64,000 bases of DNA. It comes from Patescibacteria group bacterium (GTDB taxonomy: Bacteria; Patescibacteriota; Minisyncoccia; Phycocordibacterales; PALSA-1337). Made by a program: the position numbers and the translations under genes. This document shows positions 1 to 64,000 of this stretch, in pieces. Location of the stretch: assembly GCA_018971685.1 (NCBI GenBank), contig JAGXAG010000005.1:1842-65841 (forward strand), in the 5' to 3' direction. Positions within the stretch are counted from its first letter, which is position 1. Every line of letters starts with the position of its first letter. The notes beneath the pieces are model-generated. The model was not told where the DNA came from. It made no database searches and saw only the letters and a program-made list of their open reading frames with translations.

Positions 1-1
1 A

Positions 2-805
2 CTGAATCCTGGCATCGACTTTACCGGAGGTACACTCATCGATGTGGCGTATTCTTCGGGCAGGCCGGACCAATCTGCGGTTACACAGGCATTGAGCCCG
101 ATCGATCCGACGGCTTCGGTCCGTCCCAGCGGTGACAATGAATTTATCATTCGCATGAAAGCTTTGGACGAGAATCAACACGCGACAGTCAAAAAAGCGT
201 TGACTTTGAACGGATCAGCTCAGCCGATGGAAAAAACTTACGATTCGATCGGTCCGGTTCTTGGCGCGGAAGCCCTGCGCAAAGCATATGTCTCGATCGC
301 TTTGGTCATAATAGGAATCGTCCTTTACATCACTTTCGCTTTCAGGAAAGTTTCTGAGCCGGTCTCTTCCTGGAAATACGGCTTGGTGGCCATAGCCGCT
401 CTGGTGCACGATGTCATCATTCCGACCGGCGCGTTCTCCATTCTGGGCCATTTTGCCGGCTACGAAGTGGACACTTTGTTCGTCACGGCGCTTTTGGTCA
501 TTCTGGGCTTTTCGGTGCACGATACCATCGTAGTCTTTGACCGCGTGCGCGAGAATTTGAAATATTCCTCGGCCAAGAAGCCGTTCAGTGAAGTCGTCGG
601 CGCTAGTATCAGCCAGACTTTCACTCGCTCGATCAACACTTCGGCGACGACCCTGATCGCCCTGGTTGTTCTATACTTCGTCGGGGGCGTTTCGACCGAA
701 CATTTCTCTCTCGCCCTCATCATCGGCATCGCCGCCGGCACCTATTCCTCCATCTTCATCGGCTCGCCGCTCCTGGTTACGATTGAGAGGTGGCAAAAAA
801 AGTGA
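2..805 (+). CDS. secF: Protein translocase subunit SecF (SecD/SecF family), 5'-truncated by window edge
   Basis: The frame is open from base 2 (...LNPGIDFTGGTLID...). GIDFTGG and FSVHDTIVVFDRVREN motifs and C-terminal TM helices are typical of SecF. The listed ORF 44..805 only starts at an internal GTG. Confidence 0.8.
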   Translation: MNPGIDFTGGTLIDVAYSSGRPDQSAVTQALSPIDPTASVRPSGDNEFIIRMKALDENQHATVKKALTLNGSAQPMEKTYDSIGPVLGAEALRKAYVSIALVIIGIVLYITFAFRKVSEPVSSWKYGLVAIAALVHDVIIPTGAFSILGHFAGYEVDTLFVTALLVILGFSVHDTIVVFDRVRENLKYSSAKKPFSEVVGASISQTFTRSINTSATTLIALVVLYFVGGVSTEHFSLALIIGIAAGTYSSIFIGSPLLVTIERWQKK

Positions 806-833
806 TCTTCTTTTTTACAGAAAGGAGTCAGAT

Positions 834-989
834 ATGGCGAAGAAGAAACATAAAAAAATTTCGCGCACTACCAGTCGCAGGTTCACTCGAATATACCGAT
901 CGGAAATGGAAAAACTTGCGCCGGAGTTTGAAAAGATAAAAGCGGCAGAGACGATTACTGCGAAAGACATGGAGATCACAGTAACTTGA
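834..989 (+). CDS. Small basic hypothetical protein (51 aa, MAKKKHKKISRTTSRRF...)
   Basis: ATG at 834 with an AAAGGAG Shine-Dalgarno 5 nt upstream. The N-terminus is Lys/Arg-rich. A strong terminator follows. No family recognised. Confidence 0.35.
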   Translation: MAKKKHKKISRTTSRRFTRIYRSEMEKLAPEFEKIKAAETITAKDMEITVT

Positions 990-1002
990 TTACTTGATCT
1001 CA

Positions 1003-1037
1003 GACCGGCCACAACCATTGTGGCCGGTCGATTTTTA
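1003..1037 (+). terminator. Rho-independent terminator (12-bp perfect stem GACCGGCCACAA/TTGTGGCCGGTC, loop CCAT, then GATTTTT)
   Basis: Perfect inverted repeat plus T-run directly downstream of the secF/small-ORF unit. Confidence 0.7.
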
Positions 1038-1055
1038 TTTGCTATAATTGCGTTC

Positions 1056-1601
1056 ATGTCAAAAACGATCCAAGAGAAAAAGGCATCAGTAATTCCCGTC
1101 GAATCGATCGTGCGGCGCATTTACCTTATTCGCGGGCAGAAGGTGATGCTTGATGCGGATTTGGCGGAATTTTATGGAGTCACAACCAAATATTTAAACA
1201 GAGCAGTATTTAGAAATGTTGGACGATTTCCACAAGATTTTATGTTCCAATTGAGTCGAGAAGAATATCAATCTTTGAGGTGCCAATTTGGCACCTCAAA
1301 GATTGGTAGAGGCGGCAGGAGATATTATCCATTTGTCTTTACGGAACACGGCGTTATGATGTTATCTTCCGTCTTGAGAAGCGAACGGGCCATCCAGATG
1401 AATATATTCATAGTACGAGCTTTTATAAGGATCAGAGAATTATTAGTATCAAACAAAGAACTTGCTTACGAAGTGGACAAATTAAAACAGGAACAAAAGT
1501 TGCAAAACAGGCACATCAATGCCCTGTATTCAATTCTCGGAAAGCTGATCGAAGAACCGGTCAAGAAAAGGGAACCGATGGGATTCCGGCACAGCCCTTG
1601 A
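1056..1601 (+). CDS. ORF6N/KilA-N-like DNA-binding domain protein (phage antirepressor-type N-terminal domain)
   Basis: IRGQKVMLDADLAEFYGVTTKYLNRAVFRNVGRFPQDFMFQLSREE...YPFVFTEHGVMMLSSVLRSERAIQMNIFIVRAF matches the ORF6N domain pattern. TATAAT at 1043-1048 lies 7 nt upstream of the ATG at 1056, so the listed 1020 start is upstream of the -10 box. Confidence 0.7.
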   Translation: MSKTIQEKKASVIPVESIVRRIYLIRGQKVMLDADLAEFYGVTTKYLNRAVFRNVGRFPQDFMFQLSREEYQSLRCQFGTSKIGRGGRRYYPFVFTEHGVMMLSSVLRSERAIQMNIFIVRAFIRIRELLVSNKELAYEVDKLKQEQKLQNRHINALYSILGKLIEEPVKKREPMGFRHSP

Positions 1602-1640
1602 CTTTATTTTGGCCTCAAGTAGTATATAGAACACGCTACG
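1599..1640 (+). promoter_or_regulatory. Candidate 16S rRNA promoter (TTGACT ... TA-rich -10)
   Basis: TTGACT at 1599-1604 with a GTATATAG -10-like box ~18 nt downstream, about 150 nt upstream of the 16S 5' end. Confidence 0.3.
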
Positions 1641-1783
1641 GAGAGTAGCGCGGTACTTTGAAAATTAAAAGTAAGTAGAGAATGTAAATGTGCAAGTAAA
1701 CGAAAATATTCCAAATGAGCTGGAAGCGAATATTAAGTAGGCGCATGTAAAAGTGCTTTCTATTTTGTTCCGTTCGCTTATAG

Positions 1784-3722
<1,939 letters not shown>

Positions 3723-3911
3723 TCTTTGGAGCGGAAAAGGGAAACTTATGTCGATTCGTTCCAACCATTGGGATGAAGGTGATCGCTCTTTGACCGTAAA
3801 CAAGAGCGCTTAGTCTCCGAAGATAGGGGACATACATGGGCGTTTGCAATTGAAACGCTCATGGGTGAACGGAACAAAATAGAGAGCATAGTATCCACTA
3901 TTTAGTGGAGC

Positions 3912-3942
3912 GAAAATACCGCCTAACATGGCGGTATTTTTC
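3912..3942. terminator. Rho-independent terminator after the 16S trailer (stem ATACCGCC/GGCGGTAT, loop TAACAT, TTTTT)
   Basis: 8-bp perfect stem with an A-run upstream and a T-run downstream. Confidence 0.6.
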
Positions 3943-4292
3943 GTGTTTGACTTTCGATTGTATTAATGGTATCTTGTCACAAGATGAAAACTAGACTTGA
4001 GTTCGTCAAAGCACCGATGGTGGAGATAAGCCCGGTGCCAATCAGTATAAACTTCGAGCCACTTCGGAAAGGGGTCGAAAGACTAATTCCGTCGTGGCGG
4101 ACGATATTCTGGATTGCGGTCGCGGGGTTCGCCACACTGTGTGTGGCCATCTTCGCGGAGTGCTTGAAGAACGAGCATTTTCTGGAGTCAATCAAATACT
4201 GATCAGAGTAACCAATCTCAGATCTACAAGGCACCAAGAACCGCAGGGTGCCTTTGTTTTCTGTCATTATTTATCATATAGTAATGCTTACG

Positions 4293-4332
4293 GACGCGTG
4301 GCGGAATCGATACGCATGTACGCTTGATGAGC
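4293..4332 (+). repeat. Degenerate 5'-half copy of the downstream tRNA-Leu gene (pseudo-tRNA fragment)
   Basis: GACGCGTGGCGGAATCGATACGCATGTACGCTTGATGAGC aligns to positions 2-45 of the tRNA at 4367 (GGCGCGTGGCGGAACTGGTATACGCGTACGCTTCAGGAGC). No T-arm or 3' acceptor follows. Confidence 0.5.
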
Positions 4333-4366
4333 TTAATCAGAGTTCGTTATATATTCGAGAAATAAT

Positions 4367-4448
4367 GGGCGCGTGGCGGAACTGGTATACGCGTACGCTT
4401 CAGGAGCGTATGGAGCAATCCTTGGAGGTTCAAATCCTCTCGCGCCCA
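4367..4448 (+). tRNA. tRNA-Leu (anticodon CAG), type II with long variable arm
   Basis: Hand-folded: 7-bp acceptor GGGCGCG/CGCGCCC, 3-bp D-stem with GG in the loop, anticodon stem TACGC/GCGTA with loop TTCAGGA, 13-nt variable arm, T-arm GGAGG-TTCAAAT-CCTCT, discriminator A. CCA is not encoded. Confidence 0.7.
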
Positions 4449-4540
4449 CATCGGCATGGAGTAGCGGTTAACGAAGATTTTTGATAGTATCTTCTTTGTC
4501 GAAGAAGTGTCGATTTTGGTTCGGAAATATAATACGCAAT

Positions 4541-4613
4541 GCGCGCATAGCTCAGCTGGTAGAGCATTCGACTGATACTCGAAAGGTCCTAGGTTCGACC
4601 CCTAGTGCGCGCA
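4541..4613 (+). tRNA. tRNA-Ile (anticodon GAT)
   Basis: Hand-folded cloverleaf: acceptor GCGCGCA/TGCGCGC, D-arm GCTC-AGCTGGTA-GAGC, anticodon stem TTCGA/TCGAA with loop CTGATAC, T-arm CTAGG-TTCGACC-CCTAG. CCA is not encoded. Confidence 0.85.
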
Positions 4614-4721
4614 CAAATTCGCGAAAGGTTAGTAATCAACGGAAAGGTAAAGACAAAAAGAAAACTTGAAATACAAGACCCGGTCGGGCAATTTTCGCTA
4701 CTTTATTGTACAATATAGACC

Positions 4722-5669
4722 ATGAAAACAACCCCGAAAGACTTCTTCCTGCATTTGGGAGCGACTGTCGCTCTGTTTGTATCAGCGGGCGCATTACTCA
4801 ACCTGTACTTCAGCGTCATCAATTACTTCATGCCCGACCGTTTGACCGGTTACTTCTACGCCAGTTCGGTAGTGTGGCCTATATCGATGCTCATAGTGCT
4901 GGTGCCGGTATTGTATGTCCTGGAATGGAACATCGCCCGCGATATTTCCAAGACGCCGGACAAAAGGGAAGTTTGGATCAGAAAGTGGAGAATATACCTG
5001 ACACTGTTCTTGGCCGGAGCGCTGATCATAGGCGACCTAATCGCGCTCATCAATACTTACCTGAACGGGGAAATTTCCGCTCGGTTTATTTCCAAGATCA
5101 TAGCCGTCTTGCTGATCGCGGCGATAATTTTCGCATATTACATATTGGTGCGGTCGGCCGGGGCCAAGAAAACGGCGCAAAAAATTTTAGCGTGGCTGGG
5201 CATCCTGATCGTCATAGCCGGAATCGTGGGCGGTTTCATGGCTGTCGGTTCGCCGGAAAAACAAAGAAATCTGCGTTTCGACGATCAGAGAATTTCAGAC
5301 CTCGAAAATATTCAATGGCGAACGATCGCTTATTGGCAGCAAAAAGGGAAATTGCCGGACACACTCGCAAGCTTGAATGATGCAATAAGCGGGTTTACGG
5401 TACCGACCGATCCGGCCGATCATTCAAGCTATCAATACATCGCGAAAAGCGGCACCCAATTCGAGCTCTGCGCCACATTCGCTTTGCCGTCGCAGGATAC
5501 TAGCGTAATAAGTGTCCCGGGCGCCGGTCCGGTCGCCGTGCCGATGGCCTACTCGGCTGTTTCCGGCAACGACAACTGGGCGCATGAAGCCGGCAAAGCG
5601 TGTTTCGATAGGATGATAGATCCGCAAGCGTATCCGTCTTTTAAAAACCAATCATCAATAACAAAATGA
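4722..5669 (+). CDS. Hypothetical integral membrane protein (N-terminal multi-TM domain plus soluble C-terminal domain)
   Basis: 315-aa ORF with 4-5 hydrophobic helices in the first ~180 aa. TACAAT at 4709-4714 is 7 nt upstream of the ATG. No family recognised. Confidence 0.6.
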   Translation: MKTTPKDFFLHLGATVALFVSAGALLNLYFSVINYFMPDRLTGYFYASSVVWPISMLIVLVPVLYVLEWNIARDISKTPDKREVWIRKWRIYLTLFLAGALIIGDLIALINTYLNGEISARFISKIIAVLLIAAIIFAYYILVRSAGAKKTAQKILAWLGILIVIAGIVGGFMAVGSPEKQRNLRFDDQRISDLENIQWRTIAYWQQKGKLPDTLASLNDAISGFTVPTDPADHSSYQYIAKSGTQFELCATFALPSQDTSVISVPGAGPVAVPMAYSAVSGNDNWAHEAGKACFDRMIDPQAYPSFKNQSSITK

Positions 5670-7081
5670 ACCTGGGCAAAAAAACAAAGATTGTGTGCAC
5701 GATCGGTCCGGCGAGCGAATCGGCAGAGAAGATGGAGCAGTTGGCTGAAGCGGGCATGAATGTGGCGCGGCTCAACTTTTCGCACGGCGATTTCAACGAG
5801 CACCAGCGGCGCGTCGATAACATAAAGAAAGTGACCGTCAAGACCGGCAAGACGATCGCGATCTTGCAGGATCTGTGCGGGCCAAAGATCAGAATCGGCA
5901 CTTTCAAAGATGGTATGATAACGCTTCATGAAGGCCAGCAATTCACTTTAACCACCGAAGAAGTCGAAGGCACATCGGATAAAGTCCATGTCAATTACGC
6001 CGATCTGCCCAAGGAAGTCAAAAAGGGCGGCTTCATCATGCTCCAAGACGGCACCAAGAAACTCGAGGTCGTCAAAGTCGACGGCAACGACATAGTCACC
6101 AGGGTGGTGATCGGCGGCCGATTGTCCAACCACAAGGGCGTCAATGTGCCCGGCGCCAATCTTTCACTGAGCTCGCTTACCGACAAGGATAGGGCTGACA
6201 TCGAATTCGGGGTCAAAAATAAAGCCGATTTTGTGGCGCTTTCATTCGTGCGTAAAGCCGGCGACATACAAGAATTGCGTTCGATTTTGCGGCAAAAAGG
6301 ATCGAATTCGCACATTATCGCCAAGATTGAAACGCCCGAAGCGTTGGCGGACATTGATGGTATTATCGAAGCCGCCGACGGCGTGATGGTGGCCAGGGGC
6401 GATCTGGCGATCGAGATTCCGGCCGAAGAAGTGCCGCTGGTGCAAAAACTGATCATCCATAAATGCAATTCGGCCGGCAAGCCGGTCATTACGGCGACAC
6501 AAATGATGGAATCGATGGTCAAGAACCAGACGCCGACGCGCGCTGAAATTTCCGATGTGGCGAACGCGATCATCGACGGCACTGACGCGGTCATGCTTTC
6601 GGAAGAGACGGCGATCGGCGACTTTCCGGTGGAAGCAGTCGAAGTGATGACCAGGATCGCGCAGAGGATCGAAAGAGAAGTTTATACTCGCGACACGATC
6701 GCCGAATACGACGATGCGCACGGCGTCACGGATACGGTTTCGCAGGCGGCGGTGAGGACGGCGCATACTGTTGGCGCAAAATTGATCGTGGCGTTGACGC
6801 ATTCCGGGCGTACGGCCAGAATGATCGCGCGATATCGCCCGGCGGAGCACATTCTGGCCTTTACCGACGCGGCGGAAAACGCCGACAAGTTGATGCTTTC
6901 TTTCGGCTGTTATCCGATGACGGTACCGACGATGAAGACGGTTGACGAGATTATGGAAATTGTCCGCAAAACGGCCCTTGACCGTGAATTGGCCGGCGCC
7001 GGCGACAAAGTAGTTATCGCGGCAGGCATGCCGTTCGGGACTTCGGCGGAGACAAATATGGTGTTGGTTGAAACATTATGA
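5666..7081 (+). CDS. pyk: Pyruvate kinase
   Basis: KIVCTIGPAS...MNVARLNFSHGDF and MVARGDLAIE motifs; full length with the C-terminal domain. Confidence 0.93.
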   Translation: MNLGKKTKIVCTIGPASESAEKMEQLAEAGMNVARLNFSHGDFNEHQRRVDNIKKVTVKTGKTIAILQDLCGPKIRIGTFKDGMITLHEGQQFTLTTEEVEGTSDKVHVNYADLPKEVKKGGFIMLQDGTKKLEVVKVDGNDIVTRVVIGGRLSNHKGVNVPGANLSLSSLTDKDRADIEFGVKNKADFVALSFVRKAGDIQELRSILRQKGSNSHIIAKIETPEALADIDGIIEAADGVMVARGDLAIEIPAEEVPLVQKLIIHKCNSAGKPVITATQMMESMVKNQTPTRAEISDVANAIIDGTDAVMLSEETAIGDFPVEAVEVMTRIAQRIEREVYTRDTIAEYDDAHGVTDTVSQAAVRTAHTVGAKLIVALTHSGRTARMIARYRPAEHILAFTDAAENADKLMLSFGCYPMTVPTMKTVDEIMEIVRKTALDRELAGAGDKVVIAAGMPFGTSAETNMVLVETL

Positions 7082-7119
7082 GGTTGCATTTATAACGCGT
7101 GTCTGATAAGGTGTTCTGC

Positions 7120-7521
7120 ATGTTAGCAATACGACTTCAAAGAACCGGCAGGAAGCACGAACCGACTTTTCGCGTGGTCTTGACCGATTCAAAGAACGGC
7201 CCGAAGAGCGGAAAGTATTTGAAAAACTTGGGATGGTACGATACGCGGCTCAAGAACAAAGCCGAACAATTGAAGACCGATGAAATAAAACACTGGGTAT
7301 CCAAAGGCGCGAAGCTCTCGATCACTTTGCACAATTTTCTGGTAAATCAAAAAATCATCGATGGCAAGAAGTTAAATGCTCTGCCCAAAAAGACGCCGAT
7401 CAAGAAAGAGGTTCCGGCGGAACCGGTGTCGGCACCCGCCGCACCCGTGCCCGTGCCTGCTCCTGTTGAAAAAGCCGCTCACACTTCCGCGCCTGAACAA
7501 GAAACTCCCGCAGTCAAATAA
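7120..7521 (+). CDS. rpsP: 30S ribosomal protein S16 with a Pro/Ala-rich C-terminal extension
   Basis: MLAIRLQRTGRKHEPTFRVVLTDSKNGPKSGKYLKNLGWYD. AAGGTG lies 8 nt upstream of the ATG at 7120. The C-terminal ~50 aa (PAEPVSAPAAPVPVPAPV...) are an extension. Confidence 0.85.
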   Translation: MLAIRLQRTGRKHEPTFRVVLTDSKNGPKSGKYLKNLGWYDTRLKNKAEQLKTDEIKHWVSKGAKLSITLHNFLVNQKIIDGKKLNALPKKTPIKKEVPAEPVSAPAAPVPVPAPVEKAAHTSAPEQETPAVK

Positions 7522-7533
7522 CACTGCGTTCTC

Positions 7534-7695
7534 AATAAACTTCGGCACTTCCTTTTTGTGAGCCTCCGGGACTCATGTCGTTGAATTGCAAGGTTTTGTC
7601 GCTCTCCAATCCGCGTTCGCGACAAAACCTAGCAATTCGTACTCCATTCGAACAGGTCCTCGGCTCACAAAAAGGAAGTGCCGAAGTTTATTGCG
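7534..7695. repeat. Family-A hairpin element, intergenic copy: 32-bp perfect terminal inverted repeat around a ~98-bp structured core
   Basis: Arms are CAATAAACTTCGGCACTTCCTTTTTGTGAGCC (7534-7565) and the exact reverse complement (7664-7695). The core (GGGACTCATGTCGTTGAATTGCAAGGTTTTGTCGC...GCGACAAAACCTAGCAATTCG...AACAGGTCCTC) is homologous to the cores at 32361-32457 and 60565-60661. Confidence 0.65.
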
Positions 7696-7720
7696 ACTAT
7701 TTGAGATAGTGCAGACAAGT

Positions 7721-7749
7721 TGACGAAAAACTCAATACTGATAGAATGT
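7721..7749 (+). promoter_or_regulatory. Sigma70-like promoter TTGACG-N16-TAGAAT upstream of the KH-domain gene
   Basis: Near-consensus -35 and -10 hexamers with 16-nt spacing, 47 nt upstream of the ATG at 7796. Confidence 0.45.
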
Positions 7750-7795
7750 GCGCAGTACAGCGAACTGTACGATTACAAATTTATCGGAAAATACC

Positions 7796-8143
7796 ATGAA
7801 TCAGCACGCAGACCAGCAGTTCCTAGAGTTTATTATCAAAGCGTTAGTCGACAATCCCGATCAAGTGAAAGTTGCGCGTTCGGTCGATGAGATGGGTGTA
7901 CTCCTGACTCTCGAAGTTGCCGCCGCCGATATGGGCAAAATCATAGGCCGCCAGGGCAATACAGCCAAATCAATCCGCACCCTTCTGCGCGTTGTAGGCA
8001 TGAAAAATAATTCTCGCGTCAACCTAAAGATCAATGAACCCGAAGGCGGATTGAAGTCCCAGCCGCAATCACAAGGTCCGTCCGCCGCCGAGAAGGCCAC
8101 CAAATCAGTCGACGAAGCCATGGCCGATCTCAAGATCGATTAA
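7796..8143 (+). CDS. KH-domain RNA-binding protein (KhpA/UPF0109-like) with C-terminal extension
   Basis: FLEFIIKALVDNPDQVKVARSVDEMGVLLTLEVAAADMGKIIGRQGNTAKSIRTLLRVV. The listed ORF start 7748 lies inside the promoter, so the start is taken at the ATG at 7796. Confidence 0.75.
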   Translation: MNQHADQQFLEFIIKALVDNPDQVKVARSVDEMGVLLTLEVAAADMGKIIGRQGNTAKSIRTLLRVVGMKNNSRVNLKINEPEGGLKSQPQSQGPSAAEKATKSVDEAMADLKID

Positions 8144-8184
8144 CTGAATTTCGCCGTAATAACTGTCTGTTTACGAAAATGTGG

Positions 8185-8221
8185 CAAAAAACCGATCCGC
8201 TATCCAGCGGGTCGATTTTTT
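8185..8221. terminator. Bidirectional intrinsic terminator/attenuator (AAAAAA-CCGATCCGC-TATCCA-GCGGGTCG-ATTTTTT)
   Basis: 8-bp stem (one G·U pair) flanked by an A-run and a T-run, between the KH-domain gene and trmD. Confidence 0.5.
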
Positions 8222-8245
8222 GCCTGTTTGTGATAGATTTAATCT

Positions 8246-8965
8246 ATGATCCATTTCCACATCGTTGCGTTGTTTCCAGAAAGCTTCGAATCCTACCTGG
8301 ACGCGTCGATAATCAAACGCGCTCGAAAGAACAGCCATATTTCCATCAAGTATTACAACCCCAGAGATTTTGTCGTGCCAAAGAAGTCCAGCAAACAATT
8401 GACTTATGCCGATAGGCGGGTTGATGACCGGCCGTACGGCGGCGGGCCGGGCATGGTGATCGAAGCGTTGCCGGTGGCAAGAGCGATTGAGAAGGCGATC
8501 GAAGGAATTAAAAAAAGAAAAGCCAAAAACAAAAGATCGCAAATACGGCCGAAAATCAAAATCATATTTTTCAGCCCGGCCGGGGAACAGTTTACCAATA
8601 AAGCTGCCGATGCTTGGAAAAAGTATTCGGACATAATATTGGTCTGCGGCCGGTATGAGGGTATAGACGCGCGAGTCAATAAAATGTTCAAAATGGCCGA
8701 AGTTTCTGTCGGGCCGTACACTTTGACCGGTGGGGAATTGCCGGCGATGATTGTGATTGATGCTGTGGCCAGGAGAATAGAAGGGGTGCTCGGTGACGAT
8801 ATGTCCGTAGAAGAAAGGAGAGTAGCTGGCCATGAAGTTTACACGCGGCCCGAAGAGGTCAAATTCAAAGGGAAAAGATATCGGGTGCCGAAGATCTTGA
8901 TTAGCGGACACCACGCCAAGATCAACGATTGGAAAATGAAGTTTACTGAAATCAGACACCGATAA
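8246..8965 (+). CDS. trmD: tRNA (guanine37-N1)-methyltransferase TrmD, with a Lys-rich insert
   Basis: MIHFHIVALFPESFESYLDASIIKRARKN..., LVCGRYEGIDARV and SVGPYTLTGGELPAMIVIDAVAR motifs. Insert KAIEGIKKRKAKNKRSQIRPK. Confidence 0.9.
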   Translation: MIHFHIVALFPESFESYLDASIIKRARKNSHISIKYYNPRDFVVPKKSSKQLTYADRRVDDRPYGGGPGMVIEALPVARAIEKAIEGIKKRKAKNKRSQIRPKIKIIFFSPAGEQFTNKAADAWKKYSDIILVCGRYEGIDARVNKMFKMAEVSVGPYTLTGGELPAMIVIDAVARRIEGVLGDDMSVEERRVAGHEVYTRPEEVKFKGKRYRVPKILISGHHAKINDWKMKFTEIRHR

Positions 8966-9160
8966 AAACCCCACTTGTCGATGTCGGGTTGCATAAAATA
9001 AGAAATAGTTATCCATATGTGTCAATATTGACAGGGATAATGTGTATGCTATGGTACCAATCAACTTCGCCGATTGAGTTCTGGCACGGCGCGGAGGATT
9101 AGAGAGGCATAAAATTAATCCTACCCAGTGATTCTCAATCACTAATTTATGCAGCCAAAT

Positions 9161-9186
9161 AACCGTTCAAAAAACGGCGTTTTTTA
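9161..9186 (+). terminator. Weak terminator-like hairpin CCGTT-CAAAAA-AACGG followed by CGTTTTTT
   Basis: 5-bp stem plus T-run at the end of the trmD unit, just before the AT-rich rpoB leader. Confidence 0.3.
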
Positions 9187-9198
9187 ATGTTTAAATAG

Positions 9199-9262
9199 TA
9201 AATTATAAACAAATTGTAATTTATAATATTTAAAATTTACTTATTATTGTTTGTTTATAATT
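9199..9262. promoter_or_regulatory. AT-rich inverted repeat AAATTATAAACAA ... TTGTTTATAATTT upstream of rpoB
   Basis: Arms at 9200-9212 and 9249-9261. The same pair of arm sequences recurs at 62508-62548 upstream of obg. Confidence 0.4.
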
Positions 9263-9284
9263 TTAAATTTACATTACAACCAAA

Positions 9285-12200
9285 ATGACTACCACTTCCG
9301 CCCCCCGTCCCAAAAAGTATTTCTCCCGCTACCAAGCTCCATTGGCGGAGATGCCAAATTTGGTAGAAGCACAGCTTGCTTCGTTCGGTCAATTTCTGAA
9401 AGAGGGCATGCCGAATCTGCTCAAGGAATTCTCTCCGATAAAAGATTACGCCGAGAAAAAGTTCGAACTCTCGCTCGGCGGTTTCGAGATAGTCAAACCA
9501 AAGTACGACGAACATTATGCCAAGAACAACAAGCAAAATTATGAAGGACAAATAAAGGTCAAAGTCACGCTCAAGAATAAATCTTTGGCCGTGGAGAAAG
9601 AACAGGAGATGTTCCTGGCAGACTTGCCGCTCATGACCGATCATGGAACTTTCATAGTAAACGGCGTGGAAAGGGTCATAGTGCCGCAGCTTGCGCGCTC
9701 TTTCGGCGTTTTCTTCACCGGCAACGAAGCCCGCGGCAAAATATATTATGGCGCGAAAATAATCCCGGCGCGCGGCGTTTGGATGGAAATAGAGACGGAT
9801 GTCGACGGGACTATATATTGCCGTATTGATCGCAAGAGAAAATTTCCCATAACCTCGCTTTTGAGAGTACTGGGTGCCGCAAAAGATGAGGAAATCCTGG
9901 CTCTATTCAAGAACGATGTCGTCGCGGAAAAAGCTATAAAACTGACGCTCTCAAAAGACCACGCCAAAACTGTCGACGAAGCTTACATGGAGATCCACAA
10001 GCGATTGCGCGACGGCGACTTGGCTACTGCCGAGAACGCTCGTTCTTTTGTTCAGGCCATACTGAGTCCGGAAAGGTACGATATTTCCAGAGTAGGCCGT
10101 TTCCGGTTCAACAAGCGTTTCAACAAGCCCATGGATGAGAAGTCTTTGGAGCGGCGTACTGTTGACAATGACGATATAGCCACTACAGTCAAACGCGTTG
10201 CGGCATTAGCCGCGGATCCGGATATGCAGGCCGATGACATCGACCATCTAGGTTCGCGACGCGTCAGATATGTTGGAGAACTGCTTGAACAGCGCGTGCG
10301 CCTAGGCTTGACTCAAATGAAAAGAAATATCATGGACCGCATGTCCACCGTTGAGCCGGATGTCACCCTGCCGGTCTCGTTTGTGTATCCTCGGCCTCTG
10401 CAGGCGCGCATCAAAGAGTTTTTTACGACCAATCAGTTGTCACAATTCATGCAGCAATCAAACACGCTCGACGAGATCGAACATATGCGTTTGATGTCAG
10501 CCTTGGGTCCGGGCGGATTGTCGCGCGAACGCGCCGGTTTCGAAGTACGCGATGTACACCCTTCGCACTATGGACGACTTTGCCCGATACACACGCCCGA
10601 AGGACCGAATATCGGTTTGGTATTGCATTTGGCGACCTATGCCAAGATAAATGATTTTGGCATGATAGAAACACCTTACGCCAAAGTCAAAAACGGCAAA
10701 GTAACAGGGGAGATCGTCTATCTGAATGCTCTTGAAGAGGAGAATTATCGTATTGTCCACGCGGCGACGCCGCATGATGCCGATGGTAATATTACCACCG
10801 ACGAAGTCGAAGCGCGCGAGAACGGCAAACCGGTTATGGTCAGCAAAGATAAAGTCGACTTTATGGATGTATCAGCCAATCAAGCGTTTTCCATAGCCAC
10901 ATCGCTTATTCCTTTTTTGAATCATGACGATGCCAACCGCGCGCTCATGGGCTCAAATATGCAAAAACAAGCCACGCCCTGTTTGGTCCCCGAGGCCCCT
11001 ATCGTTGCTACTGGCATGGAGAAAAAGGCCGTACTAGAGACAAGTCGGGTTTTGGTGGCGCCGGAAGATGGAGAGATCATGTCCGTGGATGCCAAAGGAA
11101 TATCTTTCAAATCCGCCAAAGGACAAAAGAAAGATCTCAACCTGATCCTGTTCTCAAGAACCAACGGTTTTACCGTATTCCACCAGCGGCCGGTCGTGTT
11201 TGTCGGGCAAAAAGTTAAAAAAGGTGACATCTTGGCTGACACTTCAACTTCCGATAATGGCGAGATTGCCTTGGGTCACAATGCCTTGGTGGCGTTTATG
11301 TCTTGGTCTGGTTCAAACTACGAAGACGCTATCATACTTTCGGAGCGCGTAGTCAAGAATGCCAAATGGAGCTCTATACACATAGAAGAATTTGTAGTCA
11401 ATGTACGCGACACCAAACTCGGTCCCGAAGTTACCACTTGCGACATACCGAATGTGGGCGAGGCCAAGTTGCGCAATCTGACGGAAGAAGGCATAGTGAG
11501 AATAGGCGCCGAAGTCAGGCCCGGCGATCTTTTGGTCGGCAAGATAAGTCCAAAGAGCGAAACGCAACTCACTCCCGAGGAACGCCTGCTCAGGTCAATC
11601 TTCGGCGAGAAGGCGCGTGATGTAAAAGATACTTCAAAGCGCATGGAAAACGGCAAGCGCGGCCGCGTCATTTCTATCAAAGTGTTTTCTCGAGAAAAAG
11701 GCGACAAACTCGAATCCGGTATCATCAAGAGGATATATGTAGAAGTTGCTCAGGTCAGGAATGTCTCTGTTGGCGACAAAATGGCCGGACGGCACGGCAA
11801 CAAAGGCGTTATCTCGAGGATTTTGCCGGAAGAAGACATGCCGTACATGGAAGACGGCACGCCGATCGATGTCATCTTGACTCCTCTGGGCGTGCCTTCA
11901 CGCATGAATTTGGGACAGATTTTGGAATTGCATTTGGGTTTGGCGGCAAACTCTCTGGGCTATCAAGCAATAGTGCCGCCATTTATGGGCGCTACTGAGC
12001 CGGAGATCAAAGAGGAACTTGTCAAGGCTGGTTTTGACGCTTCGGGCAAAATGAAACTGCGCGATGGCCGCACTGGGGAATATTTCGACCAGCCGGTCGC
12101 TGTCGGTTACATGTACATCATGAAATTGCATCACATGGTCGAAGACAAGATCCACATGCGTTCGATCGGCCCTTATTCGCTCATAACTCAGCAACCATTG

Positions 12201-12473
12201 GGCGGCAAAGCGCAAGGCGGCGGCCAACGCTTCGGCGAAATGGAAGTTTGGGCGCTCTTGGGACATGGCGCCGCACATACCTTGCGCGAGATCCTCACCG
12301 TAAAGTCCGACGATATCATAGGCCGCTCCTCTACTTTCGACTCTATAGTCAAAGGCGAATTGATGAAACAGCCGAACCTGCCGGCATCGTTCAATGTCCT
12401 CTTGAAGACTTTGAGGGGTTTGGCCTTGAATGTGGAACTGCTTAAAAGGTCATCGGATGACGAAAATAATTAA
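9285..12473 (+). CDS. rpoB: DNA-directed RNA polymerase subunit beta
   Basis: 1062-aa ORF with canonical beta-subunit blocks (GRHGNKGV..., MNLGQILELHLG, QRFGEMEVWAL). Confidence 0.97.
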   Translation: MTTTSAPRPKKYFSRYQAPLAEMPNLVEAQLASFGQFLKEGMPNLLKEFSPIKDYAEKKFELSLGGFEIVKPKYDEHYAKNNKQNYEGQIKVKVTLKNKSLAVEKEQEMFLADLPLMTDHGTFIVNGVERVIVPQLARSFGVFFTGNEARGKIYYGAKIIPARGVWMEIETDVDGTIYCRIDRKRKFPITSLLRVLGAAKDEEILALFKNDVVAEKAIKLTLSKDHAKTVDEAYMEIHKRLRDGDLATAENARSFVQAILSPERYDISRVGRFRFNKRFNKPMDEKSLERRTVDNDDIATTVKRVAALAADPDMQADDIDHLGSRRVRYVGELLEQRVRLGLTQMKRNIMDRMSTVEPDVTLPVSFVYPRPLQARIKEFFTTNQLSQFMQQSNTLDEIEHMRLMSALGPGGLSRERAGFEVRDVHPSHYGRLCPIHTPEGPNIGLVLHLATYAKINDFGMIETPYAKVKNGKVTGEIVYLNALEEENYRIVHAATPHDADGNITTDEVEARENGKPVMVSKDKVDFMDVSANQAFSIATSLIPFLNHDDANRALMGSNMQKQATPCLVPEAPIVATGMEKKAVLETSRVLVAPEDGEIMSVDAKGISFKSAKGQKKDLNLILFSRTNGFTVFHQRPVVFVGQKVKKGDILADTSTSDNGEIALGHNALVAFMSWSGSNYEDAIILSERVVKNAKWSSIHIEEFVVNVRDTKLGPEVTTCDIPNVGEAKLRNLTEEGIVRIGAEVRPGDLLVGKISPKSETQLTPEERLLRSIFGEKARDVKDTSKRMENGKRGRVISIKVFSREKGDKLESGIIKRIYVEVAQVRNVSVGDKMAGRHGNKGVISRILPEEDMPYMEDGTPIDVILTPLGVPSRMNLGQILELHLGLAANSLGYQAIVPPFMGATEPEIKEELVKAGFDASGKMKLRDGRTGEYFDQPVAVGYMYIMKLHHMVEDKIHMRSIGPYSLITQQPLGGKAQGGGQRFGEMEVWALLGHGAAHTLREILTVKSDDIIGRSSTFDSIVKGELMKQPNLPASFNVLLKTLRGLALNVELLKRSSDDENN

Positions 12474-12494
12474 TAAGCCCTTAACAAGACAACC

Positions 12495-15400
12495 ATGCCC
12501 ACGCAAACTATCCAAACAAAAAAACCGCACGATCCGCAGGATTTCGATATCATCAAACTAACTTTAGCGTCGCCGGAAAAGATCCAGGAATGGTCGTTCG
12601 GCGAAGTGACCAAGCCGGAGACTATCAATTACAGGACGCAAAGATCCGAGAAAAGCGGTTTGTTCGACGAGCGTATATTCGGGCCGGATAGAGACTATGA
12701 ATGCTACTGCGGCAAATACAGAGGCATCAGATATAAAGGCATTGTCTGCGAGAAATGCGGTGTTGAGATAACCCGTTCTATTGTCAGGCGCGAAAGAATG
12801 GGCCACATAGAACTTGCAACACCGGTGTCGCATGTGTGGTTCTTGAGAAGCGTTCCTTCCAGGATCAGCTTGGTTCTAGGCATGACCTCGGCGGATTTGG
12901 AAAGAGTTGTATATTTTGCCGGCTATATCGTAACTAAAGTGCACGAACAGGAAAAGACCAAATTTTTGAAAGAGCTGGATGGCGAATACAAGGTCAAGGT
13001 GAAAACCGCCCAGGACGATAAGACCAAAGAAGCGCTTAAAGAATTGTTGCTTTCCGCGCGGCGCGAGATCGAAACGATCACGCCCGGTTTTGTCATGGAC
13101 GAGGTTGCGTATCATAAATATGCCCTGAAATATGGCTCACTGTTCGAGTCTGGCATAGGCGCCGAAGCGATCTACGAAATATTGAAGAAGATAGACATGC
13201 CCAAGCTCAAAGAAGAATTGGAAAAAACATACGAGGCGTCCGGTGCCGCCGAACGCGAAAGGATCGCCAAGCGTCTTTCATTGGTGAAACAGATGATCAA
13301 GGCCGATTTGCGGCCTGAGTGGATGTTCCTGACAAAGATACCGGTGATTCCGCCCGGACTGAGGCCGATGGTCGCTCTTGACGGCGGCCGTTTTGCGACC
13401 TCCGATGTCAATGATTTGTATCGCCGTGTCATCAACCGCAACAACCGTCTGCTCAAGTTACGGGAAATCAACGCGCCGGAAGTTATATTGCGCAACGAAA
13501 AACGCATTTTGCAGGAAGCCGTGGACGCGCTCATAGACAATTCCATCCGCCACAGTTCGTCCGCCGGTGCCGCTGCCATCGCGGCTCAGAAGCGCGCGTT
13601 GAAATCACTCTCCGATTCGCTCAAATCAAAGCGTGGATTGTTCCGCCAAAATCTTTTGGGAAAGCGCGTAGATTATTCCGGCCGTTCCGTCATCGTCGTA
13701 GGTCCTGAATTGCGCCTGGACCAATGCGGCTTGCCCAAGCATATGGCTCTCGAATTGTTCCGCCCGTTTGTCATTTCCGGATTGCTAAAGAGGGAACTGG
13801 CGTACAACATTCGCGGCGCCAATCGCCTGATAGACGATGGCGCCAAGGAGGTTTGGGAGATATTGGAAGAAGTGATCAAAGGCAAATATGTACTTTTGAA
13901 CCGCGCACCGACTTTGCACCGCTTGGGCATCCAAGCCTTCCAGCCGATCTTGATCGAAGGCAACGCTATCCAGGTTCATCCTTTGGTTTGCACCGCGTTC
14001 AATGCCGACTTCGATGGCGATCAGATGGCCGTGCATATACCGCTTTCGGCCGAAGCTCAGCTCGAAGCCAAGGAAATCATGGCTTCGGACAAGAATATCT
14101 TGAAACCCGGCAATAATGATCCAACAGTTGTAGCCAAGATGCTCGACATAGTGCTCGGTTGTTTCTGGGTGACGAAGGCAGTTCCGAAGGCTGACGGCAA
14201 CGCCAGATATTTCGAATCGCCGGAAGCCGCCGTGAGAGCTTATGATTTCAATGTGGTCGGTTTGCGCGAGCCGGTAAAGATCATGACCCCAAAAAATGAC
14301 AAATATGCCCAGTTCAGCGAGCAATTGTTAGAGACAACGGTTGGCAGAATACTATTCAATGCGGTTTTGCCGGAGGATTACCCGTTCGTTAATGAAGAAG
14401 TTGGTCGCAAGCGTTTGGGTGCGACCATCGATGACATGATCGCCTTGCACGGAGCCGAAAATATTTCGCCTATCCTGGACAAGATCAAAAATTTCGGTTT
14501 CGGCTATACCACTTATTCCGGTACGACCTGGGGTATCGATGATATAAAGATCCCGGAATCAAAGGACAAGATCATTGCCGGCGCCAAGCGATTGGCCAAT
14601 CTGACCACCGAACAGTTCAACGAAGGACTTTTGACGGAAGAAGAGCGGATAAGGAAGCACATCGAGATTTGGCAAAAAGCAAAAAGCGAAGTTGAGAAAT
14701 CAATACCCCCGTCTCTCGACAAAATGGGCTCGGTTTACGATATGATCACCTCCGGCGCCCGCGGCTCGCTCTCGCAGATTACCCAAATGGCCGGGATGAA
14801 AGGCTTGATCTCATCGGTTTCAGGCGCGACTATCGAATTTCCGATATTATCGTGCTCCAAGGAAGGCTTAACCCCGATCGAATACTTTATTACGACTCAC
14901 GGTTCGCGCAAGGGTCTTACCGATACGGCTCTGAATACCGCCAAAGCAGGATACCTTACCCGTAAACTTTTCGTAGTGGCGCAAGACGTGGTCGTCTCTG
15001 AAGGCGATTGCGGTACAAAAGAATCAATTGTCATACGCAGACAGACTGCTTCGGGCATGAATATACCTTTGAGTAAGAGCGTTAGAGGCAGGGTGCTGGC
15101 TGAAACGGTGAAAAATTCCGCCGGCGAGACATTGTTCGAGAAAGGCCACTTAATAACCAAAAGCGACGCGCAAAAGATCGAAGACGCGGAAATAAGCGAT
15201 GTGCGCGTGCGCTCACCCCTATCGTGCAAAACGCCGCGCGGTGTTTGCGCGCAATGTTACGGTCTTGACCTGGGCAAGAATCGCCTGGTGGAGCTCGGCG
15301 AAGCGGTCGGCACCGTGGCCGCGCAAGCGATCGGCGAGCCGGGTACTCAGCTAACCATGAGGACTTTCCATGCCGGCGGCACAGCGTCGCAAGGCGGAGA

Positions 15401-16172
15401 TATAACCGCTGGATTGCCGCGCGTTGAGGAAATATTCGAGAAGAGAAGGCCGAAGACGCCGGCGGTAGTGGCCACCGTGGATGGTGTTGTTGTGGAAGTC
15501 AAAGATATGGGCAGGGAAAAGCTCATTCGCGTTTTGCCAGAATTGGAAGGCCAAGGCAAGAAGAAGCCGAGCGAAGTTGAGTATATATTTCCCTATCGTA
15601 GAACGACGCTGGTGCGCGTGGGCGACCGCGTCAGGAAAGGCGATCTATTGACTGATGGTTCCGCCGATATTGATGAAGTTTTCAATCATGGCGGCGAAGA
15701 GCGTGCCAAGGATTATGTCATAACCGAGGTTGGTAAAATATACGAACTTCAAGGCGAAACGGTCTCGCGCAAGCACATAGAAATCATCGTCAAACAAATG
15801 TTCTCCCGCCGGCGTGTTATCGATGGCGGCGGTACCAACCTGAATGAAGGCATGATCGTGGATGACGAACAATTGTCCCGAGAGAACGCCGCGGCCAAAG
15901 CCAAGGACGGTAACCCGGCCAAAGTTGAAAAAGTGGTTATGGGTATCACCGAAACTTCGCTCACCCGCCAGAGCTTCTTATCCGCGGCCTCGTTCCAGCA
16001 CACCACGCGCGTCTTGATCGCCAATGCCGTTCGCGCGGCGGAAGACGATCTCAAAGGCCTGATGGAAAATGTCATTATCGGCCGTCTCGTTCCGGCCGGA
16101 ACCGGATTTGACGGATCACCGAAGCAGGAGATGATAAGGGCGGGCGCGCCGAAGGAGGTTATTGAAGATTAA
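12495..16172 (+). CDS. rpoC: DNA-directed RNA polymerase subunit beta'
   Basis: 1225-aa ORF with zinc-finger CGKYRGIRYKGIVCEKCGVE, the NADFDGDQMAVH catalytic motif, and trigger-loop region. Confidence 0.97.
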   Translation: MPTQTIQTKKPHDPQDFDIIKLTLASPEKIQEWSFGEVTKPETINYRTQRSEKSGLFDERIFGPDRDYECYCGKYRGIRYKGIVCEKCGVEITRSIVRRERMGHIELATPVSHVWFLRSVPSRISLVLGMTSADLERVVYFAGYIVTKVHEQEKTKFLKELDGEYKVKVKTAQDDKTKEALKELLLSARREIETITPGFVMDEVAYHKYALKYGSLFESGIGAEAIYEILKKIDMPKLKEELEKTYEASGAAERERIAKRLSLVKQMIKADLRPEWMFLTKIPVIPPGLRPMVALDGGRFATSDVNDLYRRVINRNNRLLKLREINAPEVILRNEKRILQEAVDALIDNSIRHSSSAGAAAIAAQKRALKSLSDSLKSKRGLFRQNLLGKRVDYSGRSVIVVGPELRLDQCGLPKHMALELFRPFVISGLLKRELAYNIRGANRLIDDGAKEVWEILEEVIKGKYVLLNRAPTLHRLGIQAFQPILIEGNAIQVHPLVCTAFNADFDGDQMAVHIPLSAEAQLEAKEIMASDKNILKPGNNDPTVVAKMLDIVLGCFWVTKAVPKADGNARYFESPEAAVRAYDFNVVGLREPVKIMTPKNDKYAQFSEQLLETTVGRILFNAVLPEDYPFVNEEVGRKRLGATIDDMIALHGAENISPILDKIKNFGFGYTTYSGTTWGIDDIKIPESKDKIIAGAKRLANLTTEQFNEGLLTEEERIRKHIEIWQKAKSEVEKSIPPSLDKMGSVYDMITSGARGSLSQITQMAGMKGLISSVSGATIEFPILSCSKEGLTPIEYFITTHGSRKGLTDTALNTAKAGYLTRKLFVVAQDVVVSEGDCGTKESIVIRRQTASGMNIPLSKSVRGRVLAETVKNSAGETLFEKGHLITKSDAQKIEDAEISDVRVRSPLSCKTPRGVCAQCYGLDLGKNRLVELGEAVGTVAAQAIGEPGTQLTMRTFHAGGTASQGGDITAGLPRVEEIFEKRRPKTPAVVATVDGVVVEVKDMGREKLIRVLPELEGQGKKKPSEVEYIFPYRRTTLVRVGDRVRKGDLLTDGSADIDEVFNHGGEERAKDYVITEVGKIYELQGETVSRKHIEIIVKQMFSRRRVIDGGGTNLNEGMIVDDEQLSRENAAAKAKDGNPAKVEKVVMGITETSLTRQSFLSAASFQHTTRVLIANAVRAAEDDLKGLMENVIIGRLVPAGTGFDGSPKQEMIRAGAPKEVIED

Positions 16173-18120
16173 AGATCTGCTATTTAAGATTTATGAGTCG
16201 TTGGATTATAATTCACTCATGAATCACACAACCGTCGAAGAGATAAAAGCCAAATTGACGATCGAGGATGTTATCGGATCGTATGTCAAGCTGGAAAAAG
16301 CCGGCAAATCATTCAAGGCAAGATGCCCGTTCCACAACGAGAAAACCGCCAGCTTTTTCGTCTCGCCTGAACGAGGCGGCTACTATTGTTTCGGTTGCGG
16401 CGCCAAGGGCGACATCTTCAGTTTCGTCGAACAATTCGAGGGCCTCGATTTTCGCGGGGCTTTGAAGTTATTGGCCGAAAAAGCCGGCGTCACTCTCTCA
16501 TTCGACCGCAAAGCCGACAGTGAACGCGACATGTTTTTGCAAGCCACGGAAGAGGCCGCCAAGTATTTCGAAACGCAATTCGATAAGTCAAAAGCCCCGC
16601 AAGCGTATGTCAAAAGCCGCGGAATCTCCGACGCCACCCGCAAATCATTCCGCATCGGTTGGGCTCCCGACGGCTGGCGCAACCTATCCGTTTACCTCAA
16701 AGGCAGAGGTTACAGCGACGCCATTCTCGAAAAAGTCGGTTTAATAAAGCGCAAGGATTCAAGTTCAATTATTGTAGACAAGTCCGCCGCTCTCGAAGCC
16801 GGTACTCCCTCCGCGAGCCTTACCGGCGGGATGCGACGCGGCTCGACGGGGGGAGCCGTCGGCAAAGAGAGCGGCGGGCTCGGAACCTCGAACGCTCTCA
16901 GTAATAACTACGACCGTTTTCGCGGCCGAATCATGTTTCCGATAAGCGATTCCAGCGGCCGCGTTATTGCATTTTCCGGCAGGATCCTGCATGACGACGG
17001 CAAATCGGCCAAGTACTTGAACAGTCCCGACACGCCGCTTTACGACAAATCAACCGTTCTCTACGGCCTCGACAAGGCCAAAAGCGAGATTCGACGCCTC
17101 AACTATTCCATTCTCGTCGAAGGCCAAATGGACCTCGTTATGTCCCACCAGTCCGGCATCAAAAATACTGTCGCCGCTTCCGGCACCGCCCTTTCCGACG
17201 AAACATTCAATGAAAATGGCATAATCAGCAATCTTGGCCTGGTCAGGCGACTGTCGCCAAACATCATCATAGCTTTTGATTCGGACGCTGCCGGTCGCAA
17301 AGCCGCTTTGCGCGCTTCCGGCATCGCGCTTTCGCTCGGCATGGATGTCAAAATCGCCGATATTGTCGGCGGCAAAGATCCTGCCGACCTGATCAAGGAA
17401 AATGCCGATAATTGGAAAGCGGTATTGCGCGCCGCCAAGCCGATCATCGAATTTGAATTGAATAATGTCATGCGCGAAGTCGCCGATGCGCGCAAGCTGC
17501 CCAAGGCTCTGGAGGAGCGCGTTCTGCCGTTATTGGCGAAAATCGAAAGCGGCGGCGACAGGTCGTATTTTGTGCAAATGATAGCCGTCAAAGCTAAGAT
17601 ACCGATCGACATTGTCTGGCAGGATTTGCGGATCGTCGAGGGTCGTACAAAGGCAGCTGACAGGTCCGGGCACGCAAATCTGGCCGCGGCCGTTCACACT
17701 TCCGGTGAACAGAACAAGAGGATAGATCTGATAGAAAGACGGTTATTTGGCTTGTTAAATTTGATGGAAAAGGACGGCATGTCGCAAGCCGAAGATATTA
17801 GAAAGGAAATGGAAAAATTGGCCGGCAATTCATTCGAGGCGCGGAAAGAACGCGCGAAAAAAATCATGGATGATCTGGCATTCGAGGCGGAAGCTTTCTT
17901 TGGCGGAGATAAAACAGGTTGGCAAAAGAACGCGCGGGAATTACTGTTCAATTTCGAGGAGGATATAATAAATGAAGAATTGATCCAAGCTATGCAAGAA
18001 TTAAGAGCCGTCGAAATCGCCGGCAACAGGGAACTCTTGGCCGAATTGGCGAAAAAGTGCCAAGCGCTTTCCGTCCGCAAAGCGGAGATCGGCCGTCGCA
18101 GGACGAAAATATCAAATTAA
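16162..18120 (+). CDS. dnaG: DNA primase DnaG (with Gly-rich insert)
   Basis: CPFHNEKTASFFVSPERGGYYCFGCGAKGDIFSFV zinc-ribbon and a TOPRIM region (LVEGQMDLVMSHQSG). TTG start at 16162 sits 3 nt after AGGAGG and overlaps rpoC by 11 nt. Alternative ATG at 16219. Confidence 0.88.
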   Translation: MKIKDLLFKIYESLDYNSLMNHTTVEEIKAKLTIEDVIGSYVKLEKAGKSFKARCPFHNEKTASFFVSPERGGYYCFGCGAKGDIFSFVEQFEGLDFRGALKLLAEKAGVTLSFDRKADSERDMFLQATEEAAKYFETQFDKSKAPQAYVKSRGISDATRKSFRIGWAPDGWRNLSVYLKGRGYSDAILEKVGLIKRKDSSSIIVDKSAALEAGTPSASLTGGMRRGSTGGAVGKESGGLGTSNALSNNYDRFRGRIMFPISDSSGRVIAFSGRILHDDGKSAKYLNSPDTPLYDKSTVLYGLDKAKSEIRRLNYSILVEGQMDLVMSHQSGIKNTVAASGTALSDETFNENGIISNLGLVRRLSPNIIIAFDSDAAGRKAALRASGIALSLGMDVKIADIVGGKDPADLIKENADNWKAVLRAAKPIIEFELNNVMREVADARKLPKALEERVLPLLAKIESGGDRSYFVQMIAVKAKIPIDIVWQDLRIVEGRTKAADRSGHANLAAAVHTSGEQNKRIDLIERRLFGLLNLMEKDGMSQAEDIRKEMEKLAGNSFEARKERAKKIMDDLAFEAEAFFGGDKTGWQKNARELLFNFEEDIINEELIQAMQELRAVEIAGNRELLAELAKKCQALSVRKAEIGRRRTKISN

Positions 18121-18199
18121 GTCCTTGATGTGTCTCATATCAAGAACCGGCCTGGATATTTTCACCCTTGACCGCTTGTAAATATGCTACAATATAGCT

Positions 18200-18931
18200 A
18201 TGCAGTCATACGCCATCAGACCTAGCGCGCTTATACTCGATCCGCCGACGGGCCGCGAGTACATACTCACGATCCGCGATTTGCCTGCGGAAGAAAAGCC
18301 GCGTGAAAAGCTGATTTTGCAAGGACCGGAAGCTTTGAGCATACGGGAGCTCATGGCTGTGGTTTTTACGACCGGCACTGTCAAGGAAGATGTCCTGGAA
18401 ATGGCCGATCGCGTGGTTCGAGAATATGGCGAAAGGACCATATTGGCCGAACGGGATCCGGAAAAGTTATCGCGCGAGTCAAAATTGCCGATTGTCAAAG
18501 CGTGCCAAGTCGTAGCTGTCGGCGAGCTTGGCAGGCGCTTTTACGATCGTAACCAATCCGGCTTCACAACCATACGGAATGCCAAGGAAGCGTACGAATA
18601 TCTGCATGATATGCGCAATTTATCCAAAGAGCATCTGCGGGGACTTTATCTGAACAGCCGCAACCGTGTTATCAGAGATGAAGTTATATCCATCGGTACT
18701 GTCAATTCCAACATAGTACATCCGCGCGAAGTTTTCAGGCCTGGCATAGAATACAATGCCGCCGCCGTGATCTTGGCGCACAATCATCCTTCTGGAGATG
18801 CGGCGCCCAGCGATGAAGACACAAAGATAACCGAACAGCTTATCAGAGCTGGGAAAATTCTGGGCATATCGATACTCGACCATATTATCGTCGCGAAAGA
18901 CGCCTTCGCCAGCGTTAAGGCGGACTATTAA
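18200..18931 (+). CDS. radC: RadC-like JAB/MPN domain protein
   Basis: C-terminal LAHNHPSGDAAPSDEDTKITEQL (HxHPSG...S..D JAMM motif). TACAAT at 18188-18193 is 6 nt upstream of the ATG. Confidence 0.85.
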   Translation: MQSYAIRPSALILDPPTGREYILTIRDLPAEEKPREKLILQGPEALSIRELMAVVFTTGTVKEDVLEMADRVVREYGERTILAERDPEKLSRESKLPIVKACQVVAVGELGRRFYDRNQSGFTTIRNAKEAYEYLHDMRNLSKEHLRGLYLNSRNRVIRDEVISIGTVNSNIVHPREVFRPGIEYNAAAVILAHNHPSGDAAPSDEDTKITEQLIRAGKILGISILDHIIVAKDAFASVKADY

Positions 18932-18935
18932 CAAA

Positions 18936-19277
18936 ATGATCAGGGATTACCAGGTAGTTTCTCCGTCACTTGACGGAGTTTTGACGCGTGAGACTTTGGC
19001 TTACGATGGTTTGGAAAGGCCGGATGGATTGGATCGATTGTTCGACAGATCGCCGGAATATGAACTAACCGATCTTAACGAATCATCGGATAGGCGTTGT
19101 GCCATCGAACAGTATTTCCACGACCTGTACGGCATTCTCGTCAAGAACATTTCCCAATTCGCCATCGAATCCGAGCCGACGCCGGACGAGTCGGTAAGAT
19201 TGATTGCCATGCTGCAAGAGTTTGTGAAAGTGAAAGGGTTGCTGGTTAGCGGCACGCCAAGATCCGTCCCGCAATAA
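18936..19277 (+). CDS. Hypothetical protein (113 aa, acidic)
   Basis: ORF immediately after radC; no recognisable motifs. Confidence 0.4.
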   Translation: MIRDYQVVSPSLDGVLTRETLAYDGLERPDGLDRLFDRSPEYELTDLNESSDRRCAIEQYFHDLYGILVKNISQFAIESEPTPDESVRLIAMLQEFVKVKGLLVSGTPRSVPQ

Positions 19278-19298
19278 GTGTAGTAAATAAAAAAGGTG

Positions 19299-19322
19299 TC
19301 GCATCTCGCAGGTAAGATGCGA
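19299..19322 (+). terminator. Hairpin TCGCATCT-CGCAGGTA-AGATGCGA downstream of the 18936 gene (T-run is distant)
   Basis: 8-bp perfect stem; the nearest T-run lies ~14 nt further on, so this is a weak terminator candidate. Confidence 0.3.
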
Positions 19323-19366
19323 TGCTTAGACTTTCAATTTTTCTCGCCAGAATGTAAACTGTCGTC

Positions 19367-20665
19367 ATGACAGCTAAAGATTACTTCAAGGGTAAAAGGA
19401 TAGCGCTTATCGGTTTGGGATCATACGGAGAGGAGGTCGAAGATGCCAAATTCATGATAAGGGCCGGCGCTATATTGTCGATATACGACTTGCGCAGTGA
19501 AGCCAGGCTTAAAAGCCATCTTGTCTTTTTGCGTTCTGTCGGTTTGGCCAATTATGTTTGCGGTTCTATTCCGGCCGAAGATCTTCCCGATATGGACCTG
19601 ATAATCTTGTCCAGAGAATATTCACGCAGTTCTTCTTTCTTGGAGAAAGCCACGGAAAAAGGCGTGATGATAGAATATCCGGAAACTTTGTTTTTCAAAT
19701 TGGCTCCGCCCATAACGGTGGTGGGCGTTATGGGCGCGTGCGGCAAGACGACCGTTATTTCTATGTTGGCACCGATGCTATCCGAATCTTGCGGCGGACT
19801 GTACATAAGTGACGGCGCATCCGGCGGCTTGCTGCTTTTCCTGAAGAAGATAAGGAATGGAGACATATTGATCATGAGAATTGACAGTGTGATCGCGGCT
19901 GAACTTAAGGGATTGAATATAAGCCCCCAAGTGGCGGTGCTTACGGGCGTGCCGCCAAAAGGCGTTTACAGCGATTCTCCGTTCGATGTGTTAGCCAACC
20001 AAACTTACAACAATTTCATTGTAGCTTCAGACGAAGTTATCGATGCCACGCGCGTTTACGGATTCAAGCCGCGGGCAAAGATGCTCAGGACGAAAACTTC
20101 CGTCATCCCGGAATCATGGCTGTTCAATGGTCGCACACATGACCGTGAAAATGCAGCGCTGGCCTTACAAACCGCCAAATTGTTCAAGGTGTCGGAAGAT
20201 ACGGCACAAAAAGTTCTCGAAGTATGGAAACCGCTCAAAGGCAGAGTTGAGCTAGTAAAAAAGGTAAAGATGGTCGAGTTTTACAACGACGCCGCCTCGG
20301 CGGTGCCGGAAGCGACCATGGCCGGTATTATTTCGTTGGCACAAAACCGTAATATAGTTTTGATTTTAGGCGGTGCGCACAGTGGTCATGATTACCGCGC
20401 GCTAAACGCGCTTATCCCGCAATATGCGCATACTGTGGTGCTATTGCCCGGCAGCGGGACCATCTTGGAGCGCAAGGAATTGGAGCGTTTGGACAATGTG
20501 GATGTTTTATCGGCACCATCAGTCGAAGAGGCCGTCAGGTTGGCGCAGGATCATGCGCGTTCCGGGGACCGAGTTTTGTTCAGTCCGGGCTTTGATGCCG
20601 CCGGGATCGATTCTTCGTGCAAGGAAAGAGGTGAAAGGTTCGTCAGGGCGGTTAGAGCGTTGTGA
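19367..20665 (+). CDS. murD: UDP-N-acetylmuramoylalanine--D-glutamate ligase-like Mur ligase
   Basis: VVGVMGACGKTTVISMLA P-loop in the Mur ligase central domain; about 430 aa; C-terminal Mur ligase domain. Confidence 0.7.
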   Translation: MTAKDYFKGKRIALIGLGSYGEEVEDAKFMIRAGAILSIYDLRSEARLKSHLVFLRSVGLANYVCGSIPAEDLPDMDLIILSREYSRSSSFLEKATEKGVMIEYPETLFFKLAPPITVVGVMGACGKTTVISMLAPMLSESCGGLYISDGASGGLLLFLKKIRNGDILIMRIDSVIAAELKGLNISPQVAVLTGVPPKGVYSDSPFDVLANQTYNNFIVASDEVIDATRVYGFKPRAKMLRTKTSVIPESWLFNGRTHDRENAALALQTAKLFKVSEDTAQKVLEVWKPLKGRVELVKKVKMVEFYNDAASAVPEATMAGIISLAQNRNIVLILGGAHSGHDYRALNALIPQYAHTVVLLPGSGTILERKELERLDNVDVLSAPSVEEAVRLAQDHARSGDRVLFSPGFDAAGIDSSCKERGERFVRAVRAL

Positions 20666-20675
20666 GTCGTACGGT

Positions 20676-21569
20676 TCAATCGCCGCAAATCAAGCATACG
20701 GCCGAACCGTTGACCTTGAAATTCATGCGCGCGGCTTGCATAACGCCGACAACTGACAGGGCGCCGTTACTTGAGATCTTCAAGCCAGCATGTTTCTCCA
20801 CCAATTCCCGCACAGATCTGATCTCTTCATTCGAAGCGATCCAGCCGTGGCCGCCGGTTTTCTCTATAAGCGGCACCAGTGTATTTTTACGGTAGGCAAT
20901 ATGGTCGACAACGGCGTCAGCGTCTGATTTTTCTTCCGGAATATCGAAAGGACCGAATGCGTCGGCAATCGGGTGACAAGACGAAGTCTGGACAATGTGA
21001 ACCTGTGTCGGCTGTTTATTTTCCAAGAATGATTGGGCGAGCGCTTGCGCCGTCGTACCAGAAGATGTGCCGATAAATACGGCGCCAACATTTTCGATAC
21101 CAGCCAATTCTTCGGCAAGCGTTTTGTAGCCGATGAGCGCTGTGTCATCTGTGGACTGTCTCAAGCTCCGCGAACCGTCGCCGGTCGCCTGCGCCAAAGC
21201 TTGCAGTGGCCGATCCTTCTTTTTTACTTGAATGTTATCGTCAACCAGTGCTTTCAACTTATCGAGCTTTGCGGGTGATATATTCGATCCGACAAATACG
21301 GCCAAATGCACAGGTCCGACCTGTGACACATGTCCGACATCGGCATTGAGCCGTTTTATGTGCATTGCGGCGGCCAAAGCGGCGTTGCCGGAAGAGGAGA
21401 TAGCGAATTTACGATCCCCGCGTTCGAGATAGTAGCTGATCATTACGGGAATGGAACGTCCCTTATGCGAACCGTAAGGGTGCAAATCCTCGCGTTTGAA
21501 GTATAGATCGGACGCGTTGATCGCTTTCGCCAACTCAGGGTAATGTCCGGTAGGGGTTATGGTATTCAC
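20676..21569 (-). CDS. PLP-dependent fold-type-II enzyme, ACC deaminase/D-cysteine desulfhydrase-like
   Basis: YFKREDLHPYGSHKGRSIPVMISYYLERGDRKFAISSSGNAALAAA resembles the KREDL...GGNKxRKLE...SxGGxQSN pattern of that family. Confidence 0.6.
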   Translation of the reverse strand: MNTITPTGHYPELAKAINASDLYFKREDLHPYGSHKGRSIPVMISYYLERGDRKFAISSSGNAALAAAMHIKRLNADVGHVSQVGPVHLAVFVGSNISPAKLDKLKALVDDNIQVKKKDRPLQALAQATGDGSRSLRQSTDDTALIGYKTLAEELAGIENVGAVFIGTSSGTTAQALAQSFLENKQPTQVHIVQTSSCHPIADAFGPFDIPEEKSDADAVVDHIAYRKNTLVPLIEKTGGHGWIASNEEIRSVRELVEKHAGLKISSNGALSVVGVMQAARMNFKVNGSAVCLICGD

Positions 21570-21639
21570 ATTGTCATATTACTATTTTTCCGTTAGTATT
21601 GAAAGCGCGTTACCAAGGTTGGACCTTGGAAATAAAACA

Positions 21640-21834
21640 ATGATTCAACAAAATATCAAAGACGAAAATTCGTTGCTCGTTTGTCCGGAATGCAAGAATG
21701 CAGTCGATCTCTCCCGTTATCCCAACCTCGCGCCCGGCATGGTGGTTGAATGCAACCACTGCGGCATGACGCTTTTGGTCAAGGAGATTATGAGTAAAGA
21801 GATCAAGGCCGATATAGTTGACGAGGGGAAATAG
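21640..21834 (+). CDS. LysW-like zinc-ribbon small protein (64 aa)
   Basis: MIQQNIKDENSLLVCPECKNAVDLSRYPNLAPGMVVECNHCGMTLLVKEI follows the CPECx...L...GxxVxCxxCGxxLxV arrangement of LysW carrier proteins, but the C-terminus ends ...VDEGK rather than in Glu. Overlaps convergently with the end of the Mpl-like gene. Confidence 0.4.
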   Translation: MIQQNIKDENSLLVCPECKNAVDLSRYPNLAPGMVVECNHCGMTLLVKEIMSKEIKADIVDEGK

Positions 21835-23248
21835 TCTCTTCAATCATTCCCCTGAATCCGTGAGAACCCAGAAAGACGATGATATCGCCATCGACGGTTT
21901 GTGATTTCAAGAAAGAAACAACTTCTTCATCGTCTTCAAAATAATGAACAGAATGATGCGTCTTGCCAATGATCTCTGCCAATTCGGCGCCTTCGAGAGA
22001 CGTATTTGATTTTTCAGATCCATCCTCGACAGTCTTTAGTTTGGTCAATCTCGGAATAACCACAATATCCGCGTCTTTGAAAGCGCGGTCGTATTTCAGG
22101 GTCGATTTCCGACTGCGTCCGCCGATGTTCGGCTCGAAAACCGCGATGATTTTTCCGGAATAAATTTCCCTAAGGTTCCTCAATACCGAAGCCGCCTTTT
22201 CCGGAGAATGGGCGATATCGTCGAACACGGTAACGCCTTTTCCGTCAGAGCTGTCATTCGAAGGATCGCCGATCATCCTTTTCTCAAGCCTCCTTTTAAG
22301 CCCCTTGAATCGGGCAACCGCTTTGATTATTGTTTCGGGGTTTATGCCGATGCTATGTGCCATGGCGAAACAGCCGGTGATATTCTCCGCTTGGAACGCG
22401 CCGATCATTGGCGAATGTATGTCGAACGAATCATGTCCATGTTTTATGGTAAAATAGATGCCATTTTCTGATTGCCTGACATTTTCATAAGAATATTCAA
22501 CGCCACTCTTGCCGTATGAAATAGCCTTGCCGCGATAATCGCCCAAAACCTTGCTTACTCCCGGTGCGTTTGTGTTTGCGACGATAAACCCGGTTTTTGG
22601 CATGGAAACAATCAGCCGTCCAAAGGCCTTGAAGTAACTCTCCTCCGTAGGATACAGGTCGGCATGATCCCAAGAAACAGCCGTCAATAATAGGTGAGTC
22701 GGCTTGTAGTAGAAAAATTTCGCGGTCGGATCGGTCGGCGAGCTCTTGTATTCATCGCCCTCGAAAACACCCCAATCGCCGCCGGCCAATTTTGCCGATT
22801 GATGGGAAAGGGAAATGCCGCCGAACATATAGCTAGGATCATAGCCGGCTTGGTCAATGATGAACGACAAAAGCGCCGCCGAAGAAGTCTTGCCCCAGGT
22901 GCCGGCGCAAACGATATTGTTTTTGCGGGTGAAAAATTCACCTATGGCTCCGGCGAAAGAATAAATCGGGATGCCGTGTTCTTTGGCGTAAACAGTTTCC
23001 GGATTGCGGCTGCCGGAAGCCGTGCCGACGATGATCGCTTCCGGTACGCCGCCGGCGACCATTTTGTCCGGATGCCAACCGGCGTAATATTCGACGCCGG
23101 TTTCAGCAAGATATGTGGATACCGGCGGATAGAAACCTTTGTCGGAGCCGGTCACTTTGACGCCCACTTTGTGCAAGGCAACAGCTAAAGCGCTTGTTGC
23201 TACGCCGCATATGCCTATTACATGGATCCGTTTCGGCAGTTCCATCAT
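21803..23248 (-). CDS. Mur ligase of the MurC/Mpl subfamily (UDP-MurNAc:tripeptide ligase-like)
   Basis: N-terminus RIHVIGICGVATSALAVALHKVGVKVTGSD...YPPVSTYL and AGTWGKTSSAALLSFII closely parallel Mpl/MurC (HILGICGT...VTGSD...YPPMST; AGTHGKTTT). Confidence 0.8.
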   Translation of the reverse strand: MMELPKRIHVIGICGVATSALAVALHKVGVKVTGSDKGFYPPVSTYLAETGVEYYAGWHPDKMVAGGVPEAIIVGTASGSRNPETVYAKEHGIPIYSFAGAIGEFFTRKNNIVCAGTWGKTSSAALLSFIIDQAGYDPSYMFGGISLSHQSAKLAGGDWGVFEGDEYKSSPTDPTAKFFYYKPTHLLLTAVSWDHADLYPTEESYFKAFGRLIVSMPKTGFIVANTNAPGVSKVLGDYRGKAISYGKSGVEYSYENVRQSENGIYFTIKHGHDSFDIHSPMIGAFQAENITGCFAMAHSIGINPETIIKAVARFKGLKRRLEKRMIGDPSNDSSDGKGVTVFDDIAHSPEKAASVLRNLREIYSGKIIAVFEPNIGGRSRKSTLKYDRAFKDADIVVIPRLTKLKTVEDGSEKSNTSLEGAELAEIIGKTHHSVHYFEDDEEVVSFLKSQTVDGDIIVFLGSHGFRGMIEETISPRQLYRP

Positions 23249-23949
23249 GGCTGGTTAATGTTATTAGACGCTAGTATTCTTTTCACTTCCTCGATATCAC
23301 CCGACCATTTTTTGCCGTCGAACCATTCAATACCATGGAATTGGAGTTTGTAGGTGTCGCTTGGCCGTTGAAGTGAACCCATGTAGAAAAAATTTTTGCC
23401 AACATCCTTGGCGTGTTGGATCGCCATGATCATCATGCCGAGCCCGATGTCTTTGGGCGAAGCGTTAAGATCATAGAACGGATAAGAATAATGCATGAAT
23501 GAAGCTACGGAATAGACAATCGCGTATCCGACATGCTGCGGTACGACCTCGGTGCTCTGAAGTCGTACCGCAGTAGAATAAGTCAATAATCGGTTGAAAT
23601 TGCTTTTTGTTTCATCCGTAATCATCTCTTTGATTTTTTGTGCACTCATTATTCCGGGCCCGAATTTTGTGTCGTAAAAATCTTTTGCCATTTTCGCAAT
23701 CTTCCAATCGTATTTTTCCGGCGGCATGGGCAAACTGACTTTTTTCGGTTTTATGTCGCCGACCTTTTTCAGTATTCTGCGATTTTCGCTTGTCAATTCG
23801 AATTTCGACAGATCTATTCTGGCGCTTCGGGTCTGATCCATGATCCCTTTGCCGAGGCGAGTGAAAAGGTAACCGCGGCTGTACATTCCGGCGACATTTG
23901 GTTCCGAAAAATCGGTTATTATTTTTTCATCCCATTTTAAATACGGCAT
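23245..23949 (-). CDS. Bpt/ATE-like aminoacyl-tRNA--protein transferase family protein (GNAT fold)
   Basis: FELTSENRRILKKV matches the ATE_C ...SxxxRRVLKxN motif. HYSYPFYDLNASPKDIGLGMMIMAIQHAKDVGKNFFYMGSLQRPSDTYKLQFHGIEWFDGKKW matches the YxYYDP...G...YLGY...MxYK..F.P.E...G.W block. Confidence 0.5.
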   Translation of the reverse strand: MPYLKWDEKIITDFSEPNVAGMYSRGYLFTRLGKGIMDQTRSARIDLSKFELTSENRRILKKVGDIKPKKVSLPMPPEKYDWKIAKMAKDFYDTKFGPGIMSAQKIKEMITDETKSNFNRLLTYSTAVRLQSTEVVPQHVGYAIVYSVASFMHYSYPFYDLNASPKDIGLGMMIMAIQHAKDVGKNFFYMGSLQRPSDTYKLQFHGIEWFDGKKWSGDIEEVKRILASNNINQP

Positions 23950-23953
23950 GAGA

Positions 23954-25081
23954 TCAATGCAACGCCAGCCAGAATCCGAATACGACGAAAATAAAATGAA
24001 TCACCCAGAACCTCATGACTGTTTTCTCCTCGCTCCATCCTTTGAGCTCGAAATGGTGATGCAGCGGTGCCATCGCAAACACTTTTTTGCCGAAAAGATA
24101 TTTCGAGATCACTTGGATGATTACTGACAACGCTTCGACATAGAACATAAAACCCAAGAAAGGCAAAGAGCCGATCTCTCCGATTGCCATCGCATTCACG
24201 GCCAGAAGTGCGCCCAAGCCCAATGAACCGACATCGCCCATCATGAATCGCGCCGGTTTGATATTGAAATAAGTGTAAGCCGACAGTGCGCCGACGGCCG
24301 TGGCGTTCAGGATCGCGATCTCACCGAAGCCGTTGATCCACGAGATCAACGAGAGTGCACTGAAAGTGATGATGAGCATGCCGCCGGTCATGCCGTCCAT
24401 GCCGTCGGTGATGTTGACCGCATTGGCGGTGAACATGACGATGAATATCACTATGGGTACGATCAGCCAGCCGGCGTTCCAGTCAAAACCGAAAGGAAAA
24501 TAGACGAAATGCCAAGCCGGGCCGAGCTTTGCGTATATCCAATACGCGGCGATGGCGCCGGCCGCGAATTGTAATAAAAGTTTCTCGTGAACGAAGACGC
24601 CGCGGCGGGTGCGCGAGCCGAACCAGACAGACAGGCGCTTGAAAGCGGTCCATGGCAAAGAAATGAGGTACCAAAGACGCATGCGCCATTCTTTATGGAC
24701 TTTGATCAGATTCCAGACATGGCCGATCTTGCGCGAGCGGCGCTCGGTGCCGTAAATATTCAAAAGGTCGTCGATGGCGCCCAACAGGGCGGCGATTATC
24801 ATTATTCCCACCGGCACCCAGGTGAAGCTCCGGGACCAATTCAAGGCGTAAGTGACGACGGCGATGGTGACTATGACGAGCAATCCGCCCATGACCGGGG
24901 TGGATGTTTTGTAGGCGTGGGAACCGACGGCGGCGAGTTCGGTTTTGGCGCCTTTGACGACCTTGAAATGGTAAAGGATGCGAGTCAGAAATGGCGCCCA
25001 CGCGAATGCGACAACGGCGCTGATCAGCATGAAACTGATGATGTAAGCGAGATCGGCGGTGCCCTGCAAAATCGTTAACAT
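23954..25081 (-). CDS. mraY: Phospho-N-acetylmuramoyl-pentapeptide transferase (GT4 MraY/WecA family)
   Basis: About 10 TM helices; NAVNITDGMDGMTGG (NxxNxxDGxDGL signature); PLHHHFEL near the C-terminus. Confidence 0.85.
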   Translation of the reverse strand: MLTILQGTADLAYIISFMLISAVVAFAWAPFLTRILYHFKVVKGAKTELAAVGSHAYKTSTPVMGGLLVIVTIAVVTYALNWSRSFTWVPVGIMIIAALLGAIDDLLNIYGTERRSRKIGHVWNLIKVHKEWRMRLWYLISLPWTAFKRLSVWFGSRTRRGVFVHEKLLLQFAAGAIAAYWIYAKLGPAWHFVYFPFGFDWNAGWLIVPIVIFIVMFTANAVNITDGMDGMTGGMLIITFSALSLISWINGFGEIAILNATAVGALSAYTYFNIKPARFMMGDVGSLGLGALLAVNAMAIGEIGSLPFLGFMFYVEALSVIIQVISKYLFGKKVFAMAPLHHHFELKGWSEEKTVMRFWVIHFIFVVFGFWLALH

Positions 25082-25162
25082 GACGGCATATTACCATATT
25101 TTTCAGGCCTTGAATATGGACGCGAACGCCCCGCTCCCGAAATTATCTCGTGAGCGGGGCGT

Positions 25163-25933
25163 TCAGAACCAATTGAGGCGCCGGATTTCGGTCTTTGAAT
25201 TTCGGGCGCGTTCGAAGATACGGAGATTGTCGCCGAGCCACTTTTGTTCAACGAGCGATTTTTCCGTATCAGTGATTTCGATGGCGCCTTGCCTGACGCC
25301 GGTGCCGTATAGGCCATCTTCAGGATAGGCGACGGCGTGAGTGTAATAAAGTTTGGTCGGTGTGAAATTTTGGTAGTCGGCTTGGTGAATTATCAACACA
25401 TGATCCCTGTCATCGCCGCGCGCGGTTACTGATTTTCCGATCATGGTGATGATGTCTCCCGGCCGGATTTCTTTGATGCTGATCGTACCGCTGTTTCTAT
25501 TGTTTGCCAATGTGGCAATATCGCAGTTTTCGGCGGGACGCATGGAGCAGCGGATCTTGCCGACAATGCCTTTACAATTTACAAAATGAAGATGTTTGTC
25601 GATGACGCCTTTGCCGCGGTCTCCGTTCTCGGCGTTCAGTACATAATACGCGAATCCGGAACAGTCAATGCCGATATTTTCGTCAACCAACAACATCTTC
25701 AAGGACTGGTCGGCCAAAGAATCTGCGGTTATGTGATTTTTCGTTGCGACGGCTTGGATTTCCTCGAATATGTCTTTGGGACTGCCCTTGCCGACTCTGG
25801 CTCTGAGCGCGGCTCTCATCCGCGCGGTTTTATTGTTGAAATACGGGACCGAGCAAACGGCGTTGCCAAATTTGAAGTGTATATATTGATCGATCACTGA
25901 CAGCGCGCGATTTGAAACAGTTTTGGTGTTCAT
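25163..25933 (-). CDS. Cytoplasmic NlpC/P60 (C40) family cysteine peptidase-like protein
   Basis: IGIDCSGFAYYVL (catalytic Cys motif), then RPGDIITM...DHVLIIHQ (pGDLxff...HVgIy motif). No signal peptide or TM segment. Confidence 0.55.
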   Translation of the reverse strand: MNTKTVSNRALSVIDQYIHFKFGNAVCSVPYFNNKTARMRAALRARVGKGSPKDIFEEIQAVATKNHITADSLADQSLKMLLVDENIGIDCSGFAYYVLNAENGDRGKGVIDKHLHFVNCKGIVGKIRCSMRPAENCDIATLANNRNSGTISIKEIRPGDIITMIGKSVTARGDDRDHVLIIHQADYQNFTPTKLYYTHAVAYPEDGLYGTGVRQGAIEITDTEKSLVEQKWLGDNLRIFERARNSKTEIRRLNWF

Positions 25934-27126
25934 GGCCGTTGTTTGATAATTTCCGCGATCTCTTTCCCGCTTTTATTCAGTTTGCCGTGGCTCTCTACGA
26001 AACTGTGAATGCTTCGGATCCTCAACAGATCGGAATTTATCTTAACATTTGAATAAACGGTTGTCTTATATCCGGCGGATTCCATGGCAGAGATGGCGTT
26101 GGCGGGAACTTCGACGGTATCCTTGGTGACGCGCTGGATGATCTGTCCGCCATCGGAGATTTTAATCAGCGGCTGATCTATAGGCTGTTCGAGCAGAGCG
26201 AGCAGATGGGCTTCGAATATACTGAGGTCGGACTTCGATGTTGAGCTCAGGTCGGACCTCGGTAAACTTTGCAACTGCGATTCGAAAGTGGCCGAAGCCG
26301 GCTGGCGGGCATTGATCTCTATAAGGAAAATACGGCCGGATTGTTCGTCTTTGATGGCATCGACGCCGAAAAGGCCGCGCCAACCATCGGCGCGCATCCG
26401 TTCGCCGATCTCACGCGCAATGGTTTCAATCTGCGCGATTTCATTGTCGGCCAAGATCGTATGCGCGGCGCCCCAATCATTGCCGACGGTGCTGAACGGA
26501 TTGTCGGTAAACGGCGCCATGCCGGTTATTTGGTAACTGACATTGCCAACCATGATTTTGTTTTTCGCCGCGACGACATTTGCCGTGAATGACGGGCCGG
26601 CCACAAATGTCATCGCGCGCGCGGGGCGTTCCGTGAATTTTTCTTGAACCGCGCGCAATTCCTCGGCGGATCCTATTGAGACAGTGCCGTCGCCGGTATG
26701 TCCGTGCGCCCATTGAACGACCATTTTGGAGGATTTACACATGTCCGACATGTGCAGATCTTTGGTTGGAGCGATCTTATGCGCCGGCAAATACTTCAAG
26801 GCCAAGTCGCCAAGCCATTCAACTTGAGTTATTTTGTTCTCGATCTTCTCGGCGAGCGCTGCGGACGGATTCAATAATTCCCAACCGTTCTTGTTGCATA
26901 TATCTTCTATTTGCGAATTATTTTTGAACACCAGCACCGCCGCACCGCTGTTGCCGATAATTTTACGCGTCGAGTCAAGTTGTAACAATTCGGCGGTTGA
27001 GAGCGGCCTCGAATCGCGTCGCGAACTGTCGTTTGAGATTATTTTATAATCATCGCTTTCCGGCACGCCCTGCGCGCGTTCCGCATCCCGCGTTACATAA
27101 ACGATTTTCTTTTTGAACGGCTGCAT
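25930..27126 (-). CDS. ATP-grasp family ligase of unknown specificity
   Basis: WRGLFGVDAIKDEQSGRIFLIEINARQPAS is a typical ATP-grasp C-terminal Mg/ATP motif; ~400 aa. Confidence 0.55.
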   Translation of the reverse strand: MQPFKKKIVYVTRDAERAQGVPESDDYKIISNDSSRRDSRPLSTAELLQLDSTRKIIGNSGAAVLVFKNNSQIEDICNKNGWELLNPSAALAEKIENKITQVEWLGDLALKYLPAHKIAPTKDLHMSDMCKSSKMVVQWAHGHTGDGTVSIGSAEELRAVQEKFTERPARAMTFVAGPSFTANVVAAKNKIMVGNVSYQITGMAPFTDNPFSTVGNDWGAAHTILADNEIAQIETIAREIGERMRADGWRGLFGVDAIKDEQSGRIFLIEINARQPASATFESQLQSLPRSDLSSTSKSDLSIFEAHLLALLEQPIDQPLIKISDGGQIIQRVTKDTVEVPANAISAMESAGYKTTVYSNVKINSDLLRIRSIHSFVESHGKLNKSGKEIAEIIKQRP

Positions 27127-27224
27127 GCTGAAAGTTTAGTACAGTTTTAATTTGGAAACAATCTGCCAAAACGATGACTTTCTTGTCGTTTGAAGATCGA
27201 AGCCTCTCGTGTTAATTTGAATTA

Positions 27225-28028
27225 ATGGCATCATTATCCGTCGTCGGCACGCCGATAGGCAATATGGGCGACATTTCATTGAGGGCGCTCGAAACGCTGA
27301 AAAACGCCGACCTTATTTTGTGCGAAGATACCAGGGTGACGCGCAAATTATTGGACAAGTATGAAATAAAAACGGCGACGCTTTCATACCATTCGCACAG
27401 TAAAATATCGAGAATCGAAGAAATAATCGGGCGGTTGAAAGAAGGCAAAAATATCGCATTAGTCTCGGACGCCGGCACGCCGGGGATTTCCGATCCGGGC
27501 GCAGAATTGGTCGGGCGTGTCAGGCAAGAATTGAAAAGCGAGATCTGTTCCGGAGAATTGAAAATCGTTTCGGTGCCCGGTCCGTCGGCTCTGATTGCCG
27601 CGCTTTCGATCGCCGGAATCAGGTGCGACCAAAGTGCCGGCGGTTTCGTCTTCCTCGGATTTTTGCCGCACAAAAAGGGCAGGGAAACGCTTTTTCGGGA
27701 GATGGCGGTTTCAAAGCGCACCACGATATTTTACGAATCGCCGCACAGGATTATAAAGACGCTGGAGTCGTTACAAAAATCCAACGCTTCATTTCCCGAA
27801 GCAGCCTGTCTTAAAAAAGCGGATTCCGCACGGTCCACATCGTCAACTTCTTTAAAAAAGGCAGTACCCGAACAGAGGAAAATTCTCGACAAGCGGATAA
27901 CTGTTTGCCGCGAGCTTACGAAAATCTTCGAAGAAGTCACAAGCGGCACCGCCGAGGAAGTCAAGGAGTTTTTCGAGAAAAATCCCGATAAGATCAGGGG
28001 GGAATTCGTGGTGATTGTTTCCAAATGA
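27225..28028 (+). CDS. rsmI: 16S rRNA (cytidine1402-2'-O)-methyltransferase RsmI, with C-terminal region insert
   Basis: SLSVVGTPIGNMGDISLRALETLKNADLILCEDTRVTRKLL and LVSDAGTPGISDPG are tetrapyrrole-methylase-fold RsmI signatures. Confidence 0.85.
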   Translation: MASLSVVGTPIGNMGDISLRALETLKNADLILCEDTRVTRKLLDKYEIKTATLSYHSHSKISRIEEIIGRLKEGKNIALVSDAGTPGISDPGAELVGRVRQELKSEICSGELKIVSVPGPSALIAALSIAGIRCDQSAGGFVFLGFLPHKKGRETLFREMAVSKRTTIFYESPHRIIKTLESLQKSNASFPEAACLKKADSARSTSSTSLKKAVPEQRKILDKRITVCRELTKIFEEVTSGTAEEVKEFFEKNPDKIRGEFVVIVSK

Positions 28029-28031
28029 AAA

Positions 28032-28067
28032 CCTCCGCCACGACCTCTCGGGGTTTAGTGGCGGAGG
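28032..28067. terminator. Bidirectional hairpin terminator between convergent rsmI and the 28055-28414 gene (CCTCCGCCAC/GTGGCGGAGG)
   Basis: 10-bp perfect stem, preceded by AAAA, overlapping the stop codon of the minus-strand gene. Confidence 0.45.
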
Positions 28068-28414
28068 ATGATGAGTCCTTCTCTCACAAGCGACATAACA
28101 ACCGAAGTGTCTTCGTGCATGCAAGAGAGGATTATCAGGTCTCCTTCCATTGACCTGACCTTGATGCGTTGAACGGAATTCTTTTCCACCGAGCAATCGA
28201 ATTTGAATTCGTAATCCGTAAACATTTTCCCGTTCCCGTCGCAATGCCATTCTGCTGGCACGCTGCCATTTTTTCGTATCCGTACCATCAAGTCGAACAC
28301 TAATGACAGGTGCCGCCCGACAAATTCGACGCTTTTGATCAGTCCGGCGTAATGATCGCCAGATACCGCGTGGATCCAGCCAACTTTGTATGTTTCGGTA
28401 GCCATAGTAGCCAC
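28055..28414 (-). CDS. Hypothetical protein (119 aa)
   Basis: Strong SD GGAAAGGAGGTGGC (reverse complement of 28420-28433) upstream of the ATG; no family recognised. Confidence 0.5.
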   Translation of the reverse strand: MATMATETYKVGWIHAVSGDHYAGLIKSVEFVGRHLSLVFDLMVRIRKNGSVPAEWHCDGNGKMFTDYEFKFDCSVEKNSVQRIKVRSMEGDLIILSCMHEDTSVVMSLVREGLIILRH

Positions 28415-28550
28415 CTCCTTTCCGGCACCATAATATCATTTTGTGCCATATTCGCAAGGACTGCATACATTAGATTTAGTACACAGCATATATTCCGGCA
28501 CATACATAAAAATGTTGCCATATGCCATCACTTGCCGTTATAATAGCGAT

Positions 28551-28829
28551 ATGTCGAAAAGGCAATGGCTGATAATATTCGGAGTCATCGTAGTCGCTTT
28601 GCCTTTTTTGGGATTTCCGTTGAATTGGAACGCGGCGTTCTCGGTCGCGTTAGGATTGCTGATAATAATCGTAGCGTATAGGATAGCGCCAACAACTGAG
28701 GCAATGGCAACAAACAGTGAAGACTTGCCTTACGCGGAACATCATTCAGATATTGCGACAAAGACAATACCGAAACAAGCGAATATTCCGGAAGAGAGCA
28801 TTACCAGCGACAGTCAATCAAATCAGTAA
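28551..28829 (+). CDS. Small membrane protein (2 TM helices)
   Basis: MSKRQWLIIFGVIVVALPFLGFPLNWNAAFSVALGLLIIIVAY... TATAAT at 28539-28544 is 6 nt upstream of the ATG. Stop TAA abuts the ATG of the next gene. Confidence 0.4.
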   Translation: MSKRQWLIIFGVIVVALPFLGFPLNWNAAFSVALGLLIIIVAYRIAPTTEAMATNSEDLPYAEHHSDIATKTIPKQANIPEESITSDSQSNQ

Positions 28830-30257
28830 ATGAGCATACCGTGGCGCAAGTTTGGAGCGACCAAAATCGCCACACTGGTGATAGGAACGCTCGTTATTTT
28901 GCTTATAGGACTGTGGATAACATGGGGATTTCCTGTGGGCACCATTGATTACGCTACACAGCCTATCGCTTCCAATACCGATAATGACCCGAGCGCGGCA
29001 AGTACGGGTATTGCCTCATCAACCGAAAATGATTTGCCGTCCAAACCGATCGTGACTCATTTGCCGACACCCGATCCGCTCAAGGCTGTGTACATAACCG
29101 CTTGCACTGCCAGCGAAAGGCGTTTGCGCGACAAAGTAGTATCACTTTTCAGCGGTTCGGAATTGAATGCCATTATTATAGATATAAAGGATTACACGGG
29201 CACTCTGGCTTATTCGTCGTCCACATTACGCACTGGCCGGACCGGAAACGGCTGTGTGATCATTGACCTGCCGGAGTTTTTACATAAGCTTCATGAAAAA
29301 GGAATTTATACGATAGCACGCGTTACCGTTTTTCAGGATCCGCTATACGCCGAAGAGCATCCTGAATCTGCTATTAAAAAAGTTTCAAATCCCCAAGCAT
29401 TGTGGCGCGATCCGAAAGGTTTGGCCTATATAGATCCGGGCGCGGTTCCATTCTGGGACTATATAGTGAATATTTCCAAAGAGGCGTACTCGATAGGTTT
29501 CGATGAAATCAATTATGATTACATACGCTTCCCGTCGGACGGCGATTTGAAAGATATGAAGTTGCTGCCCGAGGATAATCGTCCGGTTCATGTGAGTGTG
29601 GCCGCCTCGATCTCAACTCCGACAAGCGCTTCGACCTCGGGTTCGTTTTTAGGTGCGGCAACTACCACATCGGCTGGCCAAAAGATAAATACCGGGCAGC
29701 GTATATTGTCGTATGAAACTTCAAAGTCGAGAATCATTACCGAATTCTTCAAATATTTGAAAGAACATATGGCGGACACGCCGGTGAAATTGTCAGCGGA
29801 TTTATTCGGCCTGACGACAAGCGCCGAGAGCGACTTGGGCATAGGCCAAATTCTGGAAAACGCCTTGCCTTATTTCGACTATGTTTGTCCGATGGTGTAT
29901 CCGTCGCACTTCGCTTACGGCTTCATCGGCATACCGCGCCCGGCGACGAAGCCGTACGAGGTGATCAGTTATTCCATGAGCCACGCGATCATGAAGGTTG
30001 ACGCGGCGTCTTCCACGCCGTCGAAATTGCGCCCATGGCTGCAGGCTTTCGATCTGGGGGCGGTTTATACGCCGGCTATGGTGGAGGCCGAGAAGCAAGC
30101 GGTCTACGATTCGGGACTTTCGAGCTGGTCTCTCTGGAATGCGGGGAGTATTTACACTTCCGCGGAATTGGCGCCGGCGACAAAGATGGTTACATACAAG
30201 AACGCTTCGACTTCCGCTGAAATCTCGGCTTCAACCGCCACTACTACAGTTAGATAA
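28830..30257 (+). CDS. Membrane-anchored putative glycoside-hydrolase-like protein (DUF4015/GHL-type TIM-barrel)
   Basis: N-terminal TM helix; KAVYITACTASERRLRDKVVSLFSGSELNAIIIDIKDYTG resembles the family's conserved start; Ser/Thr-rich C-terminal tail. Confidence 0.45.
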   Translation: MSIPWRKFGATKIATLVIGTLVILLIGLWITWGFPVGTIDYATQPIASNTDNDPSAASTGIASSTENDLPSKPIVTHLPTPDPLKAVYITACTASERRLRDKVVSLFSGSELNAIIIDIKDYTGTLAYSSSTLRTGRTGNGCVIIDLPEFLHKLHEKGIYTIARVTVFQDPLYAEEHPESAIKKVSNPQALWRDPKGLAYIDPGAVPFWDYIVNISKEAYSIGFDEINYDYIRFPSDGDLKDMKLLPEDNRPVHVSVAASISTPTSASTSGSFLGAATTTSAGQKINTGQRILSYETSKSRIITEFFKYLKEHMADTPVKLSADLFGLTTSAESDLGIGQILENALPYFDYVCPMVYPSHFAYGFIGIPRPATKPYEVISYSMSHAIMKVDAASSTPSKLRPWLQAFDLGAVYTPAMVEAEKQAVYDSGLSSWSLWNAGSIYTSAELAPATKMVTYKNASTSAEISASTATTTVR

Positions 30258-30436
30258 CAAAATTTGTTATCCACTTGCGCATATTTTCTTTTGGTGGTAA
30301 TTTATTACTCCGGAGCGTGCGATGAAGCGTCTCGATTCAAAACGACGCAAGCTGAGTATTTTCGGATCGACTGGAGCCGATCTATTAATACTCGGGTCGA
30401 GATTGAAGTAATCGCACACAAGTCAGAAACAACTAT

Positions 30437-30652
30437 ATGGCAAAATCAGGAAGTGGAAAAACGGTTGGACGAGCGTCTTCTGTTGAGATTCTCGGCATGT
30501 GTGAGACAAGAAAACCTTCAGATGAAGAACTGAAGGAACAACGCCAACATTTTCGTGAAGCGATGAAAAGTTGCGCGAGGGCGTTTGGCAACGATGTGAG
30601 TGCTGGTGTCGCACGAGTGATGGCTTCAGAGTACAGACCGTTCATCTATTGA
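30437..30652 (+). CDS. Hypothetical small protein (71 aa, MAKSGSGKTVGRAS...)
   Basis: ORF only; shares the MAKS N-terminus with the next ORF. Confidence 0.25.
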   Translation: MAKSGSGKTVGRASSVEILGMCETRKPSDEELKEQRQHFREAMKSCARAFGNDVSAGVARVMASEYRPFIY

Positions 30653-30664
30653 CATTACAGGGTT

Positions 30665-30883
30665 ATGGCAAAGTCTATCTTGGTGACAGAAGAAACCATT
30701 GGAATAGCTGTTCCACTGACTCTTTCCGAGAGGAAGGTCAATGGAAACAGAATCACTCTCCGTTTGCAGGGGAAAAGTGGGCGTGAGTTTTTCAAAGACG
30801 CCCAGCCATACCCGAGGGCAGTGACTGCGGTTCTGACAACCTGCGTCAGACAGCATGGTGGTGCGGTAACTCTGAGGCTCTAA
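30665..30883 (+). CDS. Hypothetical small protein (72 aa, MAKSILVTEETIGIAVPL...)
   Basis: ORF only; followed by hairpin CCGGCG-N17-CGCCGG plus CTTTTTG (30906-30942). Confidence 0.25.
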   Translation: MAKSILVTEETIGIAVPLTLSERKVNGNRITLRLQGKSGREFFKDAQPYPRAVTAVLTTCVRQHGGAVTLRL

Positions 30884-30971
30884 TCTCTGAAACAGTTTTT
30901 TACCCGGCGTACTATATGGAGCAGTGCGCCGGCTTTTTGTATTCGACTTTTCCGTTCCGTGGTACAATACT

Positions 30972-33074
30972 ATGCATCAATCGTTCGCGGGAACGGCAAC
31001 CGCATTTAATTCAATGGACGAGAATCGCGTAACATATTTTGCGGAGACAGACGCGCGTAACAAGCGGGTCAAATTTGGCATAAAGAGCAAGGACAGGACC
31101 AAGCATCTGTACGCCATCGGCAAAACCGGCATGGGCAAATCCACCATGTTGGAAAACATGGCCGTGCAAGACATTCAGGCCGGAGAAGGAATGTGTTTCA
31201 TCGATCCGCATGGCAAGACCGCCGACCTGCTCTTGGAATATGTGCCCAAAGAGCGCGTGAACGATGTCATATACATCGCGCCGTTCGATACCGACTTTCC
31301 GATATCGTTCAATGTGCTCGAAAGCGTCGATCCGGACAAGAGGCACTTGGTGGTGTCTGGCCTCATGAGTACATTCAAGAAAATCTGGGTCGACGCCTGG
31401 TCCGCCAGAATGGAATACATATTGACCAACACCCTTTTGGCATTGCTCGAAGCGCCGGGTTCCACGCTTCTCGGCGTGAATAGGTTGCTGTCGGACAAGG
31501 AATACAGGAGAGACATCGTGTCGAAAGTGCAGGATCCGTCGGTCAAAGCTTTCTGGACCAAGGAGTTCGCCAATTACAGCGAACGCATGGCTCAAGACGC
31601 TGTGCCCGCCATCCAGAACAAAGTCGGCCAATTCACCGCGAACCCGCTCATCAGGAACATGATCGGCCAGCCGCAGTCGTCGTTTGATTTCCGCCAGGCG
31701 ATGGATAACAGGAAAATAGTCATTATCAACCTTTCCAAAGGCCGGGTCGGCGACGAGAACATGAAGCTTTTGGGCGGCATGCTGGTGACGAAGATTTATT
31801 TGGCGGCAATGTCCAGGGCCGATACGCCGGATCGTATAGCCAGGACTCTGCCGAACTTCTATTTGTTCGTCGATGAATTCCAGAACTTCGCCAACGCCTC
31901 GTTTGCCGATATTCTTTCGGAGGCCAGGAAGTACAAGCTGAATTTGACGATCGCGCATCAATATATCGAGCAGATGGACGAGGATGTGCGCGCGGCGGTC
32001 TTCGGCAATGTGGGCACGATGATAGCTTTTCGGGTCGGCGCGACCGATGCGGAAGCGCTGGAGAAGGAATTTGCGCCGACTTTCACGATCGAGGATTTGG
32101 TGAATCTTGGATTCACCCAAATTTACCTAAAGTTAATGATCGACGGCCTGACCTCGTCGCCTTTTTCGGCGGTGACTTTGCCGCCGATCGCGCACCCGGG
32201 TTCTTCATTTGTAAAAGAAATTATCGAGGCGTCTAGAACACAATTCGCGCGGCCGCGAGTAATGGTTGAAGCTGAGATAGTGAAATTCCACGAACCGACG
32301 CAGAAATCGGCGCGGTCTGCTATTCCCGCGCCCGCAGGCGAAGCGCTTGCCGGTTCGAGTCTGCGGAACTCGCGTCGTGAAGTTGCCAGGTTTTCGGGCT
32401 CGACAGCGCGACCCGAAAACCTGGCAACTTCTACGCCGCTCAAACAGAGTCCTCGACTCGAACCGGCAAGCGCTTCGCCTGCGGGCGCGGCTGACGCAAG
32501 TACTTCAGTCGCTGCCAATATTTCCACTGATTCCAAAACTTCATCAGCGCCGTCGGCAAAGACGGATACGGTTTCCGAACCCTCTTCGGAGACGGGTTGG
32601 AGACAAAATCCGCATACTACCGACTCCCCGCCGAGAAAAGGCGGCGACGGCGGGCGTCCTGTTGTTCCGCTGTCACCGACCGTGGGTGAGGGAAACCGTG
32701 TTCGTAGAGCCGAAAAGCGCGAAGAGCTTGGACAGCATAACCAACAACATATTTCACTATCGTCGCTCAGTCGCAATCAACCCAAGCGCGACCTGAAGAC
32801 GCAATCGAAAGAGAATGTCAGTCAATTGAGAAACGCCCTGCAAGCCGCGCTCGGCAAGACCGAACGCGCCGCGCCCACTTTCTCGCCGACCGATGCCGCC
32901 GCGTCCGTTCCAGCCACAGCGCCTGCCGCGACAACCCAAAATACAATTGCCTCACAACCCGTACGGCAAAACCAAGCACTTCAAAAAACACCTGAAATTC
33001 CAAAAGTTCCGAAAACCGATAAAGTTCCTGAAGTCCCCGAAGAAGTCTTGAAAAAGGTCTTGAAAGTTGATTGA
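30972..33074 (+). CDS. Soluble VirD4/TraD-like type IV coupling-protein-family ATPase with ~250-aa low-complexity C-terminal tail
   Basis: Walker A AIGKTGMGKST; Walker B FYLFVDEFQNF; LTIAHQYIEQMDEDVRAAVFGNVGTMIAFRVGATDAEALEKEF matches the T4CP C-terminal block. No N-terminal TM. An extended -10 TGGTACAAT lies just upstream. The start is ambiguous (30972 or 31014). Confidence 0.65.
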   Translation: MHQSFAGTATAFNSMDENRVTYFAETDARNKRVKFGIKSKDRTKHLYAIGKTGMGKSTMLENMAVQDIQAGEGMCFIDPHGKTADLLLEYVPKERVNDVIYIAPFDTDFPISFNVLESVDPDKRHLVVSGLMSTFKKIWVDAWSARMEYILTNTLLALLEAPGSTLLGVNRLLSDKEYRRDIVSKVQDPSVKAFWTKEFANYSERMAQDAVPAIQNKVGQFTANPLIRNMIGQPQSSFDFRQAMDNRKIVIINLSKGRVGDENMKLLGGMLVTKIYLAAMSRADTPDRIARTLPNFYLFVDEFQNFANASFADILSEARKYKLNLTIAHQYIEQMDEDVRAAVFGNVGTMIAFRVGATDAEALEKEFAPTFTIEDLVNLGFTQIYLKLMIDGLTSSPFSAVTLPPIAHPGSSFVKEIIEASRTQFARPRVMVEAEIVKFHEPTQKSARSAIPAPAGEALAGSSLRNSRREVARFSGSTARPENLATSTPLKQSPRLEPASASPAGAADASTSVAANISTDSKTSSAPSAKTDTVSEPSSETGWRQNPHTTDSPPRKGGDGGRPVVPLSPTVGEGNRVRRAEKREELGQHNQQHISLSSLSRNQPKRDLKTQSKENVSQLRNALQAALGKTERAAPTFSPTDAAASVPATAPAATTQNTIASQPVRQNQALQKTPEIPKVPKTDKVPEVPEEVLKKVLKVD
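32329..32489. repeat. Family-A hairpin element, in-frame copy inside the T4CP-like gene (32-bp perfect terminal inverted repeat)
   Basis: GCGCCCGCAGGCGAAGCGCTTGCCGGTTCGAG (32329-32360) is the exact reverse complement of 32458-32489. Inner stem GTTGCCAGGTTTTCGGG/CCCGAAAACCTGGCAAC around loop CTCGACAGCGCGA. Encodes ...PAGEALAGSSLRNSRREVARFSGSTARPENLATSTPLKQSPRLEPASASPAG... Confidence 0.7.
32633..32700. repeat. Family-B GC-rich repeat, in-frame copy in the T4CP-like gene
   Basis: ACTCCCCGCCGAGAAAAGGCGGCGACGGCGGGCGTCCTGTTGTTCCGC...CGTGGGTGAGGGAAACC is ~80 percent identical to 58881-58958 in secA. Confidence 0.55.
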
Positions 33075-34285
33075 ATGCGATTATGCGCCGCATCCTCATA
33101 TTTTCGCTGGTGTACTATCCGAACATGATCGGCGGGGCCGAGGTGGCGATAAAAGAAATCACCGATCGGATTCCGGACAGTGAAATCGAATTCGACATGG
33201 TGGCATTGCGATTGGACCGTAAACTCCCTAAGTTCGAAAAGATCGGCAATGTAAATATTCACAGAATCGGCTGGACAGGCAAACAAAAGACATTGTCAGA
33301 TTCTTTGCCGCCATATCTGCATTTGAATAAATACGCGTATCTCGCCCTGGGACTATTCAAGGCAATTTCCTTGAATCGAAAAAGGAAATATGACGCCATC
33401 TGGTCGCTAATGGCGACATATAATTCATTCGCGGCCGTGCTTTTCAAATTGGCGCATCCGAAAATACCGTTCATCTTCACTCTACAAGACGGCGATCCGA
33501 TCCCGTATTTGAAAAGGCGCGCCCGGCCGCTATATCCAATGTTCAAGATGATGTTTACCCGCGCGGACGCCATTCAGGCCATTTCGAAATATCTTGCAGA
33601 TTGGGCGCTGGATATGGGCGCGAAATGTCCCGTTACAATCGTGCCAAACGGGGTAGATTATCGATTTTTCTCAAAACAGGTCTCCGGCGGGCGTTTAGGG
33701 GCTTTAAAAGCGCAACTAGGCAAGCGGGAAGGCGATATTTTCCTCATTACGGTCTCTAGATTGGTAGCCAAAAACGCCGTTGGCGACATCATTCAAGCTT
33801 TGAATTATTTGCCGATTAATATCAAGTTGCTCATCGCGGGAACAGGCTATGAAGAGGAAAGGTTGAAGAAGATGGTTCGCACCGGTCCGACCGGTGTACA
33901 CCGGTCGGACCGGTGCGAACCCAGCGTCATATTCCTAGGACATGTGCCGCATGCAGATCTGCCGATGTATCTCCAAGCCTCGAACATATTCATCCGCCCG
34001 TCGCTCTCCGAAGGTTTCGGCAATTCATTTGTCGAAGCGATGGCCGCCGGCATTCCCGTCATCGCCACGCCGGTCGGCGGTATTGTTGACTTTTTGCGCG
34101 ACGGCGAAACCGGACTTTTCTGTGAAGTTAGAAACCCAAGATCGATCGCGGAAAAAGTCGAACGGTTGATCGACAACGAGGGGTTGCAGAATTCTTTGGT
34201 GATAAATGCGAGGAGAATGGTTGAAGACAAATATGACTGGAATAAAATTGCCAATGAAATGAAAATGATATTTGCCGGAGTCTGA
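33071..34285 (+). CDS. Glycosyltransferase family 4 (GT-B, Glycos_transf_1)
   Basis: SLSEGFGNSFVEAMAAGIPVIATPVGGIVDFL (E-x7-E motif). Contains the in-frame 48-bp palindrome at 33875-33922 encoding VRTGPTGVHRSDRCEP. Confidence 0.85.
   Translation: MNAIMRRILIFSLVYYPNMIGGAEVAIKEITDRIPDSEIEFDMVALRLDRKLPKFEKIGNVNIHRIGWTGKQKTLSDSLPPYLHLNKYAYLALGLFKAISLNRKRKYDAIWSLMATYNSFAAVLFKLAHPKIPFIFTLQDGDPIPYLKRRARPLYPMFKMMFTRADAIQAISKYLADWALDMGAKCPVTIVPNGVDYRFFSKQVSGGRLGALKAQLGKREGDIFLITVSRLVAKNAVGDIIQALNYLPINIKLLIAGTGYEEERLKKMVRTGPTGVHRSDRCEPSVIFLGHVPHADLPMYLQASNIFIRPSLSEGFGNSFVEAMAAGIPVIATPVGGIVDFLRDGETGLFCEVRNPRSIAEKVERLIDNEGLQNSLVINARRMVEDKYDWNKIANEMKMIFAGV
33875..33922. repeat. Family-D motif as a perfect 48-bp palindrome GGTTCGCACCGGTCCGACCGGTGTA|TACACCGGTCGGACCGGTGCGAACC, in-frame in the GT4 gene
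   Basis: Exact reverse-complement symmetry. Contains the CACCGGTCCGACCGGTG motif, which is also tandemly repeated at the obg 3' end. Confidence 0.7.
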
Positions 34286-34330
34286 CCTCAGTAATCGCGG
34301 CGCCAACACTATTATGCTAGACTTTGAATC

Positions 34331-35371
34331 ATGAAAATCTTGATTGCCACCGGCATTTATCCGCCTGATATTGGAGGCCCCGCCCAGTACGCCCGGAATC
34401 TCTATGAAACTTGGAAGAACGCCAAAGGCGCCGACGGCAAACCGCTTCATCGCGTAAAGGTAGCGGCGTATCGTTGGGAGCGTGCGTTTCCGCCAGGCGT
34501 GCGGCACTTGTTGTATTTATTGAAAGTAATCCGAAAAGGATGGGATGCGGATCTTATCTTGGTCTTAGATACCTGGTCGGCGGCGATGCCGGCGATGCAC
34601 GCATGCAATATTATGCATAAAAAATATGTTATCCGCACCGGCGGCGACTTTCTCTGGGAAACTTACGCCGAAAGGACCGGCGATCTGGTTAGATTTAAAA
34701 ACTTTTACGGAACGAGGATGGAAAAATTTTCCAGAAAAGAGAAATTGATTTTCAGGCTTGGCGGTCAGGCACTCCGTAAGGCGAAGGTGGTTATATTCAG
34801 TACGGCATGGCAAAAGGAAATATTCGAGAAGGCGTATGGTTTGGACCCTAGAAAGTCCGCGATCGTCGAGAATTATTGCGGCGAGAGATTGGAACCGACG
34901 GAACCGGAAAACCGCGCGTTCGTTGCCGCGACGCGACCGCTCAAATGGAAAAATGTTGAATTATTGAAAGAAGCGTTCGAGGCGGCGAGAGTCAAGGTCA
35001 AGAAGGCGGGTCTGCAAGATATTGAACTCGATACCGGCAAGGCGGTCTACGACAGCTTCGTGGAGAAAATAAGGCACTCGTATGCGGTTATTCTGGCGTC
35101 TTTGGGCGATATCAGTCCGAATATGATATTTGACGCAATACGCGCCGGCACGCCGTTTATTTTGACGAAAGAGACAGGGATTGCGGAGAGGGTCAAAGAT
35201 TGCGCGGTATTCGTCGATCCGGAAGACGAGAACGAGATCGCGGACAAAATTACATGGCTTTCCGAACCGGGCAACCGCGCGCGGCAGGCGGAGTTGGTGA
35301 GAAAGTTTTCTTGGAAACATTCGTGGCGGGAAATTGCGGATGAAATAGTAGCGGTTTGGGAAAAATTTTAA
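34331..35371 (+). CDS. Glycosyltransferase (GT-B, GT4-like)
   Basis: N-terminal MKILIATGIYPPDIGGPAQYARNL is typical of GT4 N-domains; ~345 aa. Confidence 0.65.
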   Translation: MKILIATGIYPPDIGGPAQYARNLYETWKNAKGADGKPLHRVKVAAYRWERAFPPGVRHLLYLLKVIRKGWDADLILVLDTWSAAMPAMHACNIMHKKYVIRTGGDFLWETYAERTGDLVRFKNFYGTRMEKFSRKEKLIFRLGGQALRKAKVVIFSTAWQKEIFEKAYGLDPRKSAIVENYCGERLEPTEPENRAFVAATRPLKWKNVELLKEAFEAARVKVKKAGLQDIELDTGKAVYDSFVEKIRHSYAVILASLGDISPNMIFDAIRAGTPFILTKETGIAERVKDCAVFVDPEDENEIADKITWLSEPGNRARQAELVRKFSWKHSWREIADEIVAVWEKF

Positions 35372-35387
35372 CTTAAACACTATACGC

Positions 35388-36548
35388 ATGAATAATGCAA
35401 GCAAGAAACTGTTAATGATCTCGTCGGACCGCGATATTTTCAGAGAGGACAGTGCGGTACGCGCGCGACAGGCGGAGTACGCGAAAAACTACGATGAAGT
35501 GCATATCGTGGTGTTCGAGAAACGAAATAGTCGGCGGACGCCGCCTCCCCCGTCGCAGGTGCCGCTAAGTGTCAAACGAGGCGATCCGCCAATCGGCGGA
35601 GAATGTGAGACACTATGTCGCGCTGAGGAGGGAGAGGCGGCTGACGCGGACGCGTTGTCGAATAACTGCTTTGCGTATTCGACGAGGTCATGGTCGAAAT
35701 TTCTTTATCCACTGGACGCTATAAGACTGGGCAGATTCATTGTCGATAGGAGACATATAGACGAAGTCACTTGCCAGGATTCGGTCGCGGCGGTGGCGGG
35801 AATTTCGCTGAAAAAACAATTTGACATTCAGCTTGAAATTCAGGTCCATGAAGATATCGGCAGTCCTTACTATGCGACGAATGTGATGCGCAAAATCCGC
35901 AAGTATCTTTATCTGTCGTATTTGCCGAAGGCGGACAAAATAAGGGTGGTTTCGGACAGGATCAGACTGTATCTTATCGATGCATTCGGCCGGAATAGTG
36001 AGGCGGGCGGCATAAATGATCCCGAGCTTGCCTCAAAGATTGAAGTCAGGCCGATCGCCGTCGATGTCGAAAAGATAAAGAGCGCGCCGATTTTGGAAGG
36101 CGCGGATCTGCGGCGGAAATATCCGCAGTTCGAAAAGATTGTCTTGATGGCCTCGAGGTTGGAGAAAGAGAAAAATATCGAGCTCGCAATTCATTCATGG
36201 AAAAAGGTGGTTGAGAAGATTCCAAGGGCGGGATTGATAATAGTTGGCCGCGGCTCGTTGCTCGCAAACCTTAAATCGTCAACCATAAATCTCGGCCTAG
36301 TCGATTCTGTCATCTTCGAAAATTGGATTGACCGGCCGACTCTCTTTTCGTACTATAAAACCGCCGACTTATTACTAAACACTTCACTGTTCGAAGGCTA
36401 TGGCATGGCGCTGGTCGAGGCAAAAGCGGCGGGATGCAGGATTGTATCGACGGATGTCGGGGTGGCGAAGGAGGTGGGGGCGGAGATTGTTGGGCGGGAT
36501 GAAAAAGCGGTTACTAATGCCATTATTCTAATTTTAGAAAAATTATGA
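35388..36548 (+). CDS. Glycosyltransferase family 1/4 with a Pro-rich N-terminal insert
   Basis: SLFEGYGMALVEAKAAGCRIVSTDVGVAKEV. Insert RRTPPPPSQVPLSVKRGDPPIGGECETLCRAEEGEAADADA is encoded by GC-rich hairpin-forming DNA. Confidence 0.8.
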   Translation: MNNASKKLLMISSDRDIFREDSAVRARQAEYAKNYDEVHIVVFEKRNSRRTPPPPSQVPLSVKRGDPPIGGECETLCRAEEGEAADADALSNNCFAYSTRSWSKFLYPLDAIRLGRFIVDRRHIDEVTCQDSVAAVAGISLKKQFDIQLEIQVHEDIGSPYYATNVMRKIRKYLYLSYLPKADKIRVVSDRIRLYLIDAFGRNSEAGGINDPELASKIEVRPIAVDVEKIKSAPILEGADLRRKYPQFEKIVLMASRLEKEKNIELAIHSWKKVVEKIPRAGLIIVGRGSLLANLKSSTINLGLVDSVIFENWIDRPTLFSYYKTADLLLNTSLFEGYGMALVEAKAAGCRIVSTDVGVAKEVGAEIVGRDEKAVTNAIILILEKL

Positions 36549-37489
36549 AGGAAAATCTAAAGAATAAGAAAATCGCAGTTATAGGAGGGGCCGGATTTAT
36601 CGGTTCGCACATTGTCGAAGCGCTTGTCAAGATCGGGTCGAAAGTGATCGTGATAGATGACCTGTCTACAGGTAACATTGATAATATAAATGAGGTAAAA
36701 GATGTTATTGAGTTTGTGCGGCAATCTGTCGTTGATACAGACAAACTGGCCGATTTATTGACGGGAGTAGACATGGTCTGCCATCAGGCAGCTTTGCCGT
36801 CTGTTCCTAAAAGTATAAATTTGCCAATGGAGACTAACGCCGCCAATTTGACCGGCACGCTTTCGATGTTTACTGCCGCCGTTAAGGCCAAAGTGCCGCG
36901 CGTGGTTTACGCTTCTTCAAGTTCCGTATACGGCAATACCCCCGTTTTGCCAAAGGTCGAAACGATGCCGGCAAATCCGCTGTCGCCTTATGCCGCACAA
37001 AAATTTGGCGGGGAAATATATGCCAAGATTTTTCATTCGCTCTACGGGTTGGAAACGATCGGTCTGAGATATTTCAATGTTTTTGGTCCTAAGCAAAATC
37101 CAAATTCCGAATACGCGGCGGTCGTGCCGAAATTTATCTCGTCTATGAAGAGGGGTAAACGGCCTGTCATATACGGCGACGGCACACAGACCAGGGATTT
37201 CACTTTTGTAGACAATGTGGTAGCGGCGAATCTGGCGGCGCTTTCATCTAGCGGCGGCGCCGGAGAAGTCTTCAATATAGCGAGCGGCGGCAGAATATCG
37301 CTCAATGAACTTATGTCGAAATTGAATTCGTTGCTGGCCGTGAATATCAAGCCGGAATATGCGAATCCGAGGATAGGCGACATCAAAGACAGCTATGCCG
37401 ATATTTCCAAGGCTGGTAAAATTCTGGGCTACAGACCGGAAGTCTCTTTTGACGAGGGGCTAAAAAAGACGATAGAGTGGTATTCATGA
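36545..37489 (+). CDS. NAD-dependent sugar-nucleotide epimerase/dehydratase (UDP-hexose 4-epimerase-like SDR)
   Basis: KKIAVIGGAGFIGSHIVEAL (GxxGxxG), YASSSSVYG and YAAQK (YxxxK) motifs. Confidence 0.85.
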   Translation: MKENLKNKKIAVIGGAGFIGSHIVEALVKIGSKVIVIDDLSTGNIDNINEVKDVIEFVRQSVVDTDKLADLLTGVDMVCHQAALPSVPKSINLPMETNAANLTGTLSMFTAAVKAKVPRVVYASSSSVYGNTPVLPKVETMPANPLSPYAAQKFGGEIYAKIFHSLYGLETIGLRYFNVFGPKQNPNSEYAAVVPKFISSMKRGKRPVIYGDGTQTRDFTFVDNVVAANLAALSSSGGAGEVFNIASGGRISLNELMSKLNSLLAVNIKPEYANPRIGDIKDSYADISKAGKILGYRPEVSFDEGLKKTIEWYS

Positions 37490-38406
37490 AATTACTCATC
37501 ATCACCCAAAAAGTAGACAAGGACGACCCGATCCTGGGCTTTTTTCACCGCTGGATAGAGGAATTCGCCAAGAGGTTCGAAAAGGTGACAGTCGTATGCT
37601 TGGAGAAAGGTCGGAATGAATTGCCGGCCGAAGTGAAAGTGCTGTCGCTAGGCAAAGAAAACGGCCGCTCGAGGATGAAGTATTTGGCCTGGTTCTATAG
37701 GTATATTTGGCAAGAACGCAAGAATTACGACGCGGTCTTCGTGCATATGAATCAGGAATATGTCATTTTGGGCGGTCTTGTCTGGAAGCTATTTGGCAAG
37801 AAGGTAGCGCTGTGGAGGAATCATCGCAAGGGGAATTGGCTGACTCGCCTGGCGGTGTCGCTTGCCGATATTGTTTTCTACACTTCGCCGCAATCATTCA
37901 CGGCCGGGTTCAAGAAGGCCATGATGATGCCTGTAGGCGTAGATACCGATCTGTTCAGACCGCATCCGGAGATAGAGCGCAACCCGAATTCCATATTGTT
38001 CCTAGGGCGGATATCGCCGGTAAAGAGAGTGGATGTTTTCGTCGAGCGCCTGAAGGAGATGCGGCGGGCGGGCAAACCATTCACGGCTACTATAGTTGGA
38101 AGTCCGACGGATAGGGACGGCGCGTATCACGAGAAAATAAAGAAGATGATAAGTGATTACAGCCTGGGCGATCTCGTAATCATGAAGCCGGCCGTGAAGC
38201 ATGAGGATACGGTCGGGTATTACTGCAGTCACGAAATATACGCGAATTTTACTGAAATCGGCAGTATGGACAAGACTATATTTGAAGCGGCTGCCTGTGG
38301 AGCCAAGGTGGAGACGGAAAACGGGATTATATGGAAAGATGTCGATCTGAAGGGTCAGGGATTAGAGAGGCTTGCCGATAAAATCACACATGAAATATCT
38401 GCTTAA
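37477..38406 (+). CDS. Glycosyltransferase (GT-B)
   Basis: ILFLGRISPVKRVDVFVERL and EIGSMDKTIFEAAACGAKV (GT1 C-domain E-x7-E-like). Confidence 0.6.
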   Translation: MVFMKLLIITQKVDKDDPILGFFHRWIEEFAKRFEKVTVVCLEKGRNELPAEVKVLSLGKENGRSRMKYLAWFYRYIWQERKNYDAVFVHMNQEYVILGGLVWKLFGKKVALWRNHRKGNWLTRLAVSLADIVFYTSPQSFTAGFKKAMMMPVGVDTDLFRPHPEIERNPNSILFLGRISPVKRVDVFVERLKEMRRAGKPFTATIVGSPTDRDGAYHEKIKKMISDYSLGDLVIMKPAVKHEDTVGYYCSHEIYANFTEIGSMDKTIFEAAACGAKVETENGIIWKDVDLKGQGLERLADKITHEISA

Positions 38407-39172
38407 AAATATATTTTTCAAATCAGCCAATTTGTTTGCCGGCCATCCCGTCGGCAAGGCCAGTATACTTATGTACCATTCTATAGGTTACAACAGGGCT
38501 TTTTTTACTGTAACACCGGAAAATCTAGAAGAGCAACTCTTATACCTAAGATCAAACAATTTCAATGTAATCAGCTTATCTGAATTGGTAAACAAAATCA
38601 AAACCGGCGCCGATCTCTCTCACTGCGTGTCCATAACATTAGATGACGGCTATCATGACAATTTGGCGCACGCTTTTCCTATATTTGAGAAATACAATAT
38701 GCCAAGGACATATTTTATAGCCACAGACCCAATCGGCCGTTACATGAATACGAGCGACGGCGTAAGTCTTTCGATTATGACCGAAGATGAATTGAAAAAA
38801 GTCAGCAAGAGCAGTCTGGTCGAAATCATGCCGCATACAGCCTCGCACAAACTTTTAACGACATACAACGACGATTCCTGGAAAGATGATATTGAGAAGT
38901 CACGCCGGTTCTTGATAGAAAGGTTCGGCTCCAGGGCGGACATATTCGCCTATCCGCAAGGTAAATTTTCTGACAAGCACGCGAATTATCTGAAGAATTC
39001 CGGATATATAGCCGCAGTTACCGTAAAAGAAGGTTTAGTGAAATCCAGAGACGATACATATAGACTTGATAGGAATTCCATAGATTCCACGACCACGATC
39101 GATCAATTCGCCGGTAAATTGTCCGAAACGATCGAATGGTATTCAAAGATCAAGCGCTATATCCGATCATGA
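38372..39172 (+). CDS. Polysaccharide deacetylase (NodB homology, CE4)
   Basis: VSITLDDGYHDN (TFDDG motif) and HTASHKLL (His motif); alternative start at 38390. Confidence 0.75.
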   Translation: MPIKSHMKYLLKNIFFKSANLFAGHPVGKASILMYHSIGYNRAFFTVTPENLEEQLLYLRSNNFNVISLSELVNKIKTGADLSHCVSITLDDGYHDNLAHAFPIFEKYNMPRTYFIATDPIGRYMNTSDGVSLSIMTEDELKKVSKSSLVEIMPHTASHKLLTTYNDDSWKDDIEKSRRFLIERFGSRADIFAYPQGKFSDKHANYLKNSGYIAAVTVKEGLVKSRDDTYRLDRNSIDSTTTIDQFAGKLSETIEWYSKIKRYIRS

Positions 39173-40225
39173 AGATGATAATTTATCGTGAATTGCCATG
39201 ATCACATCTTCCACGGTCAAATCATAAGTGCAACGCCGGTATTCTTTGCCATCTTCATATGTTGTACAAGAGCCGACCTTGTCTCCTTTGCATAGGCACC
39301 GTGAATTATTCGTCAATATGACTCCATTAGGATTGTATCGCGGTAACCACATCGGATCGGTATTATGGCCTATCACTACGCTTTTTATTCCCTGAACCGC
39401 CGCCAGATGGGTGATGCCGGTATCGACACCTATATAAAGAGCGGAATCATGGATAATACTAGCCACTTCCAATACCGGACGGTTTATGAATAGTAATATC
39501 CCTTCGATGCCCGACGTGATTTCTTTTATGATGACTTCGTCTTTTTTGGCGCCGGTCAAGACCAATCTATATCCAGGAAATATCCTGCGCAGTTCGTATA
39601 ATAATGAGCGCCATCTTTTTGGCGGAAATGAATAACGGGCGCGTGTGCCGAACATGTGTACTACGAAATACCCGCCGGATTTGAAGGGAAAATCAACCGG
39701 CTTGTGAAGATTGAGATTGACGCGCGGCGGCCGCGGCTCGAGGTTTTTGCCCGGCAGAAAATCGGGAATAAGCCGGCGATAATTGTTGATAATGGACATC
39801 TTGAAATCGTAGCCGTAAGATTTGTCGAAAGGCAGCCAGCCCTGCATGCCAGTCCATTCCTTGAAGCCCACGACCAGATTGCCCGGCCTCATCGAGAGTA
39901 GATAAAAAAAGTATTTCAATCGAGACGAATATGTTCTTGCCACTCCGGGTACAATTACTGTGGATTGATATCTGAACAGTTTGGCAAGGAACGGTAACAT
40001 GCCGAGTATTTCCGGGATTTGGACGACTTCGATCGATGGATAGGCCGATGACAATTCACGGATAATCTTTACATTTGTGCTGGCCAATACCGTGAACCGC
40101 ATGTCCGGTTCCAATCGAAGCAGATCGTCGAAGAAGGCCAGCATAAGCAGAGTATCGCCGATCGGACCGAATGACATCCATATGATTCTATTAGTACTTC
40201 CTTTTTTCATGAATAAATTATACAC
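39167..40225 (-). CDS. Glycosyltransferase family 9 (heptosyltransferase-like)
   Basis: RIIWMSFGPIGDTLLMLAFFDDL (GT9 GDxL motif) and GVDTGITHLAAVQGIKSVVI. Confidence 0.75.
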   Translation of the reverse strand: MYNLFMKKGSTNRIIWMSFGPIGDTLLMLAFFDDLLRLEPDMRFTVLASTNVKIIRELSSAYPSIEVVQIPEILGMLPFLAKLFRYQSTVIVPGVARTYSSRLKYFFYLLSMRPGNLVVGFKEWTGMQGWLPFDKSYGYDFKMSIINNYRRLIPDFLPGKNLEPRPPRVNLNLHKPVDFPFKSGGYFVVHMFGTRARYSFPPKRWRSLLYELRRIFPGYRLVLTGAKKDEVIIKEITSGIEGILLFINRPVLEVASIIHDSALYIGVDTGITHLAAVQGIKSVVIGHNTDPMWLPRYNPNGVILTNNSRCLCKGDKVGSCTTYEDGKEYRRCTYDLTVEDVIMAIHDKLSSS

Positions 40226-40234
40226 TTTCTTGAT

Positions 40235-40831
40235 ATGAGCGAGCCAACCTTAGCGGAACGGGTATTTACCAGGAATGGTGTCACTACGGATAATGTAGTG
40301 AACGGATTAACTGTCATAGACATAGGTTCTGGCGGCCACAAGCTTCCGGGATCCGTCGGTCTTGATATATTGCAATCGTTCAGTCCCGATATACTGCATG
40401 ACATCACAATCTTTCCATGGCCTGTAAAAAGCGGATCATTCGACGCGGCAGTGCTCAGTCATGTTCTCGAGCATGTGCCTGATGTTATAAGGACAATGAA
40501 TGAAGTTCATCGGATCCTGAAACCCGGAGGCAGGGCATTGATTCAGGTGCCATATTTCAGATCAATAGATTCGGTGACCGATCCTACTCATATCCATTTT
40601 TTCACATCTCGTTCCCTTGATTATATATGCCAGGGCACGAAACTGTCGCTACGCGCTTATACGAAATCTTTTTTTCGCAAAGAAAGGTTCTGGTACGGTC
40701 CGCCGCACAATCCGACTACCGGTATAGGCCGTCTAAAAAAGATGTTGCAGAAAGATAATTTCTTCTACGATCAATATATATCGGTTCTATTACCGGCTCA
40801 AACACTGACCTGGCAACTCATCTCTATCTAA
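40235..40831 (+). CDS. Class I SAM-dependent methyltransferase
   Basis: VIDIGSGGHKL (motif I) and LKPGGRALIQVP. Confidence 0.75.
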   Translation: MSEPTLAERVFTRNGVTTDNVVNGLTVIDIGSGGHKLPGSVGLDILQSFSPDILHDITIFPWPVKSGSFDAAVLSHVLEHVPDVIRTMNEVHRILKPGGRALIQVPYFRSIDSVTDPTHIHFFTSRSLDYICQGTKLSLRAYTKSFFRKERFWYGPPHNPTTGIGRLKKMLQKDNFFYDQYISVLLPAQTLTWQLISI

Positions 40832-40838
40832 AGAATCC

Positions 40839-41954
40839 ATGAGACTTGTCTATTTGACCACATTGAATTATCCGTCCGAGACGGCCACTAATCAGCAGGC
40901 CAAAGCGATGGCCGTCGCTTTTCATGGTCTTCTTGGCAATCAATTTGTTTTTGTGGCTAATCGTATTCGCAATCCGGAAATATTTAGCGGAATAAAAGTC
41001 GAGAATATCGATTGCAATTGGAGACGATTTAGAACGATCTATGGTATCTGGTGGCTCATCAGGCACGCCAAGATTTTAATAGCCGGCGACCGACAGGCAG
41101 TCTTATACACTAAAGATTCGTACCTATGTGCCATCGCCATTCTTTTAAGACCATTCTTAGGTTACCGAGTCGCATTTGAGTCGCATTTGATCTATCACAG
41201 CTGGCGCGATCTTTTGATAGCCAAGCAATGTGACGCCATCTTCACCGTAACTGCTTTTCTGAAGTCTAGTCTCGTAAAAGATTTTGGCGCGGCCGAATCC
41301 AAAGTCACAGTCGCGCCGGACGCCGTTGACTTATCAGTCTTTGACATCAGTATGGATCGAGAAACTGCTCGTGAACGGCTCGATCTTCCAAAAGACAAAA
41401 AGATCTTCGTCTATACTGGCCGGTTCAAGACGCTCGGCATGGACAAAGGCATCGCTGTCGCATTAGAGGCCTTGAAGTCCATGAATGATCAACAGCTCGT
41501 TGTTTTAGCAATAGGCGGTTCGAAATCGGATGTCGATGAATATAAGGCCATAGCTAACCGCCTTGGTGTCGGCGGCCAATCCATATTCATCGGATATGTT
41601 TCGCAATCGAAGCTGGCTCTTTATCAGAAAGCCGCTGATGCGCTCCTGATGCCGTTCCCTTATTCAGAGCACTTCGCCTACTATATGTCGCCGCTGAAGA
41701 TGTTCGAGTACATGGCGAGCCGCGTGCCCATCATCGCTTCCGACCTGCCGGCCGTCCGCGATGTTCTTGATGAATCGACTGCGCTTATCGTCAAACCAGG
41801 CGATCCTAAGAGTCTGGCCGAAGCCATGAATGAGGTGGCTTACGGCGGCCAGCGCGTTGAAGAATTAGCTATGGCTGCTTATGAAAAGGTCAAAGAGTAT
41901 ACTTGGCAAAAGCGAGCTAGAAAGATTATAGATTTTATATCGCATCGAACTTAA
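40839..41954 (+). CDS. Glycosyltransferase family 4
   Basis: MPFPYSEHFAYYMSPLKMFEYMASRVPIIASDLPAVRDVL. Confidence 0.8.
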   Translation: MRLVYLTTLNYPSETATNQQAKAMAVAFHGLLGNQFVFVANRIRNPEIFSGIKVENIDCNWRRFRTIYGIWWLIRHAKILIAGDRQAVLYTKDSYLCAIAILLRPFLGYRVAFESHLIYHSWRDLLIAKQCDAIFTVTAFLKSSLVKDFGAAESKVTVAPDAVDLSVFDISMDRETARERLDLPKDKKIFVYTGRFKTLGMDKGIAVALEALKSMNDQQLVVLAIGGSKSDVDEYKAIANRLGVGGQSIFIGYVSQSKLALYQKAADALLMPFPYSEHFAYYMSPLKMFEYMASRVPIIASDLPAVRDVLDESTALIVKPGDPKSLAEAMNEVAYGGQRVEELAMAAYEKVKEYTWQKRARKIIDFISHRT

Positions 41955-41958
41955 ATAT

Positions 41959-43059
41959 ATGCGTGTTCTGATTATAACCAACCATATGGAAGGCACAGAC
42001 GGCTGGAGCCGATACAGTCTAGATCTTGCCAACGAACTGGAGCGGCGCCATGTAGAGATTGTTTGTGTTGTCTCCCGAAAGAGCCGTGCCGGCTTATCCG
42101 AACGCGTATGTCTTGCAGGGCCGATGGAATATCTCTGCAACATGGCCATGTCTAGGTTAGATGCGCAGAAAATGCAATCTGTTATAAATGAATTCAGGCC
42201 CGATGCTATCCATGTAGTTGTCGAACCATACTTATCTCTGCTTCCATTTATAGAAGTGCCTGATAAGACCCGGATTGTTGCCACTATGCACGGCACTTAT
42301 GCATATATTCCCGGCATATTCAGAAATCCTATAAAGAAAGCGGTGTCGGCATTAATGTATCTTAGGAGCACGAAGAAAGTTGACAAATTTATTATTGTCA
42401 GTGATTACACAAAAAATAAAATCGTCCAGAAACCACTTTCCAGAATTGCCGGAGTTTTAGGTAAAATGGTAGTGATAAAGAACGCTATTGATTTTGATTC
42501 CATAAAACCTGCTGATTTGTTAGCAAGAGTTGATGGCAGGAAACATGTCTTATTTGTAGGAGCCATTAAACCGCGCAAAGGCATTGCCAATCTCATAAGA
42601 GCATTCCATTTGTATAACGAAAAGTATAACAGAAAAGCTGTTCTTGATATCGTAGGCTCTGGCGATATGAGCAATCTGGTGACCAATGGTGATGTGAGGA
42701 TTCATGGCCGAGTCAAAGCTGACGAGCTAGATCGCCTATACTCAGCAACAGATGCTTTCGCGCTCCTGGCTGTCCCGAATAAGCATACTTTCGAAGGGTT
42801 TGGACTTGTTTATTTGGAGGCAAATGCACGAGGGGTGCCAACTTTGGGTTCTCGTGATTCGGGGGCCAGCGATGCCATAGTTCACGGCAAGACAGGATAT
42901 TTGGCAGATGATCCTTATGATATCGATGAATGCGCTTGGTATCTGCACAAGATCCTAGATGAAAAGGCGATCATGCCGGGAGATTGTATAGAATGGGCTA
43001 AAGCTCACGATGTTAAGCTTGCTGTCGACAAGATCATCAGCCAATATCAAATAATATGA
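41959..43059 (+). CDS. Glycosyltransferase family 4
   Basis: VPNKHTFEGFGLVYLEANARGVPTLGSRDSGASDAIVHGKTGYL. Confidence 0.8.
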   Translation: MRVLIITNHMEGTDGWSRYSLDLANELERRHVEIVCVVSRKSRAGLSERVCLAGPMEYLCNMAMSRLDAQKMQSVINEFRPDAIHVVVEPYLSLLPFIEVPDKTRIVATMHGTYAYIPGIFRNPIKKAVSALMYLRSTKKVDKFIIVSDYTKNKIVQKPLSRIAGVLGKMVVIKNAIDFDSIKPADLLARVDGRKHVLFVGAIKPRKGIANLIRAFHLYNEKYNRKAVLDIVGSGDMSNLVTNGDVRIHGRVKADELDRLYSATDAFALLAVPNKHTFEGFGLVYLEANARGVPTLGSRDSGASDAIVHGKTGYLADDPYDIDECAWYLHKILDEKAIMPGDCIEWAKAHDVKLAVDKIISQYQII

Positions 43060-44300
43060 AAATATTAGTATTATCTGATGATTTTCCCCCACACAGTTTC
43101 GGCGGTGCCGGCATGGTTGCTTTCAATTTGTCCAAGGAGATGCAAAGGCGCGGCCATCAGGTCAGAGTAGTCACAACAGTCCGCACAGATTCGGATGCGG
43201 GTCGCTTTGAATATGAAGGTCTCGCTATCGATCGTATTGCCTCCGATTACGATCTCAAATGGCAATCATTCAGGTGCCTGAAGAATCAACTGACGGTCGA
43301 TAAGGTCGCGGCGATTATCGCCGAATACAAACCGGATGTTGTCCATGCGCATAATATTCACGCACATCTCTCGTATCATTCACTCTCGCTTGCCAAGCAA
43401 TCCGGAGCCAAAGTGATTCTCACATGCCACGACATTATGACCTTCCATTTCGGCAAGTTCACTGAATACATCGATCCACATTTTCTGGACATGCCCCAGT
43501 CGTTTGATTATCACATCAGTCCGTTCCGCCAGCTTCGGGCCTACAGATTGCGTTACAACCCATGGAGGAATATGGTCATTCGCCGTGTCCTACGGCAATC
43601 CGTCGATAATGTCGTGGCCGTGAGCGATTCTTTGAAGCAAGCCATGGAGCAGAATGGCATTACGAATGTCGAGCGCATCTACAACGGCATTGGCGTGAAT
43701 GAATGGCAAGTGCCGATGTTGACGGTTCAGGCATTCAAGGCGAAGCATGGTTTGGCAGGGAAGAGAGTCGCGATGTTTTCCGGCCGCCTCGAGGGCGCCA
43801 AGGGCGCTTGGGAGCTTTTCAAATCATTTGAGAAGATCGCTGCAGAGATGCCCGAAGCTCGATTGCTGGTCGTCGCCAAGCGCGACAGATCGGCTGAATC
43901 GAAGCTCGCCTATGCCGCAGAGAAGGGCTTTGCCGATAAGGTAGTCTTTACCGGCTGGCTCTCCGGTTCGGATCTGCACGCGGCGTATGCGGCCGCCGAT
44001 GTCATCGTGAATCCATCAGTCTGCCTGGACACATTCGGTCTGGTGAATATCGAAGCCATGGCCTTGAGGAAGCCGGTCGTCGCCACCTGCTTTGGCGGCT
44101 CGCCGGAGATCGTCGTCGATGGCCAGACGGGATATATCGTGAATCCCCTCGATTTGGACTTGATGGCGCAGAAAGTGAAAAGCTTGCTTACCGATCACGC
44201 GAAAGCGGTGCGGTTTGGGGAGGCAGGATATGCTCGGGTGAAAAACGATTTCTCACTGGTGAAGCAAGCCGACGAATACGAGAAGGTCTATCGAGGATGA
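43056..44300 (+). CDS. Glycosyltransferase family 4
   Basis: MKILVLSDDFPPHSFGGAGMVAFNL and PSVCLDTFGLVNIEAMALRKPVVATCFGGSPEIVVDGQTGYIV. Confidence 0.85.
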   Translation: MKILVLSDDFPPHSFGGAGMVAFNLSKEMQRRGHQVRVVTTVRTDSDAGRFEYEGLAIDRIASDYDLKWQSFRCLKNQLTVDKVAAIIAEYKPDVVHAHNIHAHLSYHSLSLAKQSGAKVILTCHDIMTFHFGKFTEYIDPHFLDMPQSFDYHISPFRQLRAYRLRYNPWRNMVIRRVLRQSVDNVVAVSDSLKQAMEQNGITNVERIYNGIGVNEWQVPMLTVQAFKAKHGLAGKRVAMFSGRLEGAKGAWELFKSFEKIAAEMPEARLLVVAKRDRSAESKLAYAAEKGFADKVVFTGWLSGSDLHAAYAAADVIVNPSVCLDTFGLVNIEAMALRKPVVATCFGGSPEIVVDGQTGYIVNPLDLDLMAQKVKSLLTDHAKAVRFGEAGYARVKNDFSLVKQADEYEKVYRG

Positions 44301-44352
44301 TCGGCCAATCCTGGCTCTACCGATTTTCGTCCATGTATGATAATGTCCTTTC

Positions 44353-45426
44353 ATGTCAATAAGCGCCGATAACATAAATCCCCATCCTCGCCTCATCGAG
44401 CATCTGGTCGGCAAAAAAGTTTTTTCGAAATCGCCGCTCGTCGTTATCGATGTTGGCGCACGAGGCGGCGCCGGCAAGGAATGGAAAGTATTTGGGGATC
44501 AATACAAGGTTATCGGCTTCGAAGCCGACCCGACAGAGTGCGAGCGCCTCAATCAGGCGGCGCCGAACCATGAGCGCTATTATCCCGCCGCGCTGTGGTC
44601 CAAGAAGGGAAAGCGCAAGTTCTATATCCATGGCCGCCATGCGCCGACTTCCAGCTTCTATGATTCTGACTCCGAATACCTATCCCGTTTCCCGGGCTGG
44701 GAGCCCTGGATGCCGCATCGCACGGTTACATTGAATACGACTGACTTCGCTTCATTCCTGAAAGAGAACCGCATCCGTGAACTCGATGTCATGAAGCTCG
44801 ATGTCGAAGGTTCCGAGCTCGAGGTGCTCCGTGGCCTCGGCGCGAAGGCGTGGAACGAGCTCGTGGCCGTCAGTCTCGAAGCGTACTTCCAGTCCTGGGG
44901 GAAGGGCATGCCCACATTTTCGGAAATAGATGCTCTCATGCGCAAGAAAGGATTCGTCCTCTACGATTTACCGACATTCCGGTGGGAGAGGAGGCCGACA
45001 TCGCCGTACATGTTCACTGATGGCATATTCGGGCCGACGGATAGGGGACAGGTCATATTCACACAGGCGCTTTATGTACGCGATGCCGCAGCCGAGCTCA
45101 AGGATGCGCGGCGACGGAAATTCTGGACAAGCGATAAGGTTTTGAAATTGGCGGCTGTCATGGAGCTCTTCAGATTCGAGGATAGCGCTATGGAGCTCAT
45201 ACAGGAAGCAGCTTCGAAAGGCTTGCTCAAGGGTCATGATCTCGATACGATGCTCGACCTCCTTACTCCGGACATAGATGGGAGGCAGGTGAGCTACAAG
45301 AATTTTGTTGAACATATCAGGCGCGAAGGTCCGCCGCGCTACATTCAAGGCCGCCGCGTCAGCCAGACGGATTACGCCAAGCATCTCGAGGAGAAGGCTA
45401 AAAAGGAAAAAGAAAAGCGGGCCTAA
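44353..45426 (+). CDS. FkbM-family methyltransferase
   Basis: VIDVGARGGAGKEW...VIGFEADP...MKLDVEGSELEVLRG are FkbM-domain hallmarks. Confidence 0.75.
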   Translation: MSISADNINPHPRLIEHLVGKKVFSKSPLVVIDVGARGGAGKEWKVFGDQYKVIGFEADPTECERLNQAAPNHERYYPAALWSKKGKRKFYIHGRHAPTSSFYDSDSEYLSRFPGWEPWMPHRTVTLNTTDFASFLKENRIRELDVMKLDVEGSELEVLRGLGAKAWNELVAVSLEAYFQSWGKGMPTFSEIDALMRKKGFVLYDLPTFRWERRPTSPYMFTDGIFGPTDRGQVIFTQALYVRDAAAELKDARRRKFWTSDKVLKLAAVMELFRFEDSAMELIQEAASKGLLKGHDLDTMLDLLTPDIDGRQVSYKNFVEHIRREGPPRYIQGRRVSQTDYAKHLEEKAKKEKEKRA

Positions 45427-46259
45427 GCTCGCTTTTTATCTGGATGTCGGCGCCTAAATTCCTCTACCATCCGTTTCAAGCCTTCTTCCAAGCTGATCTG
45501 TGGTTCCCAACCAGGAATTCTATCGTGGCTCGGCAAGTTTCTATGCGAGAATCCTATTTTCTCTCCGGGAATGACTTTGGCGCCCGTCATGCCAGCGATC
45601 ATCTCGGCCACTTCGCGGATAGATGTCCATCTTCCCGAGCTGATGTCATAGATGCCGCCCTTTATCTTTTCTGTGAGTATTTTGTGATAGGCACGGGCGC
45701 TGTCTTCGACATGAATGAACTGGCGCATCTCCTCGCCGGTCGTCATCATGACGATGGTGCCGGTGGTAAATGCCTGGTTGATGAAGTCGCCGATAACATG
45801 ACTGCGGTCATTCGAGTCCTCGAGCTCGCCATAGACGTTCCATTGGCGGCCCCAATAGCCATGCGGGACGAGGCGGACCCAGATCTCTCCCAAGCGCTTG
45901 GTGGCGCCATAGGGCGTGCCGTATTCCTCGGCGAACTGGCTTGAGACGTAAAAGAAGGGAACTGAATTGGATTGGAGCTGCTTCATGACATTCTCGAGGA
46001 GCTTCATGTTCCATTCGAGCTGGTGGATGAGAGCATCCTCGCGGAAAAGGTATTTGGCGCCGCCCACATCCCAGGCCAGGAAGTAGACACGGTCGACTTT
46101 GTCGAGAGGCAGCGTGGCAAATCGGGCATCCTCATCGGGGCTCCTGCGGATATCGAAAGGCACGACTTCCTCGCCCTGCGCCTCTAGAAATCGGCAGAAT
46201 GGCACGCCGATGAAACCGCTTGAGCCGAGTACGAGGTTTCGTATCTTTCCTTCTTGCAT
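45423..46259 (-). CDS. NAD(P)-dependent epimerase/dehydratase/reductase (short SDR, sugar-nucleotide modifying)
   Basis: NLVLGSSGFIGVPFCRFL and YGATK (YxxxK). Confidence 0.7.
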   Translation of the reverse strand: MQEGKIRNLVLGSSGFIGVPFCRFLEAQGEEVVPFDIRRSPDEDARFATLPLDKVDRVYFLAWDVGGAKYLFREDALIHQLEWNMKLLENVMKQLQSNSVPFFYVSSQFAEEYGTPYGATKRLGEIWVRLVPHGYWGRQWNVYGELEDSNDRSHVIGDFINQAFTTGTIVMMTTGEEMRQFIHVEDSARAYHKILTEKIKGGIYDISSGRWTSIREVAEMIAGMTGAKVIPGEKIGFSHRNLPSHDRIPGWEPQISLEEGLKRMVEEFRRRHPDKKRA

Positions 46260-46288
46260 AACGATAATAGTCGTATATACTTTGATTT

Positions 46289-47326
46289 ATGTCAACGAAA
46301 TGTCCTCCAGTCCTCTTCATCATCTATCGCCGGCCGGAGACGACCAAGCGCGCCTTTGAGGCTATCCGACAGGCCCGGCCAGCAAAACTATTCATCAGCC
46401 AAGAAGCCCTGCCCGCTGACCGCCTCGAGCAGTCCGGCTTTGCCGAGAGGCACGCCGAAGCGCGCAAGATCGCCACGGATGTCGACTGGCCTTGTGAAGT
46501 GAAGACGCTCTTCTTCACGGAGCACCAAGGCATCATCCAAGGCTTCAAGAAATCGCTCGACTGGTTCTTCGAGAACGTCGAGGACGGCATGATGATCGAG
46601 GATGATGAGATCATCGAGCCGACATATTTTCGATTTGCGGCGGAGATGCTCGAAAAATATAAAAACAACGAGCGCGTCATGTGCGTGACCGGCAGCGACG
46701 CGCTCCATTATTATAATCAGCCGTACAAGGAAAATAGTTATTATTTTCTTTCCATCCCGTGCGTCTGGGGCATGGCCACCTGGCGCCGCGCTTGGAAATT
46801 GTACGATCCGGAGGTAAAACAATGGCCACAGGTTCGCGACAGCAAGCTACTCTACGACCTTCTGCCGACTCGAGCGGCCGCGCATTATTTCAGCCAGAAA
46901 TTCCAACTCTATCACGACCACCTAGTGAACAGTTGGGACGGCCAATGGATATTCGCTTGTCTGGCGAACAAAGGCCTCACTATCTATCCGACCAAGAATC
47001 TGATCTCAAACATTGGCTTCGGCAGTGTCGGAGCTTTGCACAAAGCTGTGCCGGGAGATAATCTATGGGCCGACCTCGCCATGGAGCCGCTCTCGTTCCC
47101 GCTCAAGCATCCGCCCGAAGTTGCCGTGAATAAAGTCTGGGATGAATATGCCGTCGGCGCCCGCTACGCAAAATCGAAACTATCGACCGTTCAGAAACTG
47201 AAATGGTCAGTCGAGTCCGCGTTTCCGGGCGCGTATATCGCCGTGAAAAAATTCTATGACCGGATCTTCCGACCGAAGCAGTTCGCGTCGCATGATTACA
47301 AAGCCGAGAGGCAGCTTTTACCTTAG
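46289..47326 (+). CDS. Hypothetical protein, possibly a GT-A-like nucleotide-sugar transferase
   Basis: PVLFIIYRRPETTKRAFEAIRQARPAKLFISQEA resembles some GT-A N-termini; this is a weak call. Confidence 0.35.
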   Translation: MSTKCPPVLFIIYRRPETTKRAFEAIRQARPAKLFISQEALPADRLEQSGFAERHAEARKIATDVDWPCEVKTLFFTEHQGIIQGFKKSLDWFFENVEDGMMIEDDEIIEPTYFRFAAEMLEKYKNNERVMCVTGSDALHYYNQPYKENSYYFLSIPCVWGMATWRRAWKLYDPEVKQWPQVRDSKLLYDLLPTRAAAHYFSQKFQLYHDHLVNSWDGQWIFACLANKGLTIYPTKNLISNIGFGSVGALHKAVPGDNLWADLAMEPLSFPLKHPPEVAVNKVWDEYAVGARYAKSKLSTVQKLKWSVESAFPGAYIAVKKFYDRIFRPKQFASHDYKAERQLLP

Positions 47327-48336
47327 TTCGTCAGTCCAGATTTGAACATGCGCCGCAGGGTAGTAATGACAAGTTCGCGGCGCATGTCTTTGTAGCATAG
47401 TATAGCTTGCCACTGTTCCTCGGTTGTATGTGCGCCCTTCGCAACATATTCTTGTACGATCAGTTTGTATCTTTTGAGCGAAGCAAAGGCCGGCCCCGTT
47501 TTCATTGGCCAGCCATTTATAAAAGCAATCATATCCTCCAGTTGGGGGCGCGTCAGCTTTAGATATGGTTTCAAGTTCCTCTCGTTTACTTGATACGCAT
47601 GTTCGGCTTGGATCTTTTGTGTGGAGGAGGCGAGCACAGATACTGAACCCGGTTGGCTGCGGAATCTGATGAGTATTTCCGGTATATTGGCGAGCTCATA
47701 GCCGGCATCCGCATATCGGCACCAGAGGTCATAGTCTTCGGCATAGAGATAGTTTGTATCATAACCGCCGAGCATGTTGAAAGCGTCCTTGCGCATCATC
47801 ACAGCCGAGTGGATGAATTGCGTGCCGAGGATGAGCTTGAAATGTATGCGTTCGTTGTTTTCGGCTTTTATTTTTATTTTTTGCGGCGTCCCGTTTTGAT
47901 CGATCATTTGGGCATAAGATCCGACAGCCGACACATTCGGGTGCGAATCGAGGAAGGCGACTTGTTTGGCGAAGCGTTCAGGAAGGCATAGGTCATCGGC
48001 ATCGAGCACGGCCAGATATTCGCCTCGCGCGATCTTCACCGCTTCATTCCGGGCAATGGCTTGGCCGGAATTCTTGGATAGGTGAATGACATTGATGCGA
48101 GGATCTTTCCTTGCGTATTCGTCGGCAATGCGGCCAGTTGCGTCTTTGGCCGCATCATCCGCGATTATGAGCTCCCAGTTCGTGTAGGTCTGCGCCTGCA
48201 CGCTCTCGATGGCTTCGCCGATGTACTTCTCGGCGTTATACGCGGCCATGATGACGGAGACTAGAGGTTTGCGGGTATTCGTATCCATGTTGGTGGACAA
48301 ATGTCCTTGTTTTCCAGGCGTGGGTCGCGGAACCAC
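47323..48336 (-). CDS. Glycosyltransferase family 2
   Basis: PLVSVIMAAYNAEKYIGEAIESVQAQTYTNWELIIADDAAKD and YLAVLDADD (DxD). Confidence 0.85.
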   Translation of the reverse strand: MVPRPTPGKQGHLSTNMDTNTRKPLVSVIMAAYNAEKYIGEAIESVQAQTYTNWELIIADDAAKDATGRIADEYARKDPRINVIHLSKNSGQAIARNEAVKIARGEYLAVLDADDLCLPERFAKQVAFLDSHPNVSAVGSYAQMIDQNGTPQKIKIKAENNERIHFKLILGTQFIHSAVMMRKDAFNMLGGYDTNYLYAEDYDLWCRYADAGYELANIPEILIRFRSQPGSVSVLASSTQKIQAEHAYQVNERNLKPYLKLTRPQLEDMIAFINGWPMKTGPAFASLKRYKLIVQEYVAKGAHTTEEQWQAILCYKDMRRELVITTLRRMFKSGLTN

Positions 48337-49142
48337 GGTATGGGCGCGATAACAATTTTATCAGGTCTTGGGTCCAGCCAGGCACCCCACCAGGAGAATG
48401 AGCTGTTCGAGATGACATGTCGGCGGCAGAGGCTCATGAGGCGCATCTCCTCCCAATCCTTGAGGTCGAGCTCGGATACATAGACGGTATTAGTCGGCAG
48501 ATCGAGCGAGCTTCGTACCCAGGCGATGTCGTCAGAAAATGCGAAGATCCGCGGATAGCCCAAAGCATCGGCCGCTTTTTGCAGAGCCGCTTTGTAATAA
48601 TCGGCGCTCTTCGCTCCGATCACTTCTGCAGCGCCTCGGTGCGTCACATAATCGCCGCGGCGGACATGAAGAGATACGCTTGATTCATCTATCATGCGTT
48701 GTAGATCCGAGGCCGTTGAACTCAAGGGAGGAAAATGCGAGAAAGCCTTGCGGATCTCATCTTGTACGGAGGCGAAATATCTTTCGCTTTGCCAATTGCC
48801 GCGGAAGTAGGCATTGCCCCGGACCTTGAATACGAACGGGTCGAAAGAGCCGAATCGTTCAGAGATATATGCGGGCGAGCTCGGTCGGATGGCGTGCGTA
48901 ATGAATGAGACTTTCGGGTGCGCGCGGCCGCACTGGAAGACGGCCGATTCTCCAGCCGATGCCAGCCGGGCTTCTATACCGAAGACTTCTTTCAAGCGAT
49001 ATTCGCGTTTCGCGTCATTCGGCGTGATGAGTCCAACGAGGTCGAGCGCGATCTCGTCGCCGGTTGATGCGGCAAGGCTGTGCGCAAAAGCGTACTGGAA
49101 CATCTGATTGCCCAAGCCTCCTTCTATGCGGATAATCTTCAT
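48261..49142 (-). CDS. Alpha-1,2-fucosyltransferase (GT11)
   Basis: MKIIRIEGGLGNQMFQYAFAHSLA is the GT11 N-terminal signature. C-terminal HVRRGDY and ...WWGAWL blocks. Confidence 0.85.
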   Translation of the reverse strand: MKIIRIEGGLGNQMFQYAFAHSLAASTGDEIALDLVGLITPNDAKREYRLKEVFGIEARLASAGESAVFQCGRAHPKVSFITHAIRPSSPAYISERFGSFDPFVFKVRGNAYFRGNWQSERYFASVQDEIRKAFSHFPPLSSTASDLQRMIDESSVSLHVRRGDYVTHRGAAEVIGAKSADYYKAALQKAADALGYPRIFAFSDDIAWVRSSLDLPTNTVYVSELDLKDWEEMRLMSLCRRHVISNSSFSWWGAWLDPRPDKIVIAPIPWFRDPRLENKDICPPTWIRIPANL

Positions 49143-50371
49143 AGCGATTTCAATTGGTCGATGAATGAGGCGGCGCGATGATATGTCGTATGCTTTTCGA
49201 ATACCTCTTTCTGTGCCGCGAGCGCGTGCCTGGTACCGATGTCAGGATTATGGATTATATTCTCGAAATGCGCCAGGTATGCTTCAGGCGTATCGGCGAT
49301 GAAAAGCGAGTCAGGGCCGAATATTTTATCGAGCAGCTTGGCATGGTCGGTCACTTGCGGCACGCCGCAGGCAGCCAGTTGGTATGTCCTTTCATTTGTC
49401 TCACAGGGCCAATTGATTTGTTCCGGCAAGTGCAGATTGAGTCCGACTTTCGCCCGAGCATAGACATAACGATCTCTGTCACGATTGAATCTGAATTTTT
49501 TTATGCGTTCCCAACCGGGTCCATCGATGAATCCAGGATATTCGGTCATTATCGGTGATAAAAAATCCAGCATAGCGGGCTTCGAGCTCTGCTTTGAGGC
49601 CAAGTATACATAATTGAGGTCGCGCTCGAATCCGGCGACAGGGAAGTAGCGGCTTATGTGCGCGCCGAAAGGCATGAAGAGCACTTTGTATCCAGCGTCA
49701 AAGAATGGCCGGTATTCTTTCCGTGAATGGATGTATTCCGGATCGCGGAACGAATAATAGAAATCGACGCTGTGAGCTTTGGCCCAAGCCAATCTGCCGG
49801 CCAATGGCGAATTCCCGTATTCCTCGAGGGAAGCGGTCAGTCCAATCTTCAGATGATGAATCTTTTTCCGATCTTTGACCGTTCGCCAGTCTATCTTTTC
49901 CAAGTAGCTCGCGTGATCGCTCGTGAGGAGAATGGTCGGCTTAAAAGAATCCAAGATCGGGCCTATCGGCTCATTCCAGTCAAGCTCTTTGGTTGGTACG
50001 CCAATGAACTCAAAGGCCTCTTTGAAATTCGTGAACAAGGAATAACCGGCTGGCGATATATTCTGGTCAGGTATGTGGATGACGATGCGTTCAAAGTGTC
50101 GGTTTTCGAGTATGCCGCTGAATTCCGTTTCAATCTTCTTTTTCAGCGTATGTCCTTGAATGACAATCGGATCGTTCGAAACCCCGTAGGCTTCTTCCGA
50201 TTCGTATGAGCCGCGATCGGCGAGGGCCAATTCCGCGTTTGCCAATATGCCGGCCCGATTTTTCCAAGTATCCTTTTTTATGCGATCCTCAAAAACGGTT
50301 TTATGCCACGCATGGTCTGGCCGACCCAGGATCTTTTTTATGTAATGTTTTGTATATCTGTTGAATTTCAT
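49139..50371 (-). CDS. CgeB-like/Glyco_trans_1_2-type glycosyltransferase
   Basis: C-terminal LNLHLPEQINWPCETNERTYQLAACGVPQVTDHAKLLDKIFGPDSLFIA...HTTYHRAASFIDQL resembles the CgeB/DUF3880 family. Confidence 0.5.
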   Translation of the reverse strand: MKFNRYTKHYIKKILGRPDHAWHKTVFEDRIKKDTWKNRAGILANAELALADRGSYESEEAYGVSNDPIVIQGHTLKKKIETEFSGILENRHFERIVIHIPDQNISPAGYSLFTNFKEAFEFIGVPTKELDWNEPIGPILDSFKPTILLTSDHASYLEKIDWRTVKDRKKIHHLKIGLTASLEEYGNSPLAGRLAWAKAHSVDFYYSFRDPEYIHSRKEYRPFFDAGYKVLFMPFGAHISRYFPVAGFERDLNYVYLASKQSSKPAMLDFLSPIMTEYPGFIDGPGWERIKKFRFNRDRDRYVYARAKVGLNLHLPEQINWPCETNERTYQLAACGVPQVTDHAKLLDKIFGPDSLFIADTPEAYLAHFENIIHNPDIGTRHALAAQKEVFEKHTTYHRAASFIDQLKSL

Positions 50372-50381
50372 CTGCTATTGC

Positions 50382-51110
50382 TCAAGGTTTGACGAACCAA
50401 AAACAGCCGCAGCCGTAAGATTGCTTGTCGGCGAACGCAGGGTCGGCCTTCGGTATTAAGCCGACTTTTTCTCCATTGTCAGGCACCATGCTAAAATCTT
50501 TAAGCTCGAACCCGTCAAACATGCTCATAACCATATCGTAAGAATAAATACGATGGGCGTTGAAAATTATTTGCGGTTTGCCTATAGGGACAACGAAAAG
50601 TATAGTACCTCCGTGAGCCGCGACCCTTTTTAGTTCCATGACGGCCTTAAGATCGCCTTCAGGATCTAGCGGATCCCCATATCGCCCCAGACCAATATGT
50701 TCTATTACATGCATACATGATAAAGAATCGATGCTATTGTCCAGGAATGGCAAAGCCGTCAAGTCAGCACGCTTTGATGTAAGGTTGCTGAGCCTGATGT
50801 TGGCGGGCCGGTAATCATAAAAATCGACAGGTATAAAGGCTGAAACTATTGAACAAAAATATAGCGTTGAAGAGAAATCAACATGCTTTGCCGGTTTTGT
50901 TACGGCCAAGATACGAGCGGCCCATGAGGGATGATATATATAATGGGCGTCAAAGCGTGTTTCCGTATCATTTTCATACATAGCCTGATGTTCTCGCCAT
51001 GACAGATGGAATGGACGGTTTGATGAGATCATATTTTTAAATACATCAAAATCACGGCGAAGTTTTCGGTTTAGAGAACCTCTATATATTATTTTTCGCA
51101 ATACCTTCAT
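50382..51110 (-). CDS. DUF268-like putative SAM-dependent methyltransferase
   Basis: LSCMHVIEHIGLGRYGDPLDPEGDLKAVMELKRVAAHGGTILFVVPIG. Confidence 0.55.
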   Translation of the reverse strand: MKVLRKIIYRGSLNRKLRRDFDVFKNMISSNRPFHLSWREHQAMYENDTETRFDAHYIYHPSWAARILAVTKPAKHVDFSSTLYFCSIVSAFIPVDFYDYRPANIRLSNLTSKRADLTALPFLDNSIDSLSCMHVIEHIGLGRYGDPLDPEGDLKAVMELKRVAAHGGTILFVVPIGKPQIIFNAHRIYSYDMVMSMFDGFELKDFSMVPDNGEKVGLIPKADPAFADKQSYGCGCFWFVKP

Positions 51111-51685
51111 TTTGGGATGATAGTTATCATATCGTCTTTAATTGATGACCTGTACCCATTTTTTGTGGCTAGTTCAAATACAGCTTTTTGAACAGGATAA
51201 TTGTTAGTTCCGTCGAACAGCCTAGCGTCGTCAATCAATATTACATGTCGGCGCACGGGGTGAGACATGATTGCTTGGAGCTCTTTTACGATCGGAGTAT
51301 CTATTTGTCCGCGGGCAGTGATACCGCCAGAGTAATGTCCGTCTAACCAAAATAATGCAGGCTCCACGAGCTCGTTTATTACTGTGGGCAATATCACACC
51401 ACTATCTCCTTTGTATAAGCGGACATTTCGGTATTGCGCAAAGCGTCTTTGCGCTGCGATGAACAGATCTGTATCAAGCTCTATAGATATCACGGAAGCG
51501 AACATGTCTTTGGCCCGATTGAGCGTATCTCCCAGGTATGTTCCTGTTTCAATGAATATTTCGGTACCATAGCGCTTCCGAAGCCTGTATATAGTCTTTA
51601 TTTTAACTTCGAATAAGGCGGGATGTTTTCCATCAGTCATCGCTTTTCGTATACGAGACAGTGATTCCGATAATATAGACATCAT
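51107..51685 (-). CDS. Class I SAM-dependent methyltransferase (FkbM/TylF-like)
   Basis: EIFIETGTYLGDTLNRA...VISIELD...WLDGHYS. Confidence 0.55.
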   Translation of the reverse strand: MMSILSESLSRIRKAMTDGKHPALFEVKIKTIYRLRKRYGTEIFIETGTYLGDTLNRAKDMFASVISIELDTDLFIAAQRRFAQYRNVRLYKGDSGVILPTVINELVEPALFWLDGHYSGGITARGQIDTPIVKELQAIMSHPVRRHVILIDDARLFDGTNNYPVQKAVFELATKNGYRSSIKDDMITIIPK

Positions 51686-52941
51686 CGGTATTCGTGATCA
51701 AGATTCCATTCCGAAATAGCATTCATAGGGCCCCTGTTTTCCTGTATAGTCATTTGTTTGCCGTGCGGGCTGACTTCAAGGACGGCCTGGTATGGTTCGT
51801 AGTAGCTTATCTCCTTGTCGCGCGTTATGCCTAAGCCGATATGATAATTGCCCGGGCGCAGCATATGTTCTATTTTTACATCAAATTCGTGCCGGCCCGG
51901 TTCCAATGTCTCGCCGGCGTGCTCTTTTTGGTCTGAGTTTCTGACAATGAATAACAATTGATCGTTTAAGCTATTGCATGAAATAGCAAAGTTCATGTTC
52001 TCTAACCGCTCATTCACTTCTATGGAAAGCTTAAGATGAATCGGTTGATCATAGGCGATACCGAATGTACCGATCATACCATCGACGAGCTCAATTGAGG
52101 TTATTTTGTACCCTTTTCCCGCGAACGCATCAGATTCTGGTATTACCTTATGGGCAGTGCGGCTTACATTGAGATAATGGCTTATGATATCCCTCGTGTC
52201 ACCGGTCATGGCCACGCGCCCTTTTTCGAGTAGCACCGTTTTCTTGCAGAGTCGTTCGATTGCTGACATTGAATGGCTGACGAATATAATGGTCCGGCCG
52301 TCTTTGTGTGTAACCTCCTCCATTTTATTCAGACACTTGCGTTGAAATTCCGCATCGCCAACGGCCAAGACCTCGTCAACAAGCAAAATATCCGGCTCCA
52401 TATGCGCCGCGACTGAGAATGCCAATCTCACATACATGCCGCTTGAATAGTACTTGACCGGCGTGTCCAAAAACTTCGATATGCCCGCGAAATCAACGAT
52501 TTGGTCGAATTTTCGGGATATTTCTCGTTTGGTCATGCCGATAATGGCTCCGTTTAGGAATATATTCTCGCGCCCGGTTAATTCTGGATTGAAACCGGTA
52601 CCAACCTCCAAAAGTGATCCGACCTTGCCGCGGATGATTACCTCGCCTTTGGTCGGGGGAGTTATTTGCGAAAGAATCTTGAGCAATGTTGATTTGCCGG
52701 CGCCGTTGTGGCCTATGATGCCTATAACATCCCCGCGGTTGATTTCAATATTTATGTTATCAAGAGCCCAAAATTCTTCTTTCTTCTCGAATCCTGCCAC
52801 AGTCCGTGCCTTCTCTTTGACGAAAGAAAAAGGACTTTTGATGACATTCATGATCACATCCCGCAACGCTATATAGCCACCCCTCTCATGAGAGATCTTG
52901 TAACTTTTCGATATGCTTTTTATTTCGATGACTGGTTTCAT
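51682..52941 (-). CDS. Polysaccharide ABC transporter ATP-binding protein (Wzt/TagH-like) with ~170-aa C-terminal beta-rich extension
   Basis: GIIGHNGAGKSTLLKIL (Walker A), YSSGMYVRLAFSVA (ABC signature), ILLVDEVLAVGD (Walker B). The likely start is the ATG at 52941 (MKPVIEIKSISKSYK), not the listed 53010. Confidence 0.85.
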   Translation of the reverse strand: MKPVIEIKSISKSYKISHERGGYIALRDVIMNVIKSPFSFVKEKARTVAGFEKKEEFWALDNINIEINRGDVIGIIGHNGAGKSTLLKILSQITPPTKGEVIIRGKVGSLLEVGTGFNPELTGRENIFLNGAIIGMTKREISRKFDQIVDFAGISKFLDTPVKYYSSGMYVRLAFSVAAHMEPDILLVDEVLAVGDAEFQRKCLNKMEEVTHKDGRTIIFVSHSMSAIERLCKKTVLLEKGRVAMTGDTRDIISHYLNVSRTAHKVIPESDAFAGKGYKITSIELVDGMIGTFGIAYDQPIHLKLSIEVNERLENMNFAISCNSLNDQLLFIVRNSDQKEHAGETLEPGRHEFDVKIEHMLRPGNYHIGLGITRDKEISYYEPYQAVLEVSPHGKQMTIQENRGPMNAISEWNLDHEYR

Positions 52942-53762
52942 ACGATATCTGCGAAATATCTTTCGACCTTTTTGAACATATATACTCCTGCAACAAGCAA
53001 GATCACACACCCCATGAACGATATTGCCAAAAGAAACCAGTTGATCGGCGCCGTGCCCAAGAGCGCGGCGCGAGCGTTTTGGATGACGCCGGTCATGGGG
53101 TTTATGGCTAACAGTTTGGAATATTTTCCAGCAATCGATGCCGGATATATTACCGGGGTGACAAACAGGAGTATTTGTACGAAGTAAGGTAATACATAAC
53201 GAACATCCCTGTATTTAACATTAATTGCTGCCAGGAATAGGCCGCCGCCGACCGAAGCCATGAATGTGATGACAAGCAATAGCGGTATCATAAGAAGTCC
53301 GGTGAAGCTCGGCATGAACCCGTAATATATCATGAGTCCGACCATGATTATCGCGGCTATGAAGAAATCAACAAGTTGGGTAATGACCGAAGATATCGGC
53401 AATATTAGGCGCGGGAAGTAGACTTTGGTGATCAGGGCCTGATTGCCAACCAATGAATTGGCCGTGCCGGAAAGAGCCGCGGAGAAGAATTGCCAGAATA
53501 ATAGACCTGTGTATACAAAGATTGGATAGGGCACATTGTCAGAGGGTATTTTTGCCAGACCGCCGAAGAAGACCGAAAAGACCACCATAGACATGAACGG
53601 CTGGAATACGGCCCATGCCGCTCCTATAAAGGTTTGCTTGTATCTGACTTTAAGATCACGCCAGGTAAGGAAATATAGTAGCTCCTTGTATATCCATAAC
53701 TCTTTCAGATCCGACAGGTGGAATATTTTCTTGGGGCGGATGACTGTTACTTGTGTGGACAT
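52938..53762 (-). CDS. ABC-2 type polysaccharide export permease (Wzm-like)
   Basis: Six TM helices; LVGNQALITKVYFPRLILPISSVITQLVDF is the ABC-2 signature. Confidence 0.85.
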   Translation of the reverse strand: MSTQVTVIRPKKIFHLSDLKELWIYKELLYFLTWRDLKVRYKQTFIGAAWAVFQPFMSMVVFSVFFGGLAKIPSDNVPYPIFVYTGLLFWQFFSAALSGTANSLVGNQALITKVYFPRLILPISSVITQLVDFFIAAIIMVGLMIYYGFMPSFTGLLMIPLLLVITFMASVGGGLFLAAINVKYRDVRYVLPYFVQILLFVTPVIYPASIAGKYSKLLAINPMTGVIQNARAALLGTAPINWFLLAISFMGCVILLVAGVYMFKKVERYFADIV

Positions 53763-53876
53763 GCGGCTATCCTATCACATTACAAAGTCGTTGTTGAGCT
53801 TTTGTCTGCCATGATATATGATAGTTTCATTACTCTAAGCCGCACGACGATTAGTCGCGGAATTACCATAACGCAC

Positions 53877-56132
53877 ATGACCATCAAAAAAACCACTCGC
53901 TTTGTAACGATCGCCGCTCTCTTCCTCGTCCCCATTTTCGCTCTGATCGTAGCCAACTCGCTCTTTTTCCCGTTTATTACCGGCAAGGCATTCTATTTCC
54001 GCCTCATGGTTGAGATCGCTTTCGCCGCCTGGGTGATTCTGGCTTTTCTTGATGCCAGATACCGGCCGAAGCTGAATGCTCTCACGGTCGGCGTGACACT
54101 TTTTACTGTTGTCGCCCTCATTGCCGACCTTCTGGGCGTGAATCCGATCCGAAGCATGTGGTCCAATTTCGAACGCATGGAGGGCTGGATAACGATCGTT
54201 CATCTGTGGGCGTTCTTCATCGCGGCGGCGGCGGTGTTCGGCGCGGAAGGGGAGGCGAAAAAGTGGTGGCATCGGTTCTTCAATTTCGAATTGGCGGTGG
54301 CTTTTGTCGTCGGGCTTTACGGCTTGGGACAATTGCTCGGCTGGTTCGCGATCCATCAGGGTTCGACCAGGATCGACGCGTCGCTGGGCAATGCGGCGTA
54401 CATGGCGGTTTACATGCTCATGAACGCCGGTTTGGCGGCGTACTTGTTCCTGGCGGAAAAGGCGAAGCGCGCGGCGGCAAAATCGCCGGGCATTTCATTC
54501 ATGGGCTGGATATATATTGTTCTTACCGTACTCTTTTCTTTCCTCCTCTTTGAAACTTCCACTCGCGGCACGATTCTCGGCTTTACCGGCGGACTCATGC
54601 TGGCGCTTTTCCTCTATGCGCTTTTTGCCAAGAATGGATCCAAGCGGTCGCGCATGATCTCAGGCGGCGTCGTGGCGCTCATTGTGATCGCGGGCATCGG
54701 CATTTACGCTTTGCGCAACCAGCCGATCGTCAAGAACAACGAGGTCTTGAACCGCATGACGAGCATTTCCTTGAGCAATACCGAGTCGACGGCGCGCCTT
54801 TATATCTGGCAAATGGCTCTGACCGGCTGGACCGAAAGGCCGGTTTTGGGTTGGGGCCAGGAGAATTTCAACTACATCTTCAACGCCAATTACAATCCGA
54901 AAATGTGGTCGCAGGAGCAGTGGTTCGATCGCGCGCACAGCGTATACTTCGACTGGCTGGTGGCTGGAGGGTTGGTGGGACTCATGGCTTATCTCGCGCT
55001 GTATGTATTGTTGTTGCGCGGAATTTGGAAATCGGGATTTACCATGTCCGAAAAGTGCGCCTTGACCGGACTGGTGGCCGGCTACGCGGTGCACAACATA
55101 TTTGTGTTCGATAACTTGGCGAGCTATGTCTTGTTCTTTACTCTGCTCGGATTCGTTGCGTCGATAAAATCCTCCGCTGCTTTGCGGCACCCCCTTTTGC
55201 AAAGGGGGAATTCATCGCAAGAATCTTTCACTAACGGCGCTTCAACCATAGGCGGAACGAAGGAAGTCAGGCCCGAGATAGTCGAATATGTGGTGGCGCC
55301 GATATCGATCGTCGCCTTGGTTATCGTGATTTTCTTCTTTGAACTGCGCCCATACCAAGCCAATACCGCTCTTATCACCGCTTTGCAATCATGCTCCGGA
55401 CCGACGCCGGACGCTACATTGTTCGACAAGGCGCTTGCCGTGAACACTTATGTTGCCAACCAGGAAATCCGCGAGCAGTCGCTCTCTTGCGCCGGTTCGG
55501 TCATCGGAAGCCAGAGTGCGCCCGGACCGACGAAGCAGGCTTTCTTCCAGTTGGCCGTGAATAATATCCAGGCTCAGATTGCCGCCACGCCGAAAGATGC
55601 GAGGATGTATGTGCTCGGCGGCGGATTCTTGCTGGGTGCGGGACAAAACGCGCAAGCCCTGCAGCTGCTCGTCGACGCGCACGCGCTGTCGCCGGCCAAA
55701 CAGTCGATTGATTTTCAATTGGCGCAAGCGTATTTGAATGCCGGCCAGATACCGGAATCAGTGGCGGTATTGCGGCAAGCCTATGAAGGCGATCCGTCGT
55801 ATGGCGAAGCGCGCTCGGCCTATGCCACCGGGTTGGTTCTGACCGGGCAGGAAAGTTTGGCGCACCAATTGTTCGGCGACGATCCGGCGGTATTCCAGAC
55901 CGAGCAGATGGCGGGCGTATATGCCAACCTGAAGCAATACCAAAAAGCGATCTCGATCTATGTTGCGCTCATCAAAAACAGCCCGACGGATGTCAACTTG
56001 CTTTCCAGGCTTGCGCAAATACAATACGCGGCGGGCATGAAGACGCAAGCGATTGCGACCTTGCGCAGTATTGAGAAGGATCATCCGGAATACAAAGACC
56101 AGATCGAGGCGGCGATCAAGCAGGTGCAGTAG
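53877..56132 (+). CDS. O-antigen ligase/Wzy_C-domain polytopic membrane protein fused to C-terminal TPR repeats (candidate glycan ligase/O-oligosaccharyltransferase)
   Basis: About 12 TM helices with a large loop (Wzy_C-like); the C-terminal ~250 aa carry TPR-like repeats (AQAYLNAGQIPESVAVLRQAYEGDPSYGEA...). The start is taken at the ATG at 53877; the listed 53718 start overlaps Wzm. Confidence 0.65.
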   Translation: MTIKKTTRFVTIAALFLVPIFALIVANSLFFPFITGKAFYFRLMVEIAFAAWVILAFLDARYRPKLNALTVGVTLFTVVALIADLLGVNPIRSMWSNFERMEGWITIVHLWAFFIAAAAVFGAEGEAKKWWHRFFNFELAVAFVVGLYGLGQLLGWFAIHQGSTRIDASLGNAAYMAVYMLMNAGLAAYLFLAEKAKRAAAKSPGISFMGWIYIVLTVLFSFLLFETSTRGTILGFTGGLMLALFLYALFAKNGSKRSRMISGGVVALIVIAGIGIYALRNQPIVKNNEVLNRMTSISLSNTESTARLYIWQMALTGWTERPVLGWGQENFNYIFNANYNPKMWSQEQWFDRAHSVYFDWLVAGGLVGLMAYLALYVLLLRGIWKSGFTMSEKCALTGLVAGYAVHNIFVFDNLASYVLFFTLLGFVASIKSSAALRHPLLQRGNSSQESFTNGASTIGGTKEVRPEIVEYVVAPISIVALVIVIFFFELRPYQANTALITALQSCSGPTPDATLFDKALAVNTYVANQEIREQSLSCAGSVIGSQSAPGPTKQAFFQLAVNNIQAQIAATPKDARMYVLGGGFLLGAGQNAQALQLLVDAHALSPAKQSIDFQLAQAYLNAGQIPESVAVLRQAYEGDPSYGEARSAYATGLVLTGQESLAHQLFGDDPAVFQTEQMAGVYANLKQYQKAISIYVALIKNSPTDVNLLSRLAQIQYAAGMKTQAIATLRSIEKDHPEYKDQIEAAIKQVQ
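55184..55213. repeat. Family-C small hairpin element (CCCCCTTT-TGC-AAAGGGGG) in-frame in the Wzy_C-TPR gene
   Basis: GCGGCACCCCCTTTTGCAAAGGGGGAATTC is the near reverse complement of 60714-60742 in secA. Confidence 0.5.
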
Positions 56133-56157
56133 TATCGGAATACCTCGCGCTCAAAGC

Positions 56158-56196
56158 AACAATCAACAGAGGGGCACCCTCTGTTGATTGTTTTGT
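56158..56196 (+). terminator. Intrinsic terminator (15-bp perfect stem AACAATCAACAGAGG/CCTCTGTTGATTGTT, loop GGCAC, then TTG/T-rich)
   Basis: Directly after the Wzy_C-TPR gene stop. Confidence 0.6.
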
Positions 56197-56251
56197 CAAG
56201 GTTGTCCGGTAATGTGCACACACATATGGCGGTTTCTCCTAGAATGGAGGA

Positions 56252-56608
56252 ATGAGCATTGATCCTATAGGTTTTGTAGGCCCGATGACCGAAGCAGCGA
56301 TCGAATCAGCGGTCCAGAGTCTTTCGAACGCATCATCCACACCCGCCGCCGCTCCACAGACTTCGGTCGGTTTGACTTCGGCGGCTTTGATCCGCACTCT
56401 GTCGGTCGGTGAATCAGGCGCCGATGTCACGGCCCTGCAGACATTCTTGGAAAACAAAGGGTATCTGACGATCCCGCCGGGAATCGCCAAGGGCTACTTT
56501 GGCGCTTTGACTAAAAAGGCGGTAGTCGTCTTCCAGAAAGAAAACAGCATCGATCCGATCGGCATCGTCGGACCCATGACCCGCGCGGCAATCGAGAAAC
56601 TGCAGTGA
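56252..56608 (+). CDS. Small protein with two peptidoglycan-binding-like (PG_binding_1) repeats
   Basis: ADVTALQTFLENKGYLTIPPGIAKGYFGALTKKAVVVFQKENSIDPIGIVGPMTRAAI, with the internal repeat IDPIGFVGPMTEAAIE / IDPIGIVGPMTRAAIE. GGAGGA SD upstream. Confidence 0.65.
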   Translation: MSIDPIGFVGPMTEAAIESAVQSLSNASSTPAAAPQTSVGLTSAALIRTLSVGESGADVTALQTFLENKGYLTIPPGIAKGYFGALTKKAVVVFQKENSIDPIGIVGPMTRAAIEKLQ

Positions 56609-56683
56609 TTTCATGGTGCCTCCGGCGCGGAGTTATCCACTCCCATAACTTGCAAAATCTGTCAAATGTGCTATATTAGGAGC

Positions 56684-56745
56684 GTGTGAGTGTGTGAGAA
56701 ACCAAGAAAATGTCTACGCAAAGCCCCGCCCTCGGCGGGTTTTTG
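56684..56745 (+). ncRNA. Candidate small RNA between a TTGCAA-N16-TATATT promoter (56650-56677) and a terminator (CCCGCC-CTC-GGCGGG-TTTTT, 56725-56745)
   Basis: Promoter and terminator bracket ~60 nt in a 350-bp intergenic region. No known family recognised. Confidence 0.2.
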
Positions 56746-56957
56746 CGTGTTTTTCGGCACCCTTGTCGTGCAAAGCCGATTCATACTATAATAATTTCAG
56801 ATTGCACCAAGTGACGGCCGCGGCTGTACTCACATATATTTAGACATTATATTTTGGAGCTCACACCCGCGGCCATCATTTGGCGCAAAGACAATTGAAT
56901 ATTGAACAAATTTAATATTGAGAATTGGCGATTGTGGATCGGCGCAGTCTTTAATTT

Positions 56958-58160
56958 TTGATGAAGATATCGAAAAATATTCTCTTGGCGCAATATACGA
57001 CTTTCAAGATCGGCGGCCCGGCGCGCTTTTTCTGCGCAGTTGCGGATGAAAAAGAGTTGGTTGAAGCGGTCAAATTCGCCAAAGAAAAAAGTCTCAGGAT
57101 TTTCGTCCTGGGCGGCGGGTCGAACATTTTGGTTTCCGATGACGGTTTCAGCGGATTGGTCATAAAAAACGAGATGAAAGGCGTCGGCGGCGGTAATAAT
57201 TTTTATTTCAAGACGGATGAGGAAGCCGGAAACGCTCTCGGTGGCGGTAACAGTATCGACAATGAATCGATCGCGGCCGCGGCAGGGGAAATCTGGGACG
57301 ATCTGGTCAAATATACCGTTGAGAGAAATCTGGCTGGCATAGAAAATTTGTCGGGGATACCGGGTACCGTCGGCGCCGCGCCGGTGCAAAACATCGGCGC
57401 TTACGGCACCGATGCGGCCCAGACGATCGAAACAGTAAGAGTGCTTGATTTAAACAGCATGAAATTCAAGGAGCTGACAAACAAAGAATGCGAATTTGGT
57501 TACAGGGATAGTATTTTCAAGAAACAAAAAGGGCGGTATATCGTCACGGCGGTTTCATTCCGGCTCAAAAAGGGCGGCCGGGCCAATATTGACTATGCTG
57601 ATCTGCAGGAATATTTCGGCCGCAAACAAGCCCGGAATCCCATGCCGAAAACGGCCAAACTGCCGATTTTCAATCCGAAACGGTCAAGCGCCGACGGTTC
57701 CGGCGGCGCGATTGCCGGAATACACGCCGCCGCGGGCGGGTTTGATGAGCCGCTGAAGTTCGAGCCGAGCATCGTCGATGTGCGTGATGCGGTTGTGGAA
57801 ATTCGCCGGAATAAATTGCCGGATTGGACGCATTGGGGAACAGCCGGATCGTATTTCAAGAATCCGGTAGTGGACGAGGCCAAGTGCCGAGAATTGACGA
57901 ACAAATTTCCGGGAATTGTCTGTTTTCGCGAAAGCGCCGGCATGCACAAATTTTCGTTAGGATGGATCATCGACAAAATCTGCCACATGAAAGGCGTTAC
58001 CGTCGGCAATGTCGGCACGCACGATCGCCAAGCGCTCGTTCTGATCGCCAAGCCAGGCGCTTCCGCCAAAGAAGTAGTGGCATTGTCGGAAAACATCATG
58101 CGGCGCGTGCGCGAAGAAACCGGCCTTGAGATCGAGATGGAGGTGGAGTGGGTGAATTGA
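56958..58160 (+). CDS. murB: UDP-N-acetylenolpyruvoylglucosamine reductase MurB, with ~50-aa Gly/Ala-rich insert
   Basis: LAQYTTFKIGGPARFF, RIFVLGGGSNILVSD and GTAGSYFKNPVV. Insert ...KRSSADGSGGAIAGIHAAAGGFDEP... Confidence 0.85.
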   Translation: MMKISKNILLAQYTTFKIGGPARFFCAVADEKELVEAVKFAKEKSLRIFVLGGGSNILVSDDGFSGLVIKNEMKGVGGGNNFYFKTDEEAGNALGGGNSIDNESIAAAAGEIWDDLVKYTVERNLAGIENLSGIPGTVGAAPVQNIGAYGTDAAQTIETVRVLDLNSMKFKELTNKECEFGYRDSIFKKQKGRYIVTAVSFRLKKGGRANIDYADLQEYFGRKQARNPMPKTAKLPIFNPKRSSADGSGGAIAGIHAAAGGFDEPLKFEPSIVDVRDAVVEIRRNKLPDWTHWGTAGSYFKNPVVDEAKCRELTNKFPGIVCFRESAGMHKFSLGWIIDKICHMKGVTVGNVGTHDRQALVLIAKPGASAKEVVALSENIMRRVREETGLEIEMEVEWVN

Positions 58161-58237
58161 CGAGGTTAGTCCTCGAGGACTAACCTCGAAGCGAAAGTAT
58201 GTTATAGTAGCGATTACCGAGATCGAATCTCGGCACT

Positions 58238-61200
58238 ATGTCATTTTTCGGCAAATTATTGGGCAATACGCAACATACGCAGAGCGTCAAACACTTCGAG
58301 CCTTTAGTAGCGAAAATCAACGCGCTTGAGGAATCTTTTAAGGCGCTTTCGGACCAAGAATTAAAGGCGAAGACGGTTGAATTTCGCAGGCGTTTGGGGG
58401 TAGCGCCATCGGTTTCGCCGCTTCCTGCAGTTGCAGAGGGTGCTCCTATGCAAGCCTCTGTAGAGGCCGTCATCCCCGGTGACATCCTGTCCGAAGCCTT
58501 TGCCGCCGTGCGCGAGGCGGCCAGGAGAACGCTTGGCCAGAGGCATTTTGATGTGCAGCTTATAGGCGGCATGGTCCTCGATTCCGGAGCGATCGCGGAG
58601 ATGAGGACCGGCGAAGGCAAAACGCTCGTAGCGACCTTGTCGGCGTATTTGAATGCTCTTTCCGGCAAAGGCGTCCACATTGTCACTGTCAACGATTATC
58701 TTTCCCGCCGAGATGCTGTGTGGATGGGGCAGATTTACGATTTTCTAGGTTTGACTGTAGGAGTAATAAACCATGAAGCCAGCTTTCTGTACGATTCGAG
58801 CATCGCGCCCCAAGGTGCAGCGGGAACGGATTCTGGACCCTCTTCGGAGGCGGGGGGTGTACCAACTTCACCTACCTCGTACTCCCCGCCGAGAAAAGAC
58901 GGCGCCGGCGGGCGTTCCGTTGTTCCGCCGGCGACGATCGTGGGTGAAGAACCCGTTCCCGCGAAGCCGACAGGACGCGATACCGATGTTCGTGTCGACC
59001 ATAAACTCGACAAGGAGCGTGACGATGTTGGCGCGTTCAAGGTCGTCCACGAATTTTTGCGGCCGTGTACCCGCCGTGAAGCCTATGCCGCCGATATCAC
59101 CTACGGCACCAACAACGAATTTGGCTTCGACTATCTGCGCGACAACCTCGAATATTCTCCGGCCGCTTTGCGCCAACGGCCATTCAACTACGCCATAGTC
59201 GACGAAATCGACTCCATCTTGATCGACGAGGCGCGTACGCCCTTGATCATCTCCGCGCCATCGCGCGACGCCGAGAGCACTTACAAACAGTTCGCCGCGC
59301 TTGTTGTTTCATTCAAGGAAAATGAAGACTATGAAAAAGACGAGAAGAGAAAAGCCATATCGCTTTTGCCGGCCGGCATAGAGAAAGCCGAGAAAGCGCT
59401 CGGCATCGACAATATTTACACCAATGCCGGCATAAAATATGTGCACCATTTGGAGACGGCGGTCAGAGCCAAAGCGCTGTTTAAGCGCGACAAAGAATAT
59501 GTCGTCAAGGACAACCAGATAGTGATCGTCGATGAATTCACCGGCCGATTGCAGCCCGGACGAAGATGGTCGGAAGGATTGCACCAGGCCATCGAAGCCA
59601 AAGAAGGCGTGGTGATACAGCAGGAGTCCAGGACTTACGCCACGATCACATTCCAAAATTTCTTCCGCATGTATCCGAAGCTTTCCGGCATGACCGGCAC
59701 GGCGGCAACTTCCAGCGAAGAATTTTATAAAGTCTACGGCTTGGATGTGTATATGGTGCCGCCGAATGTGCCGGTGGTGCGCGCCGATAAGAACGACCAA
59801 ATATTCAGGACCGAGCCGGGCAAATTCAAGGCCATTGCCAGGAAAGTGAAAGAACTGCACGACAAGGGCCAGCCGGTTCTGATCGGCACGGTGTCGATCG
59901 AGCGCAACGAGCTCTTGTCACAATTCTTGAAAGCCGAAGGCATACCGCATACGATGTTGAATGCCAAGCCGGAATATGCCGAGCGCGAAGGCGAAACGGT
60001 GGCGCAGGCGGGCAAGAAAGGCGCGGTCACGATCGCGACCAACATGGCGGGCCGCGGCGTGGACATCAAGCTCGGCGGCAATCCGAATACCAAGGAAGCG
60101 TATGAAGAAGTAAAACGCCTGGGCGGGCTTTTCGTCTTGGGCACGGAAAGGCACGAAGCGCGGCGCATCGACAATCAGCTTCGCGGGCGATCGGGCAGGC
60201 AGGGCGATCCGGGCGAGACGCAATTCTTCGTTTCGTTGGAAGACACGCTGATGCGAGTGTTCGCGTCGGATACCTTGAAGTCGATGATGGGGCGCCTGGG
60301 CATGGCGGAAGACGAGCCGATCGAGCATCGGCTGATTTCTAAGGCGTTGGAGAGCGCGCAGGAGAAAATAGAGGGTTTCAATTTCGATTCGCGCAAGCAT
60401 GTGCTGGAATTTGACGATGTGATCAATACGCAACGCTCGAGTGTGTATTCGAGGCGCAGGAGATTGCTCTTGGGCAATGTTGACGATGTGGAAAAAGAGC
60501 TGTTTGAGATTTTGGGCTTGAATGACACCGCCGCCTCGCCGGACGGAACATTCTCGGCCGCGAGTCTGCGGGACTCGCGTCGTGAAATTGCAAGGTTTTC
60601 CGGCTCGACAGCGCGACCGGAAAACCTTGCAATTTCAACGCCGCTCAAACAGAGTCCTCGCCTCGCGGCCGAGAATGTTCCGTCCGGCGAGGCGGCGGCT
60701 GACGCGATTGATGGAAATTCTCCCTTTGGAAAAGGGGGTGCTCCGGAGCGAAGCGGAGGGGCGGGGGATTTTGAGTCGGTAATTCAAAAGAAAATCTCCG
60801 AATTCGGACGCGATAACTTCTTGAATGCGGCGCGAATAATATTACTGCAGACGATTGACATGTACTGGGTGGAGCATCTGGAGGTGATGGATTACACCAG
60901 GGGCAGCGTGAATTTGCGGGCGTACGGGCAGAGGGATCCATTGGTGGAATACAAAAAGGAGGGTTTGCGGCTGTTTCGGGAAATGCAAAACGCCGTGCGC
61001 GAGCAGGTTGTGCGCATTTTGCCGAACATCGTGCCGGTCATTCAGGGCCAGGCGGCGCAAAACATTTCATCGAACGCCGCGCCGAAGAATTCGGTTCTAA
61101 CTCCCGAAATGCGCGAAGTGCACGAAAACGCGCGAATCATCGGATCGCAAGACGGCTCCGGCAAAGCGGTTCAGTCTGCCAAAAAGGAGCCGCAGTTTGG

Positions 61201-61267
61201 CCGGAATGATCCCTGCTGGTGCGGCAGTGGGAAAAAGTACAAGAAGTGCCATGGGAAGAATGTCTAA
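58238..61267 (+). CDS. secA: Preprotein translocase ATPase SecA with C-terminal zinc-binding tail and two repeat-element-derived inserts
   Basis: LHAMRTGEGKTLVATL (Walker A) and VTIATNMAGRGVDIKLGG (motif VI); the C-terminus is CWCGSGKKYKKCHG. Foreign inserts at 58881-58958 and 60528-60698. Confidence 0.97.
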   Translation: MSFFGKLLGNTQHTQSVKHFEPLVAKINALEESFKALSDQELKAKTVEFRRRLGVAPSVSPLPAVAEGAPMQASVEAVIPGDILSEAFAAVREAARRTLGQRHFDVQLIGGMVLDSGAIAEMRTGEGKTLVATLSAYLNALSGKGVHIVTVNDYLSRRDAVWMGQIYDFLGLTVGVINHEASFLYDSSIAPQGAAGTDSGPSSEAGGVPTSPTSYSPPRKDGAGGRSVVPPATIVGEEPVPAKPTGRDTDVRVDHKLDKERDDVGAFKVVHEFLRPCTRREAYAADITYGTNNEFGFDYLRDNLEYSPAALRQRPFNYAIVDEIDSILIDEARTPLIISAPSRDAESTYKQFAALVVSFKENEDYEKDEKRKAISLLPAGIEKAEKALGIDNIYTNAGIKYVHHLETAVRAKALFKRDKEYVVKDNQIVIVDEFTGRLQPGRRWSEGLHQAIEAKEGVVIQQESRTYATITFQNFFRMYPKLSGMTGTAATSSEEFYKVYGLDVYMVPPNVPVVRADKNDQIFRTEPGKFKAIARKVKELHDKGQPVLIGTVSIERNELLSQFLKAEGIPHTMLNAKPEYAEREGETVAQAGKKGAVTIATNMAGRGVDIKLGGNPNTKEAYEEVKRLGGLFVLGTERHEARRIDNQLRGRSGRQGDPGETQFFVSLEDTLMRVFASDTLKSMMGRLGMAEDEPIEHRLISKALESAQEKIEGFNFDSRKHVLEFDDVINTQRSSVYSRRRRLLLGNVDDVEKELFEILGLNDTAASPDGTFSAASLRDSRREIARFSGSTARPENLAISTPLKQSPRLAAENVPSGEAAADAIDGNSPFGKGGAPERSGGAGDFESVIQKKISEFGRDNFLNAARIILLQTIDMYWVEHLEVMDYTRGSVNLRAYGQRDPLVEYKKEGLRLFREMQNAVREQVVRILPNIVPVIQGQAAQNISSNAAPKNSVLTPEMREVHENARIIGSQDGSGKAVQSAKKEPQFGRNDPCWCGSGKKYKKCHGKNV
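58881..58958. repeat. Family-B GC-rich repeat, in-frame copy in secA
   Basis: ACTCCCCGCCGAGAAAAGACGGCGCCGGCGGGCGTTCCGTTGTTCCGCC...CGTGGGTGAAGAACCCGTTCC; flanked by GCGGGAACGG (58819-58828) / CCGTTCCCGC (58953-58962). Confidence 0.55.
60528..60698. repeat. Family-A hairpin element, in-frame copy inside secA (about 37-bp perfect terminal inverted repeat)
   Basis: CCGCCGCCTCGCCGGACGGAACATTCTCGGCCGCGAG (60528-60564) is the reverse complement of 60662-60698. Inner stem ATTGCAAGGTTTTCCGG/CCGGAAAACCTTGCAAT with the same loop CTCGACAGCGCGA as the 32329 copy. Encodes ...SAASLRDSRREIARFSGSTARPENLAISTPLKQSPRLAAENVPSGEAAA... Confidence 0.7.
60714..60742. repeat. Family-C small hairpin element, in-frame copy in secA (inverted relative to 55184-55213)
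   Basis: GAAATTCTCCCTTTGGAAAAGGGGGTGCT versus reverse complement of 55184-55213 GAATTCCCCCTTTGCAAAAGGGGGTGCC. Confidence 0.5.
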
Positions 61268-61412
61268 ATCAAAAATAAAAATAGCTGAAGAAATCTTGTC
61301 GCATTTCTGTTGCGGCTTCTGCGGCAAATGGTGGACGATCGGGGACGCGCCGAAAAAGAGGAAGATGTGGTTTTGTCCGTGGTGTGGCAAGAAGACTGAT
61401 TTTACGAAATGA
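61260..61412 (+). CDS. Small C4 zinc-ribbon protein (50 aa)
   Basis: MSKSKIKIAEEILSHFCCGFCGKWWTIGDAPKKRKMWFCPWCGKKTDFTK; ATG at 61260 overlaps the secA stop (61265-61267). Confidence 0.45.
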   Translation: MSKSKIKIAEEILSHFCCGFCGKWWTIGDAPKKRKMWFCPWCGKKTDFTK

Positions 61413-61437
61413 CCGGGGCGTGTTATGATGCTGGCAA

Positions 61438-62505
61438 ATGAATTCGCGCATTTCGTCGTACTTTTTCTTCATATTATTACTCCTCGCAGCGATCGCGGCG
61501 GTTTTCATATTCTTGCCTTTTTTGACTCCGCTCGTGCTCGGCGCGGCGGCGGCGGTCGTGGCGCACCCGATATACAGGGGAGTCGGCAGAATGCTCGGCG
61601 TCAGGGGGCAGAGAAGCAATTTGGCGGCTTTGATCACGGTCATACTGGTATTGGTCATCGTGCTCGTTCCGTTATTCTTGGTTATCGGCAACATGTATTC
61701 GGAAGTGCAATCGCTCTACGCGTCGCTCACCGACGAGGGCGGGCGTTCGCAGACGATCACGACACTGAATAATTTCTCGCAAAAATTATCCGATGCCGTT
61801 TTCGGAGTTTTCCCGGCGTACAGTTTCGACAACTTGAATGTTACCGACTATATCAAGAGCGCGCTCGAATGGGTGTTCGCCAACCTCGACACGATCGTCG
61901 GCGGACTCATCAAGGTTGCCGGTTACGCCTTCATTTTCCTGGTGTCGCTATTTTATTTTCTGCGCGACGGGGAACTGTTCAAGCGGCGGTTTATCGCTTG
62001 GAGTCCGCTTTTGGACGACCGAGATGAATATATCACGCGCACGATGAGGCGCGCGGTCTTCTCGGTTTTTGCCGGAACTTTGGCTGTTTCCGTCATCCAG
62101 GGCGCACTGACCGGATTGGGGTTCTACCTTTTTCATATACCTGCGCCGGTCGTTTGGGGCAGTGCCGCATCGGTAGCTTCGATGATACCGGGCATAGGCA
62201 CCAGCTTGATCATTGTTCCCGGCATTGTTTATCTCGTCATTACCGGACAGTATCTTTATGGCATAGGTCTGGCAATCTGGGGAATATTCGCTGTCGGATT
62301 GGTGGATAATTTTCTCGGGCCGCATTTGGTCAACAAGGGAGTCAATGCGCACCCGTTCCTCATCTTGATATCAGTTTTGGGCGGAATCGCAACATTCGGA
62401 CCGATCGGATTTGTTTTGGGACCGCTAATTTTGGCGTTTTTGTTCGCATTGCTGGATATTTATAAAGTTTCATTTGCGGATAAAAATAATAAAGAGCGAG
62501 AATAA
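61438..62505 (+). CDS. AI-2E family transporter (PerM/UPF0118)
   Basis: 8 TM helices; ...LDDRDEYITRTMRRAVFSVFAGTLAVSVIQGALTGLGFYLFHIPAPVVWG... is typical of this family. Confidence 0.75.
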   Translation: MNSRISSYFFFILLLLAAIAAVFIFLPFLTPLVLGAAAAVVAHPIYRGVGRMLGVRGQRSNLAALITVILVLVIVLVPLFLVIGNMYSEVQSLYASLTDEGGRSQTITTLNNFSQKLSDAVFGVFPAYSFDNLNVTDYIKSALEWVFANLDTIVGGLIKVAGYAFIFLVSLFYFLRDGELFKRRFIAWSPLLDDRDEYITRTMRRAVFSVFAGTLAVSVIQGALTGLGFYLFHIPAPVVWGSAASVASMIPGIGTSLIIVPGIVYLVITGQYLYGIGLAIWGIFAVGLVDNFLGPHLVNKGVNAHPFLILISVLGGIATFGPIGFVLGPLILAFLFALLDIYKVSFADKNNKERE

Positions 62506-62507
62506 AG

Positions 62508-62548
62508 AAATTATAAACAATTAGTAAATCGTAAATTGTTTATAATTT
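62508..62548. promoter_or_regulatory. Perfect 15-bp inverted repeat AAATTATAAACAATT-N11-AATTGTTTATAATTT embedding TATAAT 8 nt upstream of the obg ATG
   Basis: Same arm sequences as the rpoB-upstream repeat at 9199-9262. TATAAT at 62541-62546. Confidence 0.45.
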
Positions 62549-62554
62549 ACTCAA

Positions 62555-63592
62555 ATGTCATTCATCGACGAAATAACTTTCCATGCATCAGCCGGCCGCG
62601 GCGGCAATGGGGTTGTCCGCTGGCGTCATGAGAAGGCGAAAGAATTCGCCGGCGCGGCGGGAGGCAACGGCGGCCGAGGCGGTTCGGTATTCGTGCGCGC
62701 GGTTAGGGATATCAATATCCTCTCGCGGCACAAAACGACCAAAAACTTCAGGGCGGGGAACGGGGAAGACGGCATGGGTCTTTCCAAGCACGGCAAGAAT
62801 GGCGAGGACTTTTTCATAGACTTGCCGATCGGTTCGATCGCCGTCAATCGCGAAACCGGACGGACGGTGGAATTGCTCGAAGAAGGCCAGACGATATTGA
62901 TCCTTCACGGCGGGCGAGGCGGACTGGGCAATGAGCACTTCAAAGCATCGACCAATGTTAAGCCTGAACAGTCGACAAATGGAATGCCCGGCGAAGAAGC
63001 CGACTTTACCGTCGAGCTGAACTTGATCGCCGATATCGGACTGGTCGGTTTGCCCAATGCCGGCAAATCGAGTTTGCTCAATGCTATGACCGGCGCGCGC
63101 GCCAAAGTCGCCTCCTACGCTTTCACCACCCTCGATCCCAATCTCGGAGTCTTGCCGGGCGGCTTTATCGTCGCTGACATTCCCGGCCTCATCGAAGGCG
63201 CCGCCGAAGGCAAAGGCCTCGGCGACAAATTCTTGCGGCACATAAAACGCACCAAGATGATCATGCACCTGATCTCCCTCGAAGAAAGCAATAATATCTC
63301 CAATAAAACTGTGGATAACTCGTATCGCGTAATTCGTCGCGAGTTGGAAAAATTCGGTAACGGTCTTGCCGACAAGCGCGAAATAATTGTCCTGACAAAA
63401 ACCGATCTCGCTAGCCCAGAAGAGGTTGCAGCCGCCGAAGCAACATTACTAAAGTATAATAAAGAAATATCAAAGGTTACTATTCTGGACGACTATTCCG
63501 TTAAGAAATTGACCGAAGCCGTCATCAAGAAGGTCTCGGTCACCGGTCCGACCGGTGCCACCGGTCCGACCGGTGTTTGCGCGGGCGTATAA
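62555..63592 (+). CDS. obg: GTPase Obg/CgtA with C-terminal GPTG tandem motif
   Basis: MSFIDEITFHASAGRGGNGVVRWRHEKAKEFAGAAGGNGGRGGSV (Obg fold), GLVGLPNAGKSSLLNAMT (G1) and DIPGLIEGA (G3). The C-terminus VSVTGPTGATGPTGVCAGV is encoded by a tandem CACCGGTCCGACCGGTG motif. Confidence 0.9.
   Translation: MSFIDEITFHASAGRGGNGVVRWRHEKAKEFAGAAGGNGGRGGSVFVRAVRDINILSRHKTTKNFRAGNGEDGMGLSKHGKNGEDFFIDLPIGSIAVNRETGRTVELLEEGQTILILHGGRGGLGNEHFKASTNVKPEQSTNGMPGEEADFTVELNLIADIGLVGLPNAGKSSLLNAMTGARAKVASYAFTTLDPNLGVLPGGFIVADIPGLIEGAAEGKGLGDKFLRHIKRTKMIMHLISLEESNNISNKTVDNSYRVIRRELEKFGNGLADKREIIVLTKTDLASPEEVAAAEATLLKYNKEISKVTILDDYSVKKLTEAVIKKVSVTGPTGATGPTGVCAGV
63541..63575. repeat. Family-D motif CACCGGTCCGACCGGTG in direct tandem (x2) at the obg 3' end
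   Basis: CACCGGTCCGACCGGTGCCACCGGTCCGACCGGTG; the same motif forms the 48-bp palindrome at 33875-33922. Confidence 0.6.
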
Positions 63593-63653
63593 TTCGTGTT
63601 AAAAAAACGAGTTTTTTGCTTGCGTCAATGGAAACCGATGCTAGACTGTGCGC

Positions 63654-64000
63654 ATGGAATATTTGCCGACCATCGGGCTCGAAATCCACGCGGAATTGGC
63701 GACCGCTTCGAAGATGTTTTGTTCCTGCAAAAACGATCCCGACGAAGAATGCTCGAATACAAATGTTTGTCCGATCTGTCTCGGACACCCCGGCACTTTG
63801 CCGGTGTTAAATCGCGAAGCCATAGGCAAAGTGCTTTCGATCGGCGTCGCCGTGAATGGAACGCCGGCTGATTTTACCGAATGGGACCGCAAACAATATT
63901 TCTATCCGGATATTCCGAAAGGTTACCAGATCAGCCAATACGCGTATCCGTTGGTCTCGGGCGGCGCGTTAGCCGGCGTCGAGCTCGAACGGATTCATCT
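63654..64000 (+). CDS. gatB: Asp/Glu-tRNA amidotransferase subunit B (GatB), 3'-truncated by window end
   Basis: MEYLPTIGLEIHAEL...FCSC...CPICLGHPGTLPVLN...WDRKQYFYPDIPKGYQISQ; the ORF runs off the window end. Confidence 0.85.
   Translation, partial: MEYLPTIGLEIHAELATASKMFCSCKNDPDEECSNTNVCPICLGHPGTLPVLNREAIGKVLSIGVAVNGTPADFTEWDRKQYFYPDIPKGYQISQYAYPLVSGGALAGVELERIH

Follow-up and report, generated by a model that had tools for sequence, protein, structure and literature searches.

We interpret, with about even confidence, the 48-bp palindrome in a GT4 glycosyltransferase gene as an inverted doublet of a hairpin repeat that resembles REPs/REPINs and Rickettsia palindromic elements (RPEs), that is tolerated only at permissive loops and that is locally remodelled by template switching or slippage. 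The repeat unit is 17 nt long (8+1+8) and follows the consensus CAC-NN-GTC-S-GAC-N'N'-GTG, in which NN and N'N' are always complementary. At least five loci with eight units were found within 75 kb; because the copy number comes from these 75 kb only, a REP-like abundance genome-wide is an extrapolation. The window referred to below is the whole stretch of DNA that was analysed (64,000 nt).

The palindrome in the GT4 loop

The earlier note had placed a perfect 48-bp palindrome at 33875-33922. The palindrome is indeed perfect, and a re-check of its arms for mismatches found none, while its coordinates were one base off (Table 1). Its claimed position, in frame inside a GT4 glycosyltransferase, was confirmed by the open reading frame and its Pfam domains; in the translation, one additional residue (S) lies between VRTGPTGVHRSDRCEP and VIFLGHV. 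About 5e-10 palindromes of this kind are expected per 64 kb by chance, in keeping with the view that such a structure is very unlikely to be accidental. As DNA, the palindrome folds with -31.8 kcal/mol (z = -10.2), and its two units, being inverted, fold as a single 22-bp stem. The objection that the motif might be ubiquitous low-complexity sequence did not hold, as it is neither: the 17-mer with up to two mismatches gave 9 matches, compared with 0.00 in 100 dinucleotide shuffles. In an independent assembly of the same strain (GCA_028865255.1), contig JAGWKR010000008.1 (L001) matches the region, palindrome included, at 100% identity over 11.9 kb, and the obg doublet described below is also present in JAGWKR010000010.1 (L128, same strain); the palindrome is therefore unlikely to be an assembly artefact.

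The palindrome had further been described as inserted, with the addition of 16 residues, and this was not borne out. Of 84 orthologues, 71 have a G.GY.E...V.FLG segment of 26 aa, whereas the segment measures 34 aa in the present gene, a net gain of only 8 aa (24 nt), which equals one palindrome arm, and in silico removal of either arm brings the loop back to exactly 26 aa. Thus, half of the palindrome occupies native loop positions. The palindrome has the form of a template-switch product, i.e., a perfect inverted copy that includes flank bases and yields a net gain of one arm; the arms include 6 nt (GGTTCG/CGAACC) that the obg copy lacks. In an AlphaFold2 model built from 93 sequences (mean pLDDT 92.3), the palindrome lies in the coil that joins helix 258-267 to strand 282-286 in the C-terminal Rossmann domain, and this loop block is the sole low-confidence coil (pLDDT 51). 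As in RPEs, the palindrome is thus in frame at a structurally permissive site. A conserved hairpin at this loop was considered and rejected, since the 71 orthologues of basal length gave a mean z of -0.05; no motif was found at the site in these orthologues.

Table 1. Positions of the palindromic units and of the genes that carry them (window coordinates unless a contig label is given).
Feature	Position	Strand	Remarks
Perfect palindrome, 48 bp, zero spacer	33874-33921	.	In frame in GT4 gene; peptide VRTGPTGVHRSDRCEP
Arms of GT4 palindrome	33874-33897 and 33898-33921		GGTTCGCACCGGTCCGACCGGTGT / ACACCGGTCGGACCGGTGCGAACC; 24 nt each, 100% complementary
Unit 1 of GT4 palindrome	33880-33896	.	CACCGGTC-C-GACCGGTG; 8+1+8 palindrome; translated T-G-P-T-G
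Unit 2 of GT4 palindrome	33899-33915	.	CACCGGTC-G-GACCGGTG; inverted copy of unit 1, central G; translated H-R-S-D-R-C
Host gene, GT4 glycosyltransferase	33071-34285	+	Annotated start 33083; Pfam PF00534/PF13439
Direct doublet of GT4-type unit	63541-63575	.	63541-63557 + 63559-63575; period 18; both central C; just 5' of obg stop codon
Host gene, obg (GTPase ObgE)	62555-63592	+	C-terminal tail 17 aa vs 1-3 aa in most orthologues
Variant unit	21309-21325		CACAGGTC-C-GACCTGTG; arm positions 4-5 altered on both arms, complementarity kept
Degenerate unit	21327-21343		CACATGTCCGACATCGG; period 18 after variant unit 21309-21325
Host of 21309-21343 pair, PLP-dependent enzyme	20676-21569 (ORF)	-	Pair in variable loop; peptide DVGHVSQVGPVH
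Variant unit	26738-26754		CACATGTC-C-GACATGTG; variable loop 1 of ATP-grasp enzyme; peptide HMSDMC; loop +4 aa vs basal
Degenerate direct doublet of GGTC-S-GACC units	26221-26262		ATP-grasp loop 2; gene sense CCGAGGTCCGACCTGAG..CGAAGTCCGACCTCAGT; peptide PRSDLSSTSKSDLS; loop +4 aa vs basal
Host gene, ATP-grasp enzyme	25930-27126 (ORF)	-	Carries 26738 unit and 26221-26262 doublet
5'UTR unit just beyond window	L128:4880-4896		Same strain; 7 nt upstream of HTH_17/MerR-type gene

A family of 17-nt units at several loci

The 17-mer CACCGGTCCGACCGGTG of the GT4 palindrome recurs exactly, twice in tandem, at the 3' end of obg, just as the earlier note had reported. The resulting Obg tail, SVTGPTGATGPTGVCAGV, owes TGPTGATGPTG and a gain of 12 aa to the doublet; in 80 of 120 cases, orthologues stop 1-3 aa past the last helix. 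Because the unit is itself an 8+1+8 palindrome, its central base gives the orientation of each pair: the GT4 pair (C, then G) is inverted and the obg pair (C, C) is direct. The same 17-mer thus occurs four times at two loci 29.6 kb apart whose flanks are unrelated, and a longer element common to both loci was rejected on the flank alignments (p = 0.36 and 0.60).

Further members carry compensating changes in both arms. Three NN types were found (CG, AG/CT and AT), all with complementary arms, and CACATGTC-S-GACATGTG occurs at two loci besides GT4 and obg. The pattern CACNNGTCSGACNNGTG has 6 matches in the window compared with 0.00 expected, and palindromes centred on GTC-N-GAC with a stem of at least 6 bp number 7 compared with about 0.3 in shuffles. 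The pair at 21309 is direct and was retained as a family member solely on these pattern statistics; its reading as a clean insertion was rejected, since the loop of the PLP-dependent enzyme exceeds that of its closest orthologue, P0241, by just 1 aa, and P0241 has a similar peptide. The variant units (21309, 26738 and the site outside the window) and the 8+1+8 nature of the unit had gone unnoticed in the earlier note.

Four of the five loci lie within open reading frames (GT4, obg, the PLP-dependent enzyme and the ATP-grasp enzyme) and one lies in a 5'UTR; the loops that hold the PLP and ATP-grasp sites vary in length. Depending on the gene, the unit is translated as TGPTG, HRSDRC, HMSDMC or QVGPV, and the family is therefore one of DNA, not of peptide. 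The length changes at the unit sites (+4, +4, about +1 to +4, +8 and +12 aa) match no fixed element length and thus rule out simple cut-and-paste insertion of the units. No copy shows a target-site duplication or is flanked by a direct repeat.

Similar structures extend beyond the strain. Palindromes centred on GTC-N-GAC with a stem of at least 6 bp numbered 19 in 1.03 Mb of Paceibacteria loci, compared with about 3.7 in shuffles, and some of them are inverted doublets, also in frame; the doublet at L181:4823-4863 is one such case, and another, at L188:5811-5850, is intergenic and lies inside longer outer arms. The homologous loops of relatives carry other palindromes, of which some share the centre of the present units: TGTCGGAGG-GTAGA-CCTCCGACA in L124, and TGGTC-C-GACCA and ATACGGAGGTC-T-GACCTCCGTAT in L121. 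Perfect palindromes with a stem of at least 10 bp number 167 in 1.08 Mb of Paceibacteria loci, against about 7 expected by a rough estimate of our own. About 60 kb of sequence from the closest relatives contain none of the exact units, and the exact sequence family may therefore be strain-specific. The double unit had no match among 241 million JGI metagenome records, and scans of viral sequences with both unit types returned isolated single matches only. In Rfam, no family reached threshold around the palindrome, where just sub-threshold generic miRNA-precursor hits were found; over the window, only the 16S rRNA and two tRNAs reached the gathering threshold. The broader proposal that every strain-specific protein insert is a hairpin was rejected, as inserts in DUF4015 and MurB gave z = -1.5 and -0.95.

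Proposed origin and spread of the units

According to the reading that we favour, the repeat would be a DNA-level, REP-like family of one Paceibacteria strain, which in a gene-dense genome would persist only at harmless places (variable surface loops, a C-terminal tail, a 5'UTR), copies within genes being necessarily in frame. The GT4 ancestor would already have held one unit within its 26-aa loop, and a hairpin-mediated strand or template switch in replication would have copied 24 nt (the 6-nt flank, the unit and one base) in inverted orientation, producing a perfect palindrome with zero spacer and 8 more residues in a disordered loop. In obg, the unit would have been doubled head to tail by slippage (18 nt), the doublet lengthening the tail by 12 residues. 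Local change would thus proceed by template switching or slippage, and we infer that the units spread between loci by a hairpin-dependent process, such as an HUH/RAYT-like enzyme or ectopic templating. Within the 75 kb, no RAYT, IS200-like, HUH or other transposase was seen among the 30 window ORFs scanned against Pfam, nor in the existing annotations of the neighbouring contigs L001 and L128. The effect of the repeats on the proteins is probably neutral. The 22-bp perfect stem in the GT4 mRNA (-50 kcal/mol) may lower GT4 expression, and the palindrome should be deletion-prone as DNA.

A purely local origin is unlikely. Under this reading, quasi-palindrome correction or template switching in an unconstrained loop would have created each palindrome in place, without dispersal, and the shared 17-mers would reflect coincidence or convergence. 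Quasi-palindrome template-switch mutations, as studied in E. coli by Ripley, Lovett and colleagues, reportedly need a single step to convert or extend an imperfect inverted repeat to a perfect palindrome. Such an event explains why the GT4 arms are perfect and take in flank bases, and why the net gain is exactly one arm. Also consistent with local origin are the small length changes of the other loops, which are not unit multiples, the different palindromes that relatives carry at the same loops, and the over-representation of perfect palindromes in Paceibacteria loci. However, this is a mutational mechanism and not an element family, and it leaves unexplained the identical 17-mer at two unlinked loci with unrelated flanks; a purely local process would not converge on one sequence, CACATGTC-S-GACATGTG is found at two further loci, and the pattern has an expectation of 0.00.

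It is similarly doubtful that Paceibacteria harbour an active, sequence-seeded process that generates palindromes, in which a conserved centre nucleates hairpins whose arms are copied from adjacent DNA. The seeding centres would be GTC-N-GAC here, GTAGA or TACTA|TAGTA in relatives and the ~100-nt core of the family-A elements, and the process would yield perfect, copy-specific arms of 8-37 nt. If true, in-frame insertions would have a source not described before, through which the surface loops of essential proteins (SecA, Obg, glycosyltransferases) are under continual remodelling in these reduced genomes, and the process would account for the identical family-A cores with unique perfect arms.

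That the 17-bp palindromes are functional sites for a dimeric DNA-binding protein (chromosome-organising, parS-like or an operator), placed in coding loops for want of intergenic space, is distinctly unlikely. The strict conservation of CAC..GTC.GAC..GTG around variable NN would suit such sites, as would the clustering of the five loci within ~50 kb, in a core region with rpoBC, dnaG, secA, obg and 16S; tandem pairs could permit cooperative binding, and one copy precedes an HTH_17/MerR-type gene by 7 nt. Against this, NN and N'N' co-vary so as to stay complementary, which a dimer that binds duplex DNA does not need, the arm sequences differ in relatives, and neither structure nor motif is seen at the site in the 71 GT4 orthologues of basal length. 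An operator for the adjacent HTH gene was rejected: the 5'UTR palindrome is missing in the relative L126, where the downstream protein is almost identical.

We consider it improbable that the hairpins act in mRNA, whether by attracting RNase III, pausing ribosomes, stabilising the 3' end or terminating transcription. The RNA folds are strong (-50.8 kcal/mol, z = -8.4, for GT4; -39.7 kcal/mol at the 3' end of obg, where a weak terminator-like hairpin follows closely), but the units occur in both orientations relative to transcription, the 71 GT4 orthologues have no conserved hairpin, and no Rfam family was found at threshold.

The Gly-X-Y reading of some units raises the possibility, very improbable in our estimate, that the CCGG-type units were copied from a collagen-like (GPT/GAT) coding repeat elsewhere in the genome. 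The obg tail, GPT-GAT-GPT-G, is a perfect run of four Gly-X-Y triplets, and 3 of 4 CCGG units are translated in that frame. A scan of genome contigs with the 17-mer returned at least 119 single matches, in unrelated high-GC genomes, and among the matches listed was a true collagen-like gene of Methylobacterium tarhaniae (L102), which holds the 17-mer five times and has a string of ~31 nt, GGTCCGACCGGTGCCACCGGTCCGACCGGTG, in common with the obg tail, as read from the printed sequence. Yet that gene has hundreds of Gly-X-Y residues against the four triplets of the obg tail, and the ~75 kb hold no collagen-like ORF and no other Gly-X-Y run that resembles collagen. Moreover, the AG/CT and AT variants keep the CAC..GTC.GAC..GTG frame without coding Gly-X-Y, the JGI metagenomes gave no match to the double unit, and the window has ~50% GC, so that GC-rich codon strings are atypical of it.

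An inverted-duplication error of assembly at a palindromic k-mer is hardly credible. Larger palindromes do break this strain's assemblies, with contig ends in three other assemblies at or within ~20 nt of family-A copies. However, separate assemblies agree exactly over the region, and both the GT4 frame and the conserved GT4 motifs downstream are preserved. By our reasoning, the 17 nt over which a single unit is self-complementary also fall short of usual assembly k-mers, and the obg doublet is direct, not inverted. Perfect and larger nested palindromes coincide with contig breaks in the strain's public MAGs and therefore affect the quality of assembly and annotation.

Known repeat systems and the family-A elements

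REPs/REPINs are mobilised by RAYT transposases in Pseudomonas and Enterobacteria (PMC3116915, PMC3337134). The present units resemble them in being short dispersed palindromes (16-40 nt), in occurring singly, in tandem clusters or as inverted doublets that together form a long hairpin, and in showing strain-specific families, compensatory arm changes and no target-site duplication. The GT4 pair and the L181 and L188 doublets are inverted as in REPINs, and the obg and 21309 pairs are direct. REPs are nearly all extragenic, with 14 of 1,067 16-mers overlapping genes in SBW25 (PMC3116915), whereas 4 of 5 loci lie inside ORFs here. In addition, the units are perfect palindromes where REPs are imperfect, the GT4 doublet has no spacer, and no RAYT gene was seen in the ORFs and annotations covered. 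E. coli REPs have a conserved GTAG, whereas CAC is conserved in this family.

RPEs, reviewed in PMC10969869, are likewise palindromic repeats found in frame in unrelated housekeeping genes of a reduced genome and translated at places that the fold tolerates. Unlike RPEs, which are ~150 bp long with a family-specific conserved peptide in one frame, the units described here measure 17 nt (doublets 35-48 nt), are read in several frames and cause no fixed change of loop length; they are neither elements of ~100-150 bp nor carriers of one conserved peptide. The units also differ from MITEs, as no copy lies between direct repeats, the flanks at GT4 and obg are unrelated and the net changes are +4, +4, +8 and +12 aa. 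A possible parallel is offered by the double-hairpin elements known from the mitochondrial DNA of Allomyces and other fungi. These small mobile elements consist of two adjacent hairpins and sit in intergenic regions, in variable regions of rRNA and, in frame, within protein genes, likewise in a compact genome. They differ in being mitochondrial and eukaryotic, and are unrelated in sequence.

REPs/REPINs and in-frame RPEs are known from Proteobacteria, and our literature searches returned no report of REPs/REPINs or RPE-like in-frame elements in Patescibacteria/CPR. If the family is confirmed genome-wide, it would mean that hairpin repeats, selfish or structural, survive even in ultra-small genomes densely packed with genes, that such repeats persist by hiding in permissive protein loops, and that they supply, concretely, lineage-specific insertions of the kind typical of CPR proteins.

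The closer analogue of RPEs is the family-A elements of the window. These measure 165-171 bp and are read in the same frame, with the same peptide, in SecA and a TraG-like protein. The earlier note had suggested that palindromes such as that in GT4 might serve as landing sites and become the outer arms of family-A insertions, for which we found no evidence: the outer arms of the six family-A-type elements examined contain no unit and share no sequence with the GT4 palindrome, being copy-specific at 32-37 nt in the three window copies and 30-35 nt in three copies of L121. At two intergenic sites with an element in L121 and none in L124, the latter has no palindrome made of the arms; both arms being absent at these empty sites, an origin of the arms as native flank was also rejected, on evidence that is soft because the two regions have diverged. 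The landing-site idea is unproven, but nesting of palindromes does occur, in that a GTC-N-GAC doublet lies within longer outer arms at L188:5780-5880.

The palindrome in the GT4 gene

The 48-bp palindrome is a genuine feature with robust statistics. The reading that fits best is an inverted doublet, lying in frame, of a hairpin repeat family specific to the strain; a 24-nt inverted duplication would have made it at this locus. The perfect symmetry reported in the earlier note stood, with exact arms over 48 bp and a spacer of 0, although its coordinates (33875-33922) were one base too high. The host ORF, 33071-34285(+), encodes a GT4 glycosyltransferase (Patescibacteria/Paceibacterota bacterium), and the palindrome is translated in frame as VRTGPTGVHRSDRCEP, followed by SVIFLGHV. 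A chance origin, already thought very unlikely for the palindrome, can be excluded for it and for its recurring 17-mer: only ~5e-10 palindromes of this kind would be expected in 64 kb, and dinucleotide shuffles of the window gave zero 17-mer matches. The DNA fold reaches -31.8 kcal/mol (z = -10.2).

We aligned 84 GT4 orthologues, with DNA from 80 metagenome loci and relatives. In 71/84 orthologues the G.GY.E...V.FLG segment measures 26 aa; in the window it measures 34 aa, a net gain of 8 aa (24 nt, one arm), and removing either arm brings the loop back to exactly 26 aa. Since the gain equals one arm, the palindrome did not add the 16 residues that had been claimed; half of the palindrome lies on native loop positions. 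It also holds 6+6 nt (GGTTCG/CGAACC) foreign to the obg copy. In an AlphaFold2 model (93 sequences, mean pLDDT 92.3, pTM 0.90), helix 258-267 and strand 282-286 are joined by a predicted coil that contains the segment, the sole block of the protein with pLDDT near 51. The hairpin is absent at this position from the 71 basal-length orthologues (mean z = -0.05; longest stems 4-8 bp), which rules out a conserved RNA or DNA structure there.

The 17-nt unit, its hosts and its proposed origin

On its own the 17-mer already forms an 8+1+8 palindrome, CACCGGTC-C-GACCGGTG, and its orientation can therefore be read from the central base alone. As had been noted, it recurs in tandem at the obg 3' end. 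In GT4 the two units are inverted (central C, then G) with TA between them; in obg they are direct repeats (C and C) with C between them, at period 18. Variant units, absent from the earlier note, were found by searching for palindromes centred on GTC-N-GAC, and the window matches the pattern CACNNGTCSGACNNGTG at 6 places (0.00 expected), in addition to a copy in L128, the source-strain contig carrying the obg doublet.

Hairpin units and related palindromes
Feature	Position	Sequence or structure	Context
48-bp palindrome	33874-33921	GGTTCGCACCGGTCCGACCGGTGT / ACACCGGTCGGACCGGTGCGAACC, 24 nt each	GT4
Exact units	63541-63557; 63559-63575	CACCGGTCCGACCGGTG, also in the GT4 palindrome	obg
Variant unit	21309	CACAGGTC-C-GACCTGTG, then at period 18 degenerate CACATGTCCGACATCGG	PLP enzyme
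Variant unit	26738	CACATGTC-C-GACATGTG	
Variant unit	L128:4879-4897	ACACATGTC-G-GACATGTGT	same strain, 4.9 kb past window end
More degenerate direct doublet	26221-26262	CCGAGGTCCGACCTGAG..CGAAGTCCGACCTCAGT (gene sense)	
Palindrome, L124		TGTCGGAGG-GTAGA-CCTCCGACA	GT4 loop
Palindrome, L123		imperfect arms of ~29 nt, perfect over 16 bp at most, around a 37-nt centre	GT4 loop
Palindrome, L131		9-bp stem	GT4 loop
Inverted doublet	L181:4823-4863	peptide PRSDLKSDSQGQTLA	in frame
Inverted doublet	L188:5811-5850	nested in longer outer arms	intergenic
CACTTGG...CCAAGTG sites	L163:3137-3161; L167:8030-8282, 8720-8748; L199:13633-13968		
Family A	7530-7696; 32326-32490; 60528-60698	nested palindromes, 165-171 bp	

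In obg (62555-63592) the doublet forms the last codons and the product ends in SVTGPTGATGPTGVCAGV; the doublet supplies 12 aa of a 17-aa tail, and 80/120 Obg orthologues end at most 3 residues past the last helix. The PLP enzyme bears its unit in a length-variable loop, 1 aa longer than that of the closest orthologue. The unit at 26738 and the degenerate doublet at 26221-26262 both belong to an ATP-grasp enzyme and lie in variable loops, each +4 aa relative to basal lengths seen in 73/120 and 94/120 orthologues. An HTH_17/MerR-type gene has the L128 copy in its 5'UTR, 7 nt upstream; the relative L126 lacks that copy despite near-identical encoded proteins. The unit is translated differently by gene (TGPTG, HRSDRC, HMSDMC or QVGPV), which indicates conservation at the nucleic-acid level.

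A purely local origin of each palindrome is unlikely. Identical 17-mers occur at unlinked loci, and the GT4 and obg copies have unrelated flanks (p = 0.36 and 0.60), with the units alone in common; together with variants that keep the CAC..GTC.GAC..GTG frame and with complementary arm changes, this pattern cannot come from independent local events. The two variable arm positions are complementary in every unit (CG/CG, AG/CT, AT/AT), a covariation that points to hairpin pairing or arm-to-arm copying over two independent protein half-sites. Because of it, and because unit positions are not conserved, a role as protein-binding sites is distinctly unlikely. That the units act as mRNA structure would agree with their strong folds, but both orientations occur and the structure is without conservation, making this very unlikely. 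Descent from a collagen-like Gly-X-Y gene is highly improbable: a true collagen-like gene of Methylobacterium shares a DNA string with the obg tail, but Gly-X-Y is not encoded by the non-CCGG variants, and the 75 kb of the source strain contain no collagen-like gene. The Methylobacterium gene fills a whole 1.4-kb contig (M. tarhaniae NZ_LABZ01000321.1) with TG[AP]TG repeats and contains the 17-mer five times; such repeats account for sporadic 17-mer matches in high-GC genomes and phage contigs. An assembly artefact is unlikely in the extreme, since two contigs of a second assembly (JAGWKR010000008.1 and JAGWKR010000010.1, GCA_028865255.1) match the window at 100% identity across the GT4 and obg sites and conserved GT4 sequence resumes in frame on either side of the palindrome.

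Two layers of explanation are required, a dispersed family and local remodelling. Judged from sequence, the dispersed units fit a REP-like hairpin repeat, which a hairpin-recognising process may spread or maintain; no transposase or HUH gene was found among the 30 window ORFs or neighbouring annotated contigs, and no dispersing enzyme was identified. Hairpin-mediated template switching and slippage would then remodel units locally. The perfect symmetry, missing spacer, flank bases and one-arm net gain at GT4 are expected products of such events, as is the 18-nt head-to-tail pair in obg, whereas irregular net changes elsewhere (+4, +4, ~+1 aa) argue against simple cut-and-paste of a fixed-length element. 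Other events would have been purged from essential genes, leaving intragenic survivors in frame and in permissive loops.

REP/REPIN elements, short palindromes occurring as singlets, inverted doublets and clusters (PMC3116915), are closest in how the family works, but the window units are mostly intragenic and no RAYT (cognate transposase) gene was seen in the window or the neighbouring annotated contigs. Rickettsia palindromic elements, which are inserted in frame into the housekeeping genes of a reduced genome (PMC10969869), are placed alike, but the units are far shorter and have no conserved peptide. Lacking some defining features of each, the unit family is best filed with neither. Our literature search found no description of such repeats in Patescibacteria.

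Palindromes in relatives

In the closest clade, lineage-specific palindromes occupy the same GT4 loop (L124, L123, L131). In the relative L121, TGGTC-C-GACCA and ATACGGAGGTC-T-GACCTCCGTAT occupy the two ATP-grasp loops that bear units in the window. Exact units were not found in ~60 kb of nearest relatives. Counting stems of 6 bp or more, 1.03 Mb of Paceibacteria loci contain 19 palindromes centred on GTC-N-GAC (~3.7 expected), 8/19 falling in the source strain's 75 kb, and inverted doublets folding as one long hairpin also occur outside it (L181, L188). JGI metagenomes had no double unit; IMG/VR contained both unit types as isolated single matches and no doublets.

L124 carries two small perfect palindromes (10791-10813 and 11174-11200; identical in L125) with centre AGG-GTAGA-CCT and different arms, one within the GT4 loop, in frame, and the other just past the GT4 stop codon, another case of a conserved centre flanked by arms specific to each copy. 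More distant Paceibacteria have perfect zero-spacer palindromes of 46-52 bp (L157:1343-1394, L157:1973-2020, L154:753-798), apparently mostly intergenic, with a common centre (G)TACTA|TAGTA(C) and different arms. Overall, 1.08 Mb contains 167 perfect palindromes with a stem of 10 bp or longer, where ~7 would be expected by our own estimate. The CACTTGG...CCAAGTG type (e.g. CACTTGGGAGTC-G-GACTCCCAAGTG) recurs in several Paceibacteria and has the CAC/GTG base of the window unit, in L163 also a GTC-S-GAC tip.

Family A and other window features

The larger family A palindromes have a conserved core of ~95-105 nt (5' TCTGCGGRACTCGC ... GCTCAAACAGAGTCCTC 3') and outer arms of 32-37 nt that differ from copy to copy; one copy has a single arm mismatch, and the arms of the other two are perfect. 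A TraG/DUF87-like protein and SecA each contain an in-frame copy, read in the same frame in both (SLRxSRRExARFSGSTARPENLAxSTPLKQSPRL); the third is intergenic. The earlier note had proposed small palindromes as landing sites that become these outer arms. No unit occurs in the arms, nor do they resemble the 48-bp palindrome, and at two intergenic sites with an L121 element the matching L124 positions have no arm-only palindrome; the proposal is therefore without support. Nested palindromes do exist, as in the L188 doublet.

Contig ends of three other same-strain assemblies fall at or within ~20 nt of family A elements. L121 has intergenic elements with family A core ends (1877-2052, 7519-7729, 11213-11393), and ~80 more distant loci had no related element. 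A second in-frame insert common to the TraG/DUF87-like protein and SecA, D1 (32563-32689, 58821-58947; 127 nt, 77% identical), encodes ...SPPRKxGxGGRxVVP... and has imperfect inverted arms (58820-58840, 58942-58962); at the same SecA site L126 carries a different palindromic insert with 69-nt arms, 74% complementary.

Several proteins greatly exceed the length of their closest relatives through low-complexity Ser/Thr/Ala/Pro-rich inserts, not all hairpin-forming (z = -1.5 and -0.95): DUF4015 (28830-30257; 475 vs 395 aa), MurB (56958-58160; 400 vs 342 aa) and TraG/DUF87-like (30924-33074; 716 vs 587 aa). Across the whole window, certain palindromic hexamers are strongly avoided: AACGTT, ACTAGT and GACGTC do not occur and CACGTG, TACGTA and TAATTA occur once each (~15.5 expected), which suggests restriction-site avoidance; GCCGGC, CGATCG and CGGCCG are ~4-fold over-represented. 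The 16S rRNA gene (1780-3702) has 1923 nt against a 1533-position model and thus ~390 nt of insertions, including an inverted repeat (3266-3344) and a GAGGTC-G-GACCTC palindrome (3308-3320). ORF 1020-1601 begins at a 27-bp palindrome (12+3+12, 1003-1029) and carries in its ORF6N-domain region a perfect 37-bp palindrome (18+1+18, 1269-1305), CAATCTTTGAGGTGCCAA-T-TTGGCACCTCAAAGATTG.

Follow-up and report, generated by a model that had tools for sequence, protein, structure and literature searches.

A structured hairpin core with locus-specific arms lies in frame in secA of a Patescibacteria genome

Palindromes inside two open reading frames

The secA gene in the 64-kb stretch of Patescibacteria DNA analysed here, which we call the window, carries a near-perfect palindrome of 171 nt (57 codons) through which its reading frame stays open (Table 1). 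Two fully complementary arms enclose a 97-nt centre that itself holds a perfect hairpin. The 35-nt arm pattern had 0 matches in 100 shuffles, and RNA folding of the copy yields -147.9 kcal/mol (z = -15.8). We refer to the repeat as family A, of which the window holds three copies. The second lies in frame in a T4CP-like gene and spans 165 nt (55 codons), while the third is intergenic, begins 9 nt past the rpsP stop codon and is interrupted by stops in the frame that the genic copies use.

Table 1. Features of the window discussed in the text (positions in the window)
Feature	Position	Strand	Remarks
secA ORF	58238..61267	+	1009 aa, intact; insert at residues ~764-820
secA copy, 5' arm	60528..60564	+	37 nt, locus-specific, 100% complementary to 3' arm
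secA copy, family-A core	60565..60661	+	conserved part 60566-60660 (CTGCGG...GTCCTCG)
secA core, covariance model match	60559-60665	+	100.7 bits
secA core, apical hairpin	60583..60637	+	perfect 21-bp stem (60583-60603 / 60617-60637), 13-nt loop
secA copy, 3' arm	60662..60698	+	mate of 60528-60564
Small second palindromic repeat, same secA linker	60716..60741	+	CTCCCTTTGGAAAAGGGGG; directly downstream of family-A copy
T4CP-like ORF	30924..33074	+	716 aa; ATPase domain ~48-376; insert ~468-522
T4CP copy, 5' arm	32326..32361	+	36 nt, perfect
T4CP copy, family-A core	32362..32454	+	92% identical to secA core
T4CP copy, 3' arm	32455..32490	+	mate of 32326-32361
Third copy, intergenic	7530..7696	+	35-nt arms (one mismatch), 97-nt core
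Antisense ORF, spurious	60175..60648	-	made by palindrome; ARFSGRAVEPENLA
Antisense ORF, spurious	32123..32776	-	made by palindrome; ARFSGRAVEPENLA

A preliminary description of this DNA had claimed that the element is inserted in frame in both genes and creates new peptide segments there. Both ORFs are indeed open through the element, the secA ORF is intact, and the peptides quoted in that description occur in the respective translations. The SecA translation contains SLRDSRREIARFSGSTARPENLAISTPLKQSPRL and, later, ILLQTIDMYWVEHL; the T4CP copy is translated as SLRNSRREVARFSGSTARPENLATSTPLKQSPRL. Part of the SecA insert peptide reads SLRDSRREIARFSGSTARPENLAISTPLK. The palindrome also accounts, as had been suggested, for two spurious antisense ORFs, which carry mirror-image peptides. 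The T4CP-like protein has matches to TrwB_AAD_bind and TraG-D_C that are weak yet above cutoff, and its insert is located in a low-complexity C-terminal tail. The small palindrome next to the secA copy has a relative at 55187-55212.

The SecA insert had been placed in the C-terminal helical region. The insert itself stands, and its site is better described as the usual position of the helical wing domain, where the scaffold helix is followed by the HSD helix. In an AF2 model that is poor overall (pLDDT 58.5) and was used for its local confidence pattern only, pLDDT falls below 50 at residues 764-840, and the bounding helices have pLDDT values of 72-92. Our best reading is that this position of SecA and the tail of the T4CP-like protein tolerate a floppy loop.

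Independent assemblies jointly span the secA element and match it at 100% identity wherever they cover it, each of them breaking inside it. The P0001 contig runs from the left junction through the core into the right arm, most of which it covers, and reaches ~60686; the L129-L131 contigs begin at 60669-60692 and supply the right junction, with an 18-nt overlap free of mismatches. Exact-protein look-ups of neighbouring genes returned no polymorphic empty site for the three window copies, the other contigs ending inside palindromes.

A conserved core between arms that differ at every locus

The preliminary coordinates took the two 35-37-nt arms as part of the element, which does not hold. The dispersed unit is the central core of ~95 nt only, and the 171-nt element is a composite, its arms being locus-specific. 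For example, the cores of loci L015 and L043 are 100% identical over 99 nt, and the similarity stops exactly at the core border, the arms being unrelated.

The core folds into an imperfect hairpin in which a bulge and an internal loop of 7-9 nt are fixed. It has conserved unpaired nucleotides, two G·U pairs that are invariant or nearly so (alignment columns 20:121 and 25:115) and a variable tip. Its loop and upper stem vary among copies with compensatory changes; in all, 17 pairs show such changes. Across the alignment 95.6% of cells are paired; shuffling lowers this share to 82.6%, and sliding the partners to 29-47%. The structure is strand-asymmetric: the covariance model reaches 75-118 bits on one strand, compared with 31-41 bits on the opposite strand. 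No family of Rfam 15, introns and ribozymes included, was matched at gathering score, and the sub-threshold matches were miRNA-hairpin noise. The inner hairpin TTGCAAGGTTTT...AAAACCTTGCAA also turns up in unrelated repeats of other taxa, among them Cardinium, Gammaproteobacteria and Saprospiraceae; we rejected these as family members because the similarity is confined to ~16 nt.

The arms measure 20-42 bp at 14 loci in four CPR genomes, have a different sequence at every locus and follow the base composition of their surroundings; similarity between the arms of different copies is not significant. Within a copy they are perfectly self-complementary in five cases and have one mismatch in four further ones. 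They may be coding: an arm at L033 encodes the C-terminus of RuvC, and at L101 two convergent genes both end in GQVA[K/R] followed by the stop, each encoded by one arm. Three presumably old copies (L063, L086 and L097) have 4-6 arm mismatches, so any re-templating of one arm on the other is not continuous. In the window genome, the secA and T4CP copies have 7 nt of 3' flank in common (CTGACGC) and their arms show a weak similarity (p = 0.06), on account of which these arms may have travelled with the core.

Two further ideas about the arms found no support. Were they spacer-like guides taken from phages, exact matches in viral contigs would be expected, and the three arms had none; this idea was rejected. 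An inserted unit of the core plus one arm would break the secA frame upon removal, and the corresponding sums for family S, another core family, are not multiples of 3. The gaps of family S are 84 nt long, suggesting that the arms add no length, a bookkeeping that is ambiguous.

Genomic niche, a SecA hotspot and a site without the core

The 14 loci come from MAGs of different projects. This lineage is not the only bearer of the core, which is also present in MAGs of Saccharibacteria and of other Patescibacteria; the insert in secA is lineage-specific. A stop codon adjoins 11 of the 12 intergenic copies, and orientation is mixed where a single gene end is adjacent (three sense, two antisense). 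The window as a whole is rich in such structures: inverted repeats of 11 nt or longer number 22, whereas shuffles have 1-4, and many long perfect hairpins stand 3' of stop codons. Stand-alone long perfect hairpins are common; two have zero loop and one is intragenic, and bare palindromes inside a gene are exemplified by 33874-33921. In an exhaustive profile search of 1.84 billion protein representatives, the matches were P0121, which is a partial version of the same T4CP protein, P0122, which is a 54-aa ORF belonging to another copy, and three more that are repeat noise; this is a weak negative, as clustering at 50% identity would hide in-frame copies in conserved proteins. A two-sequence peptide profile had no match in the indexed protein database. 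A metagenome scan gave three matches, two of them being loci L033 and L043. The family-A core was absent from the viral, plasmid and phage sequences searched, as was the family-S core from viral contigs, and no mobilising enzyme, be it a transposase or a RAYT, was found among the 10 window ORFs scanned.

At the secA site, none of 60 aligned SecA orthologs, which are at most 77% identical, has the element, and in the minimal ones no sequence occupies this position, which identifies the segment as a lineage-specific insert rather than an ancient domain. The site is a recurrent hotspot in which other species carry other hairpin-core families, each with species-specific perfect arms. The family-S core, for example, is 73-90% identical between species, compared with 34-48% for the third codon positions of the flanking secA sequence. 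That the family-A arm in secA might be the remnant of a family-S element, by nested insertion, was considered; the DNA alignment was unconvincing.

A site without the core was found at the RuvC locus. Where L033 and L133 carry the core, the ortholog L132 has a bare perfect 21-bp hairpin with the loop ACCACA, its stem matching the outer 21 bp of the L033 and L133 arms. This is the one locus at which the empty ortholog site is itself a stem-loop whose stem equals the arms. The core of L033 is flanked by TGTGGT...ACCACA, so that the loop sequence of L132 has gained an inverted partner, and the inner arm of L033 contains 10 nt (TTTGTGAATC) missing from L132. Relative to both L133 and L132, L033 also shows a GT-to-AC change compensated on both arms. 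The L132 site may also be what a deletion left behind and not a naive target.

Proposed origin, alternatives and known systems

The composite build suggests that the flank is duplicated in inverted orientation by an insertional or mutational process. We propose that family A is a non-coding, structured REP/RPE-like hairpin repeat that lands at hairpin tips and acquires its stems by fold-back copying of the flank, an account that we consider to have an even chance of being right. The core would land on the tip of a local stem-loop or adjacent to it, mostly a hairpin in terminator position right after a stop codon. During DNA synthesis the core hairpin would snap back and the polymerase would copy the 5' flank, inverted, onto the 3' side by intra-strand template switching, as in quasipalindrome correction, and a pre-existing complementary stem would allow the strand to return in register. 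Fold-back copying would therefore produce a stem that abuts the core without unpaired leftover and is perfect when young; later template switches would re-copy one arm from the other. Such a repeat is probably selfish. Genic copies would persist only where their length keeps the frame, the frame used is free of stops and the site tolerates a floppy loop, and the copies in secA and the T4CP-like gene would then simply be translated, adding ~55-57 residues. Extending this account to a previously undescribed mode of small-DNA insertion in CPR genomes, in which structured hairpin cores land at stem-loop tips and hairpin-primed fold-back synthesis duplicates the flank in inverted, not direct, orientation, is more tentative and at present doubtful. 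If true, long perfect stems would be built routinely at gene ends, and in-frame events would give essential proteins, SecA among them, new peptides; the same hotspots would be used repeatedly, by cores of several unrelated families (A, S, D and others).

The alternative that survives best is also unlikely, if worth serious thought: pure targeting of hairpin tips, in which the arms are pre-existing host hairpins or palindromes, terminators for example, and a structure-specific enzyme such as a single-strand transposase or recombinase inserts the core at their centre without any fold-back. The coreless L132 hairpin fits this reading, as do the terminator-hairpin positions of the intergenic copies and the stand-alone hairpins of the window, one of them intragenic. 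In the MAG ERP113451_co1_453 core identity is 90-99% and mismatches in the arms reach ~18%, which would follow if young cores had entered old imperfect hairpins. However, tip targeting has to assume that perfect hairpins of 12-37 bp arose independently in five or more species at one and the same secA codon. Between arms and core there are 0-1 unpaired nt, against 3-16 nt in host loops, and the inverted partner gained by the L132 loop sequence in L033 is not accounted for. Perfect 21-bp stems that include seven RuvC codons would still require a templated origin, and the 10 window ORFs scanned include no candidate for the enzyme.

We regard as improbable that the element is an RNA beneficial to the host, either a 3'-end stabiliser, a terminator or a protein-binding module, that has spread through its usefulness and whose genic copies modulate translation or decay of secA and T4CP. 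The strand-specific structure, the invariant G·U pairs and the conserved unpaired nucleotides all favour an RNA function, as does the location directly 3' of stop codons. Cores also evolve much more slowly than their own arms and neighbouring synonymous sites, but this is equally expected of an active selfish repeat. An intrinsic terminator would combine a GC-rich stem with a U-tract, yet the U-tract is absent 3' of the stem in the three window copies (flanks CTGACGCG, CTGACGCA and CTATTTGAG) and the stems, at ~75 bp, are far longer than terminator stems. The mixed orientation, the lack of an Rfam match and arm mismatches without G·U bias on the + strand also argue against an RNA element, and a ~75-bp hairpin in an essential ORF resembles a cost rather than a device.

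A far less probable reading makes the segment an intervening sequence, either excised or skipped by the ribosome, leaving a SecA protein without the segment and an open frame that is incidental. A perfect stem would bring the two flanks together, CPR genomes are known for rRNA insertions, and the 16S rRNA gene in the same window is ~390 nt longer than the model. Against it, both genic copies share a stop-free frame in which the intergenic and Saccharibacteria copies have stops, a pattern predicted by selection on translation, and both lengths are divisible by 3. No intron or ribozyme family of Rfam was matched, and bulge-helix-bulge geometry is absent because the stem is perfect. Finally, an artefact of assembly or amplification, for instance a fold-back chimera, is hardly credible even though all short-read assemblies break inside these palindromes, as both flanks run into the correct gene in frame, independent contigs agree without mismatch and the same architecture recurs at 14 loci in MAGs from different projects.

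Among known systems, the Rickettsia palindromic elements, reportedly described as RPE-1 to RPE-10 by Ogata et al. in 2000, are the closest in behaviour. They too are dispersed palindromes of ~100-150 nt that lie between genes and in frame within genes, including essential ones, with the ORF kept open and the insert in a surface or permissive region. They differ from family A in host and in build: here the host is a member of the Patescibacteria, conservation is confined to the core, the near-perfect arms are local and the core structure is strand-asymmetric. Homology over the whole element, which characterises the Rickettsia elements, does not extend to family A, whose arms are unrelated even between copies with 100% identical cores. 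The parallel drawn in the preliminary description, with a different architecture, is thus apt as an analogy of behaviour, and we know of no sequence relation between the two.

Like family A, the REP, BIME and REPIN repeats of RAYT transposases are hairpins found right after genes, show compensatory changes and are probably recognised as folded single strands. In contrast, REPs are 20-40 nt long, strictly extragenic and conserved as a whole, whereas family A combines ~95 nt with local arms and has two intragenic copies. Insertion sequences that target hairpin loops, namely IS1397 and ISKpn1 in REP palindromic units and relatives of IS1111/IS110, insert at the tip of an existing stem-loop, as the comparison of L132 with L033 suggests here. 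However, they are autonomous and protein-coding and make direct target duplications or none, whereas the family-A core of ~95 nt is non-coding and the residual loop has become stem. Quasipalindrome template-switch mutagenesis, reportedly modelled by Ripley and studied in E. coli by the Lovett laboratory, likewise turns an imperfect hairpin into a longer perfect palindrome by copying one arm from the other without net change in length. It differs in being known as a point or short-patch process; a role in building protein segments, or 20-37-bp arms round a mobile core, is to our knowledge undescribed.

Integron attC sites share the imperfect strand-specific hairpin, the fixed extrahelical bases and the variable terminal structure, but have the reverse layout, with conserved outer R/L boxes and a variable centre, and are tied to IntI and cassettes, neither of which occurs here. 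Bacterial MITEs (Correia, ERIC/IRU, RUP, Nezha) are also small non-autonomous repeats that are sometimes co-transcribed or in frame. They have conserved terminal inverted repeats and direct target duplications, whereas family-A arms are not conserved between copies; no consistent direct repeat was seen in the flanks, and the element boundaries are fuzzy. In the literature searched, neither this architecture nor inverted target duplications were described for bacterial mobile repeats.

So far, palindromic repeats that lie in frame within essential genes have mostly been seen as an oddity of Rickettsia. A parallel in Patescibacteria, with several core families at the same two SecA hotspots across species, would represent a general route to new protein segments in tiny genomes. 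The palindromes also have practical consequences, as they break all short-read assemblies examined, create long spurious antisense ORFs and can lead annotators to call essential genes partial or pseudogenes.

In-frame copies in secA and a T4CP-like gene

The family-A copy in secA is a 171-nt near-perfect palindrome, and its 97-nt centre holds a perfect 21-bp hairpin. Its arm pattern has 0 occurrences in shuffled sequence, and its fold energy is -147.9 kcal/mol (z = -15.8). The preliminary description placed the element in frame in secA and quoted an insert peptide; the ORF is uninterrupted, encodes exactly that peptide, and retains all conserved SecA blocks together with the C-terminal zinc motif. 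The in-frame copy reported in the T4CP-like gene was recovered as well. Residues 48-376 of its product match TrwB/TraG-type coupling proteins, and the insert lies about 90 residues past this domain, within a low-complexity tail. In both genes the antisense ORFs carrying ARFSG...PENLA are by-products of the palindrome, as had been proposed. The two genic copies use an identical, stop-free frame in which intergenic and Saccharibacteria copies have a TGA. Inside genes, copy survival is a filter; translation of the two inserts is presumed. Because they have 7 nt in common past the 3′ arm, CTGACGC (AADA in translation), and their arms are weakly similar, the secA and T4CP-like copies may have been copied in this genome as a larger unit, with arms re-templated later.

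Coordinates of repeats, genes and hairpins (window positions unless a locus is named)
Feature	Position	Remarks
secA ORF	58238-61267	1009 aa, uninterrupted, palindrome inside
Family A, secA	60528-60698	in frame
Inverted repeat of secA copy	60528-60564 / 60662-60698	perfect, 37 nt, around centre
T4CP-like ORF	30924-33074
Family A, T4CP-like gene	32326-32490	165 nt, perfect 36-nt arms, in frame
Family A, third copy	7530-7696	begins 9 nt past rpsP stop codon
Family A between convergent genes	L101:267-432
Family D, secA	58821-58947	in frame; 77% identical to T4CP-like copy over 127 nt
Family D, T4CP-like gene	32563-32689	in frame
secA genes with family S	L123:1261-3936; L125:1001-3700; L126:1001-3814; L127:1001-3748
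Long perfect hairpins	58161-58188; 62508-62548; 56158-56192; 1269-1305	14-18-bp stems, loops 0-11 nt
Inverted pair of 16-nt motif	33874-33921	in glycosyltransferase gene
Direct pair of 16-nt motif	63541-63575	in Obg C-terminus
Small GC palindrome	55187-55212; 60716-60741	in O-antigen-ligase/TPR gene; in secA
16S rRNA gene	1780-3702	1923 nt
Hairpin in 16S rRNA insertion	3269-3341	12-nt arms

The best SecA match (P0001) belongs to the same organism and is a partial protein from a contig ending inside the element; the next best are orthologs with 69-79% identity across the full alignment. None of 60 aligned orthologs carries the family-A peptide, and the shortest join ...DDVExEL..IxG directly to ..IIxKKIxEFGRE without any gap-filler. 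The segment is therefore an insert rather than an ancient domain, which upholds the earlier claim. Set against solved SecA structures, its flanks align to E. coli residues 555-667 and 738-790, so it stands where the helical wing domain would be, a domain nearly missing from this clade. In an AlphaFold2 model of this SecA, poor overall, residues 764-840 have pLDDT below 50 and the neighbouring helices 72-92.

Every short-read contig reaching a family-A palindrome terminates either within the palindrome or where arm meets core (the end of L128, the starts of L129-L131, the ends of L121 and L133, and the termini of proteins P0001 and P0121). Because of these breaks, public MAGs list both secA and the T4CP-like gene as partial.

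A shared core within locus-specific arms

When the three window copies are aligned, only the centre is common; the 35-37-nt arms differ in sequence at each site, each pair being perfectly or almost perfectly self-complementary. A census by inner-hairpin pattern scan of a genome collection, followed by a covariance model, yielded 14 family-A loci in four CPR genomes (this organism, two Saccharibacteria MAGs and Patescibacteria UBA5187) and one more copy in an unclassified bin. All copies have the identical build of core plus arms. Arm lengths are 35, 37, 36(42), 33, 24, 33, 33, 30, 34, 35, 37, 30, 29 and 20 bp; arms are perfect in five copies, have one mismatch in four and several in the remainder. 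Arms from different loci show no significant similarity to one another, and loci L015 and L043 have cores 100% identical over 99 nt with arms unrelated up to the core border. Since arms are unrelated even around identical cores, the dispersed unit is the core, CTSCGGRACTC...[variable tip]...TCARACAG(A)GTCCTCG. Cores of one genome are 90-100% identical, and arms of the same copies have up to ~18% mismatches.

The 38 core base pairs are 95.6% intact, against 82.6% in column shuffles and 29-47% with partners slid. Compensatory changes occur at 17 pairs; two G·U pairs show little or no variation. Conservation extends to a 3-nt bulge and an internal loop, CTCARACAG, but not to the tip, which measures 13 to 33 nt. 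With the family-A model, one strand scores 75-118 bits and the opposite strand just 31-41 bits. Mismatches in the arms are transitions, and G·U bias is absent on the core's strand. The core is thus constrained in sequence and structure, or else very young, and the arms are free of constraint. An Rfam search gave no matching family, and plasmid, phage and viral searches gave no match.

The analogy with Rickettsia palindromic elements (RPEs), drawn in the preliminary description, holds in behaviour, and family A resembles REP elements in niche. However, RPEs and MITEs are defined by conserved element ends, whereas family-A ends differ between copies; we therefore file it with neither, but as a variant of the palindromic-repeat kind. 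The literature searched contained no description of inverted flank copies forming the stem.

Origin of the arms

The arms contain host sequence. At the RuvC locus L033, the RuvC C-terminus (HAAKKR...) is encoded within an arm, and comparison with more than 40 orthologs shows this ending to be native. At L101 both convergent genes end GQVA[K/R] and stop, with last codons and stops in the two arms, and one C-terminus has to derive from the other by inverted copying. A stop codon adjoins 11 of 12 intergenic copies, often between convergent genes. Any scenario needs a templated process, because perfect local arms of 20-37 bp, some of them coding, cannot arise by point mutation.

The RuvC locus is the only informative empty site. 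Its ortholog L132 (89% amino acid identity) has no core but a perfect hairpin of 21 bp whose loop is ACCACA; L133 (88%) has the core and the same stem top, GAGTGG. The layout of L033 is stem-TGTGGT-TTTGTGAATC-core-GATTCACAAA-ACCACA-stem′. The arms' outer 21 bp thus pre-exist, the former loop has gained an inverted partner, and L033 has a GT-to-AC change mirrored on both arms. Comparison with L132 leaves 10 nt of the inner arm unaccounted for, and L132 could be a deletion scar rather than a naive empty site. The locus supports hairpin-tip insertion together with templated inverted copying. For the window copies no element-free allele was found; all other assemblies end inside the palindromes, and they match the junctions with 0 mismatches.

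The most economical model, in which our confidence is about even, combines a hairpin-tip site with intra-strand template switching. The core hairpin would snap back on itself, the 5′ flank would be copied in inverted form on the 3′ side, and a pre-existing complementary stem would allow in-register return of the strand. Such switching would explain the preference for hairpin tips, the way arms adjoin the core with no unpaired bases left over, and the compensated changes in L033. We only infer the order of events and a mobility enzyme. Pure targeting of pre-existing hairpins, which we consider rather unlikely, accounts for the RuvC site and for near-identical cores having imperfect arms, but it struggles to explain why five species would each have a perfect hairpin of independent origin at one secA codon. 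A host-useful RNA role, removal of the segment at the RNA level and artefact are less likely.

Other repeat families and palindromes

The insert site in SecA is hypervariable across the clade. In four other CPR species (L123, L125, L126 and L127) the same secA codon holds family S, whose conserved 84-86-nt core encodes PQGT.SALASAAAGS.SPSL.PKRPS and co-varies in its first hairpin; the perfect arms (19, 17, 12 and 16 nt, respectively) differ in sequence per species. Yet another core, with 14-nt arms, occupies this spot in L122. Between species, family-S cores are 73-90% identical versus 66-74% for flanking conserved secA DNA; flanking third codon positions are 34-48% identical, and synonymous sites are saturated. 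A second hypervariable hotspot, at SecA residues ~190-255, holds family D. Its peptide reads SPPRKDGAGGRSVVPPATIVGEE in SecA; the counterpart in the T4CP-like protein is SPPRKGGDGGRPVVPLSPTVGEG. At this hotspot, SecA protein P0003 has the same family-D peptide and P0010-P0012 have S-like peptides.

Perfect inverted repeats of 11 nt or longer number 22 in the window, versus 1-4 in shuffles. All but the last of the long perfect hairpins tabulated begin 1-26 nt past stop codons; these hairpins could represent targets or scars, or could have arisen by the same fold-back process. The repeated palindromic motif ACCGGTCCGACCGGTG (16 nt) has 9 matches versus 0.05 expected; its inverted pair forms a perfect palindrome of 48 nt that has no loop and is in frame, and its direct pair encodes TGPTGATGPTG. 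The small GC palindrome CCCCCTTTTGCAAAGGGGG recurs in secA 18 nt past the family-A element, giving the peptide NSPFGKGGAP, and SecA P0035 has a similar SPFEKGG/AEKGGAP peptide. Measured against a 1533-nt model, the 16S rRNA gene has ~390 nt inserted.

The 12-nt stem of the family-A apical hairpin, TTGCAAGGTTTT...AAAACCTTGCAA, also occurs in unrelated, multicopy repeats across many phyla (L003-L118; Cardinium endosymbiont NZ_OZ026476, Gammaproteobacteria KW1-S08_198, Saprospiraceae MAGs and others), far above the ~2 occurrences expected by chance (hand estimate). Cardinium has ~100 matches in ~90 chunks. The one Cardinium locus examined, L003, has a 291-aa ORF, by eye a putative IS982-type transposase, with the hairpin ~200 nt downstream. 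Several taxa have TAGTCG exactly 70 nt upstream of the hairpin.
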